A stretch of DNA of 64,000 nucleotides, from assembly GCA_032718475.1 (NCBI GenBank), contig JAUCBJ010008544.1, positions 1-64,000 of the forward strand. The letters run 5' to 3'. Source of the stretch: Nemertoderma westbladi. Its lineage: Eukaryota > Animalia > Xenacoelomorpha. The first letter of the stretch is position 1, and the number at the start of each line of letters is the position of its first letter. Shown one piece after another: positions 1 to 64,000 of the stretch. The notes under the pieces were generated by a model that was not told the origin of the DNA, searched no databases, and worked only from the letters and a program-made list of their open reading frames with translations. Both the position numbers and the translations under genes were made by a program.

Positions 1-211
1 CAAATCAAGGTTCATTACATGGATATTATTTAAACCATTAGAAGAATAGTATTTCAAACATTAGAAGGAGTTACTATTTGAAGCGAAAATAATTAGGAGA
101 AAATTCAAAAATGAAATATATAAATAAAATTAGAATGGTTTAGTCAAATATGTTAGTTATTGCTAAATAATTACTAGGTTACTTAAGGTAGGCTGTTCAC
201 TTATATTTCAG

Positions 212-3200
212 GCTCTACAGACAAATTCTCGAGCGGCTTTACAGAGGGTAGCCACTGAATACAACAGAATACTACTTAATGTAGCTGGCAATGGGGATTG
301 TATGTTCAGTGCCATCCTTGCCTCTGATCCGACAATAGTCACTACGGCACGGGATATGAGAATACGGTCACAAACATTTCTTCGTGCAAATAAGGGTGAA
401 TTTGCACCGAAATATTTTCCTGATCCCCTTTATGAACCAAGTGATTTTGATGTATATGTCAACTCGTTAACGAATCAAAATGTCTTTGGTAATTCTATTG
501 TATTAGAATCTCTTGGACGAATATATAAACGTTTATTTGTGGTAATATCAACAGAGTCAAGGTCTGGACGAGCTTATTCTGTACGTGTAGGATTGAATGG
601 AGCACCGGAAGTTATGATTGCACATGACCATCAGGGTCAGCACTATTATGGTCTTCAGCCTATAAATAGAGGTACGCAACCAATTCCTCTTCCTCCACAG
701 CAATTCATGTCATCTAATTCTACCGAATTACCACGACCCAATACCCCAATTCAACCCCAAGTTCCTCTTGATTCCCAATCACAACAACCTGCATCCGAAC
801 CCCAACTGCCTAACTGTGAGGATGCTATGGATTGGGGGGACTTTGAGGACAATGAGGAGGCTCTTCATTATGATACTATTGGTCTGTTTGATGTCCCAGA
901 AATTGAGGATGACGACTATACTGATAGTGATAGTGATAGTGAGGTATCTGATGATGATAGCAATCAACCAATGGATGTTGATGGTGATAATGTAATCATC
1001 CTAGAGAATGAGATAGAATGTGAAAACTGCAGACGAATAAAAACAGCTGACTATCCATTGTCTTTGCGATTGACAAATAAAACACACAATCGGGAATACG
1101 GTTTTCTTCTCCGCGCTCGTCATGATGAGTATATTCTTTGCGAGGAATGTTCCAAATATTTGACAAGCGGTGATGGTAGAAGACGTGAATCACAGTGGTC
1201 ATGTGCTTGGCCATCATTCATTTATAGTAGTCTTGTGAAGAAAGTTCCTGGTTTCATAGAAAATCCAACTAATCTTCTGGATTTATTACCCGAAACATTG
1301 AGGGACAGCTGGAGGTGTGTCATCAATGCCCAACAACTACATCCTACTATGAGTGTGGTAAAAGATTTTACCCAGATACTTGGAGAATACAACAATGCTA
1401 TGAAAAATCCAGACATTGGAAACTTAGTAAAGATTCTAAATGAATACTGCTTTCCTGGTGTTGTATGTCCTATGGGTTGTACACAGCATATAGAAGATTG
1501 TAAACCTATAGGGTTTCATCACTTCCTTGCATCACGATTTCCAATTCGTAGAATATTTAATGCAAATCCTGATCAAGCAAAGTCGTTTAGGAATGATTGG
1601 CCTTATTCCTTCAAGGAACTACGTTGGGAGTCAATGGGTGGCGTTATAGTCTCTTCAGCTGGCTTATCAATCTTAGTTTGTAAGCAACATAAGAGTACGA
1701 ACAAACAATTATTCCACCTTCCTAATAATCCAACATGTAAGGATGACCCTCATATACAAGATGATGAATTCTCCATGGCAGCTATATCACCACATATTAT
1801 TCGTGGCCCTAGACTGCGTAAGTATCAAAACAGTTACCATACAATAACTGCTACAGGTAATTATCATGGGTTATCCTCATGTTATGTGGACCTAGATCCT
1901 ATATATTATACAAAGGTTCTTCCAGATCCAGAGGAGCTATTTGAATATGGTAATCGACTCACACTAGAACATCGACCTGATGTACTGGAATTTGTCAGTC
2001 GCGGGCGGCGGCATCTGGAGGATGATTACATTGACGTACTCCTTAACTATTATGATCTTCCCGAAAACGCGTTGTTGAGAGAATGCTTAAGTGGAGCAAC
2101 GTATATGGACATAACAGATTGTTATAAAATTCATGATCGGATTTTAAACAAGGGAACTGAAGACAATGATGAAGGTAAATTTTCATTCAAAAATATCTGC
2201 CAGGAAGAAATGCCTCTCATGCAACCATTTACCCCTATGGGACGAAAGTCATGGCCAATTCATCGAGAATGTGATGGTCCTGATGGCCTTCGTTTACAAA
2301 TGTTATCATTCTCTGTCATGCATTGCCGTATCCTGTATAACATTCTTAATGCAGTAACAGATAAAACTCCAATACAAAAGAAATTTCTTAATTACCTCAA
2401 GCAAGTGTATAGTCGTAGTTCAGCAAAGAAAAGGAATGAAGAAGGAACTGATCTGCTTGAGAAATTGGAGGATGTTGATAACCAGTTAGGTTTGGATGGT
2501 CAACCTGTCCCTACACAAGTAGCTAAAATGTTACAAGAACTAATCCCAGGTTGCTTCTCTATCCGCAATCACCATTACATGACAGATGCAGATGTTTATG
2601 TCGTCAGTAATACGACGAATAACCAGCGTAGAAGTGATGATCCAGTACCAGAAGAAACAGATGCTTATTATCTTCATGCCGCTTTAACATGCATCACTTC
2701 TTATACATCTGATGTTGTTACCTTAAAAGGGATGTTTCGCTGGTCTTGGAGTGAGGTGAAACCTAACGGCATTACAACTGGTGAAGTCTTCCAGCAGTAC
2801 TCCTCTGAAGACAAATCAATTCAACCTGAAGAGGTGAAGGATGTCGCAGCAGAACTCAAACGTGCACACCTTTATATATATGTCAAAAAAGGTTGTTATA
2901 ACTTGTCAGATGAGATGCGTAATAATTTTAAAAAGAATTTTGCAGAACAAACTAAAATTAAGTGCGCAAAACATAATACTTTTCTACGGAAGGAATCCTC
3001 AAAGGAGGACAATGGGAAGTGCGTCAAATACCATGCTCCATCCAATAAGAACAGTACAAACATTCGGTGGCGATGCTCTGACGGTTTCCCACAAGATCAG
3101 TGTCAGATTGGAATTTGTCTCAGTCACTGGAGGAAAGAAAACTTACGTGACGAACCCGAGATACTAATTAGGACACGTGAAGTGGAAGAAGGGAATATAC

Positions 3201-6200
3201 TTATTCATCAATGGTCTATCATCAATAATTTAGCAGATGATGAGGAAGTGATTTCAGATGATGGGGAAGCTGAAGATCATGTAGATGCTGCCATGAGGAT
3301 TTATGGTGGTGATCTACTGGCCGATGAACATGATTCTGCTAATCCCTTTGAAGACTACCTATTAGGTCTGAATGAAGATCAGGATGATAATAATGAATCT
3401 GATTCTGTAGGATTTATCACTGGTTCTGAAATCCCCATCTATGATAATGGAAGAATGTCATCACACTATCTCCTGAACAACCATCTGCGTGTTCTTCGGC
3501 GTAAGAAAATTCACCATGGTGGTAAAGGATCTGCGTATGTTAATAATATCATGTATCACATTGCATCGCGTGCACCTGGTATTAACATCCCACTTCTGTA
3601 TCCTGAAGGTATATTCTTCCCTAGACATTTCTGGAAGATGACGAGTGAAGGTAGTGTTGTTGGGGCTATTCCATCATTTATGTTTGGTCTGCCATTTAAT
3701 AGCCCTAACTACGGTATTGCTTCTATGCTTGAACATATGCATGTTAGAATATACGATGAACGTCTTTTCTCTTCGAAGGAGCCTTCATATATACACTACT
3801 GGTTTGATGTATATATGAATGCAATATTGAATCAAAATTCGACACAGCTTGTACTCCAGAAGGGATTTGAGCAAGTCTGTGAGGGAAATGAACGTATCGA
3901 TGGTGGTGCATCAGATACCATTCTACGGTTTGATGAGATGGAATCTCGCCGGCGTGTACGAGAGCTATGTGCATTATTAAGATATGGTTATTGGAACTAT
4001 TTCTTTACTGTAACATGTAATAATAAATATACTCCTGGTATAGCGCCTATTTTTGAAGAAGTCACACTCCTATGTGAAGATCTTAATCTTGACCGTGATT
4101 ATGAGAGGGCAGCATTTATGGAGAAATATGTAGTATTATTTACACGCTGTTGGAATCGTTTCGTAAATCATCTCCATCACTGGATTGCTAATGGTGTAGA
4201 TAAGCCGTTTGGTAATGTAAAATACCTTTGGCAACGAATGGAGGCTCAGGATCAAGGAACTCCCGTAGCAAATATGTTACATATACATGGAGGAGTAACT
4301 CTTTACCCAGAGAGTAACGAGGATACTCTTGATAGAATTTGCTGTATTCCTGATGGCCTTAATGATCCCTTCTTTGGCTGTGATGAGGAAACATTGATAA
4401 AGAAGGGAATCATTAAGAATGAGGCAGAGTTTTTTGAAATATTGGAATTGAAACATCTTCAAACTCATGACTGTGATAGAGCAAACAGTCGGTGTAAGAA
4501 ACGTGTTGATACAGAGACAGGTGAGATGAAATGTCGAATGCCATTTCACCCAACCAGTGAGAAAAATTGGTTTGAGGCTAAAACTGATCTTTATAATGAG
4601 GATGCTCTCAATAACCTCGAATCCATAAATTTAATTCAAGTAAATGAAGATGGGACTCCAAAACTTGATGATGATGGTAAACGTTTGGCACATCCTAATT
4701 TGATTGGAGGAAGATGGCATTATATAGCCTCACGTCATCAAGTTGGTGTACCTACAATTCCTCTGTTGTGGTGGCTATCTCGGTCTGCAACTAATGTTCA
4801 GGCTTGTGACACAAAGTTCTGTGCATCATACTGTGCAAAGTACTTAGGAGGACAAGAGGAAAGACGAGGAATAAATATACAGGGACAGAAAACCTTGAAT
4901 ACCATCAAGGTCACTCATGGGGACCAAGAAGGTATAAAGATAACTGGTGTCAATAACCTCTTAAAAAAGAAGGAAAATTCAGAAGAAAAGAGAGGTATCA
5001 AGTCAAGGGAAATGGGATACCCTGAAGTTGTACATAATCTTCTTGGTTTTCCATATATTAAAACAAATGTTGACTTTGTCCATGTATCAACTTTGACTCC
5101 AGAATATAGACATGGTATTGTAAAGTTTACAGATAGAGATGTAGGTATTCTGGAATGTGTCCATGCACGAGAAGTGTTAGGATTACCTCCTTGGCGCCAT
5201 TTTTCAGAAAACCAAATACTTACTGTTAATGAGATGGGGACAAGTGACTATGTTGCTGATGCAATAACATCTTTTAGTATACGTGCCCCCGAACTCCATA
5301 TATTTGATAAACTTGATGTTTTCTACGAATGTTTTGGCATTATTGGGAGAATAAAGAACCATAAACCATATCCATGTCATAAAAAACTCAAAAAATGCCA
5401 ATGGGTAGATGGAAATAAGCGTCAATGGAAACTGAGACCTTCAGGCATTCCTATTGCCGTTGAATTTCTTAAATCTAAAGCTGATAAAGGGAATATAATT
5501 GCTAAACAGTTATTAGAAGAGGTATTCCAACCCATAGCTGCAGGACGATTACATAAGAGATTTGTTAGCACTCTTGTGCGACACTCAAAACCAGCAATTG
5601 TTGTATTTTCTTGCATTAGTCCTTTGCAAATGGGGCGATTCCTATTCCATTTAGCATATGTTTTCGGCAGTTTTGAGACTGAGTTAGACTTGTTAGCTGT
5701 TGCCGATATTCGGACATCATTCCTTAAAGCAAATCTTATAACTGATGATAATGATGTTCCATATGAAGAGGTCACTGATTTACTTCACTCATACGTTATG
5801 AAAGATCTTCATTACCAATCCATTGGTAATACACAATTCTGCCGTTATCTCAATTTAGCAGTAACTGGTATTAGGCAATTCTTTGCTGGTAATGGGTTGC
5901 TCTATGAAGATGTACCTCTCTTTTATGAGGATAGCATTCGAGATCAAGCTACTGCTCAAGTACAACATATAGAGGATATAAGACGCAAAAATCTTATTGA
6001 AGCACTATATGACCAGGTTGGATCTGTATTACCAAATGATAGTGATGATTTATTAAATGCCACTCGAACAGATTGCCTGAACTGGAAGCCTGTATTGAAT
6101 GTAGCTCCTGGTCAAACACAGGTATCACTTGCTGAGCAACAGGATGCTCTCCAACTACTAATGAATGCCATAGATGAATATCGGCATCCTGCAACAACAA

Positions 6201-8122
6201 TGGTCCATTCCCCTTGGTTAGTAGGATCACCAGGTGTTGGAAAAACACACGTAATGTTACTGGGTATGGCATATAGCCTCGCATGTGGTTTGAATGTACA
6301 ACTTACAGCGATTACAAGCGAAAGGGCAAGACTCTTAGGTGGTGAACATCTCCACTTACTTTTCCCATTCCCTGTTAATGATTATAAATCAACATCAACG
6401 ACCACTGGAATGGCTCAAGACTGCTTATTGATGTTAGCCAAAAATCCCACCAAACTTGCTTTACTCAAACGATTAAATATAATTTTCTTTGAGGAAGTTG
6501 GCATGCTCTCATGTGAGTATCTCGCTAGCATTGATCTGGTTTTACGTAGAATATGTAACACTCAGAGACCATTTGGTGGGAAATTATTTATTGCCTGCGG
6601 TGATCATAAACAGTTGGAGCCTGTTGAGGGTAGGCCTGTTTGGTTGAGTACACATATTATAACAACGTTTAAACTTGCTGTATTAAGGCATTTTGTTCGC
6701 AGTGCCAATGATGATGAATTACAGCTTGTCATAATGATTCTACGCACAAACAACCCAACTGAAAATGAGGTGGATCAAATGATTAACATATTACGGAGGC
6801 GTTGCACTTTCGTTGATAGTTGGGATGATGTGCAAGACGATGTGTTAAAAGTTGTTGGAACTAGAGCGGCTGAGCAGAAAGTGCTCCAGAAATACCTTAC
6901 TTCACATCGAGGTGAGGTAGGGACAATATGTATCAACAGCCGTGATCAAGTAAATAGTGGGAATCCATCAGAGGAAAATTTATGGAGGGATACAGATGCA
7001 AGTAACATCATCAGATCCATAAGTAAATCGGTTCGTGAACCAAAAGAATTGATTTTATTCCCAGACCAGATACTTCGTTTTACATATAATCGACATTCTG
7101 ACCATCCTGCATTTTCGAATGGGCAATTATTTATTGTTAATAAAGTGCCTGCTGATTCAAGTGATTCATTGGATGGAAGTATTGTACCTAAAGGTTGCCG
7201 ACGTGTAAACCAAGAAGATGCTCAAATGTGGCCGACAGTCAAACTATTTCAGCGTAAACTTCCCCCCCCGGTTATAGTTGGTTATGGTAGTAACGCTTTA
7301 ATGGGTAGACGAATACAATTTCCTGTCCGCTACTTTGGAGCATGCACTATTCATGGAGTTCAAGGTCAGGATTGTTTATGTATAGCAACTCAGATATCCC
7401 TTGACATGACTAGTGTGTTTAGGATTTGGCTTAAAACTCAAGTAATTACACTCATTTCAAGAATTTCGAATCTTGATAGATTTATATTTGTGGGTTCCAA
7501 GGTGGAAACTTTTAACTGCATTCGGATTTTAGCAAGTAAAAAGTCGCCAAATCAAGAATATATTGATCATTTATTACGACGTCTTAATGTCCTTAGTGAT
7601 CAACCGGTGGAACCTATAACATTTGCTCATTGTCCTATATTACCATATTATAGGGATATTCCAACGTCACATACCGGCTTTGTGTATATGTTAATTAGTA
7701 TTAGGTACCCTGATAAAGTAACTTATACAGGACAAACCGAAGAATTGAAATCAAGATTTCGGTGCCACCAGAATAAAACTGGTTCTGACTTTACAAAGAA
7801 TCCAGCATATCATCCCTGGGCTCTACATGCATTCATTAGTGGGTTCCCTGGGGAAGCAAAGGGGGATCTTAATAAAAAATTCCGTAAAGAATTTGAAGAT
7901 GATTGGCATTTCACAACAGATACCCCAAGAGGAGGTGGTAACACAACTCTTGGACGAGAGTATATATATAATGTTGGTGTTGAAATGGTTAGAACTTGGA
8001 ATGCTAATAAATATTATAAAGATGAATCAGGAGAAAATAAGAAATTTAACCTCATAATGTGTCGTTGTCAAGAAATTGACGATGGTATTGTAGTAGAGGA
8101 ACCTGATGAACCTGATCCATAG
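212..8122 (+). CDS. Helitron/Helentron-like Rep-helicase polyprotein (OTU protease - HUH Rep - PIF1-family SF1 helicase - SLX1-like GIY-YIG nuclease); terminal exon, 5' exon(s) probably outside the window
   Basis: 2606-aa ORF 302-8122; frame stays open upstream to a splice acceptor ttatatttcag|(211/212), adding the OTU motif VAGNGDCMFSAI, with HYYGL downstream. Rep motifs YFFTVTCN (~4000), EAQDQG...LHIH (HUH, 4280-4288), YCAKY (4829-4843). Walker A GSPGVGKT (6224-6247), FEEVGM, PFGG...GDHKQLEPV, QFPVRYFGACTIHGVQG. C-terminal GFVYML...TYTGQT...RFRCH...PW...GFP...FEDDW. Confidence 0.88.
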   Translation, partial: ALQTNSRAALQRVATEYNRILLNVAGNGDCMFSAILASDPTIVTTARDMRIRSQTFLRANKGEFAPKYFPDPLYEPSDFDVYVNSLTNQNVFGNSIVLESLGRIYKRLFVVISTESRSGRAYSVRVGLNGAPEVMIAHDHQGQHYYGLQPINRGTQPIPLPPQQFMSSNSTELPRPNTPIQPQVPLDSQSQQPASEPQLPNCEDAMDWGDFEDNEEALHYDTIGLFDVPEIEDDDYTDSDSDSEVSDDDSNQPMDVDGDNVIILENEIECENCRRIKTADYPLSLRLTNKTHNREYGFLLRARHDEYILCEECSKYLTSGDGRRRESQWSCAWPSFIYSSLVKKVPGFIENPTNLLDLLPETLRDSWRCVINAQQLHPTMSVVKDFTQILGEYNNAMKNPDIGNLVKILNEYCFPGVVCPMGCTQHIEDCKPIGFHHFLASRFPIRRIFNANPDQAKSFRNDWPYSFKELRWESMGGVIVSSAGLSILVCKQHKSTNKQLFHLPNNPTCKDDPHIQDDEFSMAAISPHIIRGPRLRKYQNSYHTITATGNYHGLSSCYVDLDPIYYTKVLPDPEELFEYGNRLTLEHRPDVLEFVSRGRRHLEDDYIDVLLNYYDLPENALLRECLSGATYMDITDCYKIHDRILNKGTEDNDEGKFSFKNICQEEMPLMQPFTPMGRKSWPIHRECDGPDGLRLQMLSFSVMHCRILYNILNAVTDKTPIQKKFLNYLKQVYSRSSAKKRNEEGTDLLEKLEDVDNQLGLDGQPVPTQVAKMLQELIPGCFSIRNHHYMTDADVYVVSNTTNNQRRSDDPVPEETDAYYLHAALTCITSYTSDVVTLKGMFRWSWSEVKPNGITTGEVFQQYSSEDKSIQPEEVKDVAAELKRAHLYIYVKKGCYNLSDEMRNNFKKNFAEQTKIKCAKHNTFLRKESSKEDNGKCVKYHAPSNKNSTNIRWRCSDGFPQDQCQIGICLSHWRKENLRDEPEILIRTREVEEGNILIHQWSIINNLADDEEVISDDGEAEDHVDAAMRIYGGDLLADEHDSANPFEDYLLGLNEDQDDNNESDSVGFITGSEIPIYDNGRMSSHYLLNNHLRVLRRKKIHHGGKGSAYVNNIMYHIASRAPGINIPLLYPEGIFFPRHFWKMTSEGSVVGAIPSFMFGLPFNSPNYGIASMLEHMHVRIYDERLFSSKEPSYIHYWFDVYMNAILNQNSTQLVLQKGFEQVCEGNERIDGGASDTILRFDEMESRRRVRELCALLRYGYWNYFFTVTCNNKYTPGIAPIFEEVTLLCEDLNLDRDYERAAFMEKYVVLFTRCWNRFVNHLHHWIANGVDKPFGNVKYLWQRMEAQDQGTPVANMLHIHGGVTLYPESNEDTLDRICCIPDGLNDPFFGCDEETLIKKGIIKNEAEFFEILELKHLQTHDCDRANSRCKKRVDTETGEMKCRMPFHPTSEKNWFEAKTDLYNEDALNNLESINLIQVNEDGTPKLDDDGKRLAHPNLIGGRWHYIASRHQVGVPTIPLLWWLSRSATNVQACDTKFCASYCAKYLGGQEERRGINIQGQKTLNTIKVTHGDQEGIKITGVNNLLKKKENSEEKRGIKSREMGYPEVVHNLLGFPYIKTNVDFVHVSTLTPEYRHGIVKFTDRDVGILECVHAREVLGLPPWRHFSENQILTVNEMGTSDYVADAITSFSIRAPELHIFDKLDVFYECFGIIGRIKNHKPYPCHKKLKKCQWVDGNKRQWKLRPSGIPIAVEFLKSKADKGNIIAKQLLEEVFQPIAAGRLHKRFVSTLVRHSKPAIVVFSCISPLQMGRFLFHLAYVFGSFETELDLLAVADIRTSFLKANLITDDNDVPYEEVTDLLHSYVMKDLHYQSIGNTQFCRYLNLAVTGIRQFFAGNGLLYEDVPLFYEDSIRDQATAQVQHIEDIRRKNLIEALYDQVGSVLPNDSDDLLNATRTDCLNWKPVLNVAPGQTQVSLAEQQDALQLLMNAIDEYRHPATTMVHSPWLVGSPGVGKTHVMLLGMAYSLACGLNVQLTAITSERARLLGGEHLHLLFPFPVNDYKSTSTTTGMAQDCLLMLAKNPTKLALLKRLNIIFFEEVGMLSCEYLASIDLVLRRICNTQRPFGGKLFIACGDHKQLEPVEGRPVWLSTHIITTFKLAVLRHFVRSANDDELQLVIMILRTNNPTENEVDQMINILRRRCTFVDSWDDVQDDVLKVVGTRAAEQKVLQKYLTSHRGEVGTICINSRDQVNSGNPSEENLWRDTDASNIIRSISKSVREPKELILFPDQILRFTYNRHSDHPAFSNGQLFIVNKVPADSSDSLDGSIVPKGCRRVNQEDAQMWPTVKLFQRKLPPPVIVGYGSNALMGRRIQFPVRYFGACTIHGVQGQDCLCIATQISLDMTSVFRIWLKTQVITLISRISNLDRFIFVGSKVETFNCIRILASKKSPNQEYIDHLLRRLNVLSDQPVEPITFAHCPILPYYRDIPTSHTGFVYMLISIRYPDKVTYTGQTEELKSRFRCHQNKTGSDFTKNPAYHPWALHAFISGFPGEAKGDLNKKFRKEFEDDWHFTTDTPRGGGNTTLGREYIYNVGVEMVRTWNANKYYKDESGENKKFNLIMCRCQEIDDGIVVEEPDEPDP

Positions 8123-8802
8123 ATACAATTTACTATATGGACTAAATTGCTATCTCAAATACTCTTATAATTTAGCATCATTCCAATTTTATCACCCCAG
8201 TTAATAGCATGTTCACTATTATAGTTGAGGTGTACATAGTTGAGTTGCCATAATAATTGTGATATATACTAAAATAGCATTGCAATTTTATATCAGAAAT
8301 AATTAAACTCTATTATTATGCAGACTACATTTAATCAGTCATTCATTTCACCTGTGCTCTAAGTACCCCTATAAACGGCTCTGCTGACCAGTACAGTTTA
8401 CCGTAGAAACTCATTATCATTTTCGCTCACTTCCCGAAAGGTCGTTGAGTCATATCATTGGTTGAGAAAATGATGGTTTGCATTACATACTAAAACAGAG
8501 TTGCTATTATTATTTCAGAAATAATATTATGGCATAGTACCTACTTACCAACCAGCATTACTTGCTAGGAATAGGAAGTAGTATAGTAAATTATACTGGC
8601 AGCCCAATCAATCAATACAATAATATTAGATCATTGTAACATTCTGGAAACTATTCAGGATTTATTATAAAATACAATGAGATGATTACTAATATTAAGA
8701 GAGGATGATGTTTGGCTGAGAGGCCAACCAATTATTGATGGGTTGCAGTATAATAAAGGTGGAGATTGGTATGGCTAAAGGGGAGGATGGAGGCCATATT
8801 TA

Positions 8803-10164
8803 TTCAGTGCACACTGAATATCATACTATAATAAAGGTGGAGATTGGTATGGCTAAAGGGGCGGATGGAGGCCATATTTTTTCAGTGCACACTGAATATA
8901 GTACAACAATTAGTTAGTTACCTTATAGAGTTGAACATATACTGAGAATATAATGCAGAATGAATAAAACACACACTGCATATAACATACAGTTACATAC
9001 ACTGACTTGATCACCCCCACATACAACTACACACAAAAATAAATTATTTATTCAATTATTGCTTAAGGTATGATAAGAGTATGAATTTTAAACAATAAAA
9101 AATCCGATAAAAAATATATCGGATAACAAACACCCTATATAACCAGGAGCTACAGATAAAACTCCTTGGAGTATAAAAATGTACAAGAAACTCATCATTG
9201 AGTTTGTACAGTCACACTCAGCAATGAGTGGCTAACTATACGGACTAATAGTCCTGTATAAAGGGTACTTTCGTGGTACCAACCTGTATAATGGGTACTT
9301 AATTAGTACCAATAAAAGCTTCTAAATATTGTGGGTGTTTGTTATTTTACATTTCAAGATTTAAGATATTTATTTGAATGAAATCTAATCATATCTCTAT
9401 CAATATTTGATTAATCCTAAAATCAGACACCGAATGAACCGACTCCCCGACTCCAGACACTGAAGGGACCGACTCCAGACACTTTCAGTGCACACTGAAT
9501 ATCATACTATAATAAAGGTGGAGATTGGTATGGCTAAAGGGGCGGATGGAGGCCATATTTTTTCAGTGCACACTGAATATAGTACAACAATTAGTTAGTT
9601 ACCTTATAGAGTTGAACATATACTGAGAATATAATGCAGAATGAATAAAACACACACTGCATATAACATACAGTTACATACACTGACTTGATCACCCCCA
9701 CATACAACTACACACAAAAATAAATTATTTATTCAATTATTGCTTAAGGTATGATAAGAGTATGAATTTTAAACAATAAAAAATCCGATAAAAAATATAT
9801 CGGATAACAAACACCCTATATAACCAGGAGCTACAGATAAAACTCCTTGGAGTATAAAAATGTACAAGAAACTCATCATTGAGTTTGTACAGTCACACTC
9901 AGCAATGAGTGGCTAACTATACGGACTAATAGTCCTGTATAAAGGGTACTTTCGTGGTACCAACCTGTATAATGGGTACTTAATTAGTACCAATAAAAGC
10001 TTCTAAATATTGTGGGTGTTTGTTATTTTACATTTCAAGATTTAAGATATTTATTTGAATGAAATCTAATCATATCTCTATCAATATTTGATTAATCCTA
10101 AAATCAGACACCGAATGAACCGACTCCCCGACTCCAGACACTGAAGGGACCGACTCCAGACACT
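8803..10164. repeat. Near-perfect tandem duplication, 2 x ~681 bp
   Basis: ttcagtgcacactgaatatcatactata starts at 8803 and at 9484; both copies end in gggaccgactccagacact. Confidence 0.9.
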
Positions 10165-10505
10165 GAAGGGACTGACTCACCGACTCCAGACACTGAACGG
10201 ACCGACTCACCATCTCCAAACACCGAAGGAACAGACTCACCGAGTCTAGACCCTGAATCGCCAACCAGAGACACTTGAGGGACCGAATCACCAATCCCAG
10301 ACACTTGAGGGACCGACTCACCAACCCAAGACACTGAAGGGACAGACTCACTCACTCCAGACACTGAAGGAACCGAGTTACTGACTCCAGTCACTTGATG
10401 AAACGACTCACCAACCCCAGACACCGAAGGAACTGACTCACCGACTCCAGACACCTGATTAACCGACTCACCAACCTGCAGACTCTTCAGGGATCGAATC
10501 ACCTA
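10105..10505. repeat. Degenerate ~30-bp minisatellite (ccgactccagacactgaagggaccgactca)
   Basis: Repeated gactccagacactgaagggac units; explains the VSGVGESV-type ORF translations. Confidence 0.8.
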
Positions 10506-10507
10506 CC

Positions 10508-11190
10508 GCACTGAGTAGAAAACACACTGATTTGAAAACATGCTGAGTAGAAAACCAACTGAGTAGAAAACACATTGCGTATAACACACACTTGTATAAC
10601 TCACACTTAGTAAATCACATACTGAGTAGAACACAACAATTAGTTATATTACTGAGTAGAATACACTGAATGCACACTAAGTAGAAGATTACTAAGTAGA
10701 TTTTTGTATCATGTCATAAGACACTGTGATGGAATTAATTGATTCCAATAAACATCAATTTCCAGATAACTCAAGATATTATTCATACAATTCGTCTCAG
10801 TCTATTCAGTCTGAGTCTGAGATATTGAATGTAGTAGAGAAAATGTAGAAAACACACTGAGTAGAAAACATACTGAGTAGAAAAATATTCTGAGTAGAAA
10901 ACATACACAGTAGAAAAACAAACTGAGTAAAATACATCTGAATGTAAGACACACTACACTCACTGAATATATCTCATACTGAGTAGAACACAACAATTAG
11001 TTATATTACTGAGAAAAACAGATTCTGAATAGAATCCACACTGGGTAGATCACATACTGCATATAACACACACTCACTCAGTATATCACATATTGAGTAG
11101 AAGACAATAATTAGTGATATTACTGAGTAGAATATATGTTGAATACTAAGTACTAAGTTGCACACTAAGTAGAAGATTACTAAGTAGATT
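10508..11190. repeat. Degenerate tandem repeat built on actgagtagaaaacac
   Basis: Many copies of (a)ctgagtagaa; blocks near 10620-10720 and 10980-11210 are related. Confidence 0.7.
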
Positions 11191-11249
11191 TGTATATCAT
11201 ATCAAGAAGACAATCTGATTGAGTTGATTCCCAATTTCATGGACTACCA

Positions 11250-13125
11250 CTAGGTGATGTTAATTATATCTTCCCTCCATCCACTCAATTTCATTTTATA
11301 TGGCATTTTTAATGACAAAAAAACTGTAACCTCTTTGTTCTATTGTGTTTAGTTTATTGTTTTGGTTAAAATAAAGTGCCACTGTCAATGTCAATGTCAG
11401 TGTCAATGTCAACCACTGCATGAATTTCGATGAATTTATCTTAGAGTTATGTATGAATTGTTCCCCATTACTATTAATGGTTTTGAATTAAAGTTGTGAG
11501 TTGTAAGTTGTGACTGGTGGTGATACACAATTTAATTGTCTACTACTAGATGATGTTACTTATCTCTTCTCTCCATCCACTCAATATCATTTTATACCGC
11601 TAGATGTTGCTAGATATATTTTCATCTGGTCTTACTTACTGACTCTTGTTTTGCCCAAAGACCCCATAATTATGTGCCCAGATACCATATTCAACGCAAA
11701 TAACAGGTGATTACTCTCAAAAATTTAACTGTAACCTGTTCTATTGTATTAAGTTTATTGTTTTGGTTAAAATAAAGTGCCACTGTAGTGTCAATGTTAA
11801 CCACTGCATGAATTTCGATGAAACGTTCTTAGAGTTATGTATGAATTGTTCCCCATTACTATTAATGCTTTTGAATTAAAGTAAGTAGTGACTGGTGGTG
11901 ATACACAATTTAATGGTCTACTACTAGATGATGTTAATTATATCTTCCCTCCATCCACTCAATATCATTTTATACCGCTAGATGTTGCTAAATATATTTT
12001 CATCTGGTCTTACTTACTGACTCTTGTTTTGCCCAAAGACCCCATAATTATGTGCCCAGATACCATATTCAACGCAAATAACAGGTGATTACTCTCAAAA
12101 ATTTAACTGTAACCTGTTCTATTGTATTTAGTTTATTGTTTTGGTTAAAATAACGTGCCACTGTAACGTGCTCCAATTTCAACCACTGTATGAATTTTGA
12201 TGAAACTTACTTATTGTTATGTATGAATGGTTCTCCATTACTTAAAGCTCTGTATACCTATACTGGTATTGTCTTTATAATTAGATCAGTGATACGTTGT
12301 GTAGTAAATGTTATATGTTATGTACTTATGTATATAATAATAATCATGTGACAACTCTTCTCGGGTTGGTATTATGATGCCAACTATTTTATAGTTGGTG
12401 AATTGGATGTACTGAATGAACTGATCAGATGAACTGAATGTAGAAACTGTCACTTAATTATTATTAGTTAGAAATTAGTTAGACCACAAAATTCTTTCAT
12501 CAAGGATCACTCATCTAATTATAAAGACAATCTGCAATGCTTCTAAAGCAAACAGGGTATGTTGACGGTACAGCTGATGCTGAATTATGTGATGGTCCAT
12601 ACCGGTATTACTGTATTACTGTATTAAACCTGTTCTATTGTATTTAGTTTATTGTTTTGGTTAAAATAACATGCCACTGTAACCTGCTGCTCCAATTTCA
12701 ACCATTGCATGAATATTGATGAAACTTAATTAGAGTTGTGTATGAATTGTTATCCAGTACTTAAAGCTCTTACCACTGCTAAATGGCGCTAAATTTTGCT
12801 TCGTTTAGGCTTAATAATTACAACCAATGCATGAATTCGCAATAAATTCATCCCTCTCCAGTGGAAATTCGAAGCAAATAACAGGTGATTACTGATTACT
12901 CTCAAAAATTTAACTGTAACCTGTTCTATTGTATTTAGTTTATTGTTTTGGTTAAAATAACATGCCACTGTAACCTGCTCCAATTTCAACCATTACATGA
13001 ATATTGATGAAACTTACTTAGAGTTATGTATGAATTGTTATCCAGTACTTAAAGCTCTTACCTCTGCTAATCGGCGCTAAATTTTACTCCGTTTAGGCTT
13101 AATAATTACAACCAATGCATGAATA
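11250..13125. repeat. Tandem/segmental AT-rich repeat array (unit ~290-380 bp)
   Basis: Core aacctgttctattgtatttagtttattgttttggttaaaataa recurs about five times; ORFs at 11510 and 11888 are near-identical (378-bp period). Confidence 0.8.
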
Positions 13126-13419
13126 CTGATGAATACTGAATATGGCACGGAGTTGTACTGGGTAGGATAATATTGTCACTTATTATTATTAGTTAGATAT
13201 TAGTTAGTTAGTTAGATATTCATTAGTTTTTATATCATTGAGTCACAAAAAATAAATCTGCAAGGATCAGTCAGCTAAATCTCTTTAAAATTATATTTGT
13301 GCTTATTGTATATTGGTGTACCTATCCTATACCCATACTGGTAGTAGTTATGTTGTGCAGTATATATTATGTTATTTCTGTATATATATATATATAATAA
13401 TAAAGCGTGATGGTGCAAT

Positions 13420-13546
13420 ATAGCAATGAAAGCGTGATGGCGCAATATAGCAATGAAAGCGTGATGGCGCAATATAGCAATGAAAGCGTGATGGCGCAAT
13501 ATAGCAATGAAAGCGTGATGGCGCAATATAGCAATTAAAGCGTGAT
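13420..13546. repeat. 27-bp tandem repeat (atgaaagcgtgatggcgcaatatagca), ~4.5 copies
   Basis: Direct reading of the sequence. Confidence 0.9.
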
Positions 13547-14877
13547 ATTCATTTTTTTTTTTTTTTACTTTTAGCAAGGAACAAATTGTATAATTCGAAT
13601 AGTGGATACTTTCAAATTAAAGATTCATCAATTACACCAACAAACAATTGGCATTAAAATAAAGACAATTTGAAGATACTGAATAATTATAACTATATAA
13701 TATGTAAAGATACTGATTGACATCAACACTCCAAATTCATAAAAATGAATTATATTCCTCAGTCGTGGTGTCGGTAGTGTCGTGGTGTCGGTGTGTCATT
13801 TTCCCCTATTCCTAACTCGGTCCCCATTGGAAACGCAGCTTGAGTACGAAACTCTCTACTCATCACTGTATAACATAAGTAGGCCTCTGTCTTACTATAT
13901 ATATATTTACCATATATGGATACTATATACATTTGCCATATATATAAACTCAGTATGTAGTCTGTCGGTAATGCGCTTCCCTTTGTCAGTCTAGGGGTCC
14001 CTGTATGGTGTCGCGGCGTCAGTGGTGTCACGGTGTGCAATAGGGTTCTGGTAATAGAGTTACCTCGATTATGTCAATATTTCATAATTAAGTTCCAGAA
14101 CTACATAAAGAACATTAATGGTAAGTAAGTTATATTATATATTACATATATATTATATTAATTATAGTATATTTTATTTAACAATATCCTACTGCCTAGC
14201 TATATTATACTAACTATAACTGTTCATCAGTGTACAACTTGTAGTTGTTGGTGTTGTGCTTAATATCATAATATTATTGTTTTATTGTCAATAAACAATA
14301 TATAAGGAAACAGTTTATACAGTATTATTAGGCTATATTACCGGTGCCACCAGTGACCAGTGTTAGTTATTCATATGTGCTATTAGTAGGCCTATATTAC
14401 TGGTTGCTATTCATCATTATAAATCATTTCTTGCTCTCTTATCGCTGCCTATTCAACAGTATACAGTATTTGTTGGCTTCTATTACCGGTGGTTATTCAT
14501 CAGTGTTATTAGTAGGTCTCTATTACAGTATTAGTAGGCTTCTATTACTGGTTCTTATTGATCAGTGTTATTAGTATTCCTCTATTACAGTATTAGTAGG
14601 CTTCTATTACCGGTTGTTATTCATCAGTGTTATGAGTAGGTCTCTATTACAGTATTAGTAGGCTTCTATTACTGGTTCTTATTGATCAGTGTTATTAGTA
14701 GGCCTCTATTACAGTATTAGTAGGCTTCTATTACCGGTTGTTATTCATCAGTGTTATTAGTAGGCCTCTATTACAGTTTTAGTAGGCTTATATTACCGGT
14801 TCTTATTGATCAGTTTTATTAGTAGGCCTCTATTACAGTATTAGTAGGCTTCTATTACCGGTTCTTATTGATCAGTG

Positions 14878-16576
14878 CTCCCAAGCTCCCAAGCTCCTCA
14901 ATAATGACAGGGTATTGCCTGATAACTTTATAGAAGTAAAGGTGTCTGAGTCTGTACTCCCAGATATTCCCATTGGCGATATCTCCTTTGCAGAAGTGAA
15001 GGCTGCTGCAAAGAGCATTAAGACCAATCGTGCCAGTGGAGTAGATGGTGTTCCCCCTGAGGTCTTTAAAATACCTGAGTGTTTAAAGCTCATCTATCCC
15101 ATCATAGTAGACATGTACCGTACAACAAGAGTCCCACAAGAAATGAAAACAAATAAGTTGGTGCCAGTTCCCAAGAAGGGCAACCTAACACTCTATGGTT
15201 CTTTTCGGGGAATCTCATTGATCTCGATTGCTGCAAAGCTATACAATAGGATTCTATTAAATCGCATCAGGGATCCCATTGAGAGCCTGCTCCGTGGAAA
15301 TCAGAATGGGTTCCGTAAAGGTCGTGGGACCATGGAGCCCATTTTGGCACTTAGAAGGATAATTGAAGAATTATCAAAAAAGAAAGACAGGCATCTGGCT
15401 GTTATCTTTGTTGACTTCTTCAAGGCCTTTGATTCAGTCTCTCGCTCACGTATGTTCAGCATACTTTCATTATATGGGATTCCTGATGAAATTATTGCAG
15501 CAATCAGATCAGTATACGATGGTTCGACAACATTTGTGTCTACTGTTGACGGTGACACAGAACCATTTGAAGTGTTATGGGGCGTCCTCCAGGGAGACAC
15601 ACTTGCACCATTCTTGTTCATTATTGTGGTTGACTATGTTCTACGCATGTCCTTAGATCATCATAATGATGATGGGGTGATGATAACTCCACCTACTGGC
15701 TCCAGAAGTCGAGGAAATCCTTCCAAGTACCTAACTGATCTAGACTTTGCTGATGACTTAGGAGTACTCTCAGAATCATTAGAGGGAGCCCAACGGCTCC
15801 TCAGCTCATTAGAACATGCTGCTTCTAGTGTTGGTCTTTTTATTAACTCCAGAAAGACCAAAATTCTGACAGTTAACTTTGAAAGTCCTCAGCAAGTCTC
15901 TGATCGGATGAGCATAAGCTCAAAGGATGGTATGCTTGAGCATGTGGACGACTTCTGTTACCTGGGATCATGGATCCGGAAGTCAGGTGAGGACCTTCGA
16001 ATACGTAAGGGAAAGGCATGGGCAGCCTTGAATAGGCTTTCCAGGATTTGGAAGTCACCGAGAATTAATCGGAAACTTAAGGTCCGATTATTTAGAGCAG
16101 CAGTAGTTCCAGTACTCCTCTATGGGAGTCCATGCTGGGCTCTAACTGCTGAGGACACCAAATCTCTGGATGGCACATTCACAAGAATGCTACGCCGGGT
16201 TCATTGTGTCAAGTACAATGCACACATCTCCAACCAGACACTATATAACATTGGAGGTGTCTCATTGGTTCCCCCAAGCTTGACAATAGAACAAAATCGC
16301 CTCCGCTTTGCAGGACATTGCTTTCGCCGTGAGGACCAGCCAGTGCATAATCTTGTACTTTGGCAGCCTCATGGAGTGAATAAGCATGGTGGACAGCCCA
16401 TGACTTTCTTGAGACGCATCTTAAAGGACACTGGCCTTAAAGATGCGGATGATCTAGCAAATGTCATGGGTGATAGGGAGTTGTGGCGGTGCAATTTTGT
16501 TGATAAGCCGGCACAGCATTCTTAAAAATGCAGCTGCAATGCAGCATGCCGATCCTAGTCCTAGTAGTAGTACTAG
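14878..16576 (+). mobile_element. 5'-truncated non-LTR retrotransposon (RTE-like LINE)
   Basis: 12-bp TSD tattgatcagtg at 14866-14877 and 16577-16588; short 3' UTR ending in a (TAG)n-like tail cctagtcctagtagtagtactag; RT ORF inside. Confidence 0.88.
14879..16525 (+). pseudogene. LINE reverse transcriptase, N-terminally truncated (no endonuclease domain, no genuine start codon)
   Basis: Motifs QNGFRKGR, VDFFKAFDSV, GVLQGDTLAPFLF, DLDFADDL, FCYLGS, LLYGS, RLRFAGH; the frame is open from the 5' junction. Confidence 0.88.
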
Positions 16577-16911
16577 TATTGATCAGTGTTATTAGTATTC
16601 CTCTATTACAGTATTAGTAGGCTTCTATTACCGGTTGTGATTCATCAGTGTTATTAGTAGGCCTCTATTACAGTATTTGTAGTCTTCTATTACCGGTGGT
16701 TATTCGTCAGTGTTATTAGTAGGTCTCTATTACAGTATTAGTAGGCTTCTATTACCGGTTCTTATTGATCAGTGTTATTAGTAGGCCTCTATTACAGTAT
16801 TAGTAGTCTTCTATTACCGGTGGTTATTCATCAGTGTTATTAGTAGGCTTCTATTACAGTATTAGTAGGCTTCTATTACTGGTTCTTATTGATCAGTGTT
16901 ATTAGTAGGTT

Positions 16912-19900
16912 ATGCTAATTGTTGCTCATTGTTGCTCGTTGTTGCTCATTGTTGTTCGTTGTTTCCTCATTGTTGCTCGCTGTTGCTCATTGTTGTTCGT
17001 TGTTGCTCATTGTTGCTTGTTGTTGCTCATTGTTGCTCGTTATTGCTCATTGTTGTTCGTTGTTTCCTCATTGTTGCTCGTTGTTGCTCATTGTTGTTCG
17101 TTGTTGCTCGTTGTTGCTCATTGTTGCTCATTGTTGCTCGTTGTTGCTCATTGTTGTTCGTTGTTGCTCGTTGTTGCTTATTGTTGCTCATTGTTACTAA
17201 TTGTTGCTCATTGTTGCTCGTTGTTGCTCATTGTTGTTCGTTGTTTCCTCATTGTTGCTCGTTGTTGCTCATTGTTGTTCGTTGTTGCTCGTTGTTGCTC
17301 ATTGTTGCTAATTGTTGCTCATTGTTGCTCGTTGTTGCTCATTGTTGTTCGTTGTTTCCTCATTGTTGCTCATTGTTGCTCATTGTTGCTAATTGTTGCT
17401 CGTTGTTGCTCGTTGTTGCTCGTTATTGCTCATTGTTGCTCGTTGTTGCTCATTGTTGCTCGTTGTTGCACATTGTTGTTCGTTGTTGCTCATTGTTGCT
17501 AATTGTTGCTCGTTGTTGCTCATTGTTGCTCGTTGTTGTTCATTGTTGTTCGTTGTTTCCTCATTGTTGCTCGTTATTGCTCATTGTTGCTCGTTGTTGC
17601 TCATTGTTGCTCGTTGTTGCACATTGTTGTTCGTTGTTGCTCGTTGTTGCTTATTGTTGCTAATTGTTGCTCGTTGTTGCTCATTGTTGCTCATTGTTGT
17701 TTGTTGTTGCTCGTTGTTGCTCATTGTTGCTAATTGTTGCTCATTGTTGCTCGTTGTTGCACATTGTTGTTCGTTGTTGCTCGTTGTTGCTCATTGTTGC
17801 TAATTGTTGCTCGTTGTTGTTCGTTGTTGCTCAATGTTGCTCGTTGTTGTACTTTATTATTGCTTGTTGTTGCTCATTGTTGTTCGTTGTTGCTCATTGT
17901 AGCTCGTTATTGCTCATTGTTGCTCGTTGTTGCTCATTGTTGGTACATTGTTGCTAGTTGTTCCTCGTTGTTGCTCATTGTTGCTCGTTGTTGCTCATTG
18001 TTGCTTGTTGTTGCTCATTGTTGCTCGTTGTTGCACATTGTTGTTCGTTGTTGCTCGTTGTCGCTCATTGTTGCTAATTGTTGTTCGTTGTTGCTCGTTG
18101 TTGCTCATTGTTGCTAATTGTTGCTCATTGTTGCTCATTGTTGCTCATTGTTGCTAATTGTTGCTCGTTGTTGCTCATTGTTGCTCGTTATTGCTCATTG
18201 TTGCTCGTTGTTGCTCATTGTTGCTCGTTGTTGCACATTGTTGCTCGTTGTTGCTCATTGTTGCTCGTTGTTGCACATTGTTGTTAGTTGTTGCTCATTG
18301 TTGCTAATTGTTGCTCGTTGTTGCTCATTGTTGCTCGTTGTTGCTCATTGTTGTTCGTTGTTTCCTCATTGTTGCTCGTTATAGCTCATTGTTGCTTGTT
18401 GTTGCTCATTGTTGCTAATTGTTGTTCGTTGTTGCTCGTTGTTGCTCATTGTTGCTAATTGTTGCTAATTGTTGCTCATTGTTGCTCATTGTTGCTAATT
18501 GTTGCTCGTTGTTGCTCATTGTTGCTCGTTATTGCTCATTGTTGCTCGTTGTTGCTCATTGTTGCTCGTTATTGCTCATTGTTGCTCGTTGTTGCTCATT
18601 GTTGCTCGTTGTTGCACATTGTTGTTAGTTGTTGCTCATTGTTGCTAATTGTTGCTCGTTGTTGCTCATTGTTGCTCGTTGTTGCTCATTGTTGTTCGTT
18701 GTTTCCTCATTGTTGCTCGTTATAGCTCATTGTTGCTCATTGTTGCTCGTTGTTGCACATTGTTGTTCGTTGTTGCTCGTTGTTGCTCATTGTTGCTAAT
18801 TGTTGCTCGTTGTTGCTCATTGTTGTTCGTTGTTGCTCGTTGTTGCTCATTGTTGCTAATTGTTGCTCGTTGTTGCTCATTGTTGCTCGTTGTTGCTCAT
18901 TGTTGTTCGTTGTTTCCTCATTGTTGCTCGTTATTGCTCATTGTTGCTCATTGTTGCTCGTTGTTGCACATTGTTGTTCGTTGTTGCTCATTGTTTCTAA
19001 TTGTTTCGTTGTTGCTCATTGCTGCTCGTTGTTGCTCATTGTTGTTCGTTGTTGCTCGTTGTTGCTCATTGTTGCTAATTGTTGTTCGTTGTTGCTCGTT
19101 GTTGCTCATTGTTGCTAATTGTTGCTCATTGTTGTTCATTGTTGCTAATTGTTGCTCGTTGTTGCTCATTGTTGCTCATTGTTGCTCGTTATTGCTCATT
19201 GTTGCTCGTTGTTGCTCATTGTTGCTCATTGTTGCTCGTTGTTGCACATTGTTGTTTGTTGGTGCTCATTGTTGCTCGTTGTTGCTCATTGTTGCTCGTT
19301 GTTGCTCATTGTTGTTCGTTGTTTCCTCATTGTTGCTCGTTATTGCTCATTGTTGCTCATTGTTGCTCGTTGTTGCACATTGTTGTTTGTTGTTGCTCGT
19401 TGTTGCTCATTGTGGCTAATTGTTGCTCGTTGTTGCTCATTGTTGCTCGTTGTTGCTCATTGTTGTTCGTTGTTGCTCATTGTTGCTCATTGTTGCTAAT
19501 TGTTGCTAATTGTTGCTCGTTGTTGCTCATTGTTGTTCGTTGTTTCCTCATTGTTGCTCGCTGTTGCTCATTGTTGTTCGTTGTTGCTCATTGTTGCTTG
19601 TTGTTGCTCATTGTTGCTCATTGTTGTTCGTTGTTGCTCATTGTTGCTCATTGTTGCTCGTTGTTGCTCATTGTTGTTCGTTGTTGCTCGTTGTTGCTCA
19701 TTGTTGCTCATTGTTGCTAATTGTTGCTCATTGTTGCTCGTTGTTGCTCATTGTTGTTCGTTGTTTCCTCATTGTTGCTCGTTGTCGCTCACTGTTGTTC
19801 GTTGTTGCTCGTTGTTGCTCATTGTTGCTAATTGTTGCTCATTGTTGCTCGTTGTTGCTCATTGTTGCTTGTTGTTGCTCAGTGTTGCTCGTTATTGCTC

Positions 19901-20488
19901 ATTGTTGCTCGTTGTTGCTCATTGTTGCTCGTTGTTGCACATTGTTGTTCGTTGTTGCTCGTTGTTGCTCATTGTTGCTAATTGTTGCTCGTTGTTGTTC
20001 GTTGTTGCTCAATGTTGCTCGTCGTTGTACTTTATTATTGCTTGTTGTTGCTCATTGTTGTTCGTTGTTGCTCATTGTTGCTCGTTATTGCTCATTGTTG
20101 CTCGTTGTTGCTCATTGTTGGTACATTGTTGCTAGTTGTTCCTCGTTGTTGCTCATTGTTGCTCGTTGTTGCTCATTGTTGCTCGTTGTTGTTCGTTGTT
20201 GCTCATTGTTGCTTGTTGTTGCTCATTGTTGCTCGTTGTTGCTCATTGTTGTTCGTTGTTGCTCGTTGTTGCTCATTGATGTTCGTTGTTGTACTTTATT
20301 ATTGCTTGTTGTTGCTCATTGTTGATTGTTGTTGCTCATTGTTGTTCGTTGTTGCTCTTTGTTACTCGTTGTTGCTCGTTGTTGCTCATTGTTGCTCATT
20401 GTTGCCCATTGTTGCTCATTGTTGATTGTTGTTGCTCATTGATTGTTGTTGCTCATTGTTGTTCGTTGTTGCTCATTGTTGCTCGTTG
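16912..20488. repeat. ~3.6-kb 10-bp-unit satellite (TTGTTGCTCA/TTGTTGCTCG)
   Basis: Hundreds of 10-bp units with variant units (ttgttgttcg, ttgtttcctca, ttgttgcaca) that recur in higher-order patterns. Confidence 0.97.
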
Positions 20489-20821
20489 TGCATTTAAGCA
20501 CCTACCTAAATAAACGCAAATCAATACAACAGTGTGAGAGTTCTACAGGTATCTCAGCAGAGAATTCCGTAATTGTTATCTTACATTTTGCTTGTAGAAA
20601 CGAATGCAAGTTCTTGGAATCTTACCGTGCAAACAAATGTTAAAGCAAACATAATAATACAATACAGTATAATTACATTATGTCAATATAATTATCTTGT
20701 CACATTCATTTAATATTTTCTCTTATAATGCTACTGTATCATATAATAACTATGGCATTTACAATAATTACACAATTAATTCAACAACCATTTTTAGCAA
20801 GTCGGAGCCCCGCCCCCCTAA

Positions 20822-21537
20822 TTTTTTTTTCTAATTTCAATCAATTGCTACGGATTGTGGCATGAATATAGTTCGACAAGTTTTCTTACTGGTGGCAGAG
20901 CCGGATTTTTCAATTTTAAATTTACTTAGCCGTTAAAAATTCCTATTTACCAATATTTGACCATCTCAGTTGGCTTTATTCTTATTCTTTGTAATGTAGG
21001 CTTAATTCGGATATAATTAAAACCGCCTTTATCTGCAGATTCCGAATCTGAAAACTGTTTTAAATTTCACCCAAAATCGCCACAGATATTATCAAAATTA
21101 TAAGGTGTATTTTTTGTAATGTATTTTTTGTAATAATATTTTTAAAACTCTTCATCTTGTTTCTTCATCACGAGTACATGTACTTAATATTCTATATCGA
21201 TTTACATGTCAAAATGCGGGAAAGACAGATGTATACGTTTGATATTTTTGATTATATCTCCGAAGTTCTTGGTGAAAATAAAAACGATTTTCCAATTCGG
21301 AATCCTGCAGATGGAGGCGGTTCTAATGATGTACACTTAAAAGATTACACTTACACTCAAAAGATGGAAATTAGAGCCAACAGAGAGGGTTAAATATTGT
21401 TAAATGGCTTTTTAACGGCTTGGTGTAGCTAAATCATTTTAAACATGAAAATCCGGCCCTGCCAGCAGTAAGAAAATTTGTCTAACTAAGAACTATCCTC
21501 ATACCTAAAACCGTAGCATTTCATTGAAATTAAAAAA
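20822..21537. mobile_element. Old palindromic MITE-like element (diverged long inverted repeats)
   Basis: 20822-20940 (tttcttactggtggcagagccggatttt...agccgttaaaaa) is the diverged reverse complement of 21408-21537 (tttttaacggct...aaaatccggccctgccagcagtaagaaa). Inner pair: 21019-21100 (ccgcctttatctgcagattccgaat) vs 21245-21325 (attcggaatcctgcagatggaggcgg). Confidence 0.65.
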
Positions 21538-22145
21538 TTAACAGTGAAAAATGCCTATCAAGAAAGATGGTGTATTGCATTTCAATGCTTGCAGGAATAA
21601 TATAAATGACAGTGAAGTTTATGGATTCGGAAATAAGTCGGAAATAATTTTATTTGATTTATACAGTTATTGTAGAATATAGGCCTACATTAATATGTAT
21701 GTATATAAAAATATAAAATTATGTAGAATTTGAATATACACCTACAGTTAACCAATATTGATTGTTAATGATATTGTACAATAGGTGCGCTAGGAATGCG
21801 TCTCGCTAGCGCCCCACTTTACAATAACAAAATAACACTGTTCAACATAAATATATACTATTTTATAATGCGTGTAGGCCCTATACTGCTATAGCCTGCC
21901 TACTCAATGTGTCTGATACGGGATACTCAAACTGAAGGTACAGGTTGGAAGATCGGTAGGCAGTAAAGTATTGGGGCGAGCCATCGAGCTCGTATTAATT
22001 AGGTCGTGGGTCTATCAGTATATTTATGTGGTCCGCTACATTATATTACAGTATATGACAATTATGAAATGTAGTAGGCCTAACTGCAGTTATTAACGTT
22101 AAATGTATTTCTAAGACCAATTGAAATGCTGGGAGAAAAACTTTG

Positions 22146-23437
22146 GATAAGTGTAGCGCCCACCCCTACCTTCGGGTAGCAGATAGGAGTAGCCCCCACC
22201 CCTAACTTCGGGTAACAGATAGGTGCAGCACCCACCCCTAACTTCGGGTAGCAGATAGGAGTAGCCCCCACCCCTAACTTCGGGTAGCAGATAAGGAGTA
22301 GCCCCCACCCCTAACTTCGGGTAGCAGATAGGTGTAGCCCCCACCCCTAACTTCGGGTAACAGATAGGAGTAGCGCCCACCCCTACCCTCGGGTAGCAGA
22401 TAGGTGTAGCGCCCACCCCTACCTTCGGGTAGCAGATAGGAGTAGCCCCCACCCCTAACTTCGGGTAGCAGATAGGTGTAGCCCCCACCCCTAACTTCGG
22501 GTAGCAGATAGGAGTAGCCCCCACCCCTAACTTCGGGTAGCAGATAGGAGTAGCCCCCACCCCTAACTTCGGGTAGCAGATAGGAGTAGCCCCCACCCCT
22601 AACTTCGGGTAACAGATAGGTGCAGCCCCCACCCCTAACTTCGGGTAGCAGATAGGAGTAGCCCCCACCCCTAACTTCGGGTAGCAGATAGGAGTAGCCC
22701 CCACCCCTAACTTCGGGTAGCAGATAGGTGTAGCCCCCACCCCTAACTTCGGGTAACAGATAGGTGTAGCCCCCACCCCTAACTTCGGGTAACAGATAGG
22801 AGTAGCCCCCACCCCTAACTTCGGGTAACAGATAGGTGCAGCCCCCACCCCTAACTTCGGGTAGCAGATAGGTGTAGCCCCCACCCCTAACTTCGGGTAG
22901 CAGATAGGAGTAGCCCCCACCCCTAACTTCGGGTAACAGATAGGTGTAGCCCCCACCCCTAACTTCGGGTAACAGATAGGTGTAGCCCCCACCCCTAACT
23001 TCGGGTAGCAGATAGGAGTAGCCCCCACCCCTAACTTCGGGTAACAGATAGGTGCAGCCCCCACCCCTAACTTCGGGTAACAGATAGGTGTAGCCCCCAC
23101 CCCTAACTTCGGGTAACAGATAGGTGTAGCCCCCACCCCTCACTTCGGGTAACAGATAAGTGTAGCCCCCACCCCTAACTTCGGGTAACAGATAGGTGTA
23201 GCGCCCACCCCTAACTTCGGGTAACAGATAGGTGTAGCCCCCACCCCTAACTTCGGGTAACAGATAGGTGTAGCCCCCACCCCTAACTTCGGGTAACAGA
23301 TAGGTGTACCGCCCACCCCTAACTTCGGGTAACAGTTAGGTGTAGCCCCCACCCCTAACTTCGGGTAACAGATAGGTGTAGCGCCCACCCCTAACTTCGG
23401 GTAACAGATAGGTGTAGCGCCCACCCCTAACTTCGGG
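22146..23437. repeat. 36-bp minisatellite (cccacccctaacttcgggtaacagataggtgtagcc), left part
   Basis: ~36 tandem copies; the array resumes at 52647 after the LTR element. Confidence 0.97.
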
Positions 23438-24029
23438 TGTGACGGGATCAGGGGATCCCGACTGGTTAGTTTTCGTTACGCGTCGCCGCTCGTTGTTATG
23501 AGAAAAGGATAATAGTTAGTTGTTGTTCTGATATTGTTAATGCAAATCACCAAATATAATATAATAGCAAGAAATATATATGTAATGTTAATGAATAAGA
23601 TATAATAACGTTGTACCGGTAGTGGCGGTGACGGCGGTGACGGTACGAAAATGTCACCTAACTGCACTAATTAATGACTGAGTAAACTGAACAACCGACC
23701 GGTAGCAGGACGATATATATATGTATATAATTAGTACACCACTACGGCCTTCGTCCAGTGGATACTCTCCCCCCCGCTCTCATTGGCTGTTGGCCCACTT
23801 CACGCCTCTCACCTCTGTGGGAGTGCTTCCCCCCCGCTGCTGTTACTTTCCCTCTCCCAAGAGGTTTGACCTATAACCCCTTTTGTGTGGCTCTTTGGGG
23901 CCTTATGTTGTGCCCGTTATTGGGGGTGATACGAGGTTGATTGTAATCAACCTCGTACTCCCCAATATTGCTTAAAACGCCACTTCCCAACTTTATGGGG
24001 TCGGTGGGGCGGAATTGAATCCGCTCACA
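23438..24029 (-). repeat. 3' LTR of element A (592 bp)
   Basis: tgtgacgggatc...gaatccgctcaca; matches 52061-52646 with about a dozen substitutions and two indels. Confidence 0.95.
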
Positions 24030-24926
24030 CTCCCCCCCATGCTATCTTCCCGGTGAGAAGATAGCATCACCTTCGAGTGCGCTTCAATTCCGCTGGAACC
24101 AGATCTATTATCGGGTGTGGGGTGGAGTTCTCTTTCTTGGAGCCGGCTTTCCTGGCCGCTCCCTATGGGTATGATATTGCTACCCTCTCTTGGTGCAACT
24201 TCACCTATGTTGCACCAAGACATCTGGCGTCTCGGGTCGAGACAATTGTGGACTCCTCACACATTTTAAAAACTCCTCTCACTCTAAGTTCACTTCAGCT
24301 CCACTCCAACTCCACCCTACTCTATCTTACTCGTTCCCCACACCCGACTCGCACTCCTTTTACTTTCCCTTATCCTGTCAAACCTCCTCTCATTCTCCCC
24401 CCGATTCTCATTCTTACTTTCATTCCTCACACACTTATTGGGCCCCACACATGTGCGCATCATGTTAGTGGGCATGTTGCCCTAGTCAATTGATCCCCAG
24501 TCCCAGTAGCTAATTGGAAAAAGGTTGTGTTTGACTACGGTACAACTTCCAACTTCCAACTTCTGATATGGTGTATCCACCTCCCTGTCTACTAGATGCC
24601 GGTTGTTGTAGTACACCGACTCGTCCTCCAGCCCCGGGTGATCTACCAGACCTCCGAAGGCCACCTTGAAGGCTCTTCTGTAGTTCGGGGGTGGTCCTGA
24701 TATTCTTAATTTTTAATTTTGATTTTGTTTCGTGCGCATTTGCCCCTATTCTGTGCTATTATATTTGTACCTACCTCTCTACTTACTTCTTACTTACTAC
24801 TTACCATGCAACTCTCTTACTACTAACTCTATTAACTCTCTAAAACTCTACTAACTCTCTAACTCTACTAAGTCTCCAACTCTACTAACTTTCTAACGGT
24901 ACTATGTACCCTCCTACTACTCTCTC

Positions 24927-25228
24927 GGTACTATGTACCCTCTTACTCCCGTGGTATGTCTCTATACCACACTCCCTGATCTCTAACTTCTACCTCTCCC
25001 GGTACTATGTACCCTCTTACTCCCGTGGTATGTCTCTATACCACACTCCCTGATCTCTAACTTCTACCTTTCCCGGTACTATGTACCCTCTTACTCCCGT
25101 GGTATGTCTCTATACCACACTCCCTGATCTCTAACTTCTACCTCTCCCGGTACTATGTACCCTCTTACTCCCGTGGTAGTCTCTATACCACACTCCCTGA
25201 TCTCTAACTTCTACCTCTCCCGGTACTA
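24927..25228. repeat. 74-bp tandem repeat x4 in the 3' non-coding region of element A
   Basis: ggtactatgtaccctcttactcccgtggtatgtctctataccac... starts at 24927, 25001, 25075 and 25149. Confidence 0.9.
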
Positions 25229-25542
25229 ACTTCTATCAACTTTCTAACTATTTCTAACTTTCGCTAGTTTTCCAATTACTACTAACTTTCTAACTACAAC
25301 TAACTTCTGCTAACTTTCTATCTACTACTAACTTTCTAACTACAACTAACTTCTGCTAACTTTCTATCTACTACTTAGTACTACATACTACCTACTATTA
25401 TCACTTTCTGACTTTCTCCTCTTTAACTTTCTTTCTATTATTTTATTTATTTTATTATTTTTATTATTTTTATATATTGTGTGGGAAGGGCGTCTCGCCC
25501 TCATTCCCACCCCCCTCAGTCCAATACTTGGACGACTAAACT

Positions 25543-28452
25543 CTACGGTGCCCCTTCTAGCAGGCAGCACTTTCCTACAGCCCTCCTGTAGGTCTTCCTA
25601 TCTTTCGCTCCTATCTTACCACCTATCCGCACTTCCACCGATTGGACTCTTCCGTCCTCGTCGGAGTAAGTGTCCACTACTCTTGCCAATCTCCATTGAT
25701 TGTTAATGATGGTGTCGTCCGTGACGATCACCAAATCACCCTTCTTTAACTCCCCAGTGGTATTTCTCCCCTTGCTCCTCCTATGAAGTGTGGGTAGATA
25801 TTCCTCGACCCACCTCCTCCAGTATTCCGCGCTTATCGCCTTAGCGACTTTCCAACTCTGTCGGGAGTGTATATCGTCTGGATCTACACCCCGCATGTCG
25901 ATGGTCGCCAGCCTCTCCATTAGAAAGTGACTGGGTGTCAGCACATCTAATGACTCTGGGTCATCATTTTCTGGGTATAGCGGTCTGCTATTAATGATAC
26001 CCTCGCATTTAGCTATCACCGTCCTTAGCACATCTTCTGTCACCATGTGGGTGTTCATCAACTTCGTCATCAGATGCTTGGAACTACCCACGAGTGTCTT
26101 GACGCATCCTAAAGTATGCGGAGCATACGGCGTCCTCCTCTCCCACTTCACCTGTCGTCTTCTCATGGCCTGACTTCTCATGCCCTGACTTCCTCCCCTT
26201 CCAGGATGTCCAAGGCCTCTGCCAGCTCGTTCTCCGCCCCCACAAAGTTGGTTCCATTATCGGAGTATATTACTGCGATCGTCCCACCTTTGCGGTCTCT
26301 GAACCTCTCTAGGATGAACGCATTGATGAATGCCGATGCGGTTGCGTCTTGGGCGAGTTCTATTCCTACCGCCCACGTGTTGTTACATACGAAGATAATG
26401 CCGTAGCGCTTCTCCGTGTGCCGCATCACCTTAATCTTTATCGGCCCGAACATATCTACACCGCAGTGCGTGAATGGCGGGTCGTGCTGTCTCACCCTGC
26501 TGGCCGGTAATGGCGCCATCTCCTGTACGGCCCGCTCCTTCCTCGTCCGTCGGCAGGTCTGGCACTGCCCCACTACCGCCTTCACCTTCTTTCTTAGTTG
26601 TGTGATCCAGAAGGTCCTCCGTATCTCTGTGAGGGTCCGGTTGGTGCCCCCGTGCAATATCGACTTGTGGGAGTCCCAAATGATCTGGTGGACTATCGGC
26701 GATCTATTTGGGATGATGATGGGTTTCGGTGGAATAATGAGGCTGTTGTTATTTAGCACTCTGGAGTTCATTACTAAGATCCCATCGTCGTTGAGTTGTA
26801 GCGACAGCGTGATGAGCTCGCTGTCCCGACGAAGATGTTGTTGTTTACCAACGCGCTGCATTTCGTCGCCGTAGTTCTTTCTCTGTTCGTAACGGATCAC
26901 GGGCTTGGCCGCTCCCTCCAGATCGATGTTTGGTTTCTTCTTGGTGTCTTTGCCGACTCCCTTGAGGAAACCCCCAAAGGCTCTCCAGTACGCCACTAAC
27001 TTCTTGGTCTTGTACCAACTTGAGCTGTAGCTGAGGAGTTTGTCCGTCGGGTTATCACATGGTTCTTCTGGTTTTTGTTGCACGTCCCTGATCTCCCTCA
27101 CCATCTGACTATATATCTCTTCACCTTCTGAGTCTCCTCCCTCTTCCTCTAGTGTTACCTCCTCTGAGCCTGGGTCCACCTTCTTCATCGGTGGCCAGGC
27201 CGTCTTATCGTTCAGGAACTGTGGCCCGTGCTGCCACAATACTTCCTTCCTTAAGAAAGTGTGGCGTGCCACGCCCCTTGATAACAAGTCCGCTGGGTTC
27301 TCGTCCGTTGGGCAGTAGTGCCACCTCTCCAAGTCTGTCGTCGCCCTTATTTCGTCCACCCTATTTGCGACGAATATAGGGTATCTCGTCTTCTCATTGT
27401 GTAGCCAACCAAGCACTACCATGGAGTCCGTCCAGTAGTGTGTTTCCACTATGTTGGGAATGGTGTCCATCAAGTAGGTTATGGCCCTTACTCCTAACCT
27501 CCCAGCTGTCAACTCGAGTTTTGGGACCGATGCTGAATCTTCCGGTGTCGACTTTGCTTTGCTGAATGCAAGTCTGGGCTTATGAGCCCCCTCTTGTTGT
27601 ACTAGGTAGAGTGCCGCTCCGTATGCTTCTAATGATGCATCGGAGAACATGTGTAGATCCAGAACCGTCATGTCCCCATACGGGAAATACACGCGTGGCA
27701 TGCTGTACATCCCCATCTGTTCTAAACTCCCCGTCCACTTACTCCACTGCTTGCTGATTTCTTCCGGGACCTCTGTATCCCACTCGTCCTTTAACTTATA
27801 TACTTTCTTAAGTATCTGTTTCCCCGTAACTAATAGTGGGGATGCTGGCCTAGGGGATCGTATATCCTTGCTATGTACGATACATAGCCCCTCTTTGTGT
27901 GGATGTCCGCGCCCTCCTGGCTCAGCTGGTACTTGAACTCGTCTGTCTCTCGGTTCCACACGATACCCAACGCCTTCTGCTGGGACTCTACTCTCTTGTT
28001 CGCCATGTCCTGTCCCTTGGCTGTCGTGGGATTATCCATGGTTGACTCTGGCCTCCTGTCCTCTATGGCTCTCATAAACTCTTCCGAGCTGGACTGGAAC
28101 TTGGTCAGGTTAAACCCGGATCCTTTCAGGATGTCGCGAACCTCGCACCCTGTATCCAGTAGTTCTTTAACCGTGTTTCCAGACTCCATCCCGTCATCTA
28201 CATAGAAGCCGCGTCGAATCATATCGACGGGTTTGGCGCTGTATCTCTCCTCTTTCCCCTCTACTGTGTCCCTCACAGCCACAGTCATCGTAAATGAGGA
28301 CGACTTGGCCCCCATATTCTGCACCACCATCTTGTACATCGGTATTGTCGACGGTTCCTCGTCGCTGTTGTACCATAGGAAGCGCTGGCTGTCACTATCC
28401 TCCTCCATTACACGGACTTGGTTGAACATGCCTTCAATGTCGCAAGTGAAGG
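25543..28452 (-). pseudogene. Element A pol, C-terminal part (RT C-half, RNase H, integrase); disrupted
   Basis: FYVDDG, FSDASLEAYG, YWTDS, NPADLLSRG, H..H...C..C, GVDMFGP, YSDNGTNFVG, INSRPL...LTPSHFL, WRRWVEEYL; split by a frameshift (~27900) and a stop/frameshift (~26180). Confidence 0.9.
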
Positions 28453-28590
28453 TGATGAATTATTTCACTATAAGGTAGCATTTGTAGTTTAACTTTAACG
28501 TAAAAACTTTTGAAAATCCGACGTATTTTGATTAAGTTACAGTAATGTAATATGCCTATTCATATTTGTACACATAAAACCCTTAGGTAC

Positions 28591-28665
28591 TCTCGTGGCG
28601 TAGTGGTCAGATGGTTAAGGCGTTGGTTACATTACGTAGGTTACGAGTTCGAATCCCAGTCGGGA
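28591..28665 (+). ncRNA. tRNA-like Pol III unit inside the 5' LTR of element B
   Basis: A-box-like TGGCGTAGTGG (28596-28606), B box GAGTTCGAATCCC (28645-28657), terminal pairing tctcg/cggga, TTTT at 28674-28677; the anticodon arm is not canonical. Confidence 0.55.
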
Positions 28666-28711
28666 AATTTGTATTTTGGGGCCATTTATTTTCGTGTGTT
28701 GCTAATTGGTA

Positions 28712-28985
28712 GGCCAATGAGAAGCGTACAGCGTAGCGAATGATGAGCCAGGCCAATCATAGGGCATAAATTATCTTATTGCTCAAATGTGAGGCAGTGG
28801 AAAATTCTGTTAGGATTCCATGTCCCAGATTAGTGTAAGGGCTGGACTGCGTTGAACGATGAGCTGGGCCAATCATAGAGCACCGAAGCACTTCATTGCT
28901 CAATGGTGAAGCTGTGGAAAATTCTGTTTAGTTTCCATGTGCAATTTCTAGTATAAAAGGCCGGTTTGCCTTCGGTTATCACACT
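28712..28985 (+). promoter_or_regulatory. Pol II promoter of the element B LTR: three CCAAT boxes (two in a ~116-bp duplicated module) and TATAAAA
   Basis: gccaatgag (~28713), gccaatcatagggca (~28752), gccaatcatagagca (~28868), tataaaagg (~28953). Confidence 0.6.
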
Positions 28986-31634
28986 CTCTGTTATCATCCT
29001 GATATCGTTTATTCTTGTAAAATTAGTTAATTCGGTTTCTTGTTGAAACTTTATTTGATAAATCCTTTTGTAAAACTGTAAATATACTGCAATTTCCTGA
29101 CATGTTTTCTTTTGGTCCGACTTCGGGACAGCCGAACACCAGGGAGATGGCAGCCTAGATCGTTAGGCCGTAAGCAACGCAGGGAAGGGATGTCCACAAC
29201 ACGCTAGCGCCCACATTGGATCGACCGCGCACCCCCTTTGCCCCTTCGAAATGCTCAACTTGCTATGCAGCGCCCGCTTTGTGAGAAGGTAAGACTTTGT
29301 TCGACGCCCTTGCCCGCCGTAAGACCTATAGATCAGGGTAAGCGTGACACCGTACTGGACGCCGCAAATTTAGGATCAAATAATTATATCCAGACACCCC
29401 CCCCCCCCTTTGTCAGTCCTACGAATCCCTGGGTTAACCTGTACTTCCTACAGGTGCGAACTATTGCCATTCGTCAGTACGCGAGTACATATTAGGTACG
29501 GACAGCATACGTTCCATAATTTAGTGATTCATAGCACTGACTGTTTGGTACCGGTTCGCTTTGTAGAACGTACATTAGTACCCCCCCCCCCCCTGTCTGG
29601 AGTTAGCTATTTGATCAGGCAAGGAGCATTTCTGCTACCGGCACACTGCTTGGCCTAGGGAGGTTTATTAATATCCTACCGCGCCTTGCCACGTACTGAT
29701 AGGTATTGCTGCTAACTACCGCAGCAACAAAGTTCTAGAATTAAATTAGTATACCAGATCAGCTAACGTACGGTAGCGATTAACCCCTATTCTTATCTTA
29801 CAACCAGAATCTGGTATTAGTGCCGATCACGGGTGTAGTTACTAACACTGTGGTTGCCCATTGGGTTGTGGATAGGAAGGAGAGAGCTTTGACGTCATTC
29901 GTGAGTATAAAGTTCTACAAACGCGACTAGTTTATTTTAGTAGCTAGCGCACGGTATCATTTAGTCAGAAAATCACTAAAACCTAGTAAAAGGAATTACA
30001 CGAAATTGTTTTATTTGTAACACACCCACACACACACGCCCTAAAACATATCGCCCTTAAAGTTCTACTAGCTATAGCGTACTATACATTACTTTAGGTG
30101 GAAATTATCTGTATTTGTAAAATTAGGATCTGATTTAGTTGCGGCAAGATAAGGAGTATTTCACTTTCGTTATTAAACTGTTGTTTGTCTGGACAACGGT
30201 ATTGTTACATTTAGGCCTGACCTTTTAGACTGATTTCGTACAGGGGGATCAGTTATTGTTACATTTAGGCACGACCTTTAGGCTGATTTCGACAGGGATG
30301 ATCAGCATTGTTACACTAGGTCTGTTAACCACCTAGTTCGTATATAACCCATATAAATCACACCGCGGCAAGTTACTGTATTTAGGACTGTCAGTGATAG
30401 TTAGGATTCGCTGCGCGGGGATTGTTTTCCCGTGAGTTTGGTCTGTTACTGTAACTGTACATCTGCCTCACCGGTTAGAGGACAGGTATCCTTCTGTCTA
30501 GTACGTAGGCATTAGACCCGCTCACGTACATAGAATAGATACAAGGCTCTGTTCCTCGCCAGTAGTCGTTTGTGTACTATATCTGTTTGTTTAGATATCC
30601 TGGACTGGGATTTGTTGTCAGATACTGTACAAGCCCGTATACATTACTAGAGTCTCATAGTAAGATACATCGTTACTAGGATCTGGTAAGCGGTATACTA
30701 CTGGACCCTTACAGTAGGAAGTATATTATACAAATTCTGAAATTAGTGTATAGTATAGTTTAGATCTGCTAGCTATTGTAAGTAGGAGATATTTAAAAAT
30801 TTAAGGTTAGTAAATTTAGTAATTTAGAACGTCCCCTGCTTCAGTAGGCTTTTAGGGTAGCTAGTACTTTCGTATTTAATATTTGACTAGCTAACAGTTA
30901 GTTTGTAGCACTTTGTTTTACGCCGTGTGTGTGCGGTGTTACTTTTCGGTACTTGAAAAGGTACATAGGGTTTAAAGACCAATTTGTATCGGTACCTAGG
31001 AAGATTTTTCGTAAGCGTAGAAGTAAAACTCTCACCTTCGACCTTTTCAGGACTCAAGGACTCATTTCTGGACCGCTTCGAGGATTAGACCGCTTTTCGC
31101 AAAGTTTGGGAGACAATAAATTCGTCCGCGCCGCCGAAAAACGGAAAGACCCACGTCCGGTTTGTATTTGGGAATTTGTACGACTGGAAGATCAAAGGAA
31201 CGTAAGTTTTACGACTCGCGTCGTTCAAACTTAAGAAAGCACAGTAGTACTCAAAATTTGTGGGTTTCACTGTCTATTAGTAGTGTTGTTGGTACTTATT
31301 TTCCCGTTAGACGTTGCTGTTTGGCCTATTGTTTATACTTGTTGATCTACATTTTGTTAACGTATATCGTTATCTCACTTATTCGTACAAATTTAGCCGG
31401 TAGGCTAGATTACTACTTATTTTATTATATACCTTGTTAGTTTATTTGTACCGGTTAGGGTATATATATGATATATATATATATCAAGGTAAGTTTGACA
31501 TTTGTACATTTCGACATTTTGACATTTCGACATTCTGACTTGTTGATTTATTTGTACCGGTTAGGTAAGTTTAACACTTCAACATTCAGACACTTTGACA
31601 TTTTATTATCCGTACTTGACGTATATAATAAGAC

Positions 31635-34600
31635 ATGAGTGACATACCCCATTCGACGAGATACCCACCTACCGACTATGACTCGTGCGACCCGGACAGA
31701 TCGACAGTAGACGAACCGAGAAGGAGAACCCGAGATTCCACCGATGTCACACCGCTTGCGTCGCCGGTACCCCGAACGGAAATACCGGAAACCGCAACGC
31801 GTGGCGACGGCAGAATCGAAGATTTCCTTACCGTCCCGCAGACTAGATCGCGGGAACCGGACATGGTAAGTTCGACTGGAAGCCAGGAGAACGTTATTAG
31901 AAGTATAGGAGGACACATGGCCCAGATTACTCGGAACCTCGGAGAAGGTTTTCGCGTTTTACGCGAGTTAACCGCCCCGATGTCGAGATACGAGTTCTAC
32001 ACCTTACAGGTAAGGATAGAAAGTAGGGTACATGCCTCCGTAGATAAACTTAAAGGTTTGCACGAACTTGCAGAGTTGCGTGGCGACAACTTTACTCAGG
32101 TAAAGATAGTAGATAAATTGGTAAGTGCGAGAGAAAGCCTTATCCAGTTTAAGTCGGTGATAAGATTGGCTCAACAGGAGCAGTTTGACCAACTGCTAGG
32201 TGAGTCAGTTTCGGACGCGTTGTTACAACCCGAAGAGGAAGAAGAACTCTACTGCCTGGACGGAAGGTTGGAAACGCTGACCAATTTTCTTCGTAGATGC
32301 GGCGTACCGATCGACGAACCGGAAGTCGAACCACGAGGGACGACGGAAGTTCTCACTACGGAAGGCTCGCGAGCCTACCAACATCCACCACTGGATAGAT
32401 CGTTCGTTAGCGTACGGAGCGACGTTGGCAACGTTGGCGACGTTAGTAGAACAGCGTCTGGAATTACTCGACAACAACAGGAGGTTGCACGCCGACAACA
32501 AGTCGCCGAGGAAGAAGCGCGACACCAGATGGCACAGATCGCCATCGAAGGAGAGAAACAACATAGAGAGGACGAGGCAAGAATTGCACAACTCAAGGCG
32601 CAAGCCGAATTCGAAGCTTCGGAAATGCGCAGACTGGAGGAGGACTTAGCGCGAGAAGCGGCGGCAGCAGCCGACGAGTTAGCACGGAAGAAAGCAGCAT
32701 CCGATGCTCGTGCCAAGTTGGAGGCGCGACAAATAAACGCACGATTAGCTATACAGGAAGCGGAATTAGCGGCACAACAACAAGTAGCGGATCGACGCGA
32801 AAGGGAGATGCAACTACAGTTCGAATTGAATCGTAGATCGCGTGAGACAGCGAACGCGCAAGCGGACCTCGAACTCGACGCGAGAGATAGATCTATAAGA
32901 TCGCGAACTGGACACGACTTGTCTGCCCTGGATCGTATGGAAGCTCGATATCGCGGAATACAGAAGCGGATCGAGGAAGGAAGTGTGGGAGCGATAGATC
33001 GAGGAGAGGAGTTCGTCGAGGATTACTGTAAACGTTTTCCCCAAGTTATTCCTATGCTCAAACCCACGACTCCGATAAAACCGGTCTTCGTTACGAAACC
33101 TAAGGAAATAACGCCTGTGCGTTCGACGCAAGGCAACAGGTTTGTTGTGACGGAATTACCGCAACCTAGGGCGACTTCATCGCCAATTTTAGCAGGTAAC
33201 ATAACTAGTCCACCTACAGTAAGTCGTAGTCTACTTGTAGGAAGAGAGGAACCTGCGTTTATGACCATTAAACAGGTGAGTAAACCATTACAAGTTAAAC
33301 CTGTGACGTGCTGCGCGAACCCAGTCATTTATAAACCTACAGTAGACCTTAACCCTGATGTTTTTACTAGACCTCTCACCCAATGTTTAACGAGACCTAC
33401 GACTTCGTGGAAGGCTTGCGAGCCTGCCGAACAACGGAGAGCCGTAGATCTCAGATCACAACGAACTCGACCAAGGATAATACGCCGGACGCGAACCCGC
33501 CAACCACCTTATCCGGACGACAGCGATTCATCCAGTGACTTGGAGTCGACGGAACGGGAAATATTCCGTACTGGAGCGGCAGCGGCAGCGGATTACAAAC
33601 GGGAGGAACGATCGACGAACCCCTATATTGACAATCCTCCACGAGAAACACCCCAACAGAAACCCACGTTGCAACCAGCGGAAACGATCAGCGCCAAACA
33701 GTTCACCGAGATGACGGACAGAATAGCTCAACTCGAAGAACGACTCGAAGCGCAACCGTCGGATCGATCTCGAACCAGCGTGGAGTTGGAACAACCTAGA
33801 CAACATCGACCACCGAGGAGAGAACAGGAGACTAGACGGACTCCGACACATCGAGAAGATGATCCCGTTAATAATTCCTACCGACGAACAACGCGCGGAA
33901 GGGAGCGACTGGACGACGCCGCCGAACAGGGACGCGGACAGTTGGATTTAGTTAGCGAGATTGCGAAATTCGCGGCTAGACACGGATTACCGGCACAGCA
34001 ACCGCCGAAGTTCTCTGGCAACGCGAAACACTGGCGCACACTGGTAGACTACGTAGAGTCCCAGATCGCTAAGTGTGCTTTCACCTCGACGGAGAAGTTT
34101 AACTACTTGCTCCAAGTTCTGTCTGGTGAGCCGAAACGATTAGCGGAAACCTTTATTGGTGTTCCCGATGCCTTTGAGTTGGCGTACGACCGTTTGTATT
34201 CGATTTACGGCGGTAATGTCGCCATGGCTAAATCCATCATTGAAGACCTCTGCAGAGGAGGCAACATTTCGAGACCGATCGACCTTTTACGACTCGCGGA
34301 CGAAATAAAGAACGCTATAGGGACTTTACGGTCCATTGGACAACTCGAGTACGCTAACGCACCGACGGTTCTCATTCGAATAATCGGTCGACTTCATCAT
34401 CGACTACGACGAGAATGGCGACGCATCGAGTACCAACGCGAAGAGGCCGGAGGGTTATTAAAACTCACCGATGTCTATCAACTTATTTCACGGGAGGCCG
34501 TGATCGAGACTCGATCGAACTATACCGATCACCATATCGCGGCGGAAGGGATAACTGTTTCTGCGCCGAATCGGACAAAACCATTTCCGACGAACGCGAA

Positions 34601-37600
34601 AGCCGTTACTTACGCCACCCCTACTGAGACTTCTAAAGTTCTGACGCCTATCGGCACCACGCAGCCACGACAACAGTTGCCGGCGGACTTTGTGGGATGC
34701 TCATACTGCGAGCGGAACGGCAGAAACCATAGCGGACATAAACTACGTGGATGTCGCGCTTTTAAAGAGTTAGGGATCGAGGAAAGGAGACTCCAAATCC
34801 GATCTCTAGATTCCTGTTGGAGATGTATGAAGCCAGGACACGTCCGGAAGGATTGCCCGAGCGACGATACATGTTCTTTGTGTGGACGTAACCATGACGC
34901 GTTGCTTCACACAACCAGTCATACTCCGACCAGACGCTTTCGACGAGAGCATCCAGATAAAGCGGCTAGATGCGACGCGCTTTATAAGGAGCGTGCGCCG
35001 CGCGAGATCCGTACCTTTTATACCGACTGTATGGATCAGTCAGGATCATCGGACGAGGACGAGGAGGAAGACGACACTTTCTACGTGCATGCAGGTGAGG
35101 AACAGCCATCGATAACGCTCCTCACACAGAACCAATTGAAAGGGTTTAGCGTGATTCCTATAAAGATTACCGGAACCCGAGGGAGCAAGCGTATATACGC
35201 CATCTTAGACTCTGCGTCATCGCATAGCTATGTCGACGAACAAGTAGCCGACGTAGTTACGGACTTGAGTCAAGGTAAGACTGCTCAGTATACTGTAAGC
35301 AGCATGCATGGTAAGAGAGCGATTCCTGTGACGAGAGTAAAACTAACCTTAGACACTCTTCTTTCCAAAGCGGAACACAGCAAGGAGGAGCGCTCATTAC
35401 TTCCGGTAAGAAATTTGACCTTTGCAGCTACGAAGGACTTTAGTAACTTGCTCGGCCCTGTGCCAGAGCAATCACCGGAAGATCGTAAGTATTTCCGACA
35501 CCTTGGAATACCGGAATGTCCTGTCAATTATCGTTCCATTGCGATGTTAATTGGGACAGACCAGTTTAACTTACATCAGGTATGGGAGACACGCCCATCT
35601 GTTATTACAGCAGGCAACCCCTACGCATGTAGAACTCCCATAGGTTGGTATACTAGAGCACCAATACGTTCACTAGAGGTAAGTGACCAGGAGGACGACG
35701 TTTTGAGTACGTGTAGTTTATTGACTAACACGATAGATAATTCTCCTTCACACTCCTGTGGTCCAATTGTACGGACGGCACTACGACAGACTTGCGTCAC
35801 TAACGCGGACGCCACCGATACTGACGTAACCGATCTGGACACGACCATACGGACCTCTGACTTACAACTACTTGCAGTAGACCAGGTTGTATTGACTACT
35901 GAAGACCTGAGGGTTGTTGCTGTGGATGACTCGATGAACGAGGATTTTGGAAGGCTTGCGAGCCTACCGAAAAATCCGAAGGTCATTGACCCCACCCACC
36001 AGGCTTCGACACCGGTCGTTGATCTTGGAAGGCTTGCGAGCCTACCGATAGATCAAGAAGTTGTCAAACCGCCGCACGACAATTCGACGCCGACTAGTGA
36101 CACCGGAAGGCTTGCGAGCCTACCAGACACATTGACACTAGCCACCGCAGCGGACGAAGACGTGGACGAGGACCATGGCGCAGTGCAAGCAGCGTTTGAC
36201 CGACTGCTGACTGAACGGACCATACAATGGTTGGAACAGGACTCAGCAGAACCCGGTAGTTACGAGACCGCTATGTCAGAACAGGAAAAACGGTCATTAA
36301 ATATTATGAGAGATACCATTCGCCAGACTGCGAATGGCCACTATGAGGTTGGTATGTTGTGGCGCGATGGACAACCTAAGCTCGTTAACAATTACCCGCT
36401 TGCTTTGAGGCGACTCAAATCAATAAGGCAGCGATTGTTGCGAGACGAGACGGCCCATATGCAATACAACGCACAACTTCAGACGTATCTCCAAAAGGGA
36501 TACGCCATTAGGATGTTAAATCCTGAGGTAACTACAGACCAGACATATTACCTGCCACATCATTTTGTTCGACACCCGGACAAACCTGGCAAGGTGCGTG
36601 TAGTCAACGACTGCGCTGCGCTTTACCAAGGGATGTCTATGAACAGCGAACTGATGGACGGGCCGAATATGAATAATTACCTCATGGGAGTCCTAATGCG
36701 TTTTAGACAACGCAAAGTGGCTTTCACCTGTGACGTAGAGGCCATGTTTCACCAGGTTAAGGCTTTGGAGCGGGACAGGGACAGTTTGAGGTTTCTTTGG
36801 TATCCGGACGGAAACTTACAACTTCCGCCAGAAACTTACCAAATGCAGGTAAGAGTATTCGGAGCCAGGGACAGCCCCAACTGCACCATGTACGCATTGA
36901 AGCAGACAGCATTGGACAGACGAGACCAATTTGACCCAGAAGTAGTTCGGACCGTGGAACGAGATTTCTACGTGGATGACGGCCTCAAGAGTTGTGACAC
37001 CTTGGAGCGCGCTACAACCGTAGCACACCAACTCCAGGATTGTCTCGCTGAGGGCGGATTTCACCTGACGAAGTTCGCTTCCAACGAACCCGAACTGGTG
37101 AACTCATTTGACCCGACGGATCGTAGCGGAGGTGACTTGGACTTAGACCTAGAACCTCTGCCGACGACCAAAGTATTAGGACTTAGTTGGGACCCTAACA
37201 CCGACAATTTTAGGGTACGTGTAAGGTCCAACGACCAGACTAGACCTCTCACTAAGAGGACTTGCTTATCGACTATGAGTCGATTGTATGACCCATTGTG
37301 TTTCATTAGTCCAGTGATCCTACATGCCAGGATCATACTCCGCAGCATTTGGCAAGCCGGACTGGAATGGGACGATCCCATCCCAGAAAAGTTAGCTGAG
37401 CGATGGAGGGACTGGGAAGCCCAACTGACGTTCCTACAAGACTATACCATACCGAGGGTATACTTTCCTTTACAAACCACCTTTCCTGCCGATTTAGAGC
37501 TTCACAGCTTTAGTGACGCTAGCAAGGATGGATTGGGGGTTACTTTATACCTTAGACGACAAGTGACATCGGACAGCTACGATGTGTCTCTCGTTACTTC

Positions 37601-40400
37601 AAGGGCTAGAACAATGCCATTGAAGTATATGACTGTACCTCGTGGGGAGCTGCAAGCCGGGACGATATCCACCGATATTGTCAGTCTAGTTCAACGCGAG
37701 CTGGAGGCTAACTTGAAGGTCACATATTGGACGGATGCGACGTTGGTACTTTGGTACATAAACAACGAAACATTCGAGTTCAAGACTTTCGTAGCCAACA
37801 GACGGGCTGAAATACTAGACCGGTCGCTCAATCAAGATTGGCGTCACTGTCCAGGGAAGCTGAACCCAGCTGACATCGCGTCACGGGGAATGCAACCACT
37901 TGACTTTTGTAAACCGGACAATAAATCCTTTTGGTTTAGAGGACCCGATTTCCTACAGCGACCATCAGACGAATGGCCACCGTTATTCGACGCGACAACC
38001 AACACCATACCAGAGGGTGCCGAGATAAAACTCGACAAGGTTGTCAAGTCTAAAGCGAAAGCCAACGCCAAGGTCAAAAGGAAAAAAGGACGGACGAAAT
38101 CTGATGACCTGGACGCCAGACCTGACATTACGCCAGACGTCTCGCCAGACACTCGACCAGACGCTTGTACGAATCCTTCGCCGGATGTTCCGCGGGAGAT
38201 TTCACCAGACGTTTCGCCGGATTGTTCACCAGATTACTCGCCAGACTATTCACCAGAAGAGACACCAGATTGTTCTCCGGATTGTTCGCCAGATTGTTTG
38301 ATGGAACTCTCGACAGAATGTCTACCGGACGTCTCACCAGACTGTTCACCAGACATCTCGACAGACTGTCCACCAGACTGTCTACCAGACTTTGAACCAG
38401 ACTTTCTGACAGAAGTTACGCTAGACAGACTTTGGGACCGACGACAGGACATTTCGCCGGATGTTCCGCGCTATGTCTCACCAGACGTCTCACCAGACTG
38501 TTCACCAGACGCTTCACCAGACTGTCTACTAGACACTCCATTAGAAGACCCATTGGAGCGGACATTTAGAGACGTACCAAATTCGACTTCTTTGGACGAC
38601 AGAGATGTGGCCACAGGGATTACACTCCGCTCGAAGAAGGTACTTGACTTACCTACAGGTAAACGTGTGACTAAGGTTAGGAAGCTTACAGGCTCACAGG
38701 AACACACTGACGCTGTAGAGTTGAAACCATTACTGCCAGTCGACACATTAGGTGCGGACGGTAAAGGTAAGACCGTAGAGATTGACGTACTTGGGGACTC
38801 AGACAAACCTACCGGAAGGCCCGTGGGCCTACCAAGTCCAGACAAGTATCCACACTACGACTACACCTTACCCGATGACGTCACTAACACTTACGTTGAC
38901 AGGATAGTGAACCTAACTAGATCATGGACTGACGCGTGCCGCAAGTTAGCATGGCTCAAACGATTGAGACAATATGCCAGAGGCAAACGCGACTTTCCTA
39001 GAAGACTTACCTTAAAGGAAATTGGCCACTGTGAAGTTGATATCATTCGACATTATCAATTGCGATATTTCGCACGAGAGTTCACAGCGATCAAACAAGG
39101 TAAACAGATTAAGTCTTCACCGATTTTGAGTTGGAGTCCGATTATTTACCGGGGCTTACTTTGTCACAAGTCCAGACTCCAAAACATCGACTTTGCACTT
39201 GACTTTAGGTATCCTATCATCATACCGCAACACCATGAGTTACAGCGCGCTATGATACTGGACGCACATGTACAACTCAAACACGTAGGTAGACACCACT
39301 GTCTATCACACTTACGCTCGAGGTTTGTACTGATTAGACCTAGTAAGGCACTGAGTTCAGTAACACGGAACTGTATTATTTGTAAGAAGGTGCACGCGAG
39401 GATAGGACACCAAGAAATGAGTGAACTACCACTAGCAAGATTACAGGCGTTTAGACCCCCTTTCACTGAGACAGGGATAGACTGTTTTGGACCCATAATC
39501 GCGAAACGCGGAAGGGTACAGGTAAAACGTTGGGGATTGATCTTCACTTGCATGGCCAGCAGAGCTGTCCATATAGAGCGAGTGACAGACTTGTCCACCA
39601 ATGCCTTTATCCTAGCCTTACGGCGATTTATCGCTAGACGTGGATTGGTCAAATCCATATACTGCGACCAAGGGACAAACTTTGTGGGTGCACGGAACGA
39701 GATAACCAGAGCTTTGAGAAAATTGGACCAAAACCAGATTTCCGAGGAACTACGTCCTCACCGTATTGTTTGGTTTTTCAATACTCCAGACAGTCCGTGG
39801 AGAGGCGGCGTTTGGGAAAGGCTGATTGGCTCAATAAAGACAGCTATGGCTAAAGTCGTACCGACGCAACACATCTTGACAGACGACCAACTGACGACGT
39901 TACTAATAGAAATCGAAGCAATCTTAAATACCAGACCGATCGCTTTGATCCCAGACAATAACGACGTACAGTTTGCCTTGACACCAGCGCACCTGCTTAT
40001 GCAGGCGCCGACGACACTGTTGCCCATTTCGGTACCCGTTGATAGTGACGGATACGGCAACAAGGCTTGGAAAATCACTCAATTGCTTGCAAATAAATTC
40101 TGGGAAATATGGCAGAAATATTATTTGCCCTCTATTTCGACCAGAACCTCTTGGTATCTAAATACCCGATGTTTAAGACGTGGTGACCATGTTTTATTGG
40201 CTGAAGCTAATCTGAAAAGACGGTTTTGGCTGACTGGAGTCATTTTGACCACGCACCCTACATCTGGTGTAGTGAGGACAGTTACTGTACGGACTATCGA
40301 CGGTCGTACCGTAGACAGACCTGTACAACGTCTCGTACTCCTTGAGGAGACTAGAAACGAGACGGGAGACTACAAATCTCCACCCAATATTAGTAAATAG
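31635..40400 (+). CDS. gag-pol: BEL/Pao Gag-Pol polyprotein (coiled-coil Gag, triple zinc knuckle, aspartic protease, RT, RNase H, integrase), 2921 aa
   Basis: PPKFSGN, CSYC...H...C / CWRCMKPGHVRKDC / CSLCGRNH, AILDSAS, YYLPHH...KVRVVND, FTCDVEAMFHQV, FYVDDG, FSDASKDG, YWTDA, NPADIASRG, GIDCFGP, YCDQGTNFVG, GGVWERLI; uninterrupted. Confidence 0.97.
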   Translation: MSDIPHSTRYPPTDYDSCDPDRSTVDEPRRRTRDSTDVTPLASPVPRTEIPETATRGDGRIEDFLTVPQTRSREPDMVSSTGSQENVIRSIGGHMAQITRNLGEGFRVLRELTAPMSRYEFYTLQVRIESRVHASVDKLKGLHELAELRGDNFTQVKIVDKLVSARESLIQFKSVIRLAQQEQFDQLLGESVSDALLQPEEEEELYCLDGRLETLTNFLRRCGVPIDEPEVEPRGTTEVLTTEGSRAYQHPPLDRSFVSVRSDVGNVGDVSRTASGITRQQQEVARRQQVAEEEARHQMAQIAIEGEKQHREDEARIAQLKAQAEFEASEMRRLEEDLAREAAAAADELARKKAASDARAKLEARQINARLAIQEAELAAQQQVADRREREMQLQFELNRRSRETANAQADLELDARDRSIRSRTGHDLSALDRMEARYRGIQKRIEEGSVGAIDRGEEFVEDYCKRFPQVIPMLKPTTPIKPVFVTKPKEITPVRSTQGNRFVVTELPQPRATSSPILAGNITSPPTVSRSLLVGREEPAFMTIKQVSKPLQVKPVTCCANPVIYKPTVDLNPDVFTRPLTQCLTRPTTSWKACEPAEQRRAVDLRSQRTRPRIIRRTRTRQPPYPDDSDSSSDLESTEREIFRTGAAAAADYKREERSTNPYIDNPPRETPQQKPTLQPAETISAKQFTEMTDRIAQLEERLEAQPSDRSRTSVELEQPRQHRPPRREQETRRTPTHREDDPVNNSYRRTTRGRERLDDAAEQGRGQLDLVSEIAKFAARHGLPAQQPPKFSGNAKHWRTLVDYVESQIAKCAFTSTEKFNYLLQVLSGEPKRLAETFIGVPDAFELAYDRLYSIYGGNVAMAKSIIEDLCRGGNISRPIDLLRLADEIKNAIGTLRSIGQLEYANAPTVLIRIIGRLHHRLRREWRRIEYQREEAGGLLKLTDVYQLISREAVIETRSNYTDHHIAAEGITVSAPNRTKPFPTNAKAVTYATPTETSKVLTPIGTTQPRQQLPADFVGCSYCERNGRNHSGHKLRGCRAFKELGIEERRLQIRSLDSCWRCMKPGHVRKDCPSDDTCSLCGRNHDALLHTTSHTPTRRFRREHPDKAARCDALYKERAPREIRTFYTDCMDQSGSSDEDEEEDDTFYVHAGEEQPSITLLTQNQLKGFSVIPIKITGTRGSKRIYAILDSASSHSYVDEQVADVVTDLSQGKTAQYTVSSMHGKRAIPVTRVKLTLDTLLSKAEHSKEERSLLPVRNLTFAATKDFSNLLGPVPEQSPEDRKYFRHLGIPECPVNYRSIAMLIGTDQFNLHQVWETRPSVITAGNPYACRTPIGWYTRAPIRSLEVSDQEDDVLSTCSLLTNTIDNSPSHSCGPIVRTALRQTCVTNADATDTDVTDLDTTIRTSDLQLLAVDQVVLTTEDLRVVAVDDSMNEDFGRLASLPKNPKVIDPTHQASTPVVDLGRLASLPIDQEVVKPPHDNSTPTSDTGRLASLPDTLTLATAADEDVDEDHGAVQAAFDRLLTERTIQWLEQDSAEPGSYETAMSEQEKRSLNIMRDTIRQTANGHYEVGMLWRDGQPKLVNNYPLALRRLKSIRQRLLRDETAHMQYNAQLQTYLQKGYAIRMLNPEVTTDQTYYLPHHFVRHPDKPGKVRVVNDCAALYQGMSMNSELMDGPNMNNYLMGVLMRFRQRKVAFTCDVEAMFHQVKALERDRDSLRFLWYPDGNLQLPPETYQMQVRVFGARDSPNCTMYALKQTALDRRDQFDPEVVRTVERDFYVDDGLKSCDTLERATTVAHQLQDCLAEGGFHLTKFASNEPELVNSFDPTDRSGGDLDLDLEPLPTTKVLGLSWDPNTDNFRVRVRSNDQTRPLTKRTCLSTMSRLYDPLCFISPVILHARIILRSIWQAGLEWDDPIPEKLAERWRDWEAQLTFLQDYTIPRVYFPLQTTFPADLELHSFSDASKDGLGVTLYLRRQVTSDSYDVSLVTSRARTMPLKYMTVPRGELQAGTISTDIVSLVQRELEANLKVTYWTDATLVLWYINNETFEFKTFVANRRAEILDRSLNQDWRHCPGKLNPADIASRGMQPLDFCKPDNKSFWFRGPDFLQRPSDEWPPLFDATTNTIPEGAEIKLDKVVKSKAKANAKVKRKKGRTKSDDLDARPDITPDVSPDTRPDACTNPSPDVPREISPDVSPDCSPDYSPDYSPEETPDCSPDCSPDCLMELSTECLPDVSPDCSPDISTDCPPDCLPDFEPDFLTEVTLDRLWDRRQDISPDVPRYVSPDVSPDCSPDASPDCLLDTPLEDPLERTFRDVPNSTSLDDRDVATGITLRSKKVLDLPTGKRVTKVRKLTGSQEHTDAVELKPLLPVDTLGADGKGKTVEIDVLGDSDKPTGRPVGLPSPDKYPHYDYTLPDDVTNTYVDRIVNLTRSWTDACRKLAWLKRLRQYARGKRDFPRRLTLKEIGHCEVDIIRHYQLRYFAREFTAIKQGKQIKSSPILSWSPIIYRGLLCHKSRLQNIDFALDFRYPIIIPQHHELQRAMILDAHVQLKHVGRHHCLSHLRSRFVLIRPSKALSSVTRNCIICKKVHARIGHQEMSELPLARLQAFRPPFTETGIDCFGPIIAKRGRVQVKRWGLIFTCMASRAVHIERVTDLSTNAFILALRRFIARRGLVKSIYCDQGTNFVGARNEITRALRKLDQNQISEELRPHRIVWFFNTPDSPWRGGVWERLIGSIKTAMAKVVPTQHILTDDQLTTLLIEIEAILNTRPIALIPDNNDVQFALTPAHLLMQAPTTLLPISVPVDSDGYGNKAWKITQLLANKFWEIWQKYYLPSISTRTSWYLNTRCLRRGDHVLLAEANLKRRFWLTGVILTTHPTSGVVRTVTVRTIDGRTVDRPVQRLVLLEETRNETGDYKSPPNISK

Positions 40401-41136
40401 ATGTGGGACCTTTGTTGGCCGCCACATAGACCTACTGTATTTTAGTTATTTGTATTTGTATTACTGTACGTGCATTTGTAATCCTCTTCACTGTAGATAG
40501 AGACAGCGGTGGAATTCCATTGTCTTTATACGTGAACATGGAGGGTAGTACCCTTATGTATCACATAGGAGCGGGATTGTGTGTACAGTAGGAATGGAAT
40601 TCCACTTGGAACCCACAAGTGAGACAATTTTCAAAAATTATTAGACAAATCCATTTAGTTGGATTTAAATTTAAGAAAAACGATTCTCCAGTGAAAGCAA
40701 ATTCTAGAATACAGCTAGATAAAATTAAAATTGGGGAGGACAAGAGCGGATGGAAGGCTTGCGAGCCTACCGATAAATTTTTTTTGGAAAAAGAAAATCG
40801 GTCTTGTTCTACGTAGTCGTGTCTACTATTATTTAGACCGAATTAATTCTCGACTGCACTATTTTTCTTGGGAAATGTAGCTTGGGAAATTAAAAGGTGA
40901 GTATTTTAGACTCGCGGCTAGTTTACCCGGAATTCGTTTTTTATCGGCACAATTTTTTGGATTAGGGGCCAGTGCGAAATCACGCGAACCCGAAGTCATT
41001 AGGCAAAATGGGTTGGGGTTTAGAGCAGAGTTGAGCCAAAAGCCAACAAACTCTGGAGTCACCTCACATCTAACCTCTATTTTGTGCTTCATCTAGTAGA
41101 AACGTAACGATATGTAACCGCATATATTCGTATACA

Positions 41137-43896
41137 ATGGTGGAGAAGATGTATAAAGAGTTACGTCAAGGGTTTACGCAAGAACAGGAGCACCAGGCAC
41201 CATTCAATCGTTATGGAGCTAAAAACTTTAGTGTGTTTGGAGTGGAGAGTATGGCTAGGAGTACGGCCAAGCTCGCTAAATCCAAGGCGGACCCGAATGT
41301 TACGCGACAGCGGTTGGACGCATACAACAAAAGAACGGAGGAATTACGCGCGGAATACAATGCGTTATATCCCTACGATGCGTTATGCGACGCTAGCGAC
41401 ATTTGCGAGGATCCAGACACCGAAATACGCCGATTGTATCATACGCTGCAATATTTGACGGTAAACGAACCTTTACCTGCAGCTAGAGACGAATTTGAAG
41501 GAATGCATCTTTATAGACGCGCTCGAGGAGCGGATCCAGAGACCAAGGACGCGTTTTCCGTATACAAACTGTTTTATAAATGTGGAGCGTGTATGCGCGA
41601 GCAAGACAACGCGATTCCTATGCGGTTGAACTCGGAGAACCCCGAGCCGATATTAGCGCGATGTTCACACCACCAAAGTCTACGTTACCAAGAAGGCGGA
41701 TACCCTTTGACAAATCCGTATCATTCATTTAAGATGAGTGGACCGAACGCGGGTGAGATCGTTATTTACGAACCTAAATTAGTCGAACCAGACGTCTACA
41801 GCATGGTAGTGGACGAGTCTAACAAGTCGACACAAGAGAAACGGGAAGCTTTGAGCCTCTACAGGGCGTACAAGGCGTACGAGAAAGGCGAGATCGAGGA
41901 GTTCGGCGGAAGGCTCAAAGGATACTTTAGAGAGTATAACACGCTAAAAACTGGGACGGGTTATATCTCATATCTGATGTTCAGTTGGGATTACAAGGAG
42001 AGTAAGAGGAACAAATACACGGACGTATACGGAGAGGGAGATACCCCCGGCGTAAACGAGTTCGAGTCACAGTTGAAGTGGCGAGGTTGCGTGTATTGGG
42101 CGATTACTTCACCTCCGCGGATAATCTTGCAATACTATTTAGCGATAGAATCTTCGGTTAACGTTTGTTTCATCGCGGACGTAGTATCCAGAACCTTAAA
42201 GCGACACCCGTTATGTCTTGGCGAAGGACATACCTTTTACGATGGAGGAAGGACGCATACTGATGTATTCCGACGATTTCTCCAACCCTTTTATAACACC
42301 GATGCGCACTGCGAAGTTTTCACGCGAGCGGGACTTAGCGTTTTCAGGGACGTCTATCTCACTCACGCGGGAAGTCTAGTCGACAGACCGTCGATGTTAA
42401 CGTTAGTACCCTATGACGGGGAACGCCACGCGGAATTCGAACGCCCGGAAGGATCCTGGAAGGCTCGCGAGCCTACCGCCCATCATGACGATGTGGATCC
42501 GACCGAGTTGGCGCTAATAGACGAACCGTTACGGCAACTCATAGAAATAGAAGAGAACCTTCCAAGGAAGACGCGAACTGAGATACGCGAGTTAGAGAAA
42601 AGCGATGCCATGGTTTGTGTACAACCTACGGAGACGAACATACCGACTGACCCGGATGATGAGAATTATCACGTGGACGGTAGCGCTCGCCCCATCGGAG
42701 ACCTCATCTATGAGCGAGTTTGGTATCCTGCCAACACTATTTGTGGCAGATGTGGAGCAACTGGCCATCACGCAAAGAAGTGCGGAGCGAAGCACATATC
42801 TCTACCGGATTTAGTATGCAACTGGTGCGGGGATCAACGTTCGCACACTTTCTACACTTGCTGGCGTTTCGTGGCGCAGTGTACTTATTGTAATATTAAG
42901 GGCCATAGGGCATCTGAATGTCAACTTAGAGACGTCCCCTATGAGCACATGTCAGTTAAAATCGTTCGACAATTATTCGACCATTGGGAGGATCTAGCAG
43001 ACGAGCATGTATCGACGCAGCGACGCCGCTTCCCTATGAGAGCACATTTGGGATTTTGGGCCGTAAACCCTCTCATAATGTCAAAGGAAGGATATGTATC
43101 GGCTATGCCTCAGTACGATGAATTGTTGGAGGTATTGGATATATTGCCGTTGGACAGTGGATTCAAAGTTGTGCGGGACTATTTCTTACAAGTGCACCCG
43201 GACAACAAGAATACTTGGAACTTTCAAACTGTGGTGAACAAGATTACCGCCGGAGAATTCGATAAACTGCGAGTTGAACAGCGGAATCGAGGAGCCTGGC
43301 ATTCGATAGCTTGGGCATACCGGAGCGCATTTTATCACAAACGCGTAACCTCGTGCATTCTGGACGAGACCGACGTTTTGCGTGAGACTGGCTTCAAGGC
43401 CACGCCGTTAGCGGAGAAGACGCGTCACCCACAGGATGATCAGCAATTTCGTATACTCAAAGCCCAGAAGGCCGGACAAGAGATTAAGAAGATAGTGAAT
43501 GTCGCCGAGAGGACGACATCGAAGTCGCAAATCCGGATGACTCGGGGCACGGTTTCCCTTGCTAGAGAACCACGCGGAGGGACAGGATACGCTTTGACTG
43601 AACCCATTAGGATTCAAACGACGTCAGAGAGCGAGGTGTCAACGGACGGAACAGTCCTACCCTTTCGACTTCCTCCTAGCGTTGTAGAAACTCGATCCGA
43701 TGTTAAGTCGACAGTTGGAATCGGACGAGGATTTAGAGGATTGAGCGCACGACGGATGTGCGAAACTCCCGTCGTCCCCTTTCCTAGCGTTTTGGAACCA
43801 CCGACGACTCGACGCCGAAGTCCGAGCCCAGTTCGACCTCGACCACCCCCCAATCGCACTAGAGGACGTGGACGAGCCCGCTCAGCGAAGGAATAG
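41137..43896 (+). CDS. Accessory ORF2 of element B, 919 aa, three CCHC zinc knuckles and an Arg/Ser/Pro/Gly-rich C-terminus; function unknown
   Basis: Long uninterrupted ORF between pol and the 3' LTR; CGRCGATGHHAKKC, CNWCGDQRSHTFYTC, CTYCNIKGHRASEC; good start context (acaATGg); upstream acceptor ctaac...ctctattttgtgcttcatctag (41070-41096). Confidence 0.85.
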   Translation: MVEKMYKELRQGFTQEQEHQAPFNRYGAKNFSVFGVESMARSTAKLAKSKADPNVTRQRLDAYNKRTEELRAEYNALYPYDALCDASDICEDPDTEIRRLYHTLQYLTVNEPLPAARDEFEGMHLYRRARGADPETKDAFSVYKLFYKCGACMREQDNAIPMRLNSENPEPILARCSHHQSLRYQEGGYPLTNPYHSFKMSGPNAGEIVIYEPKLVEPDVYSMVVDESNKSTQEKREALSLYRAYKAYEKGEIEEFGGRLKGYFREYNTLKTGTGYISYLMFSWDYKESKRNKYTDVYGEGDTPGVNEFESQLKWRGCVYWAITSPPRIILQYYLAIESSVNVCFIADVVSRTLKRHPLCLGEGHTFYDGGRTHTDVFRRFLQPFYNTDAHCEVFTRAGLSVFRDVYLTHAGSLVDRPSMLTLVPYDGERHAEFERPEGSWKAREPTAHHDDVDPTELALIDEPLRQLIEIEENLPRKTRTEIRELEKSDAMVCVQPTETNIPTDPDDENYHVDGSARPIGDLIYERVWYPANTICGRCGATGHHAKKCGAKHISLPDLVCNWCGDQRSHTFYTCWRFVAQCTYCNIKGHRASECQLRDVPYEHMSVKIVRQLFDHWEDLADEHVSTQRRRFPMRAHLGFWAVNPLIMSKEGYVSAMPQYDELLEVLDILPLDSGFKVVRDYFLQVHPDNKNTWNFQTVVNKITAGEFDKLRVEQRNRGAWHSIAWAYRSAFYHKRVTSCILDETDVLRETGFKATPLAEKTRHPQDDQQFRILKAQKAGQEIKKIVNVAERTTSKSQIRMTRGTVSLAREPRGGTGYALTEPIRIQTTSESEVSTDGTVLPFRLPPSVVETRSDVKSTVGIGRGFRGLSARRMCETPVVPFPSVLEPPTTRRRSPSPVRPRPPPNRTRGRGRARSAKE

Positions 43897-45707
43897 GAAG
43901 CGAGTGGAAGGAAGGCTTGCGAGCCTACCGATTTGGATATTATATTTGGATATTATATTTGGATATTATATTTGGATATTTTATTTGGATATTTATATTG
44001 GACATACCTAAAGAGGTGAGGTCTCTATAGGGGTGTGTCCAACAGGCGGCGGCGGACTCGTGAGGGTCTGGGGGCACGTTAAATCAATATATAGTGCTAG
44101 GGAGTCACTGAAGGCCCTCGTGTCTAGCGAACCATGAATCGACATGGTGCCGTGGTTCCGTCTAGTCGGCCTGTTGCCGTACTGCCAGTCCTGTACACAG
44201 TAGGGGTGGTGGCATGGCGTGATTTGTGGTTCATGTGGCGTGAACTATGTTTTGTATGTGGGCGATCAGTGGCAGTTTGCTTGGGGCTTGGATGGGTTCC
44301 TTTGGCCATCAGCTGTTCCGTTTTTTTGATACTATATGTTATTGTCTCCATGTTCAGCTGATTGGTCTTTGGGATTTGTTCGGGTCTTTGAGCTTTCTGT
44401 TGCTGTGGGTACGTGAGTACATGTGATTGTATGTGTGGCCACTGCGAGTGAGTATGGGAACCCTTGCCAGTTGGTCCAGATGCCGCTGGTATTAGTAGGA
44501 CCATATCTCTACTGCGCCTCAGCATACTTTGTGCACACAAAGTTATTTTGCCCTGTCGGCAAAATAAGGTACTCTCGATTAGCCTGTTAGTCGATACAAT
44601 TTGTCCCCTCTGATTTGACCCCGATTTTGTCTTTACCGATTTTGTCTCTGTGTGTGCATGGTATGTGTTCGATTTGTGCTTACCGTTGTGTACTTGATTT
44701 CGTGAACATCTGTTGAGTACACGTGTACAGTGACTGGTAAGTGGTTACTTGTTCAGTAGCTTTTGAGCTACAGACAGTATTGTCTTTTCAATACTGCCGG
44801 CGAGGCAGGTGAAAACGTGTCAAAATTCCATGTTGGGTAGCGCAAGCCCATGTGGGACAAGACCGTCGGTTAGGCCCAAGGGCGACCTTGGTGCTCGATC
44901 GCTATCGACTGGTCCACCTGCCGGTTGACTCTTTGTTATACTTTGAGTTGGCTCAATGTACAGTCAGGCCACAGTAAGTTGACAGTAGCCGCCCATCTGG
45001 CTACACGTTCGACGAGCTGTGCCGGTGTGATCGGGGGACCGAAAACAGAACCCGGGAAGCATCGGACCACCCTCCGGCCCAGTCTGATAATAACAAGCAG
45101 TCAGACTGGCCCCAGGGGTGGTGGAAAGGTGTCCGCCTTGTGGGTGCGCCTCCGGGAGGAGCCCAGAAGGACACAAGCGTATGTTTGAATGTTGGGTTTG
45201 GAGGAGCGAGATATGGAAGGAAGGCTTGCGAGCCTACCGTTAGCAATTAGTGCTCAGGAGAAGATATCCAGACCAGCAGGACGAACTTTTTAGATCGTCA
45301 GGAGGACTCATTTGAAAGTTATTAGCGCATTATGTTTATATTATATTTGGACAGATTTAATTTGGTGAAGGTTTATTATGTATATTTACAATATATAAAG
45401 ATTTATCGAAAGAGTTTGATTTATTTGTTCGATTTGTTTTGATTTATTTGTTCTGATTTGTTTAATTTGTTTACCTTGATAACCGAAAGCCTTTTTTTGT
45501 ATTTTAGGCACTAAAGTTAATTCGTAAATTTGTATTTGTATGTACGATCGATTGTATTTACGCCGTATCTGCAATATTAAGTATGCAATAATTAGATAGT
45601 GATTATATTTTATATTTTAGGCCCTACCAGTAAATTTAGAAATAGTTTGTAGATATTTTATATTTTGATTGGTGAAAACAGTCTTACTTACTGTTTTCAT
45701 GGAGCGG

Positions 45708-47970
45708 TGATGAATTATTTCACTATAAGGTAGCATTTGTAGTTTAACTTTAACGTAAAAACTTTTGAAAATCCGACGTATTTTGATTAAGTTACAGTAA
45801 TGTAATATGCCTATTCATATTTGTACACATAAAACCCTTAGGTACTCTCGTGGCGTAGTGGTCAGATGGTTAAGGCGTTGGTTACATTACGTAGGTTACG
45901 AGTTCGAATCCCAGTCGGGAAATTTGTATTTTGGGGCCATTTATTTTCGTGTGGTGCTAATTGGTAGGCCAATGAGAAGCGTACAGCGTAGCGAATGATG
46001 AGCCAGGCCAATCATAGGGCATAAATTATCTTATTGCTCAAATGTGAGGCAGTGGAAAATTCTGTTAGGATTCCATGTCCCAGATTAGTGTAAGGGCCGG
46101 ACTGCGTTGAACGATGAGCTGGGCCAATCATAGAGCACGAAGCACTTCATTGCTCAATGGTGAAGCTGTGGAAAATTCTGTTTAGTTTCCATGTGCAATT
46201 TCTAGTATAAAAGGCCGGTTTGCCTTCGGTTATCACCTTCTCTGTTAATCATCCTGATTATCGTTTATTCTTGTAAAATTAGTTAATTCGGTTTCTTGTT
46301 GAAACTTTATTTGATAAATCCTTTTGTAAAACTGTAAATATACTGCAATTTCCTGACATGTTTTCTTTTGGTCCGACTTCGGGACAGCCGAACACCAGGG
46401 AGATGGCAGCCTAGATCGTTAGGCCGTAAGCAACGCAGGGAAGGGATGTCCACAACACGCTAGCGCCCACATTGGATCGACCGCGCACCCCCTTTGCCCC
46501 TTCGAAATGCTCAACTTGCTATGCAGCGCCCGCTTTGTGAGAAGGTAAGACTTTGTTCGACGCCCTTGCCCGCCGTAAGACCTATAGATCAGGGTAAGCG
46601 TGACACCGTACTGGACGCCGCAAATTTAGGATCAAATAATTATATCCAGACACCCCCCCCCCTTTGTCAAGTCCTACGAATCCCTGGGTTAACCTGTACT
46701 TCCTACAGGTGCGAACTATTGCCATTCGTCAGTACGCGAGTACATATTAGGTACGGACAGCATACGTTCCATAATTTAGTGATTCATAGCACTGACTGTT
46801 TGGTACCGGTTCGCTTTGTAGAACGTACATTAGTACCCCCCCCCCCCCCTGTCTGGAGTTAGCTATTTGATCAGGCAAGGAGCATTTCTGCTACCGGCAC
46901 ACTGCTTGGCCTAGGGAGGTTTATTAATATCCTACCGCGCCTTGCCACGTACTGATAGGTATTGCTGCTAACTACCGCAGCAACAAAGTTCTAGAATTAA
47001 ATTAGTATACCAGATCAGCTAACGTACGGTAGCGATTAACCCCTATTCTTATCTTACAACCAGAATCTGGTATTAGTGCCGATCACGGGTGTAGTTACTA
47101 ACACTGTGGTTGCCCATTGGGTTGTGGATAGGAAGGAGAGAGCTTTGACGTCATTCGTGAGTATAAAGTTCTACAAACGCGACTAGTTTATTTTAGTAGC
47201 TAGCGCACGGTATCATTTTAGTCAGAAAATCACTAAAACCTAGTAAAAGGAATTACACGAAATTGTTTTATTTGTAACACACCCACACACACACGCCCTA
47301 AAACATATCGCCCTTAAAGTTCTACTAGCTATAGCGTACTATACATTACTTTAGGTGGAAATTATCTGTATTTGTAAAATTAGGATCTGATTTAGTTGCG
47401 GCAAGATAAGGAGTATTTCACTTTCGTTATTAAACTGTTGTTTGTCTGGACAACGGTATTGTTACATTTAGGCCTGACCTTTTAGACTGATTTCGTACAG
47501 GGGGATCAGTTATTGTTACATTTAGGCACGACCTTTAGGCTGATTTCGACAGGGATGATCAGCATTGTTACACTAGGTCTGTTAACCACCTAGTTCGTAT
47601 ATAACCCATATAAATCACACCGCGGCAAGTTACTGTATTTAGGACTGTCAGTGATAGTTAGGATTCGCTGCGCGGGGATTGTTTTCCCGTGAGTTTGGTC
47701 TGTTACTGTAACTGTACATCTGCCTCACCGGTTAGAGGACAGGTATCCTTCTGTCTAGTACGTAGGCATTAGACCCGCTCACGTACATAGAATAGATACA
47801 AGGCTCTGTTCCTCGCCAGTAGTCGTTTGTGTACTATATCTGTTTGTTTAGATATCCTGGACTGGGATTTGTTGTCAGATACTGTACAAGCCCGTATACA
47901 TTACTAGAGTCTCATAGTAAGATACATCGTTACTAGGATCTGGTAAGCGGTATACTACTGGACCCTTACA
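45708..47970 (+). repeat. 3' LTR of element B (2263 bp)
   Basis: Near-identical to 28453-30713; preceded by a short purine tract ggagcgg. Confidence 0.97.
45846..45920 (+). ncRNA. tRNA-like Pol III unit, second copy (3' LTR of element B)
   Basis: Identical to 28591-28665. Confidence 0.55.
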
Positions 47971-50644
47971 GAAGGCGTGCCTCCCGTTTCTGAATCTGAG
48001 TAGGACCTCGCTCCCTGAGTTGTAGATATTGGGACCCTCTAGCAGATAATCGTTTAGGCATTTGCCATTGGTCTTAGCCGATGCGTCAACTACCATCCGC
48101 AGTTTACCTTTCTTCGGGTCTAGAGCCACGTGAAGTGGTAGGTTATAGGTCCTGTCCGTGTTCAGTTCGTCGACCGGTAACTCCACGGCCCATCCTTTCT
48201 CGACGTACTTCCTTATTGTCTTATGGATGTACTCATCCTTTTCGGGGCTCCGTTTCAGCGTTTGCTTCAGTTTGCGAAGCCTCGTGAGTACCATCCTCTT
48301 GTTGTCAGGCAACGGTATCTTCGGCTGTTTCCATACCATGCCTATGGTGTACCGTCCCTCCTCACATCTCATGGACTCCTTCACACTTTGTATTGCCTGT
48401 TTATCTTCTACCGAGGTTCCGACCCCGGTCTCTTTCAATCCCTCAAAGTCCTGCCAAAGTAGTCTCCTGAGCTGCTCCTCCGCTCCTTCATCTTCCATCT
48501 CCCTCATAGTTCCCGCGAACATGCACCCTGATGTCTCCGACATCCTAAACGGAATCTTGGTCCTGATCGGGCTGCTTAGCGTCCACCCGAATGATGTTAA
48601 AATTGCCACCGGGTCACGCTATCCGTCTTTGCCGAAGACAGTCTGCATTCTCTCGTGGGCCGTCGGGCAGTCCATTCCTACTATAATGGATACCTTCCTA
48701 ACGTCCACCTCTGGTATTGAGAAATCGATACCATCCAGGAATCTATATTGTTCGACTTCGATGTTGGTTGGTCGCCTGGCGTTGATATTTATCGACTCTA
48801 TCACCTGGATGGGGTCGATGGTCGCCCCATAGTCGCATCCCGGTGCTATCGCTGCTATCGCGCACACTATCTACTTGGCCTCGTCTTCAATCCTATCTCT
48901 TCGGCCACCCAATTCTCGACCAATGTGAAGGCTGCTCCACTGTCGACCAGCATTAACGTGGTTACTGATCGATCGCCTTCTCCGATCACCCTCACTGGCA
49001 CTACCCCGAGTAGCACCATTCCTCTCTTCTTCGCCCCTACAGTGCTTGTCGCCATTGTCTGGCCTTTGCCTTGACCAAACTTAACTGGTGTTTCTTTACA
49101 CTCCTCAACCTTGTGTCCCCCTATCACACATCGGTGACAAATTCCATTCTTATCCGCATAGGCTTTCCGGTCCTGTTCGGGTAACGCCTGCCAATGCTTA
49201 CAGTACATGGTCTTATGGGTTCCGTCTTTATATAATTGACATTCATATTCTGGGTTATAGCGTTCCCTATATAACCCTACACTTATTGCGCGTAGGTTTA
49301 CATCTACCGGCTTAGTGTTTTGGTTATTTGGCCTACTGGGTGTGTTGGGGTTATATTTGTTCATGTTGTTATTTTTTCCCCGTTCGTGCCACAGTTTGGC
49401 CCCACTTCCGGCTATCTGTGGACTTGCAGTCCCCTGTGTCGCCGCGTATGGTAGGGCTTGTCTTAATTTTGGAAACGCATTCGCCGCGTTATGCTCTATC
49501 CGTAATATGCTGTAACCGTACGGTTACACCAGTCTTGGGTCTGTCGTCCGGTCCCTGTAAGTGGGGTATCAACAAACGTTTCCATAACTTCTGGCTCCCC
49601 GTAAACACTACCCGAGCCAGCCTCACTCTCTGATAGCCCCAACTGCGCCAGTTCTAGTCGGCGCTTCTGTTTGGCCTGATATTGCATAAGCCCCCTTAGC
49701 CAGGCATGCATATCATCCCACACACGCTTTCCCGTTCTCTCTCTCTCTATCCTCTCGCAAACTCTGGTTCGCTAACTCTGTTTCTCTCGCCACCCGCTCT
49801 CTACGTTCATTTGTTTCTCTCGTTTCTCGCTCTTTGCACTCCTCTTTCTCCCTCTTGTGCTCCTCTTTCTCCCTCTCTTCTCGCTCCTTGCGCTCCTCTT
49901 TCTCCCTCTCTTCTCGCTCCTTGCGCTCCTCTTTCTCCCTCTCTTCTTGCTCCCTACAGTTCCTGGCCACCCTCTCGACTCTCTCTTTACACTCCCTCGC
50001 CAACTCTCTCTCTTTCTCTAGCAACGCAGCTCCCTCTTCCAACTACCTCTCTAACTCTTTCTGGTCTATTTCTAACACCCTTCTTACTTTTGCGGAGGAT
50101 GTAGCGGACTTGTTGGTCGCGACGGACTCCCGTCGCCTCTCTGTCCTACTAACTTTCCCCCGCTTTCTGGGGTCCTCGCTAACCGACGAGACCGAATCCT
50201 CGGGGTTAATCTCGGATTCGCCTTCGTGCGGGTCTGCCCAACCCACTAACTTAATTCCCCTAGCATCCACTAAATACGGCCCTATGTACACAACTTGGGG
50301 CTCCATAATCCCGGATCGCCACAGTTCAAATATTTCGGTGGCGACCCCCCTCGCTCTCTCACTGGCTAGTTCTCCCTGTCCGAAGCGAACTAGGTATGTA
50401 AAATGTTTATTCGACTCACCTAGTCGCCGACTCAACTTCCCTTGGTCTATCTTTACTCCTTCCCTGGCCTCCTTAAGTTGCTTCTTTGTTGCGTTGTAGG
50501 CTCATCGGAGCCGGTCACAGGTTCCGACGTCCTCGTCGCCGACCTCTCCTCCTCCCCTCCTGGTTCGGCGTCGTACCGGCGGCCCCACCTTCGCCGTTCC
50601 GGTGGGCCGTCCGTCGCCCTCGGCCTGTGGCTGGCCGGCGACAT
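47971..50644 (-). pseudogene. Element A gag, protease and RT N-half; disrupted by several stops/frameshifts
   Basis: E/K/R coiled coil (49713-50042), CQLYKDGTHKTMYC / CHRCVIGGHKVEEC knuckles, MLVDSGAAFT protease, YNLPLH...KLRMVVDAS...LNDYLLEGPN. Confidence 0.85.
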
Positions 50645-52060
50645 CGGTACTACGAGCGCCGTTGTGCATCGACTCCTCCTCCTGTTGTGGTAGACGGCCG
50701 CCCTCCGCTTGGGCTACCGGATCGTTCCTTTCCGGCGAGTCCGGTGTTGCGGGTCGATACCGTCGCGGTGTAAAAGCTTTTGCGGATATAACCAGTCATT
50801 TTTCTCCGTAATGAACTGTTTAGTTGTTTTAGCGGACATAACAAGCCATTTTCTGCCGCAATATGCCTAATACTCTAAAAGACTGGAACTCCGATGACGA
50901 AATCTGTCAGCTGGTTTACTGTACACGTGGAGCCTCTCTTTGTTCAGGCTCGGCCAATCAGAGCGATTTTCATTTAATCTTGCACAGAGGCCTACGGAAA
51001 ACCGCGCAATGCATTACGGTCTTTGTTTACCTTTCTGAGCGAGAACAACTGCTTGGAAATTCTTCTGTACTTCTGTGTTGGAAGTTTCAGACTTTGGCCA
51101 ACATTAGACGGCTTTGATTATAAGAACGTAAATCTATTATCCTGTCAACTTGTCAACTGGCTGACTGCACTGTGCAACTGTGCAACAAACCATAACAACT
51201 GCACCTGGCTGCAACTGCGGTACCGACATACTGACTTTCACCACATTATTTTACTTCTGTTTACTGTCTGTTATTAATGGTTATATGTTGATGGATATGT
51301 TGTTATATTTGGAGAATATCGATAAATAATCATAAAACCCCTATCTTCTTGATTACTGAAGGTAAGAGGGACCTGTTACCAGTAGCAATTGCGACTTACA
51401 TTACAGTGGTTTTAGTGTGCATTAAATGCTATTTCATAATCCCTACATGTGTCAGTTGCTATCCTCCTTATATATGGTTAAATTCAGTGACGGTCGGCAG
51501 ATCAGTGTGCAGCAGTGTGAAGTCGTATGCAGCAGTGTGACAGATAATAAAGCATCTCCTAAGGAATGCGCTATTTACGAAAATCAGTAGCCATCTCGTT
51601 GTGTTTAGTATAAGTCATAACTCTGTTTTATACTTAAAGCGCCACGTCCTAAAGGAACTGTTGATATTTCCCCGAAAGTGAATAATATTGTCAGAGATTA
51701 TAAAGTAACGATCAATCGAATAATACAGTAGGTCTGCAACGCAATAACTTCGAAGCACCCGAATCCAGTCTCCCTTAACTGTGGGTGAATGATCGCGCAT
51801 AGACTGACTTCGGCTAATGTTACTTCATGTGCATTAAATAATTGTTATAGGCTAAAGTCGATTTATAAACAAGAAGACACCTAAAATTGGCAGGTTAAAC
51901 TGCTAAAGGTCTGAAAGCGCGAACACGTGGATCGTTTCGTTCGTATCGTCCGGGGTCCGCGGCGGTGTCGTCTCTCCCTTTAGATTTCGGGCTTCGCTCA
52001 TCCTTTAGTCTTTGATGGTGGCTGGCAGTCACAGCTTTAGCAGTTGTCTGATTTTCGTAC

Positions 52061-52646
52061 TGTGATGGGATCAGGGGATCCCGACCGGTTAGTTTTTGTT
52101 ACGCGTCGCCGCTCGTTGTTATGAGAAAAGGATATTACAGTAGTTAGTTGTTGTTCTGATATTGTTAATGCAAATCACCAAATATAATATAATAGCAAGA
52201 AATATATATGTAATGTTAATGAATAAGATATAATAGCGTTGTACCGGTAGTAGCGGTGACGGTACGAAAATGTCACCTAACTGCACTAATTAATGACTGA
52301 GTAAACTGAACAACCGACCGGTAGCAGGACGATATATATGTATATAAATAGTACACTACTACGACCTTCGTCCAGTGGATACTCTCCCCCCTGCTCTCAT
52401 TGGCTGTTGGCCCACTTCACGCCTCTCACCTCTGTGGGAGTGCTTCCCCCCCGCTGCTGTTACTTTCCCTCTCCCAAGAGGTTTGACCTATTACCCCTTT
52501 TGTGTGGCTCTTTGGGGCCTTATGTTGTGCCCGTTATTGGGGGTGATACGAGGTTGATTGTAATCAACCTCGTACTCCCCAATATTGCTTAAAACGCCAC
52601 TTCCCAACTTTATGGGGTCGGTGGGGCGGAATTGAATCCGCTCACA
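52061..52646 (-). repeat. 5' LTR of element A (586 bp)
   Basis: tgtgatgggatc...gaatccgctcaca; TATA-like tract at ~52332-52350 and Inr-like tcagtt at ~52305-52310 on the minus strand. Confidence 0.95.
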
Positions 52647-53517
52647 TCGGGTAACAGATAGGTGTAGCGCCTACCCCTAACTTCAGGTGACAGATAGGTG
52701 TAGCCCCCACCCCTAACTTCGGGTAACAGATAGGTGTAGCCCCCACCCCTAACTTCGGGTAACAGATAGGTGTAGCGCCCACCCCTAACTTCGGGTAACA
52801 GATAGGTGTAGCCCCCACCCCTAACTTCGGGTAACAGATAGGTGTAGCCCCCACCCCTAACTTCGGGTAACAGATAGGTGTAGCGCCCACCCCTAACTTC
52901 GGGTAACAGATAGGTCTAGCCCCCACCCCTAACTTCGGGCAACAGATAGGTGTAGCCCCCACCCCTAACTTCGGGTAACAGATAGGTGTAGCCCCCACCC
53001 CTAACTTCGGGTAACAGATAGGAGTAGCCCCCACCCCTAACTTCGGGTAACAGATAGGAGTAGCTAGCCCCCACCCCTAACTTCGGGTAACGGATAGGAG
53101 TAGCTAGCCCCCACCCCTAACTTCAGGTAACAGATAGGAGTAGCCCCCACCCCTAACTTCGGGTAACAGATAGGAGTAGCCCCCACCCCTAACTTCGGGT
53201 AACAGATAGGAGTAGCCCCCCACCCCTAACTTCGGGTAACAGATAGGAGTAGCTAGCCCCCACCCCTAACTTCGGGTAACGGATAGGAGTAGCTAGCCCC
53301 CACCCCTAACTTCGGGTAACAGATAGGTGCAGCCCCCACCCCTAACTTCGGGTAACAGATAGGTGTAGCCCCCCACCCCTAACTTCGGGTAGCAGATAGG
53401 TGTAGCGCCCACCCCTACCCTCGGGTAGCAGATAGGTGTAGCGCCCACCCCTAACTTCGGGTAACAGATAGGTGTAGCGCCCACCCCTAACTTCGGGTAA
53501 CAGATAGGTGTAGCCCT
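52647..53517. repeat. 36-bp minisatellite, right part
   Basis: Same unit as 22146-23437, continuing in register after the TSD. Confidence 0.97.
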
Positions 53518-53629
53518 CACATGTCATGTGACATGTCATGTCATGTGTCACATGTGTCACACATGTCATGTCATGTCGTCTGTCGCGGTGTGAATTTATA
53601 ATTTGTACGGCGCGCATCCGATTAGTATT

Positions 53630-54640
53630 CCAACAAGGGTGTGTGGAGTGTACGTGTGCCCCCCAACCCCCCCAACAAGGGTGTATGGAGTGTACGTGTG
53701 CCCCCCAACCCCCCCAACAAGGGTGTGTGGAGTGTACGTGTGCCCCCCAACCCCCCCAACAAGGGTGTGTGGAGTGTACGTGTGCCCCCCAACCCCCCCA
53801 ACAAGGGTGTATGGAGTGTACGTGTGCCCCCCAACCCCCCCAACAAGGGTGTGTGGAGTGTACGTGTGCCCCCCAACCCCCCCAACAAGGGTGTATGGAG
53901 TGTACGTGTGCCCCCCAACCCCCCCAACAAGGGTGTATGGAGTGTACGTGTTCCCCCCAACCCCCCCAACAAGGGTGTGTGGAGTGTACGTGTGCCCCCC
54001 AACCCCCCCAACAAGGGTGTATGGAGTGTACGTGTGCCCCCCAACCCCCCCAACAAGGGTGTGTGGAGTGTACGTGTGCCCCCCAACCCCCCCAACAAGG
54101 GTGTATGGAGTGTACGTGTTCCCCCCAACCCCCCCAACAAGGGTGTGTGGAGTGTACGTGTTCCCCCCAACCCCCCCAACAAGGGTGTGTGGAGTGTACG
54201 TGTGCCCCCCAACCCCCCCCAACAAGGGTGTATGGAGTGTACGTGTTCCCCCCAACCCCCCCAACAAGGGTGTGTGGAGTGTACGTGTTCCCCCCAACCC
54301 CCCCAACAAGGGTGTATGGAGTGTACGTGTGCCCCCCAACCCCCCCAACAAGGGTGTATGGAGTGTACGTGTGCCCCCCAACCCCCCCAACAAGGGTGTA
54401 TGGAGTGTACGTGTTCCCCCCAACCCCCCCCAACAAGGGTGTATGGAGTGTACGTGTTCCCCCCAACCCCCCCAACAAGGGTGTATGGAGTGTACGTGTT
54501 CCCCCCAACCCCCCCAACAAGGGTGTGTGGAGTGTACGTGTTCCCCCCAACCCCCCCAACAAGGGTGTGTGGAGTGTACGTGTTCCCCCAACCCCCCCAA
54601 CAAGGGTGTGTGGAGTGTACGTGTTCCCCCCAACCCCCCA
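53630..54640. repeat. 42-bp minisatellite (caacaagggtgtgtggagtgtacgtgtgccccccaacccccc), ~24 copies
   Basis: Period 42 (53631, 53673, ...). Confidence 0.97.
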
Positions 54641-54648
54641 CCCCTTAA

Positions 54649-57036
54649 CCCTTTTAAGTACAGCAAACGGGCGGTGCCCGTTGATGACATGCGCGGCGGA
54701 CGGGCACCGCCGTCACAATTCTATGCTTTGCTATAGTGATTTGTTATGGCGCCGGATTTCAATGCAGTACATTCCCTGACCCTTACCCTCATAGCCGGCA
54801 GAAATGCAGGCCTATATGTAAGTGTATAATTAGCCTATGACGCAGTCCCTCCAGCTGATAACACTTGTGTGTAACTGAATTTCTACATAAGTTTTCCCTA
54901 TTGACTGCTTTCCTCGACCCTTCTATTAGATAGTAATGGATAGCGTAATATTAATAAACCATACCATGCTGGAGTATTATTGGTCACATACATGGCCATA
55001 AGTGATTTTATATACAGTAACATTGGTACCGGTATAAATTAAATTAATATTTGAGGTTGGACTGCAAACGGTTAGGTATTGCATTATATGTTGACAAGTC
55101 CCTAAAAGGTGCCACCCTGCTCCATTGCGCGGGAAATTCAAATGATTGAAAGACATGTTATTTGTACTGGAAAGGGTGGCAGATCAGATCTGCCACCTAT
55201 ATATTGGCGGTAAATTCAAATCTGTTTTAACATTGAATACATGAATAGAGTAAGACCAATCTTCCAATGTAATTCATTGAATCAGAATAAATTATTTATT
55301 ATCGGTTTAACTCACTCATCCGTTAATGTTGTTGATTTATCTATTCTGGGACTTCGAGCAGCACGTGAACAACTAAACCAGCACGCTAACTACCGCTAGT
55401 TTGGGGCTTCGAGCACCACGTGAACAACTAAACTGGCTGGTTTCCTAGTCTGGGACTTCGAGCAGCACGTGAACAACTAAACCAGCACGTTAACTAGTCT
55501 GGGACTTCGAGCAGCACGTGTACAACTAAGCTGCCTGGTTAACAAGTCTGGGACTTCGAGCAGCACGTAAACAACTAAAGCTGACTGGTTAACTAGTCTG
55601 GGACAAATATAGCAGTATAGGCAGAAGCATTATACACCTATTGTTATTACAGTAGGCCTACCTGCGAAATATTTTACTATCAGTTCCCTGCTATATTGTT
55701 ATAATTATATTGTTCAGATGTAATTATAACTGATACAAGCAAATAACAAATGTTCTTTACATTTTACTGATAGAAGTTAAGCCAAATACCTCGATCCACC
55801 CCCCTTCTCAATTTGCAAGTTTACTCGAAGTCCCAGACTAGTTAACCAGTCAGCTTAGTTGTTCACGTGCTACTGGAAGTCCCAGACTAGTTAACGTGCT
55901 GGCTTAGTTGTTCACGTGCTGCTCGAAGTCCCAGACTAGGTATCCAGCCAGTTTATTTGTTCACGTGCTGCTCTATGCCCCAGACTAGTTAACGTGCTGG
56001 TTTAGTTGTTCACGTGCTGCTCGAAGCCCCAGACTAGTTAACCAGTCAGCTTGTTGTTCACGTGCTGCTCGAAGTCCCAGACTAGGTATCCAGCCAGTTT
56101 ATTTGTTCACGTGCTGCTCTATGCCCCAGACTAGTTAACGTGCTGGTTTAGTTGTTCACGTGCTGCTCGAAGTCCCAGACTAGTTAACCAGTCAGCTTAG
56201 TTGTTCACGTGCTGCTCGAAGTCTCAGACTAGTTAACCAGTCAGATTAGTTGTTCACGTGCTGCTCGAAGTCCCAGACTAGTTAACCAGTCAGCTTAGTT
56301 GTTCACGTGCTACTGGAAGTCCCATACTATAGTTAACCAGTCAGCTTAGTTGCTCACGTGCTGCTCGAAGCCCCAAACTAGTTAACGTGCTGGTTTAGTT
56401 TTAGTTGTTCACGTGCTGCTCGAAGTCCCAGACTAGGTATCCAGCCAGTTTATTTGTTCACGTGCTGCTCTATGCCCCAGACTACAAGTTAACGTCAGGT
56501 TTAGTTGTTCACGTGCTGCTCGAAGTCCCAGACTACCAGAATAGATAAAACAACAACAATAATGGATGAGTGAGTTAAACCGATAAGAAATAATTTATTC
56601 TGATTCAATGAATTACATTTAGTCTTACTCTATTCTTGTATTCAATGTTAAAACAGATTTGAATTAACCGCCAAAATATAGGTAGCAGATCTGATCTGCC
56701 ACCCTTTCCAGTACAAAATTTCATGTCTTTCAATCATTTGAATTACCCGCGCTATGGAGCAGGGTGGCACCTTTTAGGGACTTGTTTATATGTTGTACTC
56801 TGTATGCATTCCTTTCTGTAATTATACAAATTATCTATTATAATATTATTTTATGTTGTAATATATGTTTTTAAAATAATTTTTTATTAATTTTTTGAAA
56901 TTTAAAATTTTTAAAACTTTTGAATTTTTTTTACTTTTTTTTGTTTTTCAATTTCCGGGATTTTGAGAAATTAAAAAAAAAATTTCTATAGCCGGATCTC
57001 AGTGCAGGAAATATTTATTAAGCCGTAGTTAAAGGG
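54649..57036. mobile_element. piggyBac-like non-autonomous DNA transposon
   Basis: TTAA|cccttttaagtacagc (54645-54664) and gccgtagttaaaggg|TTAA (57022-57040): TTAA target duplication, CCC...GGG termini and imperfect ~16-bp TIRs. Confidence 0.65.
55094..56785. mobile_element. Foldback/Mutator-type non-autonomous element with ~250-bp TIRs and inverted arrays of a ~50-bp sub-repeat
   Basis: acaagtccctaaaaggtgccaccctgctcca... vs ...tggagcagggtggcaccttttagggacttgt; 10-bp TSD ttatatgttg (55084-55093, 56786-56795); gggacttcgagcagcacgtgaacaactaa units on the left (55347-55605) and their reverse complement on the right (55823-56535). Confidence 0.9.
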
Positions 57037-57359
57037 TTAATTCTTAAATAAAGGAGGACATTCCCCTTTAGAAACATCTAAATCCGCCACTGTAGGTGAT
57101 TGTAATTAATATACAGAATATGTATGTACATATGTACCTATATACACTACCTACCTACATATATATATTTATACAATATACCATGGAAATTTGAATTTCC
57201 CTCTCACTAACACGAAGTTCGTATTATATATTTTTTTATGTTTCATGTCCCCTTAGGGACTCCATTTACTGTATTTCTGCAAAGCTTACCGGTATTTCTA
57301 ATTTAGTCGTCTAATTTAATTTAGTTTAAATTTCATGCGTAACTTTGTAATAATTTCCC

Positions 57360-58457
57360 ATGGCGATAGCCCAAAGTATGATAACAAACATTGAGGAAAA
57401 CATGAACCACTCAACCGAGCAGCCATCACTAGTCGCTATGATGCCATTGAGACGCTGTGGTTCTCACGCGATTCGTTTTCGGTTGAACATGTCACCTGAG
57501 GTGACATCACCATACCCGTTACACGTAATCGACTATTTGCGAATTGTCCCTAGTGATTGTGATTTGGGAGATGTGGAACATTGGAAACAAATGATTAGAG
57601 ATGTGGTTGGTCTTCAAAACACTTTGATGGTGCCCTGGAAAGGCATAAATTTTCAAGAAGAGGCCGTTGTCAATGAACTGATAGATTATCCAAAAAGATC
57701 CGTTCACACGGTTGTTGCCCATCTTCTCAAAGCTTACGGTAAAGCCAATTCCGCCAGTATTGTTATTGATAAATCACTTGATTGTGTCCACTATGCTAGC
57801 GAGTACATGGATGCTTTTCCTTCCCTGAAATTTATTCATATTGTTCGCGATCCAAGAGCTCAAGTTAATAGCATGAATGAAGCCATAATCCATGAGTTTT
57901 CCACTCTTAGCAATGCTCTCATCTGGTTGGATGCATACGAGAAGGCGGAACATTTGGTTGCCAAGTATCCAAGTCGGTGTGTGTCCATTCGTTTTGAAGA
58001 TTTCATCAACGACCAAGAAAATGTACTCAAAAAAATTTGTAATTTTCTCAACATCCAATTTTCGCCGGAGATGCTTGATATTTCAAGGTCCACAGAAGCA
58101 AATGAATTGTCTAAGAAATCGGCTCTTTGGAAGTACAACGCACTTGGCCCGGTTGCGGCCAACATTGACAAGTTTCGCAAGAAGTTGTGTGACGATGATA
58201 TTCAAATTATTGAGTCTCTTTGCGGTCATCTAATGAAAAAGTACGGCTACCACAAAATATTTCCAGAAATGTGCATTGATGTCACGGATAAAATGAAAGC
58301 AGACGCGAGGAAGCGAAGTGACGATGGTCGCACAGAGGCATGGAAAGCCCTGGAATGTGATCCGGAGTTTCCCGATGACTACAAATTAAGAAATAATCGG
58401 AATGAATTCTTAGCATGTTGCAAACGCCGTTTTGAACAAAAAAAAATCTTGACTTAG
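57360..58457 (+). CDS. PAPS-dependent sulfotransferase-family protein, intronless
   Basis: 5'-PSB-like PLRRCGSHAIR, DKSL, 3'-PB-like KFIHIVRDPRAQVNS, IRFEDFI...LKKICNFL, IESLCGHLMKKYGY. Confidence 0.82.
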   Translation: MAIAQSMITNIEENMNHSTEQPSLVAMMPLRRCGSHAIRFRLNMSPEVTSPYPLHVIDYLRIVPSDCDLGDVEHWKQMIRDVVGLQNTLMVPWKGINFQEEAVVNELIDYPKRSVHTVVAHLLKAYGKANSASIVIDKSLDCVHYASEYMDAFPSLKFIHIVRDPRAQVNSMNEAIIHEFSTLSNALIWLDAYEKAEHLVAKYPSRCVSIRFEDFINDQENVLKKICNFLNIQFSPEMLDISRSTEANELSKKSALWKYNALGPVAANIDKFRKKLCDDDIQIIESLCGHLMKKYGYHKIFPEMCIDVTDKMKADARKRSDDGRTEAWKALECDPEFPDDYKLRNNRNEFLACCKRRFEQKKILT

Positions 58458-59703
58458 AAAATCAACGTATCAATAGCCATTCTCATCTTGGATAATTTTA
58501 ATGGTTACGATTCTGTCGTTAATTGTCATTTTCTTGACTCTTTGTTTTCTATTAAAATAGCTTTGTACTCTAATAGGTGTCTCAATAAATAATAATAATT
58601 ATGTACTAATTCCTTAATGTTTATTAGTAAATTACATGATTAAAAGTATTATATATCACAAGTATTATCAATATATCTCCGTTGATGTTTTCACCTGCGA
58701 CAGCACTCAGTCACAGTAAAAATCGAAAAAATGGCCTCACACAATGTGAATAACCGTAGATAAAATTCGTAAAAGTAATTCTGCCAAGTTTCGTGACAGC
58801 ATATCGTCGCCAAATCGCATGTAAAAAGTCAAACGTCTAGTGACCATTCACCAGCAGCACTAAACTGGCATACACTGTAAGCATTTATACAAAAATTGCA
58901 ACATGGCAGTTTAACAAAATTAGTAAACATATGCATGCATATATATCAAAATAACATTGTCGTTCTATTTTTTCAAATTAATTACGCAATAGACACAGAG
59001 CTGGATTTAGATTGTAGGAGGGAATCACTTTGTAGGGAACTGGCAGTAAGGGAAATCAACGATTATCTGATGAATCGATGAATCTGATGTTTCTAGAATT
59101 TTTTAAAATTATTTGGTTGAGTGATTAATACCAGTAATTCAAGTTATTTCGTTGTGCGAGCGCCTAGGTCACTAAGTATAGGCGCTATATAAATAACTCT
59201 ATAATGTTATAATAAATCTATAACTCTATAATGTCGGCTGGACTGACCCGTCCCAACCGACAGCCTATTTACATACAGGTTGCTTCGTACTTTACAATAT
59301 CTCTGCAGCAAGGGCTACCTACTGTAACATAGTGAAGATATGGCTTTTTTTAAATATTATTGTCCTTCTCGCCGGCGGCAATTTTATTCTATAGGATTAT
59401 GGATTAAATGCGAGTGAAAAGCTGTAGAAAATCCAAGATTATTAAAACTCGCTCTTATGAAGAATATTAGGTCATTTTTCGGTTGAAATTATATTTAAAT
59501 TTTATATATGGAGCATATTTGTATTTCTTTAATTTATCCTAATTTTTAAGTGTTTTATAGCGCTTATTCCTTTTTATAACCTGCAAAGATAGTAATTCGT
59601 TTATTGTTTTGGTTAAATTCAGCCGTTACGTAACCTTCACTTAATATTCTTAACATGGGGGTATACTGCGAAGTGTAATGTAGCAACGGGCATGAAAGGC
59701 TGT

Positions 59704-59775
59704 GTGGACCCTGGCGGGGCTTGAACATAGAACCGATAGCTTAAAGACTGAGCGCTCAACCAACTAAGCTACCCC
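59704..59775 (-). mobile_element. tRNA-derived SINE head or tRNA pseudogene
   Basis: Minus strand ggggTAGCTTAGTTGGttgagcgc...GTTCAAGCCCcgccagggtcc with A and B boxes; no clean cloverleaf. Confidence 0.5.
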
Positions 59776-60442
59776 GACGTTATAGGGCAATTCCACCATT
59801 GATGTAACACTTACGTCGAAAATAAAAAGTCATCTAATCGGCATAATTTGGGTATCAAAATGACGGCAAAGAATGAAATTTTTAATAAAAGTGACGGATT
59901 TTTAATATTGAAATTGATAAATTTATTTCCATCATATGGTAAAATTTGTGAATGATTAAAAAACAAACATGAGCATTTTTTACTTTAAAAAGACTAATTA
60001 AAAACGATTTAGTGATATAAAAGTGAAGAGTTAGTTTACAAAGTATTTACAAAGGTGTAGATTCTGGAGCTGGGTCGGGGCGTTGTAAGCTCATAAGAAA
60101 CGGAGCTACTCTCAAGTTGCTTCGGCAGGGTGGAATTTTACTACATGAGTTGTAATGCTCATGGCTAATTGCTGGATTACCGCATAACCAGCAAATACAA
60201 CCCTCTGTTGGGCGCCAGCATCGGGGGTCGCTGCAGAGTTTTTGTAAAGACATTGTAGGTCAATAGGGCAACTATTTGGATCATCTACTGCAAGCAGGAT
60301 GGCTGTTGACGAGGAATATCGGCTGATGCCACACCATAGCGAATTTTAATATTCTTGAGGGTAACAACTGTTTTTTCGATTATTGATAGTAACAATGTGT
60401 TGTTGGCAAGCTGTATTTTTCGAGGTGTTTGTTATTATACAT

Positions 60443-60601
60443 TTATTATAGGAATGGATCTAGGGGTCTTAAACTCGAATGATAAGTTTATTTTACCGAA
60501 AATAACTTATCGTTTATTTAATCCCAATAAAAGATAAGTTATTTTCGGTAAAATAAACTTATCATTCGAGGTTAAGACCCCTAGATCCATTCCTATAATA
60601 A
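60443..60601. mobile_element. 159-bp near-perfect palindrome (MITE-like)
   Basis: ttattataggaatggatctaggggtcttaa...aacttatc / gataagtt...ttaagacccctagatccattcctataataa with ~70-bp arms. Confidence 0.8.
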
Positions 60602-61391
60602 CTGGTTTTTCATTATTCAATATGAGGAAATTTTTTTACGTATTTTCAAATTTGCAGAAATTAATCCATGTCATTTTTGACATAATCTTACTACCATTGA
60701 AATTGTCTGATTAAACAGGTAATTCACCAACCGAAAATTCAACATTTATTAAAAGCTATTGATGATAAAAATTTGAATATAGACAGCGTAGCATTGTGTA
60801 TTCAAAGTTTCAAATATTTTAGATTTGGCCTACAGAATTATGTGAGTCCGTAACGAAAAGTACTCAAAGTTTTAATTTGGAGTAGGCCTACACCCCCGCA
60901 TGTATATTGCACTGATAATCATTTTCCTTTGGGTTTACAACCTTTGGGTTTGTAGGTTAGGTAAGAATCATTCTGCTTTTTATACATTATTCACTATGTA
61001 AACTGAAAGTATTCAGCTCCTTTTATTCCTTTAATCCTGTCTCTTACGTCTAATACTGACATTTCTGGTGCTGAAAGGGCCAAACGGCATATATCACGGA
61101 TGACAGAAATTACTGACCAAGATGTTATAGTATGATACCCTCGAAGTTCGCCAAGATTTCATGAAACGAGTGAGCGAATGATGGATTGTGTGATACAAAA
61201 AAATCGCCCATTAGGCCAGGGATTATGCACAAAGTCTCAATAATTATTACCAATGCGTCCCCCAAGACCTATAGATTCCCCAGAAGAAACTCCAGTACTC
61301 ATTTAGCTACCATTTACGGAAGGAAGCCCTGGCTAATAAGTTTGTTTATTGTCTTTAAAGTATTCGTGCCGAAACGAAAACTACCCTGCTA

Positions 61392-61473
61392 GCCCTCATG
61401 ATGGGATCGAACCCACGACCCAAGAAGAGATGTGATTTCAATGCCACTGATTTAACCAACTACGCCAAAGTGG
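61392..61473 (-). mobile_element. tRNA-derived SINE head (body probably extends toward ~61130)
   Basis: Minus strand ttTGGCGTAGTTGGttaaa...GGTTCGATCCCatcatgagggc. Confidence 0.55.
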
Positions 61474-62145
61474 AATAACTTAAGTACAGTGATAGTTAAT
61501 TCATAAATACAACGAAATACTGTTCAAAATTTATTTTCCAGCATAAAAAATTTTTCGTGAACGTGGTATTTATGTTTTTAAAGAACTAGAAATTGGTCAT
61601 TTTAACAATGAAATTATAGGATATTAAATATACACTACTATAATACACACACCAAATATGCCTACTCAATCTCATAGATATGATGTACAATTAACTTCAT
61701 GAACACTACTAAAGATATATCTAATAGTGATTCTTAAGGTACATTGTGAAAGGTATATAAGTAATAAAGATATTTATTGAATAAACACCATAAATATTCA
61801 TTGGTCGTTGCTCTTTTTTTTCTTAGCAATATAAAGAGTGCATAACGATTTCAAGTGTGAGTCCGTAACATTTTTTTCTGTGAGTCCGTAACGAACAATT
61901 TCTCTATAAATGAGATTTACCACCATATGTTTCTGCTATTAACTTACAAATTTACAAAATTTGATGTATCTACCTCGCATTGTGAAAGTTATAACGTATG
62001 GCGTTAAACATTTCAAGAGAATTTGTCAAAATAAAATTGGGTAATTTTTCTTTGTCCAATTGCATGTGAGTCCGTAACGGGCACTATATTTACAATATAC
62101 TATGAATCAAATGAGATACACAACTCTTTTTTATAAGTCAAAGTA

Positions 62146-63845
62146 AACCACTGGGTGCCCACTCCCCACCACTGGTACCCACCAATCACTACTGGGTGCG
62201 TACCCCTCACCACTGTTTGTGCACCCCTCACCACTAGGTGTGCACCCCTCACCACTGGTACCCACCCCTCACCACTGGTACCCACCAATCACCACTGGGT
62301 GTACGCTCCTCTGGACTGGGTGCCCACCCCTCACTACTGGGTACCCACCCACCCATCACCACTTGGTGCCCACCCCCCACCACTGGTACCCACCAATCAC
62401 CACTGGGTGCATGCTCCTCTACACTGGATGACCACCCCTCACCACTGGGTACCCACCCGTCACCAGTGGTACCCACCCATCACCACTGGATGCCCACCCC
62501 TCACCACTGGTACCCACCCATCACCACTTGGTGCCCACCCGTCACCAGTGGTACCCACCCATCACCACTGGATGCCCACCCCTCACCACTGGTACCCACC
62601 TATCACCACTCACTGGGGTGCCCAGGCCCACCCCTCACTACTGGGTATCCGCCCCTCACCATTTGGTGCCCACCCCTCACCACTGGTACCCACCAATCAC
62701 CACTGGGTGTACGCTCCTCAGCACTGGGTACCCATCCCTCAGCACTTGGTTCCCACCCCTCACCATGGGTACCCACCCATCACCATTGGGTGCCCATCCC
62801 TCACCAGTGGTACCCACCAATCACCACTGGGTGCATGCTCCTCTACACTGGATAACCACCCCTCACCACTGGGTACCCACCCATCACCACTTGGTGCCCA
62901 CCCGTTACCAGTGGTACCCACCCATCACCACTGGATGCCCACCCCTCACCACTGGTACCCACCTATCACCACTCACTGGGGTGCCCTGCCCAGGCCCACC
63001 CCTCACTACTGGGTATCCGCCCCTCACCATTTGGTGCCCACCCCTTACCAGTGGTACCCACCCTCACCATGGGGTACCCACCCCTCACCACTTGATGCCC
63101 GCCCCTCAACAGTGGTACCCACCCATCACCACTGGGGGCCTACCCCTCACCACTGGGTACCCACCCCTCACTACTGGGAGCCCATGCCCACCCGTCACCA
63201 CTTGGTGCCCACCCCTCACCAGTGGTACCCAACCCACCCATCACCACTTGGTGCCCACCTATCACCACTTGGTGCCCACCCCTCACCACTTGATGCCCTC
63301 CCCTCACCACTTCGAGCCCACCTCTCACCACTGGGTACCCACCCATCACCATTGGGTGAAAACCTCTCACCACTGGGTACCCACCCCTCACCACTTGGTG
63401 CCCACCCCTCACCAGTGGTACCCAACCCACCCATCAACACTGGGTGCCCACCCCTCACCACTTGGTACCCTCCCTTCACCACTGGGTGCCCACCCCTCAC
63501 CACTTGGTGCCCACCCCTCACCACTGTGTACCCACCCCTCACCACTTGGTGCCCACCTCTCACCACTGGGTACCCACACTGGGTGAGCTGAGCACACCTC
63601 ACCACTGGTTACCCACCCATCACTACTGGGTGCCCATGACCACCCCTCGCCACTGGGTGCCCACCCCACACCACTTGGTGCCCACCACTCACCAGTGGTA
63701 CCCAACCCACCCATCACCACTTGGTGCCCACCCATCACCACTTGGTGCCCACCTATCACCACTGGGTACCCACCCCTCACCACTGGGTGAGCACCACCCA
63801 CCACTGGGTACACACCCATCACCACTTGGTGCCCACCCCTCACCA
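62146..63845. repeat. Degenerate ~21-bp minisatellite (cacccctcaccactgggtacc)
   Basis: Dozens of caccactgg(g)t(a/g)cccaccc units. Confidence 0.93.
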
Positions 63846-64000
63846 AACAGAACCCACCCCTAGACCAACATGTGTTGTTATTGCCAACAACACTCAGGTT
63901 TGATTAGAGCTAATTTACATGTCAACCTACGCGTAGGTTTGTGATATTAGGGATAGAGAATGAAACTTATCTTATTAAAATATATTATATATTAAATTGC

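Follow-up and report, generated by a model that had tools for sequence, protein, structure and literature searches.

Element B, a BEL/Pao retrotransposon in the 64,000-nt stretch of Nemertoderma westbladi DNA analysed here (contig JAUCBJ010008544.1; hereafter the window), likely relies on some form of self-priming, and we lean slightly towards the view that it primes with its own RNA joined by host splicing across positions 29088 and 29417 of its long terminal repeat (LTR). Since this join gives the best pairing with the primer binding site (PBS), 18 of 19 nt, B likely starts copying from a cut piece of its own spliced RNA. Judging from the sequence, B is probably a self-priming variant in a family not described as self-primed, with a primer probably built by splicing.

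B is an intact, recent BEL/Pao insertion (Table 1). Its two LTRs are 99.4% identical, with 12 differing positions, and it is inserted in the pol gene of element A, another BEL/Pao element, which lies on the minus strand. The proteins of B can be assigned to BEL/Pao because DUF1759, Pao peptidase A17 and DUF5641 stand in one frame; the Pol motif order, read by eye, is PR-RT-RH-IN, and the integrase zinc finger of gag-pol fell below the profile cut-off, the other three families lying above it. The RT region is 39-46% identical to BEL/Pao proteins, the named homologues coming from cnidarians, echinoderms, a mollusc, a hemichordate and a nemertean, and Logan contigs from three DNA runs contain many variant copies of B. 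The second open reading frame has three CCHC-like knuckles and is not env-like by eye; a Pfam profile search of its 940 aa matched no family. Strong splice donors at 31489 and 31565, directly 5' of the gag ATG, could supply a spliced mRNA for this frame. Like Belpaoviridae, B has a Pao-type gag-pol, TG...CA LTRs, a 5-bp target site duplication (TSD) and a short purine tract, but it differs from the ICTV description of the family (an 18-nt PBS for tRNA-Arg or tRNA-Gly, LTRs of 0.2-1.2 kb and genomes of 4.2-10 kb; PMC8742986) in having no tRNA-type PBS, an LTR of 2261 nt, a total length of 19518 nt and an ORF2 without a Pfam match. The same source calls BEL/Pao replication 'poorly understood' (PMC8742986). 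From the position of the TATA box, transcription of B would begin near 28985, and with this inferred start both candidate primer sites described below would lie well inside the transcript.

Table 1 Features of elements B and A in the window (PBS positions count from the LTR boundary)
Feature	Position	Strand	Remarks
Element B	28453-47970	+	19518 nt
Left TSD GAAGG, element B	28448..28452	+	
Right TSD GAAGG, element B	47971..47975	+	
5' LTR, element B	28453-30713	+	2261 nt, TG...CA
3' LTR, element B	45708-47970	+	2263 nt
TATA box, element B LTR	28952..28957	+	three CCAAT boxes upstream: 28714, 28753, 28869
Exon-1 arm of predicted junction primer	29077..29088	+	pairs with PBS positions 7-19, one PBS base bulged
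Predicted GC-AG intron in B LTR, 328 nt	29089..29416	+	weak donor GCAATT, strong pyrimidine tract at acceptor
Exon-2 arm TCCTAC	29417..29422	+	pairs with PBS positions 1-6; 3' end is the proposed cut and primer end
Hairpin with contiguous complement 29442-29451	29437..29455	+	7 bp, 5-nt loop
ATTAAA, candidate poly(A) signal	29740..29745	+	3' of both candidate primers; another at 30172
Predicted hairpin, U5 end and PBS bases 1-4	30698..30717	+	z -2.26 for 30690-30760
PBS, element B, non-tRNA type	30714..30732	+	zero spacer after CA
gag-pol, one ORF	31635..40400 (frame 31632-40400, 2922 aa)	+	DUF1759, Pao peptidase A17, DUF5641
Second ORF of B, 3' of integrase	41074..43896	+	940 aa stop to stop
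Short purine tract adjoining 3' LTR	45701..45707	+	
5' LTR, element A	52061..52646	-	TSD CCCGA
3' LTR, element A	23438..24029	-	
PBS GTACGAAAAT, element A	52051..52060	-	directly after CA, not TGG
Contiguous 10-nt complement of its own PBS, element A	52262..52271	-	11-nt loop of 6-bp hairpin

The 5' LTR of B is followed directly by GTAGGAAGTATA, and TGG is missing from the first 17 nt of the PBS (30714-30730), in agreement with the first-pass annotation of this DNA, according to which B has no tRNA-type PBS. That annotation had proposed a self-primer within the LTR, and the complement it described was reproduced within the element: PBS nt 1-10 pair with 29442-29451, or 12 nt (29440-29451) if one G.U pair is allowed, the pairing ends exactly at the LTR boundary (terminal CA), and this site and its 3'-LTR copy are the only Watson-Crick complements of at least 10 nt to the PBS start in the whole element. 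Its chance estimate of about 0.002 was somewhat too low: a contiguous 10-nt match at offset 0 occurred in 97 of 20000 and, in another run, 35 of 10000 dinucleotide shuffles, and in 156 of 10000 once offsets 0-4 were permitted. The hairpin around the site, described as a 6-bp stem with a 7-nt loop, is really one of 7 bp with a 5-nt loop and is no steadier than shuffled sequence (z -0.95). An Rfam scan of element B found no RNA family. An ARAGORN tRNA call at 45357-45447 was considered as an element-encoded primer and rejected, given its 20% GC, an assignment that shifts with the settings and the empty Rfam result. Two X6 contigs (records 5 and 6) align with the window only over about 55 nt round the hairpin (29424-29483), both flanks being unlike it.

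A longer complement, missed in the first pass, is created if the LTR is joined across a predicted splice junction, and it lies 30 nt upstream of the contiguous site, with its exon-2 end at 29422. Positions 29081-29088 joined to 29417-29422 form 14 of 14 Watson-Crick pairs with PBS 1-14, starting at the LTR boundary, and past one bulged PBS base 29077-29080 pairs with PBS 16-19, bringing the total to 18 of 19. Shuffled sequences reached the 14-nt junction match in 9 of 10000 cases (37 of 10000 with offsets 0-4) and the 18-pair match in 1 of 20000, compared with 130 of 20000 for a contiguous score of at least 10; these junction nulls understate the number of tries, because GC donors and the bulge were allowed after looking, a GT-only rule having first returned the contiguous site. 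A GT donor at 29078 was rejected: it gives 9 bp only, and the GT itself is part of the longer exon-1 match. The acceptor at 29416, with 13 of 14 pyrimidines, is the highest-scoring of the B LTR in this respect, and its AG is kept in both LTRs. The hairpin segment had itself been read as a splice acceptor, and 29453 does combine a 10-of-14 pyrimidine tract with a branch-like TTAAC at 29434, but 29416 is richer in pyrimidines. Duplex energies were -21.3 kcal/mol for the junction vs -16.9 for the contiguous site, and -9.9 vs -3.3 with local context included. In the modelled spliced RNA (1488 nt), 11 of the 14 junction pairs had a probability of 0.56-0.75 and the three 3'-terminal ones only 0.18-0.47, with the pairing outside the minimum-energy structure and folds over 1.3 kb being unreliable. 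Taken together, the junction is more likely than not the site that B uses, and the contiguous complement put forward in the first pass is probably not the main primer, given that the junction pairs over 14-18 nt vs 10-12 nt and has the layout most frequent among the relatives described below.

The junction has weak points of its own. The GC donor of B, with T at +5, is much weaker than those of its relatives, no YTRAY branch motif lies near acceptor 29416 (29453 has one), and 1291 nt separate the primer from the LTR end, compared with 86-203 nt in the relatives and element A. The joint of 29088 to 29417 is absent among the joints listed from the Logan contigs (15 of 25). Both the donor and the branch motif would be of no concern if the two arms, 29077-29088 and 29417-29422, paired with the PBS without splicing, the intervening 328 nt being looped out, and the 18 pairs would be identical. 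We nevertheless regard such bipartite pairing as very unlikely: the interruption coincides to the nucleotide with an AG preceded by a pyrimidine tract, and in eight relatives with both a GT and an AG, and the unspliced 6-bp arm alone contributes only -7.5 kcal/mol. A second alternative, unlikely though not far-fetched, is that the PBS invades the hairpin in unspliced RNA, with a cut after 29451, and that the junction match survives from an ancestral intron with a decayed donor. The hairpin site offers 10 Watson-Crick pairs (12 with G.U) ending at the boundary, a match that few shuffles reach, and does not require the weak GC donor; moreover, a contiguous layout is found in element A and in 3 of 11 positive relatives, and the site of A likewise lies in a hairpin loop. 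However, this reading leaves the match of PBS 11-19 to exon 1 unexplained, the hairpin is ordinary among shuffles, and the hairpin-site pairs had a probability of 0.0 in every full-length fold of spliced and unspliced RNA. Under the junction reading, 29442-29451 would be a secondary or backup copy, mostly buried in a stem.

Diverged copies provide evidence in both directions on the junction vs the hairpin site. Two diverged contigs (X6 record 4 and X4 record 1, the latter from what may be an RNA run and at a depth of 2.2, where errors are possible) carry A>G at 29421 and therefore a wobble beside the junction primer end. The same two contigs have indels in the hairpin loop, that is, in the contiguous site itself, while the stem is kept, and AG 29415-29416 is without a listed change. 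At 30706, a loose-end cell, four X6 contigs (67% agreement) show a different LTR end and PBS. By eye, this variant PBS matches the altered hairpin site of record 4 better than its exon-2 arm, the copies being unlinked.

Element A, 30-34% identical to B in amino-acid sequence (about 31%), has a comparable arrangement. Its own-LTR match to the PBS is 10 nt long, ends at the boundary and was reached in 22 of 20000 shuffles; cross pairing yields only 4 nt for the LTR of A with the PBS of B, and 8 nt for the LTR of B with the PBS of A. Between A and B, 4 of 10 pairs are changed on both sides. In the predicted structure 9 of the 10 PBS pairs of A have probabilities of 0.85-1.0, with flanking helices. 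The idea that the primer is the 3' tail of an intron ending at AG 29453 finds no support as a general rule, in that CG, not AG, follows the primer site of A and the bases after the primer site vary freely across relatives. Three observations concern the surroundings of A and its PBS. By eye, a second, 12-nt complement of the PBS of A (positions 2-13) is present about 470 nt downstream in the leader (51576-51587, minus strand). A unit of the ~55-nt repeats in the B LTR (30229-30243) agrees with the PBS complement of A at 12 of 13 positions, 8 of them contiguous, with one gap, and AG comes next. A 36-nt tandem array surrounds the element (22041-23438 and 52638-53520).

The covariation of PBS and LTR in related BEL/Pao elements, the check proposed with the first-pass annotation, was examined in metagenomes, where the best 80 of 553 confirmed stretches, 38-44% identical to the RT region of B, gave 79 loci in 54 clusters. 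Among these, 34 loci with terminal repeats were inspected, 16 of them closely, and four were dropped: L025 (belonging to the L026 family), L067 (repeat ending within the LTR), L074 (repeat in coding sequence) and L071, whose 3' copy stops at the contig end and which was shifted to a second set. For the 12 remaining families the LTR end was set independently, by the divergence of the two copies. An own-LTR match of 10-15 Watson-Crick pairs at offset 0-4 was found in 11 of the 12 families from these best 80 of 553; eight match only across a GT-AG junction and three contiguously. Introns of the eight junction relatives measure 76-186 nt and their exon-2 arms 3-7 nt (6 in B), with GTAAG donors in 6 of 8; a GC donor improved the match in none of the relatives scanned (best 80 of 553). 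The family without a match (L070) was scored as a miss, although its repeat is without a final CA and probably does not mark the true LTR end; L020 and L079 are aged copies whose repeats are without a terminal CA. L005 and L009 have one PBS between them, so that the 11 positives hold 10 distinct sequences. In per-family nulls 0-36 of 2000 shuffles reached the match, and non-self LTR-PBS combinations gave at least 10 nt in 11 of 182 cases, two of them due to the PBS common to L005 and L009 and four to the long LTR of B. These counts exclude 36 remaining loci, 18 of which were scanned without a control.

For the 10 loci of the second set the match itself served to place the LTR end; all matches there were 10-15 nt, eight across a junction and two contiguous, with nulls of 0, 0, 0, 2, 3, 3, 7, 8, 18 and 37 of 100; restricted to offsets 0-4, 8 of 10 still reached at least 10 nt. 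Among the positives of the first set, 9 of 11 have a poly(A)-type hexamer 3' of the primer end and none has one 5' of it, a placement that would be required for strand transfer if R began at the cut. A scan of viral_contigs found no relative, and intron-less joined DNA copies of the eight junction families were found at 0 of the 79 loci (best 80 of 553). In a tree of 24 window and metagenome rows, where 10 of the 21 inner branches are open and A sits on a long branch, a junction-first and a contiguous-first history are not separated. L005, L009, L003, L012 and L006 have a common PBS core and post-acceptor exon-2 arm, with introns of 139-366 nt or more. By eye, 2-3 extra bases between the purine tract and TG accompany a 2-3-nt spacer between CA and PBS in L005, L009, L011, L020, L023, L026 and L048, and no extra bases accompany a zero spacer in L071, A and B, with L027 and L065 fitting less well; such a correspondence would fit a primer end that sets the cDNA end.

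This covariation of PBS and LTR gives good support to self-priming beyond the Tf1 group: A and 11 of 12 relatives (best 80 of 553) differ in their PBSs, and each of these pairs at the boundary with the LTR of its own element. The matches of B could in principle be due to chance, given that its LTR is long and that under a permissive scan 4 of 13 foreign PBSs reach 10-11 nt there. We give this explanation hardly any credence in view of the 18 pairs, which only a single shuffle attained, and of the like layout in A and 11 of 12 relatives from the best 80 of 553. Alternatively, the LTR-PBS helix may be structural, serving packaging, dimer formation or a translation switch, and the primer a host RNA such as a tRNA fragment, a spliced leader or a small RNA. 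This would agree with the ICTV, which classes the family as tRNA-primed (PMC8742986), and we consider it distinctly improbable: a structural helix has no reason to end at the cDNA end, Rfam points to no RNA family in B, and the PBSs of A, B and the 11 positives (ten distinct ones among the latter) have little in common past the first two bases, which are GT in A, B and 10 of the 11. Since these sequences differ and yet match their own LTRs, no single host RNA could match them all.

We propose the following course for priming by the spliced RNA of B. Transcription would begin near 28985, and the host spliceosome would remove the 5'-LTR copy of intron 29089-29416, joining the primer halves, whereupon the joined exons would anneal to the PBS (30714-30732). 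The element's RNase H would cut after 29422, as in Tf1, and the resulting capped 5' fragment of about 110 nt would be extended into strong-stop DNA beginning exactly at the terminal CA. This accords with the first-pass remark that an internal primer requires an extra processing step. All sequence upstream of the cut, including the intron, would be regained from the 3' LTR copy, which stays unspliced in the RNA. During plus-strand synthesis the primer would be copied and the PBS thereby rewritten in every cycle, which would explain the joint drift of PBS and primer. A junction family whose 3' copy lost the intron would become a contiguous one. As a tentative extension, which we hold to be somewhat less probable than not, a widespread aquatic-invertebrate branch of BEL/Pao may have abandoned tRNA priming in favour of a spliceosome-built primer from two LTR exons, such that only RNAs spliced in the 5' LTR replicate and the unspliced 3' copy transmits the intron; B, with its weak GC donor and hairpin backup, would then be an intermediate between the junction and contiguous types.

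The closest known parallels are Tf1 and Tf2 of Schizosaccharomyces pombe, Tj1 and the Tf1/sushi group of Ty3/gypsy, which, in the portions of the sources available, resemble B in having no tRNA PBS and an own-LTR complement of about 11 nt or more. In Tf1, the available text of two papers indicates, the first 11 bases anneal to the PBS, and RNase H releases the primer by cleaving between bases 11 and 12 (PMC7175516, PMC4600332). The Tf1 primer consists of the transcript's first nucleotides, whereas that of B would lie inside the transcript, some 110 nt past the inferred start once spliced; most relatives of B, unlike the Tf1 group, would have a primer only in RNA from which the intron has been removed. 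The Pol proteins differ as well, being of the Ty3/gypsy (chromovirus) type in Tf1/sushi elements and carrying Pao domains in B. Other departures from standard priming are known: in copia-type priming by tRNA fragments (anticodon halves) the PBS matches an internal part of a host tRNA, and some BEL elements of Caenorhabditis elegans reportedly have their own tRNA-like primer, a different solution from self-priming. Fungal GalEa Copia elements, with a 'conserved hairpin site', and PBS-less bivalve TRIMs are like B in that a canonical PBS is missing and an element-encoded substitute has been proposed, but as far as the accessible part of the source goes their structures are inverted repeats of the internal region, in contrast to the boundary-anchored pairing of B with its LTR or splice junction (PMC6934838). 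Priming of Oikopleura Tor elements on a spliced leader was considered as a precedent and dropped, 'PBS' denoting only a buffer in the accessible text of PMC4402516.

In the searchable literature self-priming is described for Ty3/gypsy only (Tf1/sushi, and proposed for Tcn1). A full-text search, beyond whose reach lay subscription papers, Repbase reports and supplements, found no paper on self-priming in BEL/Pao, and a prior mention in subscription papers or Repbase reports is possible. The terms 'PBS' and 'tRNA' are absent from the retrieved portions of two BEL/Pao surveys (PMC3118150, PMC554778), BEL/Pao self-priming is not mentioned in those of PMC3601003, PMC6934838, PMC10886601, PMC8220671 and PMC4402516, and a search combining intron, self-priming and splice junction returned nothing from the text it covered. 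If the proposal is true, self-priming evolved anew in a further family, where the primer is internal and in most members spliced; retrotransposition would be tied directly to the spliceosome, the elements would be independent of the tRNA supply, and the failure of PBS-based annotation on such elements would be explained.

Several further features of the window were recorded. Within B, a 12-nt tandem repeat (38129-38545) forms an in-frame SPD-rich insert in the RNase H/integrase interval of Pol. A tRNA-like segment with A-box- and B-box-like motifs is present in the U3 of both LTRs (28590-28680 and 45845-45922); ARAGORN calls it at a relaxed threshold only, and Rfam gives no match. It is reminiscent of the tRNA-derived promoters in Helenus LTRs, as the accessible part of PMC10886601 describes them, but B is autonomous. 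Elsewhere on the plus strand, 167-8122 encodes a 2651-aa Helitron-like Rep/PIF1 helicase with a C-terminal GIY-YIG domain, and 14810-16525 a non-LTR-type RT with DUF6451. An unbroken 367-aa sulfotransferase frame at 57354-58457 (+), whose named best matches are bacterial (about 41-48% identity), is a candidate for horizontal transfer.

Follow-up and report, generated by a model that had tools for sequence, protein, structure and literature searches.

A young, recently inserted BEL/Pao retrotransposon of 19.5 kb lies on the forward strand of the window, the 64-kb stretch of DNA analysed here. It is flanked by a 5-bp target-site duplication (28448-28452 and 47971-47975) and bounded by TG...CA LTRs of 2,261 bp (28453-30713) and 2,263 bp (45708-47970) that are 99.4% alike, with 9 substitutions and 6 gap columns in 2,265 aligned columns. 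ORF1 (31635-40400; 2,921 aa from the first Met) is an intact gag-pol in which Pfam matches (DUF1759, Peptidase_A17, Integrase_H2C2 and DUF5641) and motif order identify DUF1759, three zinc knuckles of the Gag nucleocapsid type (34698-34922; zf-CCHC E 0.0046), a protease (DSAS), a reverse transcriptase (RT; YVDD), RNase H/Peptidase_A17, integrase and DUF5641. Identity to the RT is 39-46% among the 120 listed of 302 relatives (best 46%), and all 120 carry PF05380. The LTRs and duplication, the order of Gag knuckles, protease, RT, RNase H and integrase, the Pao-type domains and the RT kinship are those of BEL/Pao elements. With the Belpaoviridae it has in common the LTRs, a single gag-pol whose domains match in kind and order, and RT kin; it differs in being about twice the 4.2-10 kb known for the family, in having LTRs of 2.26 kb as against 0.2-1.2 kb, and in an extra ORF that is not env-like (PMC8742986). 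Replication of BEL/Pao elements is poorly understood; the family uses an 18-nt primer site for host tRNA-Arg or -Gly and a polypurine tract of ~10 nt (PMC8742986). The sequence past the 5' LTR here does not start with TGG, no tRNA-type primer site was seen at the LTR edge, and the polypurine tract is short (6 purines in the final 7 nt ahead of the 3' LTR). The single ARAGORN call, at 45357, sits in AT-rich sequence and was disregarded.

The extra ORF, ORF2 (41137-43896, + strand; 919 aa from the first Met), is an orphan. A possible branch point, pyrimidine tract and AG ahead of it (41070-41096) may form a splice acceptor. ORF2 has three CCHC knuckles of its own (42742-42921, + strand; zf-CCHC E 0.002), which weakly resemble RNA-binding NC/Air2 knuckles (E 0.02-0.15), and an Arg/Ser/Pro-rich tail. 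Homologue searches with ORF2 found none and Pfam gave only the weak knuckles; in the Atlas, residues 1-450 had no match and residues 500-800 only knuckle look-alikes, under 0.9. A single-sequence model reached a pLDDT of 34.7. An env identity was rejected, the best 19-residue hydropathy being 1.48, with neither a transmembrane segment nor a furin-like site.

Ten copies of a 20-nt quasi-palindrome are distributed through this element, all on the + strand. A degenerate 20-mer scan of the window gave ten exact matches where 0.03 are expected, a count that none of 100 shuffles reached; the ten matches on the other strand represent these sites over again, as expected of a quasi-palindrome. Starts and orientation agree exactly with a preliminary description of the locus, as does the absence of copies elsewhere: a search of both strands of the window at up to 6 mismatches to the main variant gave no further site, and both LTRs, the host BEL element and all remaining parts of the window are motif-free (absence from the LTRs alone is not significant, P 0.33). 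Copy 1 (32360-32379, loop CGCG) lies in the N-terminal region of gag at frame offset 2, 1,647 nt past the 5' LTR, so that the 5' leader has none. Copy 2 (33409-33428, A.G mismatch) is in a gag linker at offset 1; copies 3-5 (35949-36124, starting at 35949, 36027 and 36105) form a tandem triplication in the protease-RT linker; and copy 6 (38814-38833), in the RNase H-integrase linker, has a C-G closing pair, loop CGTG and the only variant stem. Copy 7 (40752-40771) occupies the gap between the ORFs, copy 8 (42458-42477, loop CGCG, offset 1) lies within ORF2, copy 9 (43910-43929) 13 nt past the ORF2 stop, and copy 10 (45219-45238) 469 nt ahead of the 3' LTR. Six copies are therefore in ORF1 (offsets 2, 1, 0, 0, 0, 0), one in ORF2 and three in non-coding sequence, with the frames and peptides previously reported for them, and all seven coding copies sit in linkers, outside folded domains.

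The copies are close to uniform. Fifteen of 20 columns are invariant, six copies are identical and two have loop CGCG. A purine-purine mismatch is kept in 10/10 (A.A, except A.G at 33409), a central CpG is present in 9/10, a Y precedes the motif in 8/10 and a G follows it in 7/10. The count of ten dispersed copies stands, but since copies 3-5 are one triplication it corresponds to ~8 independent sites. Inside ORF2 there is in addition a 5' half-site, the first 9 nt of the motif (41908-41916, + strand), which had been overlooked. In run X1, 6 contigs have loose ends behind 41916 that start as the 3' half of the motif does, and the half-site is probably a complete site in other copies of the family.

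The triplication, with a period of 78 nt, allows the motif to be compared with its surroundings. At 7/19 residues its spacers are recognisably homologous (P 0.001 against shuffles), and they have fallen to 27/58 identical positions (~50%), as against 20/20 in the motif (Fisher P 3e-5). The synonymous-site comparison proposed earlier gives the same picture within the triplication: silent changes are found in 0/12 motif codons and at 4/7 kept residues of the spacers (P 0.009). Between copies in general the flanks are unrelated (mean identity 28%), and likeness stops at the motif edges. Because the motif is read in three frames within gag-pol, and is unchanged where the spacers have drifted, it is the nucleotides rather than the peptide that have been kept, as had been proposed, and selection at the nucleotide level is supported. 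None of the 40 listed variant sites (of 1,235) falls in a motif, but with ~0.5 expected this gives no evidence of depletion. None of the 120 relatives listed for the RT (of 302) has peptides encoded by the motif, a test that is blind to a different hairpin; some repeated hexapeptide, mostly in tandem repeats, occurs in 19 of the same 120.

These data bear on whether the motif does anything for the element. It might be a neutral or selfish micro-palindrome that stalls RT, switches template into tolerant places and is homogenised in the same way. Quasi-palindrome switching can change both sides of a stem in a single event, and the single orientation and shared edge bases would fit copying from one source. 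The restriction of coding copies to linkers and the position of the half-site break, within the loop, also suit such an origin. The constancy of the motif between drifted spacers, the end of identity at its edges, a mismatch that is never corrected, the lack of decayed copies at 5-6 mismatches in the window, and a host BEL element and remaining window without copies all argue the other way, and we regard a functionless motif as improbable.

On the sense strand the motif is predicted to form a hairpin with a 5-bp stem, a tetraloop, a purine-purine mismatch and a 2-bp base. This is the fold first proposed for it, and it is the centroid core in 10/10 sense 40-mers; with pairing span limited to 60 nt, its probability is 0.9-1.0 in 9/10 contexts. 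The fold is not strand-specific, however, although the orientation is: the isolated energy is -7.6 kcal/mol on both strands for 9/10 copies, and the antisense hairpin has a probability of at least 0.99 in 8/10 contexts. Nor is the claimed covariation significant: it concerns one of 8 pairs in one of 10 copies (38814, changed on both sides) and was matched by 147/500 shuffles. Rfam covariance models gave two chance-level matches (E 1.2 and 3.9), none of them at a motif copy. What distinguishes the strands is the loop. All ten sense loops meet the YNMG/YNUG consensus, as against 3/10 antisense, although the C-G closing pair of that class is present in only 1/10; and 10/10 sense loops but 2/10 antisense loops are self-complementary when G-U is allowed, YGYG covering precisely those loops that are able to self-pair in this way. 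The argument is a weak one because there are only three distinct loops, both changes being C-to-T. Since loop class and G-U self-complementarity are sense-only, an RNA-level signal is nevertheless the better reading than a DNA site; that part of the original proposal is supported, its covariation is not.

The alternative at the DNA level is a double-stranded site on the integrated element, bound by a dimeric protein, perhaps ORF2, that keeps the element active. It would resemble the action of VANC on VANDAL transposons, or what has been proposed for the palindromic repeated motifs of Sireviruses. The dyad symmetry of the motif suits a dimer, and the ORFs of the element are rich in CpG (observed/expected 1.18 and 1.36, vs 0.6 in the neighbouring Helitron ORF), as is the motif with its central CpG. 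Co-orientation does not exclude a DNA site, because the VANC21 motifs, which are element-specific and spread by tandem duplication, are also arranged in one-way arrays (PMC5735166, in the part available). However, 7/10 copies are coding and none is in an LTR, and the inner departures from symmetry are all G-U compatible on the sense strand only. CCHC knuckles, moreover, mostly bind single strands. We consider a DNA site unlikely.

VANC/VANDAL in Arabidopsis likewise combines a co-oriented, multi-copy motif peculiar to the element and spread in tandem with an extra protein as candidate reader, but its motifs, as far as the available text describes them, are 9-nt, non-palindromic, dense, mostly non-coding and bound as dsDNA in DNA transposons, whereas those described here are 20-nt fold-backs, largely coding and 1-3 kb apart (PMC5735166). 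In Sireviruses, of the plant Copia superfamily, each LTR element carries 8-32 palindromic motifs, and these accompany an extra ORF; in the accessible portion of that account the motifs have a CGG-CCG core and are dense, mostly non-coding and clustered in the LTRs and ahead of env (PMC2829016). The present motifs are without that core, absent from the LTRs and dispersed through the ORFs.

Because the sense loops are self-complementary with G-U, the copies could also pair with each other, a point missed in the preliminary description. The predicted duplex of the main variant is -30.7 kcal/mol for sense and -22.9 kcal/mol for antisense RNA, compared with 2 x -7.6 for a pair of separate hairpins. 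When the pairing span is left unlimited, the tandem copies 3-5 pair together rather than fold alone, which also counts against a tag made of separate hairpins, and the local minimum-energy fold pairs copy 3 with copy 5. The sense palindromes might then act as an RNA-RNA zipper, chaperoned by nucleocapsid, that pairs two genomes or parts of one RNA for multi-point dimerisation and compaction of a long genome; this would be a multi-site version of Ty1 PAL or of retroviral dimerisation palindromes. Any-to-any pairing would explain the near-identity of the copies, and palindromes dimerise Ty1 RNA (PMC6844567, as partly available). On paper, though, any hairpin forms such a duplex. The retained mismatch lowers its stability, duplexes of the 38814 variant with the other copies are weaker (-24.6 to -27.3), and direct repeats risk deletion in reverse transcription. 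Ty1 PAL1 and PAL2 are likewise self-complementary sequences on an LTR-retrotransposon RNA with a Gag chaperone, but from what that source relates they are short, few and placed with Gag sites in the 5' leader (PMC6844567). Known palindromes in general are few and 5'-terminal, whereas here ten 14-nt palindromic cores extend over 12.9 kb and the leader has none. A zipper as the main function is doubtful.

We tentatively prefer, at a little less than an even chance, a multi-copy RNA tag read by a knuckle protein of the element. The motifs would fold as small hairpins on the sense RNA, and a zinc-knuckle protein, either the Gag nucleocapsid or ORF2, would read the repeated hairpins as binding sites, marking and condensing an unusually long genomic RNA for packaging. 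We infer packaging as the outcome rather than export or stabilisation. Spread in cis, through short duplications or template switching, is the probable origin of the copies, which selection would then have retained. The number and orientation of the copies, their linker and non-coding positions, nucleotide conservation, even spacing and the presence of knuckles in both ORFs are consistent with such a tag, as are a sole stem change that is two-sided and a mismatch kept in every copy though a perfect palindrome would be more stable. On the other side are the non-significant covariation, an antisense strand that folds as well, and the empty 5' leader, unlike that of Ty1 as described in the available text (PMC6844567). 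Should ORF2 be translated from a spliced RNA, that RNA would carry three copies as well, where a genome-only packaging tag has no need of them.

Spacing suggests one further possibility. Gaps between sites are 1.0-2.8 kb and, with the triplet counted once, more even than random in a post hoc test (CV 0.33, P 0.005; P 0.024 with the half-site added); folded domains limit where copies can sit, a caveat on this test. Evenly spaced internal sites for plus-strand priming or pausing could help to copy a long genome with so weak a terminal polypurine tract, and the 5' arm is purine-rich, extending further upstream at 43910 and 45219. Priming needs neither the 3' arm nor the loop, however, and the motif is unlike the terminal tract, which makes a reverse-transcription signal very improbable.

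A close parallel to the RNA tag is given by the packaging signals dispersed along the genomes of ssRNA viruses and along HBV pregenomic RNA, which show variation about a short recognition motif and unequal affinities (PMC6281560, in part). Here too, multiple predicted stem-loops with a shared motif lie along the strand to be packaged, coding sequence included; they differ in belonging to an LTR retrotransposon and in being near-identical 20-mers, whereas the viral signals, as the available text presents them, vary, a difference that counts against the tag. To our knowledge, little is understood of RNA selection and packaging in LTR retrotransposons beyond Ty1 and Ty3. A literature search found no such dispersed hairpin array in BEL/Pao, in agreement with the preliminary description, and internal repeats go unmentioned in the ICTV profile of the Belpaoviridae (PMC8742986). 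The linker-region search found no shorter relative, and searches of viral contigs, with the RT region or with an alignment, gave no relative. Scanned for the motif, viral contigs yielded 4 loci and metagenome contigs 85, with a single match at each of the 89; at none is there another copy at up to 4 mismatches or a blastn/tblastn match to the element. With a median GC of 65%, these loci are read as chance, with no sign of a bacterial REP-like repeat.

If the motif is an RNA tag, genome-wide signals like those of RNA viruses would also exist in animal retrotransposons, and dispersed signals may be what allows an element to reach twice the usual size; the hairpin and its reader, being compact, could also be adapted as a new tool for tethering RNA. 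A DNA site would instead mean that an animal retroelement has a VANC-like system. With ten copies of one uniform 20-nt sequence, the motif offers a sharp and cheap handle: short oligos and isolated knuckle domains can discriminate between protein binding, RNA-RNA pairing and DNA binding. More speculatively, and with low probability, a giant BEL/Pao lineage may have evolved a private protein-RNA code in which ORF2 reads the tag and switches it between hairpin and duplex, with many points along a 17-kb RNA at which it is tethered, zipped and packed; a uniform palindromic tag every 1-3 kb, running through coding sequence in any frame, would then replace one 5' signal. The loops also recall domain d of the enterovirus oriL, a hairpin bound by protein 3C whose loops are of the YNMG/YNUG type, with UGCG among the commonest; as far as the available text goes that hairpin is a single copy in the 5' UTR, and only the loop class is held in common (PMC5633025).

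A degenerate 20-mer describing the quasi-palindrome has ten exact matches in the window, all on the + strand, at 32360, 33409, 35949, 36027, 36105, 38814, 40752, 42458, 43910 and 45219 (copies 1 to 10), where 100 shuffles give 0.03 on average. Allowing up to 6 mismatches to the main variant, the commonest motif sequence, adds no further site on either strand of the window. Both searches agree with the preliminary description, which had listed these same-strand starts and no copy elsewhere in the window. Fifteen of the 20 motif columns are invariant. The motif is predicted to fold with 2 bp at its base, followed by a purine-purine mismatch (A.G in one copy, A.A in the other nine); a 5-bp stem then leads up to a loop of 4 nt, which is UGCG in seven copies, CGCG in two and CGUG in one. 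This fold is the centroid core in 10/10 sense 40-mers. Besides TA runs, it is the sole dispersed hairpin family in the internal region of the carrier, a 19.5-kb BEL/Pao retrotransposon, and it has no match in Rfam. The array is a real, selected and unexplained feature, and is easy to test; support for any single mechanism is weak.

Six copies lie in ORF1 (gag-pol), where they occupy all three frames, one lies in ORF2, and three lie in non-coding gaps; all coding copies fall outside recognised domains, and the motif flanks have a mean identity of 28%. Copies 3 to 5 form a triplication with a 78-nt period. Its two spacers are homologous (7/19 residues shared, shuffle P 0.001), agreeing at 27 of 58 bases, with a changed codon at 4 of the 7 kept residues. 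The motif within the triplication is identical at 20/20 bases, with codon changes at 0/12 (motif against spacers, Fisher P 3e-5 for bases and 0.009 for codons; P 0.07 counting one comparison only). Judged from the sequence, selection on the motif acts on nucleotides, as the preliminary description had proposed in setting nucleic acid against peptide, because the copies occupy three reading frames and non-coding sites, their flanks are unrelated, and the motif stayed unchanged, codons included, while the triplication spacers diverged. Conversion could produce the same picture, but the identity stops at the motif edges and decayed copies are absent. With the triplet counted once, the copies are 1.0-2.8 kb apart, a spacing more regular than expected by chance (post hoc test, P 0.005). 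Neutral spread of the motif is improbable.

Our preferred reading, offered tentatively and somewhat short of probable, is that the motif is a multi-copy sense-RNA tag: the copies would fold on the sense RNA, a zinc-knuckle protein of the element would bind the repeated tags, and this binding would label the long genomic RNA and compact it. Sites bound by proteins typically have a tetraloop and an exact sequence in which a mismatch is retained; a protein-read tag is preferred because the motif has all of these and the element encodes two candidate knuckle-protein readers. Two observations speak against packaging in particular: the leader has no copy, and a possible splice acceptor near 41096 has three copies beyond it. 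That the motif is a reverse-transcription signal is very improbable.

The preliminary description had also claimed covariation and a strand-specific hairpin. The two-sided stem change affects one pair in one copy and is equalled in 147 of 500 shuffles, so the covariation is not significant, and the antisense strand is predicted to fold as well as the sense strand, so strand specificity of the fold is not borne out. The single orientation is compatible with a DNA site too, since VANC21 DNA motifs are likewise co-oriented (PMC5735166, in part). YNMG or YNUG loops, the classes found in the enterovirus hairpin to which 3C binds (PMC5633025, in part), occur in 10/10 sense copies and 3/10 antisense, and loops that self-pair with G-U allowed in 10/10 and 2/10. 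This asymmetry tilts the reading towards RNA without settling RNA versus DNA, as just three distinct loops lie behind it. A dsDNA site, which we consider unlikely, has precedents in the repeated motifs of VANDAL and Sirevirus elements, but these are dense and mostly non-coding, the Sirevirus ones lying in the LTR (PMC2829016, in part).

The self-complementary sense loops make a second RNA mechanism possible, in which copies pair with one another. The predicted duplex of two copies reaches -30.7 kcal/mol for sense and -22.9 for antisense, and the tandem copies are predicted to pair with each other once long-range pairs are allowed. Such a multi-point RNA-RNA zipper has a precedent in Ty1 5' palindromes (PMC6844567, in part) and is compatible with the protein-read tag; we consider it unlikely. 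The nearest concept to the array is the dispersed packaging signals of RNA viruses, which vary more than the near-identical motif copies (PMC6281560, in part). A scan of viral and metagenome contigs returned 89 motif matches, each single and unrelated to the carrier, and a search of the viral contigs found no element related to it. Motif peptides occur in 0 of the 120 listed of 302 RT relatives. No dispersed hairpin array in BEL/Pao was found in titles and abstract openings of the open-access literature (subscription papers, Repbase entries and supplements fall outside this scope).

A 9-nt half-site, the first nine nucleotides of the motif, lies inside ORF2 at 41908. In six run X1 contigs the letters after it start like the motif 3' half, so other family copies probably have a complete eleventh site here; these contigs could instead derive from a different site. 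Sequence searches with ORF2 (919 aa) found no homologue. ORF2 contains three CCHC knuckles, weakly resembling nucleocapsid and Air2 knuckles, and an Arg-rich tail; a membrane segment was not found. Contigs from other family copies skip across ORF2 (41200-43770), an interval where summed contig depth is also lower; runs X2 and X4, for example, show a skip from 41699 to 43766. Some family copies seem to be without most of ORF2.

The 5' LTR (28453-30713) and 3' LTR (45708-47970), flanked by a 5-bp target duplication, differ by 9 substitutions and 6 gap columns in 2,265, few enough for the carrier to be judged a recent insertion. It is nested in the RT region of a broken BEL-like element on the - strand (25543-28452 and 47971-50500), which has no motif copy. 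The target-site duplication (28448-28452) equals motif bases 2-6, probably by chance. ORF1 encodes 2,921 aa with the domain set of Pao elements. Of 302 relatives of its RT, the best shares 46% identity with it, and the named ones are mostly from marine animals. The size range for Belpaoviridae in PMC8742986 is about half of the carrier's 19.5 kb. At 2.26 kb, the LTRs are roughly double the longest in the range for the family; the 5' LTR has TATAAAA at 28952 but no AATAAA, which suggests a very long R/U5. In one organism the family is both abundant and diverse: 20,607 contigs of run X1 and 9,541 of run X2 align to the internal region, and identity is 80-95% for many of them.

Within pol, the stretch separating RNase H from integrase contains an in-frame tandem array of 12-nt units (38110-38545) that encodes SPDC/SPDV-like, Cys-rich, acidic repeats. 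Directly after the 5' LTR, 30714-30723 is not a TGG-type primer site; these ten bases are complementary to 29442-29451 inside the LTR, which could be a hint of self-priming or chance. Near the start of each LTR, a tRNA-like stretch (28586-28668, 45841-45923) contains words that we take to be A-box- and B-box-like; ARAGORN and Rfam make no call and there is no cloverleaf fold. The stretch may be the remains of a SINE, or may be a Pol III promoter. Elsewhere in the window, 167-8122 holds a 2,651-aa Helitron-type Rep/PIF1 helicase ORF with a GIY-YIG domain at its C-terminal end, and 55094-56785 a foldback-like element with long inverted repeats around 49-nt tandem units.

Follow-up and report, generated by a model that had tools for sequence, protein, structure and literature searches.

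ORF2 is a conserved accessory gene, not of envelope type, in a 19.5-kb BEL/Pao retrotransposon lying in the window, that is, the whole 64,000-nucleotide stretch of Nemertoderma westbladi contig JAUCBJ010008544.1 analysed here. By analogy with CERV of the C. elegans element Cer1, its product may bind the element's own unspliced RNA, a reading that we consider quite possible, if short of probable.

Architecture of the element

The locus holds a young BEL/Pao LTR retrotransposon of 19,518 bp, whose 5' LTR (28453..30713, + strand, 2261 bp) and 3' LTR (45708..47970, + strand, 2263 bp) have TG...CA ends and are flanked, before the former and after the latter, by the target-site duplication GAAGG, as is typical of BEL/Pao. 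Their alignment contains 12 differences over 2266 columns, eight of which are single-base indels. Between them, ORF1 (31632..40400, + strand) encodes a gag-pol protein of 2922 aa with domain matches to DUF1759, three Gag knuckles (the third being CCHH), reverse transcriptase (RT), Peptidase_A17, integrase H2C2 and DUF5641, in the Pao-type order gag, RT, RNase H region and integrase that marks BEL/Pao. Pfam recovered Peptidase_A17 (1.6e-39), DUF5641 and DUF1759 in ORF1, with a weak RT match (E 0.1) and no match for a protease, and the integrase region is about 40% identical to the best among the matches listed. Primer-binding sites, complementary to a host tRNA, conventionally start with TGG; none is evident directly after the 5' LTR, where the sequence lacks this initial triplet, and a check for self-priming gave a longest complement of 10 nt, around chance level.

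In its LTRs, single gag-pol ORF, Peptidase_A17, DUF1759, DUF5641, target-site duplication and additional ORF past pol, the element resembles described BEL/Pao members (PMC8742986, PMC3118150), from which it differs in its length, in the non-env-like nature of the extra ORF, in ten dispersed palindromic hairpins and in having no evident primer-binding site directly after the LTR. Both its size and its 2.26-kb LTRs fall outside the usual 4.2-10 kb and 0.2-1.2 kb, which constitute a descriptive range rather than a criterion (PMC8742986).

Selection and splice signals at ORF2

As the earlier note had claimed, an intact frame of 919 aa occupies the env position (ORF2, 41137-43896, + strand); it has no internal stop, and the probability of a stop-free run of this length by chance is ~6e-22. 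In a variant set of 40 of 301 rows, picked on support, not independent of each other and scarcely covering the ORF2 knuckles and tail, 31 of the 36 ORF2 variants listed among family copies are synonymous, versus 11.9 expected (p ~6e-11), while shifted-frame controls give 3/36 and 5/36. Crude pN/pS is 0.08 for ORF2 and 0.14 for the ORF1 control (21/28 synonymous), and within the region of no known domain the first 280 codons hold 23 synonymous variants out of 27. Two of the four listed indels fall within ORF2, one in frame and the other a low-share frameshift. Contigs from three DNA runs of three studies cover ORF2 in 30/30 bins, and its codon usage correlates with that of ORF1 (r 0.62) and not with that of a neighbouring Helitron-like ORF (r -0.13). 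ORF2 is kept under purifying selection and does not evolve neutrally, so the objection foreseen in the earlier note, that it might be a neutrally evolving fragment, falls. Against the reading preferred below, run X3 and run X4 both have a single contig with a DNA joint omitting 41700-43765, all knuckles included, which indicates that derivatives without the ORF2 core exist; joints from 43640 or 43840 to ~43907, with aligned sides of only 21-24 letters, suggest that the tail may be less than 80% alike in some relatives.

The branch point, pyrimidine tract and AG described before ORF2 were found at 41070..41096 (+ strand), and this predicted splice acceptor ranks second of 93 AG candidates on pyrimidine count and first once a branch-point motif is also required, comparable sites arising in 22/1000 shuffles of the spacer. 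All four GTAAG donors proposed earlier were likewise recovered on the + strand, namely a predicted one in the LTR (29289..29294), a candidate of perfect consensus in the leader (31489..31494), and those at 29338 and 31565. AGGTAAG occurs three times in the leader versus 0.25 expected, a count reached by 0/1000 shuffles, and strong donors in the internal region number 16 in sense versus 6 in antisense. Two features had been overlooked: a perfect-consensus candidate donor in the ORF1-ORF2 spacer (40897..40902, + strand), 200 nt 5' of the acceptor (0.005 expected per 300 nt, figured post hoc), and, in the stretch that separates the acceptor from the ORF2 ATG, a start-stop ATG-TAA at 41112. Joining the 29289 donor to 41097 in silico places an ATG at 29251 in frame with ORF2, for a product of 945 aa. 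The ORF2 splice signals are better than chance, and a spliced message is predicted from them. None of the runs listed is recorded as RNA; X5, a run only guessed to be RNA, contributed four contigs on ORF2 and none over the acceptor, and speaks neither for nor against splicing. Neither a spacer exon with coding capacity nor an N-terminal extension of ORF2 was retained, since only 16 open codons precede the in-silico junction and 3/4 of the variants 5' of the ATG are non-synonymous.

The ORF2 protein and its possible roles

The protein consists of an N-terminal region of ~530 aa without recognised domain, three zinc knuckles (42742..42921, + strand; aa 536-595), a predicted helical region of ~190 aa and a tail. 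Two of the three CCHC knuckles previously claimed are canonical CX2CX4HX4C (aa 536-549 and 582-595), while the middle one (aa 561-575) departs in spacing as a CX2CX5HX4C variant; Pfam zf-CCHC scored 19.2 bits on the isolated knuckle segment, under the 20.8 cut-off. The tail quoted as RS/RG is also there, but it is a low-complexity, Arg/Pro-rich segment (10 R, 2 RS/SR and 2 RG among the 30 C-terminal aa) and no RS domain. The N-terminal region includes a CxxC...CxHH motif at aa 149-179. With 919 aa, ORF2 is far above what an adaptor needs and ~530 aa stay unexplained, which speaks against the role preferred below.

No stretch resembling a transmembrane segment or signal was apparent in ORF2, the best 19-residue Kyte-Doolittle mean being 1.48, in agreement with its earlier description as a non-env protein with no obvious anchor or signal peptide, and sequence and profile searches returned no homology to F-type or gB-type glycoproteins. 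That ORF2 duplicates the element's gag is excluded by chance-level similarity to its own Gag/ORF1 (tblastn E at least 1.1), by knuckle spacing different from that of ORF1 and by the lack of any gag Pfam match. The proposal that ORF2 descends from an envelope gene by divergence or from gag by duplication, or else is a fragment captured from the host and drifting neutrally, draws on its env position and on the env-like character of the extra BEL/Pao ORFs recorded in PMC8742986 and PMC13524379. It is next to untenable, being largely refuted by these observations, by the strong purifying selection and by sequence searches that found no host-gene homologue.

The N-terminal region, reported before as unrecognisable, yielded no relative by sequence, profile or language-model search. 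No homologue was found in a 5.8-billion sequence set for aa 120-520 (proteins of near length) or aa 555-790 (shorter proteins), and none of 1.84 billion representatives matched aa 101-488; PDB sequences and metagenome and viral contigs yielded none for ORF2, and PHROG and Pfam matches to its segments stayed at chance level, zf-CCHC excepted. The ESM Atlas offered no usable match for aa 130-450 and nothing beyond knuckle-protein clusters under 0.9 for aa 510-790, to be taken as a lead only. Single-sequence AlphaFold2 models reached a mean pLDDT of 34.7 for the whole protein and 34.1 for aa 205-415, displaying in the N-terminal half a low-confidence beta-sheet flanked by helices, and Foldseek on such low-pLDDT models produced TM-scores by query of at most 0.23, which is noise. 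Being strongly constrained and with no database relative, the N-terminal region is a candidate new domain.

That constraint, clearest in the N-terminal half, together with the Cys/His motifs and the tentative sheet, would also suit a nuclease, deaminase or RNA-modifying enzyme of unrecognised fold directed to RNA by the knuckles, and according to PMC5408684 rotifer LTR elements have captured ORF3s of exonuclease and esterase type. Those ORFs are described there as having strong homology, whereas Pfam, PHROG, PDB-sequence, phmmer and language-model searches matched ORF2 to no enzyme family, and an enzymatic role appears distinctly unlikely. More broadly, ORF2 resembles these ORF3s, which in the bdelloid rotifers are typically expressed from spliced messages (as outlined in PMC5408684), and the extra ORFs of the giant Burro/Ogre elements (PMC6431247) in being family-specific, 3' of pol and in the place of env; unlike it, they are found in elements of retrovirus-like or gypsy type, and recognisable domains are present in many of them while ORF2 has only knuckles.

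The preferred reading, in which the ORF2 product binds unspliced RNA of its own element, would operate as follows. A leader or spacer donor joined to 41097 would generate a spliced subgenomic mRNA likely expressing ORF2. CCHC knuckles bind, and prefer, single-stranded nucleic acid, and from nucleocapsid biology the ORF2 knuckles and basic tail would be expected to bind single-stranded RNA. The predicted ~18-kb genomic RNA would need protection or help in export because it carries many strong donors, as Cer1 RNA needs CERV, and ORF2 binding may help it to avoid being spliced and to exit the nucleus. Cer1 belongs to the Ty3/gypsy class. According to PMC10309623, CERV is the product of a spliced mRNA and is required for export of unspliced genomic RNA, which makes it a precedent for LTR retrotransposons encoding a Rev-like protein; like ORF2, it is a large orphan accessory protein, and its Cys-rich finger is a candidate for RNA binding. 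CERV is described there as having 517 aa, exons in common with gag, a C4-type loop and a candidate export signal, whereas ORF2, compared with it by description only, stands as an ORF of its own after pol and has CCHC knuckles; the term stem-loop is absent from the CERV paper (PMC10309623). Leucine-rich export-signal-like motifs showed no excess in ORF2, with two loose matches versus a mean of 6.2 in 1000 shuffled proteins.

The repeated hairpin and its relation to ORF2

A 20-nt hairpin is present in ten copies in the element, all on the + strand and in three reading phases, where none is expected by chance. Besides the three copies noted earlier, in the ORF1-ORF2 spacer (40752..40771), within ORF2 at aa ~441 (42458..42477) and directly past its stop (43910..43929), seven additional ones exist: 32360..32379 (phase 2) and 33409..33428 (phase 1) in ORF1, a tandem triple also in ORF1 (35949..36124, phase 0, starting at 35949, 36027 and 36105 with 78-nt spacing), 38814..38833, where the stem change is compensatory and the loop differs, and 45219..45238 in the 3' untranslated region. 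No copy occurs in 28453-32359, which includes the 5' LTR and leader, or in the 3' LTR. Seven of the ten lie 5' of the acceptor, and the other three would remain on the predicted spliced ORF2 message. G-U pairs favour formation in + strand RNA. Rfam gave 0 matches, and elsewhere the motif was met in 0 viral and 2 metagenome contigs, both taken as chance matches because they are single copies in GC-rich contigs with no similarity to the element. An association of hairpins with adjoining splice donors was discarded as not robust (p 0.02 in one of nine sense-strand tests, 0.10-0.47 in the others).

The earlier note had joined protein and hairpins in a Rev/Tat-like system, of which the non-env, selected ORF2 and the above-chance splice signals stand. 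With no hairpin in the LTR R region or leader the motif is not TAR-like, and the Tat/TAR part is lost; a strict RRE analogy likewise yields to the 3/10 hairpins retained on the predicted spliced message. Rev and Tat are several times smaller than ORF2. A basic Arg-rich segment, a predicted spliced message and structured RNA in the genome are common to Rev/RRE, Tat/TAR and this element, which departs from them in its dispersed hairpins, partly on the predicted spliced message and absent from R, and in ORF2 having no clear export signal. Two further observations, that Gag has knuckles of its own and that the motif can pair with itself, go against an exact Rev analogy. Within the preferred reading, hairpins every ~1-3 kb would act as loading sites for ORF2, its weakest step and a rather unlikely one, and it is doubtful that ORF2 and the hairpin form a cognate pair in which a new-fold protein reads response elements along an 18-kb RNA.

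The hairpins and ORF2 may instead be separate adaptations, the 20-mers serving RNA dimerisation, compaction or packaging, copy-to-copy or via the three Gag knuckles, and ORF2 acting as a general RNA chaperone or in counter-defence on host silencing. The motif is a self-complementary palindrome, each variant of which is predicted to self-dimerise at -31 to -35 kcal/mol versus -7.6 to -9.6 for the hairpin, and the three loop variants are all self-complementary via G-U pairs, although calculations of this kind give a self-dimer for any near-perfect hairpin. Spacing of the copies is even when the tandem triple is merged post hoc (p ~0.005), but not unmerged (p 0.12). In retroviruses, signals for packaging and dimerisation are usually located close to the 5' end, where the element has no hairpin. 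In the passages of PMC4974528 on Ty1, palindromes are suggested to mediate RNA dimers and to bind protein. On balance, separate adaptations appear somewhat unlikely.

A perfect DNA palindrome in the 14-bp core of two copies, the tandem triple and the lack of CpG depletion in the element (CpG o/e 1.18 and 1.36 vs 0.60 in the Helitron-like ORF) would fit a VANC-like anti-silencing or transcription factor binding the palindrome as double-stranded DNA. However, the single-strand preference of CCHC knuckles, the asymmetry of the commonest variant, which suits one-strand G-U pairing, and the single orientation of all ten copies, none in the LTR promoter, make this very unlikely. As presented in the relevant parts of PMC5735166, VANC of Arabidopsis VANDAL elements is, like ORF2, a transposon-encoded accessory protein with a short repeated motif in the same element, its targets often forming tandem repeats; unlike here, where the motif has the look of structured RNA and its pairing with the protein is putative, it belongs to a DNA transposon and a DNA-binding system.

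The ICTV account regards BEL/Pao replication as poorly understood and gives only env-like extra genes (PMC8742986). The question addressed is how LTR retrotransposons, here a double-sized one, export and package unspliced RNA, and a conserved orphan accessory protein together with a 20-nt candidate target makes it directly testable. Should ORF2 fail to bind the hairpin, the repeated palindrome would remain a candidate dispersed dimerisation or packaging signal. If the pair is real, it would license export or compaction of an oversized retroelement RNA, and Rev-like control would have been invented independently, with a dispersed instead of a single response element.

The host element and its surroundings

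The accessory gene under study, ORF2, is carried by an LTR retrotransposon of BEL/Pao type on the plus strand (28453-47970), bounded by TG...CA ends and a GAAGG target duplication, with LTRs of 2261 and 2263 bp. Since the LTR pair shows only 12 differences over 2266 aligned columns, the insertion is young, and it sits inside an older, broken, minus-strand BEL/Pao-like element, its target, whose frameshifted halves flank it (25543-28452 and 47971-50800). At 19.5 kb it exceeds the 4.2-10 kb that the ICTV profile of BEL/Pao gives, along with an LTR range of 0.2-1.2 kb (PMC8742986); the same ranges are stated by de la Chaux and Wagner (PMC3118150), whose supplements contain element sequences and lengths with a possible bearing on the size and novelty claims.

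ORF1, the gag-pol frame (2922 aa), matches Peptidase_A17, DUF1759, DUF5641 and integrase H2C2, together with a weak reverse transcriptase match. Among the 120 of 678 matches listed for its integrase region, the best reach ~40% identity, and those named are nearly all animal. Several long insertions bring ORF1 to its length, one of them a repeat of 12-nt period between the RNase H region and the integrase (38129-38545) that encodes (S/T)PD-rich units. A canonical primer-binding site is not evident directly past the 5' LTR (30714-30760). The U3 of both LTRs (28590-28670 and 45845-45925) contains a stretch resembling a tRNA, in which A-box and B-box-like motifs can be made out by eye; it received no ARAGORN or Rfam call, its folding z is -1.3, and it may be what is left of a SINE, or else a Pol III promoter. 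The 3' untranslated region (43930-45707, 1.8 kb) contains short repeats of the TTTGGATAT type as well as a segment skewed towards T, and some contigs skip part of it via joints from ~43981-44005 to 45180-45187.

Elsewhere in the window, an intact 2651-aa Helitron-like ORF (167-8122) matches PIF1 helicase, Helitron_like_N and a C-terminal GIY-YIG, its N-terminus being OTU-like by eye; it is CpG-depleted (o/e 0.60), whereas the ORFs of the element (31635-43896) show high values (1.18 and 1.36). A 571-aa reverse transcriptase ORF of non-LTR type (14810-16525) has 62-nt tandem repeats on either side. Long inverted repeats of a 49-nt unit (55094-56785 and 60440-60604), with a near-perfect 79-bp palindrome, are MITE- or foldback-like, and an intronless 367-aa sulfotransferase ORF in repeat-rich surroundings (57354-58457; PF13469, 2e-18) is possibly a retrocopy or a horizontally acquired gene.

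Identity of ORF2 and selection acting on it

ORF2 occupies the env position (41137-43896, 919 aa), and its whole frame is open, with no hydropathy stretch at transmembrane level, confirming the intact non-env ORF described in an earlier note. The three CCHC knuckles claimed there are present, two being canonical and one a CX2CX5HX4C variant; Pfam zf-CCHC matches their segment slightly below its cut-off, and an additional Cys/His motif occurs at residues 149-179. The C-terminal tail is indeed basic, and proline-rich, but its description as RS/RG was overstated, since it includes only two RS/SR and two RG within its final 30 residues.

No relative of ORF2 was found among 5.8 billion proteins, 1.84 billion representatives, PDB sequences, metagenome and viral contigs, Pfam, PHROGs or the ESM Atlas, beyond a resemblance to multi-knuckle proteins that stayed below threshold. 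Single-sequence AlphaFold2 gave no usable model (pLDDT about 34), fold searches on such models being uninformative. The searched databases appear poor in animal transposon proteins of unannotated genomes, as suggested by the 40% identity ceiling of the ORF1 integrase region, and the orphan status of ORF2 may therefore reflect sampling.

The window sequence, whole or in part, is present in six of nine listed sequencing runs, and contigs of X1, X3, X4 and X5 (X5 guessed to be RNA, the others DNA) were aligned to ORF2. Contigs from the three DNA runs (3084, 1519 and 78; their summed depth does not equal copy number) cover all 30 bins, indicating that ORF2 regularly belongs to the element in a family that has diversified. 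Of the 40 variant rows listed out of 301, 4 lie upstream and 36 are coding; synonymous changes make up 31 of these 36, against 11.9 expected when the same base changes are scattered over ORF2 at random (p about 6e-11, indicative only, the rows being picked on support and sharing ancestry), for a crude pN/pS of 0.08. Synonymous shares of the controls were 21/28 for ORF1 (pN/pS 0.14) and 3/36 and 5/36 for shifted frames, and ORF2 codon usage tracks that of ORF1 (r 0.62). This excess contradicts a neutrally evolving fragment, which the earlier note had considered. Moreover, comparison with the element's gag led to rejection of ORF2 as a copy of it, and envelope features are absent, so that an env, gag or neutral nature is extremely improbable. 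Knuckles and tail are hardly sampled by the listed variants, 27 of the 36 lying in the first 280 codons; as 23 of these 27 are synonymous, the N-terminal region is itself constrained. That ORF2 is an unrecognised enzyme is distinctly unlikely.

The repeated hairpin and the splice signals

The hairpin, a 20-nt self-complementary motif, has ten identically oriented copies, spread from 32360 to 45238; shuffled sequence contains none, so that the repeats reported earlier are real. Copies occupy all three ORF1 reading phases, indicating that the constraint acts on nucleic acid, and in the 38814 copy both stem sides are altered with pairing retained. Every variant folds into a 5-bp stem and a 4-nt loop, with two further pairs beyond an A-A mismatch (-7.6 to -9.6 kcal/mol), and is also fully self-complementary via G-U pairs (predicted dimer -31 to -35 kcal/mol). 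The predicted dimer is weaker on the minus strand in three of four variants tested, which favours an RNA-level role. Palindromes have been proposed to act in Ty1 dimerisation (PMC4974528). It is possible, if somewhat unlikely, that the hairpins here work separately from ORF2, in dimerisation or in packaging by Gag.

That ORF2 and the hairpin form a cognate pair is doubtful. In X1 and X4, joints were seen in which one contig carries diverged ORF2 sequence with a hairpin downstream of it, weakly suggesting co-occurrence, their aligned sides spanning only 21-24 letters. One contig each in X3 and X4 carries a joint deleting 2066 nt of ORF2, all knuckles included, which weighs against an obligatory link in cis. 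Two metagenome hairpin matches were attributed to chance. Spacing of the copies is even when the three tandem copies are counted as one (p about 0.005; counted singly, p 0.12), and their proximity to splice donors is not robust.

The acceptor signal noted earlier at 41070-41096 is present, being the best of 93 candidates among those bearing a branch point and matched in 22 of 1000 shuffles. The leader contains more AGGTAAG donors than chance predicts (3 versus 0.25; 0/1000 shuffles have as many), a perfect donor at 40897 would define an alternative 200-nt intron, and an ATG-TAA start-stop precedes ORF2 at 41112. All the splice sites named here are predicted signals.

Proposed function and known systems

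As the likeliest reading, we tentatively propose that a spliced message encodes an ORF2 protein whose knuckles and basic tail would bind the element's predicted ~18-kb unspliced RNA, in which sense-strand donors are abundant (16 versus 6). The effect of the protein would be to prevent splicing of this RNA or to aid its export, with the hairpins as the leading candidate loading sites. VANC proteins target repeated motifs (PMC5735166), and a VANC-like DNA-binding role for ORF2 is highly improbable.

The observation in the earlier note thus stands, while its interpretation as a Rev/Tat-like system is supported in part only. A Tat-like system is contradicted by the lack of hairpins in the LTR or leader, and ORF2 falls outside both Tat/TAR and strict Rev/RRE, the acceptor having seven hairpins on its upstream side and three beyond it. 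Nonetheless, by analogy it may work like Rev or like CERV of Cer1, the nearest functional precedent, a 517-aa orphan made from a spliced mRNA and required for genomic RNA export (PMC10309623). With CERV on record, a retrotransposon protein that acts like Rev is not an entirely new category.

Rotifer LTR elements and giant Burro/Ogre elements carry extra ORFs of non-env type (PMC5408684 and PMC6431247). Recorded BEL/Pao extra ORFs are env-like (PMC8742986, PMC3118150 and PMC13524379). Searches of mainly non-subscription literature, Repbase, Dfam and GyDB aside, listed no BEL/Pao element whose second ORF is non-env and bears CCHC knuckles, and none with hairpins dispersed along it. ORF2 is a real, selected and unexplained accessory gene for which there is a concrete candidate target in RNA.

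Follow-up and report, generated by a model that had tools for sequence, protein, structure and literature searches.

How does a retrotransposon start reverse transcription when its primer-binding site (PBS) is not the usual one for a tRNA? Retroviruses and LTR elements are taught to copy an unspliced RNA with the help of a tRNA primer, and self-priming of the Tf1 type is the known exception to this rule. The stretch of DNA analysed here (the window, 64,000 nucleotides in all) holds two nested BEL/Pao LTR retrotransposons, a broken element A and, inserted into it, element B, and TGG is absent at the LTR edge of both. The ICTV profile of the Belpaoviridae lists an 18-nt PBS for the 3' terminus of the host's tRNA-Arg or tRNA-Gly as a trait (PMC8742986), and the absence of such a site therefore marks A and B as a variant. 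The same profile gives LTRs of 0.2-1.2 kb, whereas those of B measure 2.26 kb in an element of 19.5 kb. ARAGORN found no tRNA in the LTR of A or of B.

The nesting and the family of the two elements were read from self-comparison and Pfam. Both share with the Belpaoviridae the order Gag-protease-RT-RNase H-integrase, the Pao Peptidase_A17, DUF1759 and DUF5641 domains, LTRs, a polypurine tract and animal relatives. The Pao-type pol order (protease-RT-RNase H-integrase) was recovered by Pfam in the frame of B and in the separate pieces of A. The LTRs of A are identical at 572 of 581 aligned bases, and the element is flanked by a 5-bp target duplication set within a 36-bp satellite. B lies in the pol of A, also with a 5-bp target duplication, and its LTRs agree at 2254 of 2258 aligned bases. 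Membership of the Tf1/sushi group was rejected for both because the domains are those of BEL/Pao and a chromodomain had no Pfam match. Acidic D-E-D motifs are present in A and B, and we take these to be the RNase H site. The B protein has 212 homologues; all 120 of those listed carry PF05380. The closest of the listed proteins are approximately 35-44% identical, and their named hosts include cnidarians, a ribbon worm, molluscs, sea urchins, tunicates, crustaceans and fish. The integrase was the sole match in a search of solved structures, and no relative was found among the viral contigs searched. The coordinates are collected in Table 1.

Table 1. Features of elements A and B, in positions of the window
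Feature	Positions	Strand	Remarks
Element A 5' LTR	52646->52061	minus	586 nt, TG...CA
Element A 3' LTR	24029->23438	minus	592 nt
Element A polypurine tract	24030..24038	minus	
A pol, 3' part	25543..28459	minus	several frames, broken; RT end, Peptidase_A17, integrase zinc finger, DUF5641
A gag, protease and RT start	47875..50501	minus	in pieces, split by element B
A primer-binding position	52051..52060	minus	non-TGG, zero spacer after LTR
Exact 10-nt complement in A LTR	52262..52271	minus	predicted self-primer core
Local 6-bp hairpin around primer core	52255..52277	minus	predicted to be outcompeted by the PBS duplex wherever the PBS is included
Upstream arm	52279..52299	minus	two further helices lengthening the duplex
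Leader arm	52026..52045	minus	pairs with 52279-52299
U5 stretch	52104..52112	minus	predicted to pair with 52261-52253, the 9 nt that follow the predicted cut on its 3' side
U5 hairpin directly upstream of PBS	52067..52082	minus	z -3.2 in A
TATA-like run and Inr-like A	52301..52350	minus	prediction; last TATATA starts at 52338, Inr-like A at 52307
Element B 5' LTR	28453..30713	plus	2261 nt
Element B 3' LTR	45708..47970	plus	
B gag-pol	31632..40400	plus	unbroken 2922-aa frame; DUF1759, Peptidase_A17, integrase, DUF5641
B primer-binding position	30714..30723	plus	non-TGG
Contiguous 10-nt complement of B PBS	29442..29451	plus	inside the pyrimidine tract of the second AG (29452-29453)
Candidate B LTR intron	29078..29422	plus	predicted; donors 29078 (GT) or 29089 (GC), acceptor ends 29416

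Other content of the window includes a 2651-aa Helitron-like frame with a PIF1 helicase and a C-terminal GIY-YIG domain (167-8122, plus), a sulfotransferase frame (57354-58457, plus) and a separate reverse-transcriptase frame with DUF6451, which lies between copies of a 62-bp repeat (14810-16525, plus).

The PBS of A is complementary to the element's own LTR, as in elements of the Tf1 type. An exact complement of its ten bases occurs only twice in the whole window, at 52271-52262 and in the 3' LTR copy at 23652-23643. Dinucleotide shuffles of the LTR reached a 10-nt match at offset 0 in 2 of 5000 cases and at any offset from 0 to 5 in 6 of 5000. The coordinates given in the original prediction all hold, and its chance estimate of about 0.0006 is near the shuffled value. 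Two further pairing blocks that it described exist as well, but their register is not strictly kept, the loops having 7 versus 5 and 9 versus 8 nt. Pairing was also said to stop at the LTR edge; in fact two more pairs follow beyond the edge after one mismatch. The core contains no AG and has no canonical donor nearby, so A is intron-less at this site. A search of Rfam (E <= 1) for a self-cleaving ribozyme near the primer returned only two miRNA-like hairpins, located elsewhere. Within the A LTR no canonical poly(A) hexamer occurs 3' of the core (52061-52261, minus).

The leader of A has some further features. Two downstream stretches complement the PBS region, one of 12 nt exactly (51576-51587) and one of 17 nt at 88% (51898-51914), the latter matched by 4 of 200 shuffles; both could compete with the primer duplex. 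Very many short contigs from all four runs match part of 51300-51930, unlike the centre of the LTR, which suggests an abundant repeat either inserted in the leader or derived from it.

Relatives were taken from a metagenome scan of a quarter of the collection, as the best 80 of 520 confirmed loci. Terminal repeats were examined in 29 loci, and in 10 of these the LTR end is fixed by both copies; L010 and L054 were left out because their LTR ends are not clean. Nine of the 10 PBSs are non-TGG and all nine pair with their own LTR, eight of them across a junction. The remaining locus, L032, has a TGG site that we take to resemble tRNA-Tyr sites. A contiguous 11-nt complement, as in A, is found in L002. 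In the other eight loci a contiguous match of 6-9 nt starts at a pyrimidine-rich AG. What is left of the PBS is complementary to the bases that precede a GT donor further upstream, and the match totals 10-15 nt when read across the junction. Shuffled PBS regions equalled the junction match in 0-1 of 1000 cases for seven of the eight; L013 scored 10, but 0 under a stricter acceptor filter. When 12 LTRs were crossed with 12 PBSs, 3 of 132 off-diagonal cells reached 10 nt, namely one same-family pair and two from the long LTR of B.

A blind test covered the 66 loci with at least 130 nt of upstream DNA, 14 of the 80 having too little. With the junction search restricted to some donor types, a junction match of at least 10 nt was found for 28 of 66 cognate loci (21 families) against 88 of 4202 non-cognate pairs. 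Contiguous matches of at least 11 nt were rarer (6 of 66 cognate loci, 36 of 4202 non-cognate pairs). A TGG PBS occurred in two loci of one family (L032 and L072). Thirty of the 66 loci fell in no class; among 16 loci read by eye, several were contigs without an LTR or PBS. A conserved tRNA-independent priming mechanism had been proposed for this BEL/Pao lineage from A and B alone. This core claim passes the check that the proposal itself had set, as non-TGG sites and a complement in the element's own LTR extend to relatives, but the proposal missed the main feature, that the complement mostly spans the exon junction of an LTR intron. The GTA and TAC shared by A and B are no conserved signal, for the PBS starts with GTT in 11, GTA in 8, ATT in 4, GTC in 3 and other triplets in 3 of the 29 entries assembled below.

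Some loci deviate in other ways. LTRs end in TA instead of CA in L002 and L021 and in L054/L055. In L028, a distant family, the first 8 nt of the PBS are the same as those of A, 6 nt past the predicted LTR end (L028:278-295), and the PBS has a contiguous 12-nt complement in its own LTR.

The predicted primer cores were compared in 21 spliced families and 8 contiguous entries, the latter including A and B (n=29). There are 27 distinct cores among the 29 entries, and each covaries with the PBS that it matches. Their length ranges from 10 to 15 nt and is 11 in 16 entries. The cores end in AC (23), AT (5) or CT (1), and the next base is C in 19 and G in 6. The introns measure 71-426 nt and exon 2 holds 4-7 nt of the core; in L038 two acceptors fit. 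The donor reads GTAAGT in 14 of 21 families, and its sixth base, which was not imposed by the search, is T in 16 of 21. Beyond a short gap, 15 of the 29 entries have a second helix that is at least 4 bp long, compared with 112 of 812.

One pair of relatives differs by the intron itself. Over 7.1 kb L011 and L012 share 90% identity, and L011 lacks, exactly to the base, a 168-nt GT..AG segment of L012 and keeps a contiguous primer. The intron thus appears genuine. L011 may be a DNA copy or an RNA-derived contig, and in either case the predicted splice sites were used. In the tree, intron-less and intron-bearing forms are sisters twice, with supports of 100/100 and 99/90; the contiguous L026 is sister to the spliced L056 at 99/90. 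A itself sits on a long branch whose place differs, with the spliced L024 in a quick tree (98 SH-aLRT) and outside all loci in a second tree, and the trees therefore lend no support to intron loss in A's own ancestry.

The leader RNA of A was folded from several starts. The start at 52307, which would lie 36 nt before the primer core, is a prediction only. From there the primer:PBS pair probability is 0.95-0.99 for 8 of the 10 pairs and that of the local hairpin 0.01. From 52298 the PBS duplex has a probability of about 0.7 and the hairpin 0.26; for a start at 52271 the prediction is that no duplex forms (0.01). The GGTGAC/GTCACC hairpin in whose loop the primer had originally been placed is present in the A LTR at 52255-52277, but it is predicted to yield to the PBS duplex and is not general. 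The extra pairing arm of A outscores 1975 of 2000 shuffles (25 reach it). For A, pairing of U5 with the bases after the cut is the best among the 29 U5 ends; over the 29 entries a helix on the 3' side of the cut does not reach significance (p 0.09). The U5 hairpin has a z below -1.5 in just 7 of 29 entries. The overall folding energy of the A leader is unremarkable (z -0.83).

Sister copies of A were compared in contigs from three DNA runs of two studies (229, 178 and 5 contigs), with 12 of 69 indel rows and 17 of 78 loose ends listed. Among the variants listed, 52253-52276 has no substitution and 52086-52138 has many. The T run at 52270 is one base shorter in two contigs each of X1 and X3. 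The core shows no listed change that would match the PBS variants at 52051, 52056 and 52057, a point against the proposed pairing. No intron-bearing sister of A appears among the 17 of 78 loose ends listed. A promoter-primer block (52232-52344) is kept in sister copies with differing flanks. The LTR-end hairpin (52057-52090) is common to many other contigs, one of which also has the first four PBS bases.

Element B offers a second case in the window, and its LTRs bear no visible similarity to those of A, as had been stated (best local score between them <=21). Its contiguous 10-nt match is weaker than that of A because the LTR is 2.26 kb long, and shuffles equalled it in 21 of 5000 cases at offset 0 and in 115 of 5000 at offsets 0-5. 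The acceptor ending at 29416 is the most pyrimidine-rich of 17 in the LTR, and it is followed by a 6-nt complement of the PBS start (29417-29422). Splicing from donor 29078 would give a primer of 9 nt (duplex energy -14.1) and from donor 29089 one of 14 nt (-21.3), compared with -17.5 for the contiguous match. The primer of B may thus be spliced rather than taken from 29442-29451. With its two neighbouring acceptors, B may also alternate between an RNA able to prime and one that lacks the primer. A candidate antisense copy of the A junction, in a repeat of the B LTR, was discarded, being equalled by 9 of 200 shuffles.

B has other content of its own. After pol lies an extra 940-aa frame (41074-43896, plus) in which three zinc-knuckle-like CCHC motifs were recognised by eye; it has no Pfam match, is not env-like by Pfam and gave no result in an Atlas look-up. 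In-frame 12-nt tandem repeats at 37950-38550 (plus) separate the Peptidase_A17 region from the integrase region by a long insert of low complexity. A tRNA-like stretch in U3 (28590-28670, plus) has motifs that we take to resemble an A box and a B box; neither ARAGORN nor Rfam made a call there.

The junction-spanning complements in relatives, the L011/L012 pair and the acceptor in B together suggest that A is an intron-less form of a splice-built self-primer. On these sequence comparisons A likely uses its own RNA to prime reverse transcription, and it probably represents the intron-less version of a primer that splicing would assemble in most relatives. The steps between, from transcription start, 5' LTR splicing and fold to cut and priming, we infer as follows. 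Transcription would begin at a point of the 5' LTR that lies upstream of the primer core, at the predicted 52307 in the case of A. In intron-bearing families a cap-proximal LTR intron would be removed, which would bring 4-10 nt from exon 1 together with 4-7 nt from exon 2; in A the primer would be assembled without splicing. The 5' leader would fold onto the PBS, aided by the second helix past a short bulge. The RNA would then be cut just after the core, mostly after AC and before C or G, yielding a 3'-OH; in A the predicted cut falls between 52262 and 52261. Excerpts of PMC7175516 place the cut of Tf1 RNase H between bases 11 and 12, and by analogy the element's own RT/RNase H is taken as the most likely cutter. 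Strong-stop DNA would copy just the part 3' of the cut. Since its position is 5' of the cut, the intron would be passed on through the 3' LTR copy of the RNA as long as that copy is unspliced. Where the 3' LTR copy is spliced too, an intron-less lineage would arise, as in L011, L026 and probably A.

The main rival is a primer provided in trans by short LTR transcripts. What anneals to the PBS of the unspliced genomic RNA would then be a short spliced transcript of the LTR alone, or a small RNA processed from such a transcript; solo LTRs could supply the transcript, as could splicing of the 5' donor to the acceptor of the 3' LTR. Such a primer would fit the same complementarity data and explain how the intron is retained even if no 3' LTR stays unspliced. 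In 17 of the 21 spliced families a poly(A)-like hexamer lies 4-93 nt past the core, which makes a short LTR RNA plausible. We nevertheless consider this improbable: the 3' end would have to fall exactly 4-7 nt inside exon 2, a precision that polyadenylation does not provide, the fold in cis is predicted to be favourable in A, and the Tf1 precedent, in the excerpts available, is a fold of the element's own mRNA.

A strict Tf1 geometry, in which transcription starts at the core, the first 10-12 nt are the primer and extra helices are incidental, is decidedly unlikely. The predominant core length of 11 is that of Tf1, a TATA lies 31 nt before the core in L024, and an Inr-like site coincides with the first base of the core in A and L013. 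These points are opposed by a distance of 58-69 nt between the core and the nearest TATA-like motif upstream of it in A, L040, L070 and L080, by the predicted failure of the A duplex to form from 52271, by the enrichment of the second helix, and by an exon 1 that would be reduced to 4-10 nt. In 21 of the 29 entries no TATA-like motif occurs within 130 nt, and the spacing is not fixed. That a host RNA is the primer (an internal tRNA fragment or other small RNA, with the LTR match due to chance or a by-product of copying) is hardly credible, since 27 different cores each match their own LTR, most of them solely across a splice junction, even though half-tRNA priming exists in Copia lineages according to excerpts of PMC6317226.

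Priming by the element's own, usually spliced, RNA has partial parallels. Self-priming is described for Tf1/sushi, Tcn1 and TAR/Houba/Osr-1 in excerpts of PMC6317226, PMC4600332 and PMC10085805. In Tf1, Tf2 and Tj1, in the Tf1/sushi group (Ty3/gypsy chromoviruses) and in plant Tcn1, the PBS adjoins the 5' LTR, has no tRNA match and has an own-LTR complement of approximately 11 nt, as here (PMC7175516 and PMC4600332, in part). The predicted helix 3' of the cut and the U5 hairpin of A also recall the Tf1 'pretzel' (excerpts of PMC10085805), but these helices do not appear to be general among the 29 entries. Unlike Tf1, the elements described here belong to BEL/Pao, the primer of A is predicted to lie about 36 nt inside the RNA with extra pairing on its 5' side, and the primer of most relatives is split by an intron. 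For TAR/Houba/Osr-1 a self-primer was likewise predicted from a complement of at least 10 nt in the 5' LTR; those are plant Ty1/copia elements, and the excerpts of PMC6317226 describe no intron-split primer. The conserved hairpin site of fungal GalEa resembles the sites of A and B in occupying the expected place without a tRNA PBS. Its partner lies downstream and an LTR complement was not found there, whereas here the partner is in the LTR (PMC5445492, in part). The pattern thus appears to work like Tf1 self-priming, placed within BEL/Pao and usually split by an LTR intron.

A full-text literature search, outside whose reach lie most subscription papers, Repbase Reports and supplements, found no report of self-priming or of a splice-built primer in BEL/Pao. 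Word look-ups in the available text gave nothing on PBS, tRNA or primer in the Sinbad and BEL/Pao survey papers (PMC554778, PMC3118150) or the mollusc survey (PMC6238403), and nothing on PBS or self-priming in PMC2774666. The accessible portions of PMC13524379, PMC3601003, PMC5445492 and PMC11042837 added nothing on BEL/Pao priming.

On balance we favour the view that a wide branch of animal BEL/Pao elements has exchanged the tRNA primer for one made by the spliceosome. Removal of the 5' LTR intron would precede copying while the intron itself is inherited from the unspliced 3' LTR, intron-less forms like A would recur, and B may be a switch. As intron removal would be required before copying and the intron is inherited all the same, splicing would act as a licence for replication. 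If true, a splice-built primer inverts the rule that unspliced RNA is copied with a tRNA primer and ties mobility to host splicing. It may also put these elements beyond the reach of tRNA-fragment defences. Such a primer would also account for the failure to be expected of PBS finders on these elements. The pattern provides a simple rule of annotation in a family of which the ICTV says that replication is poorly understood.
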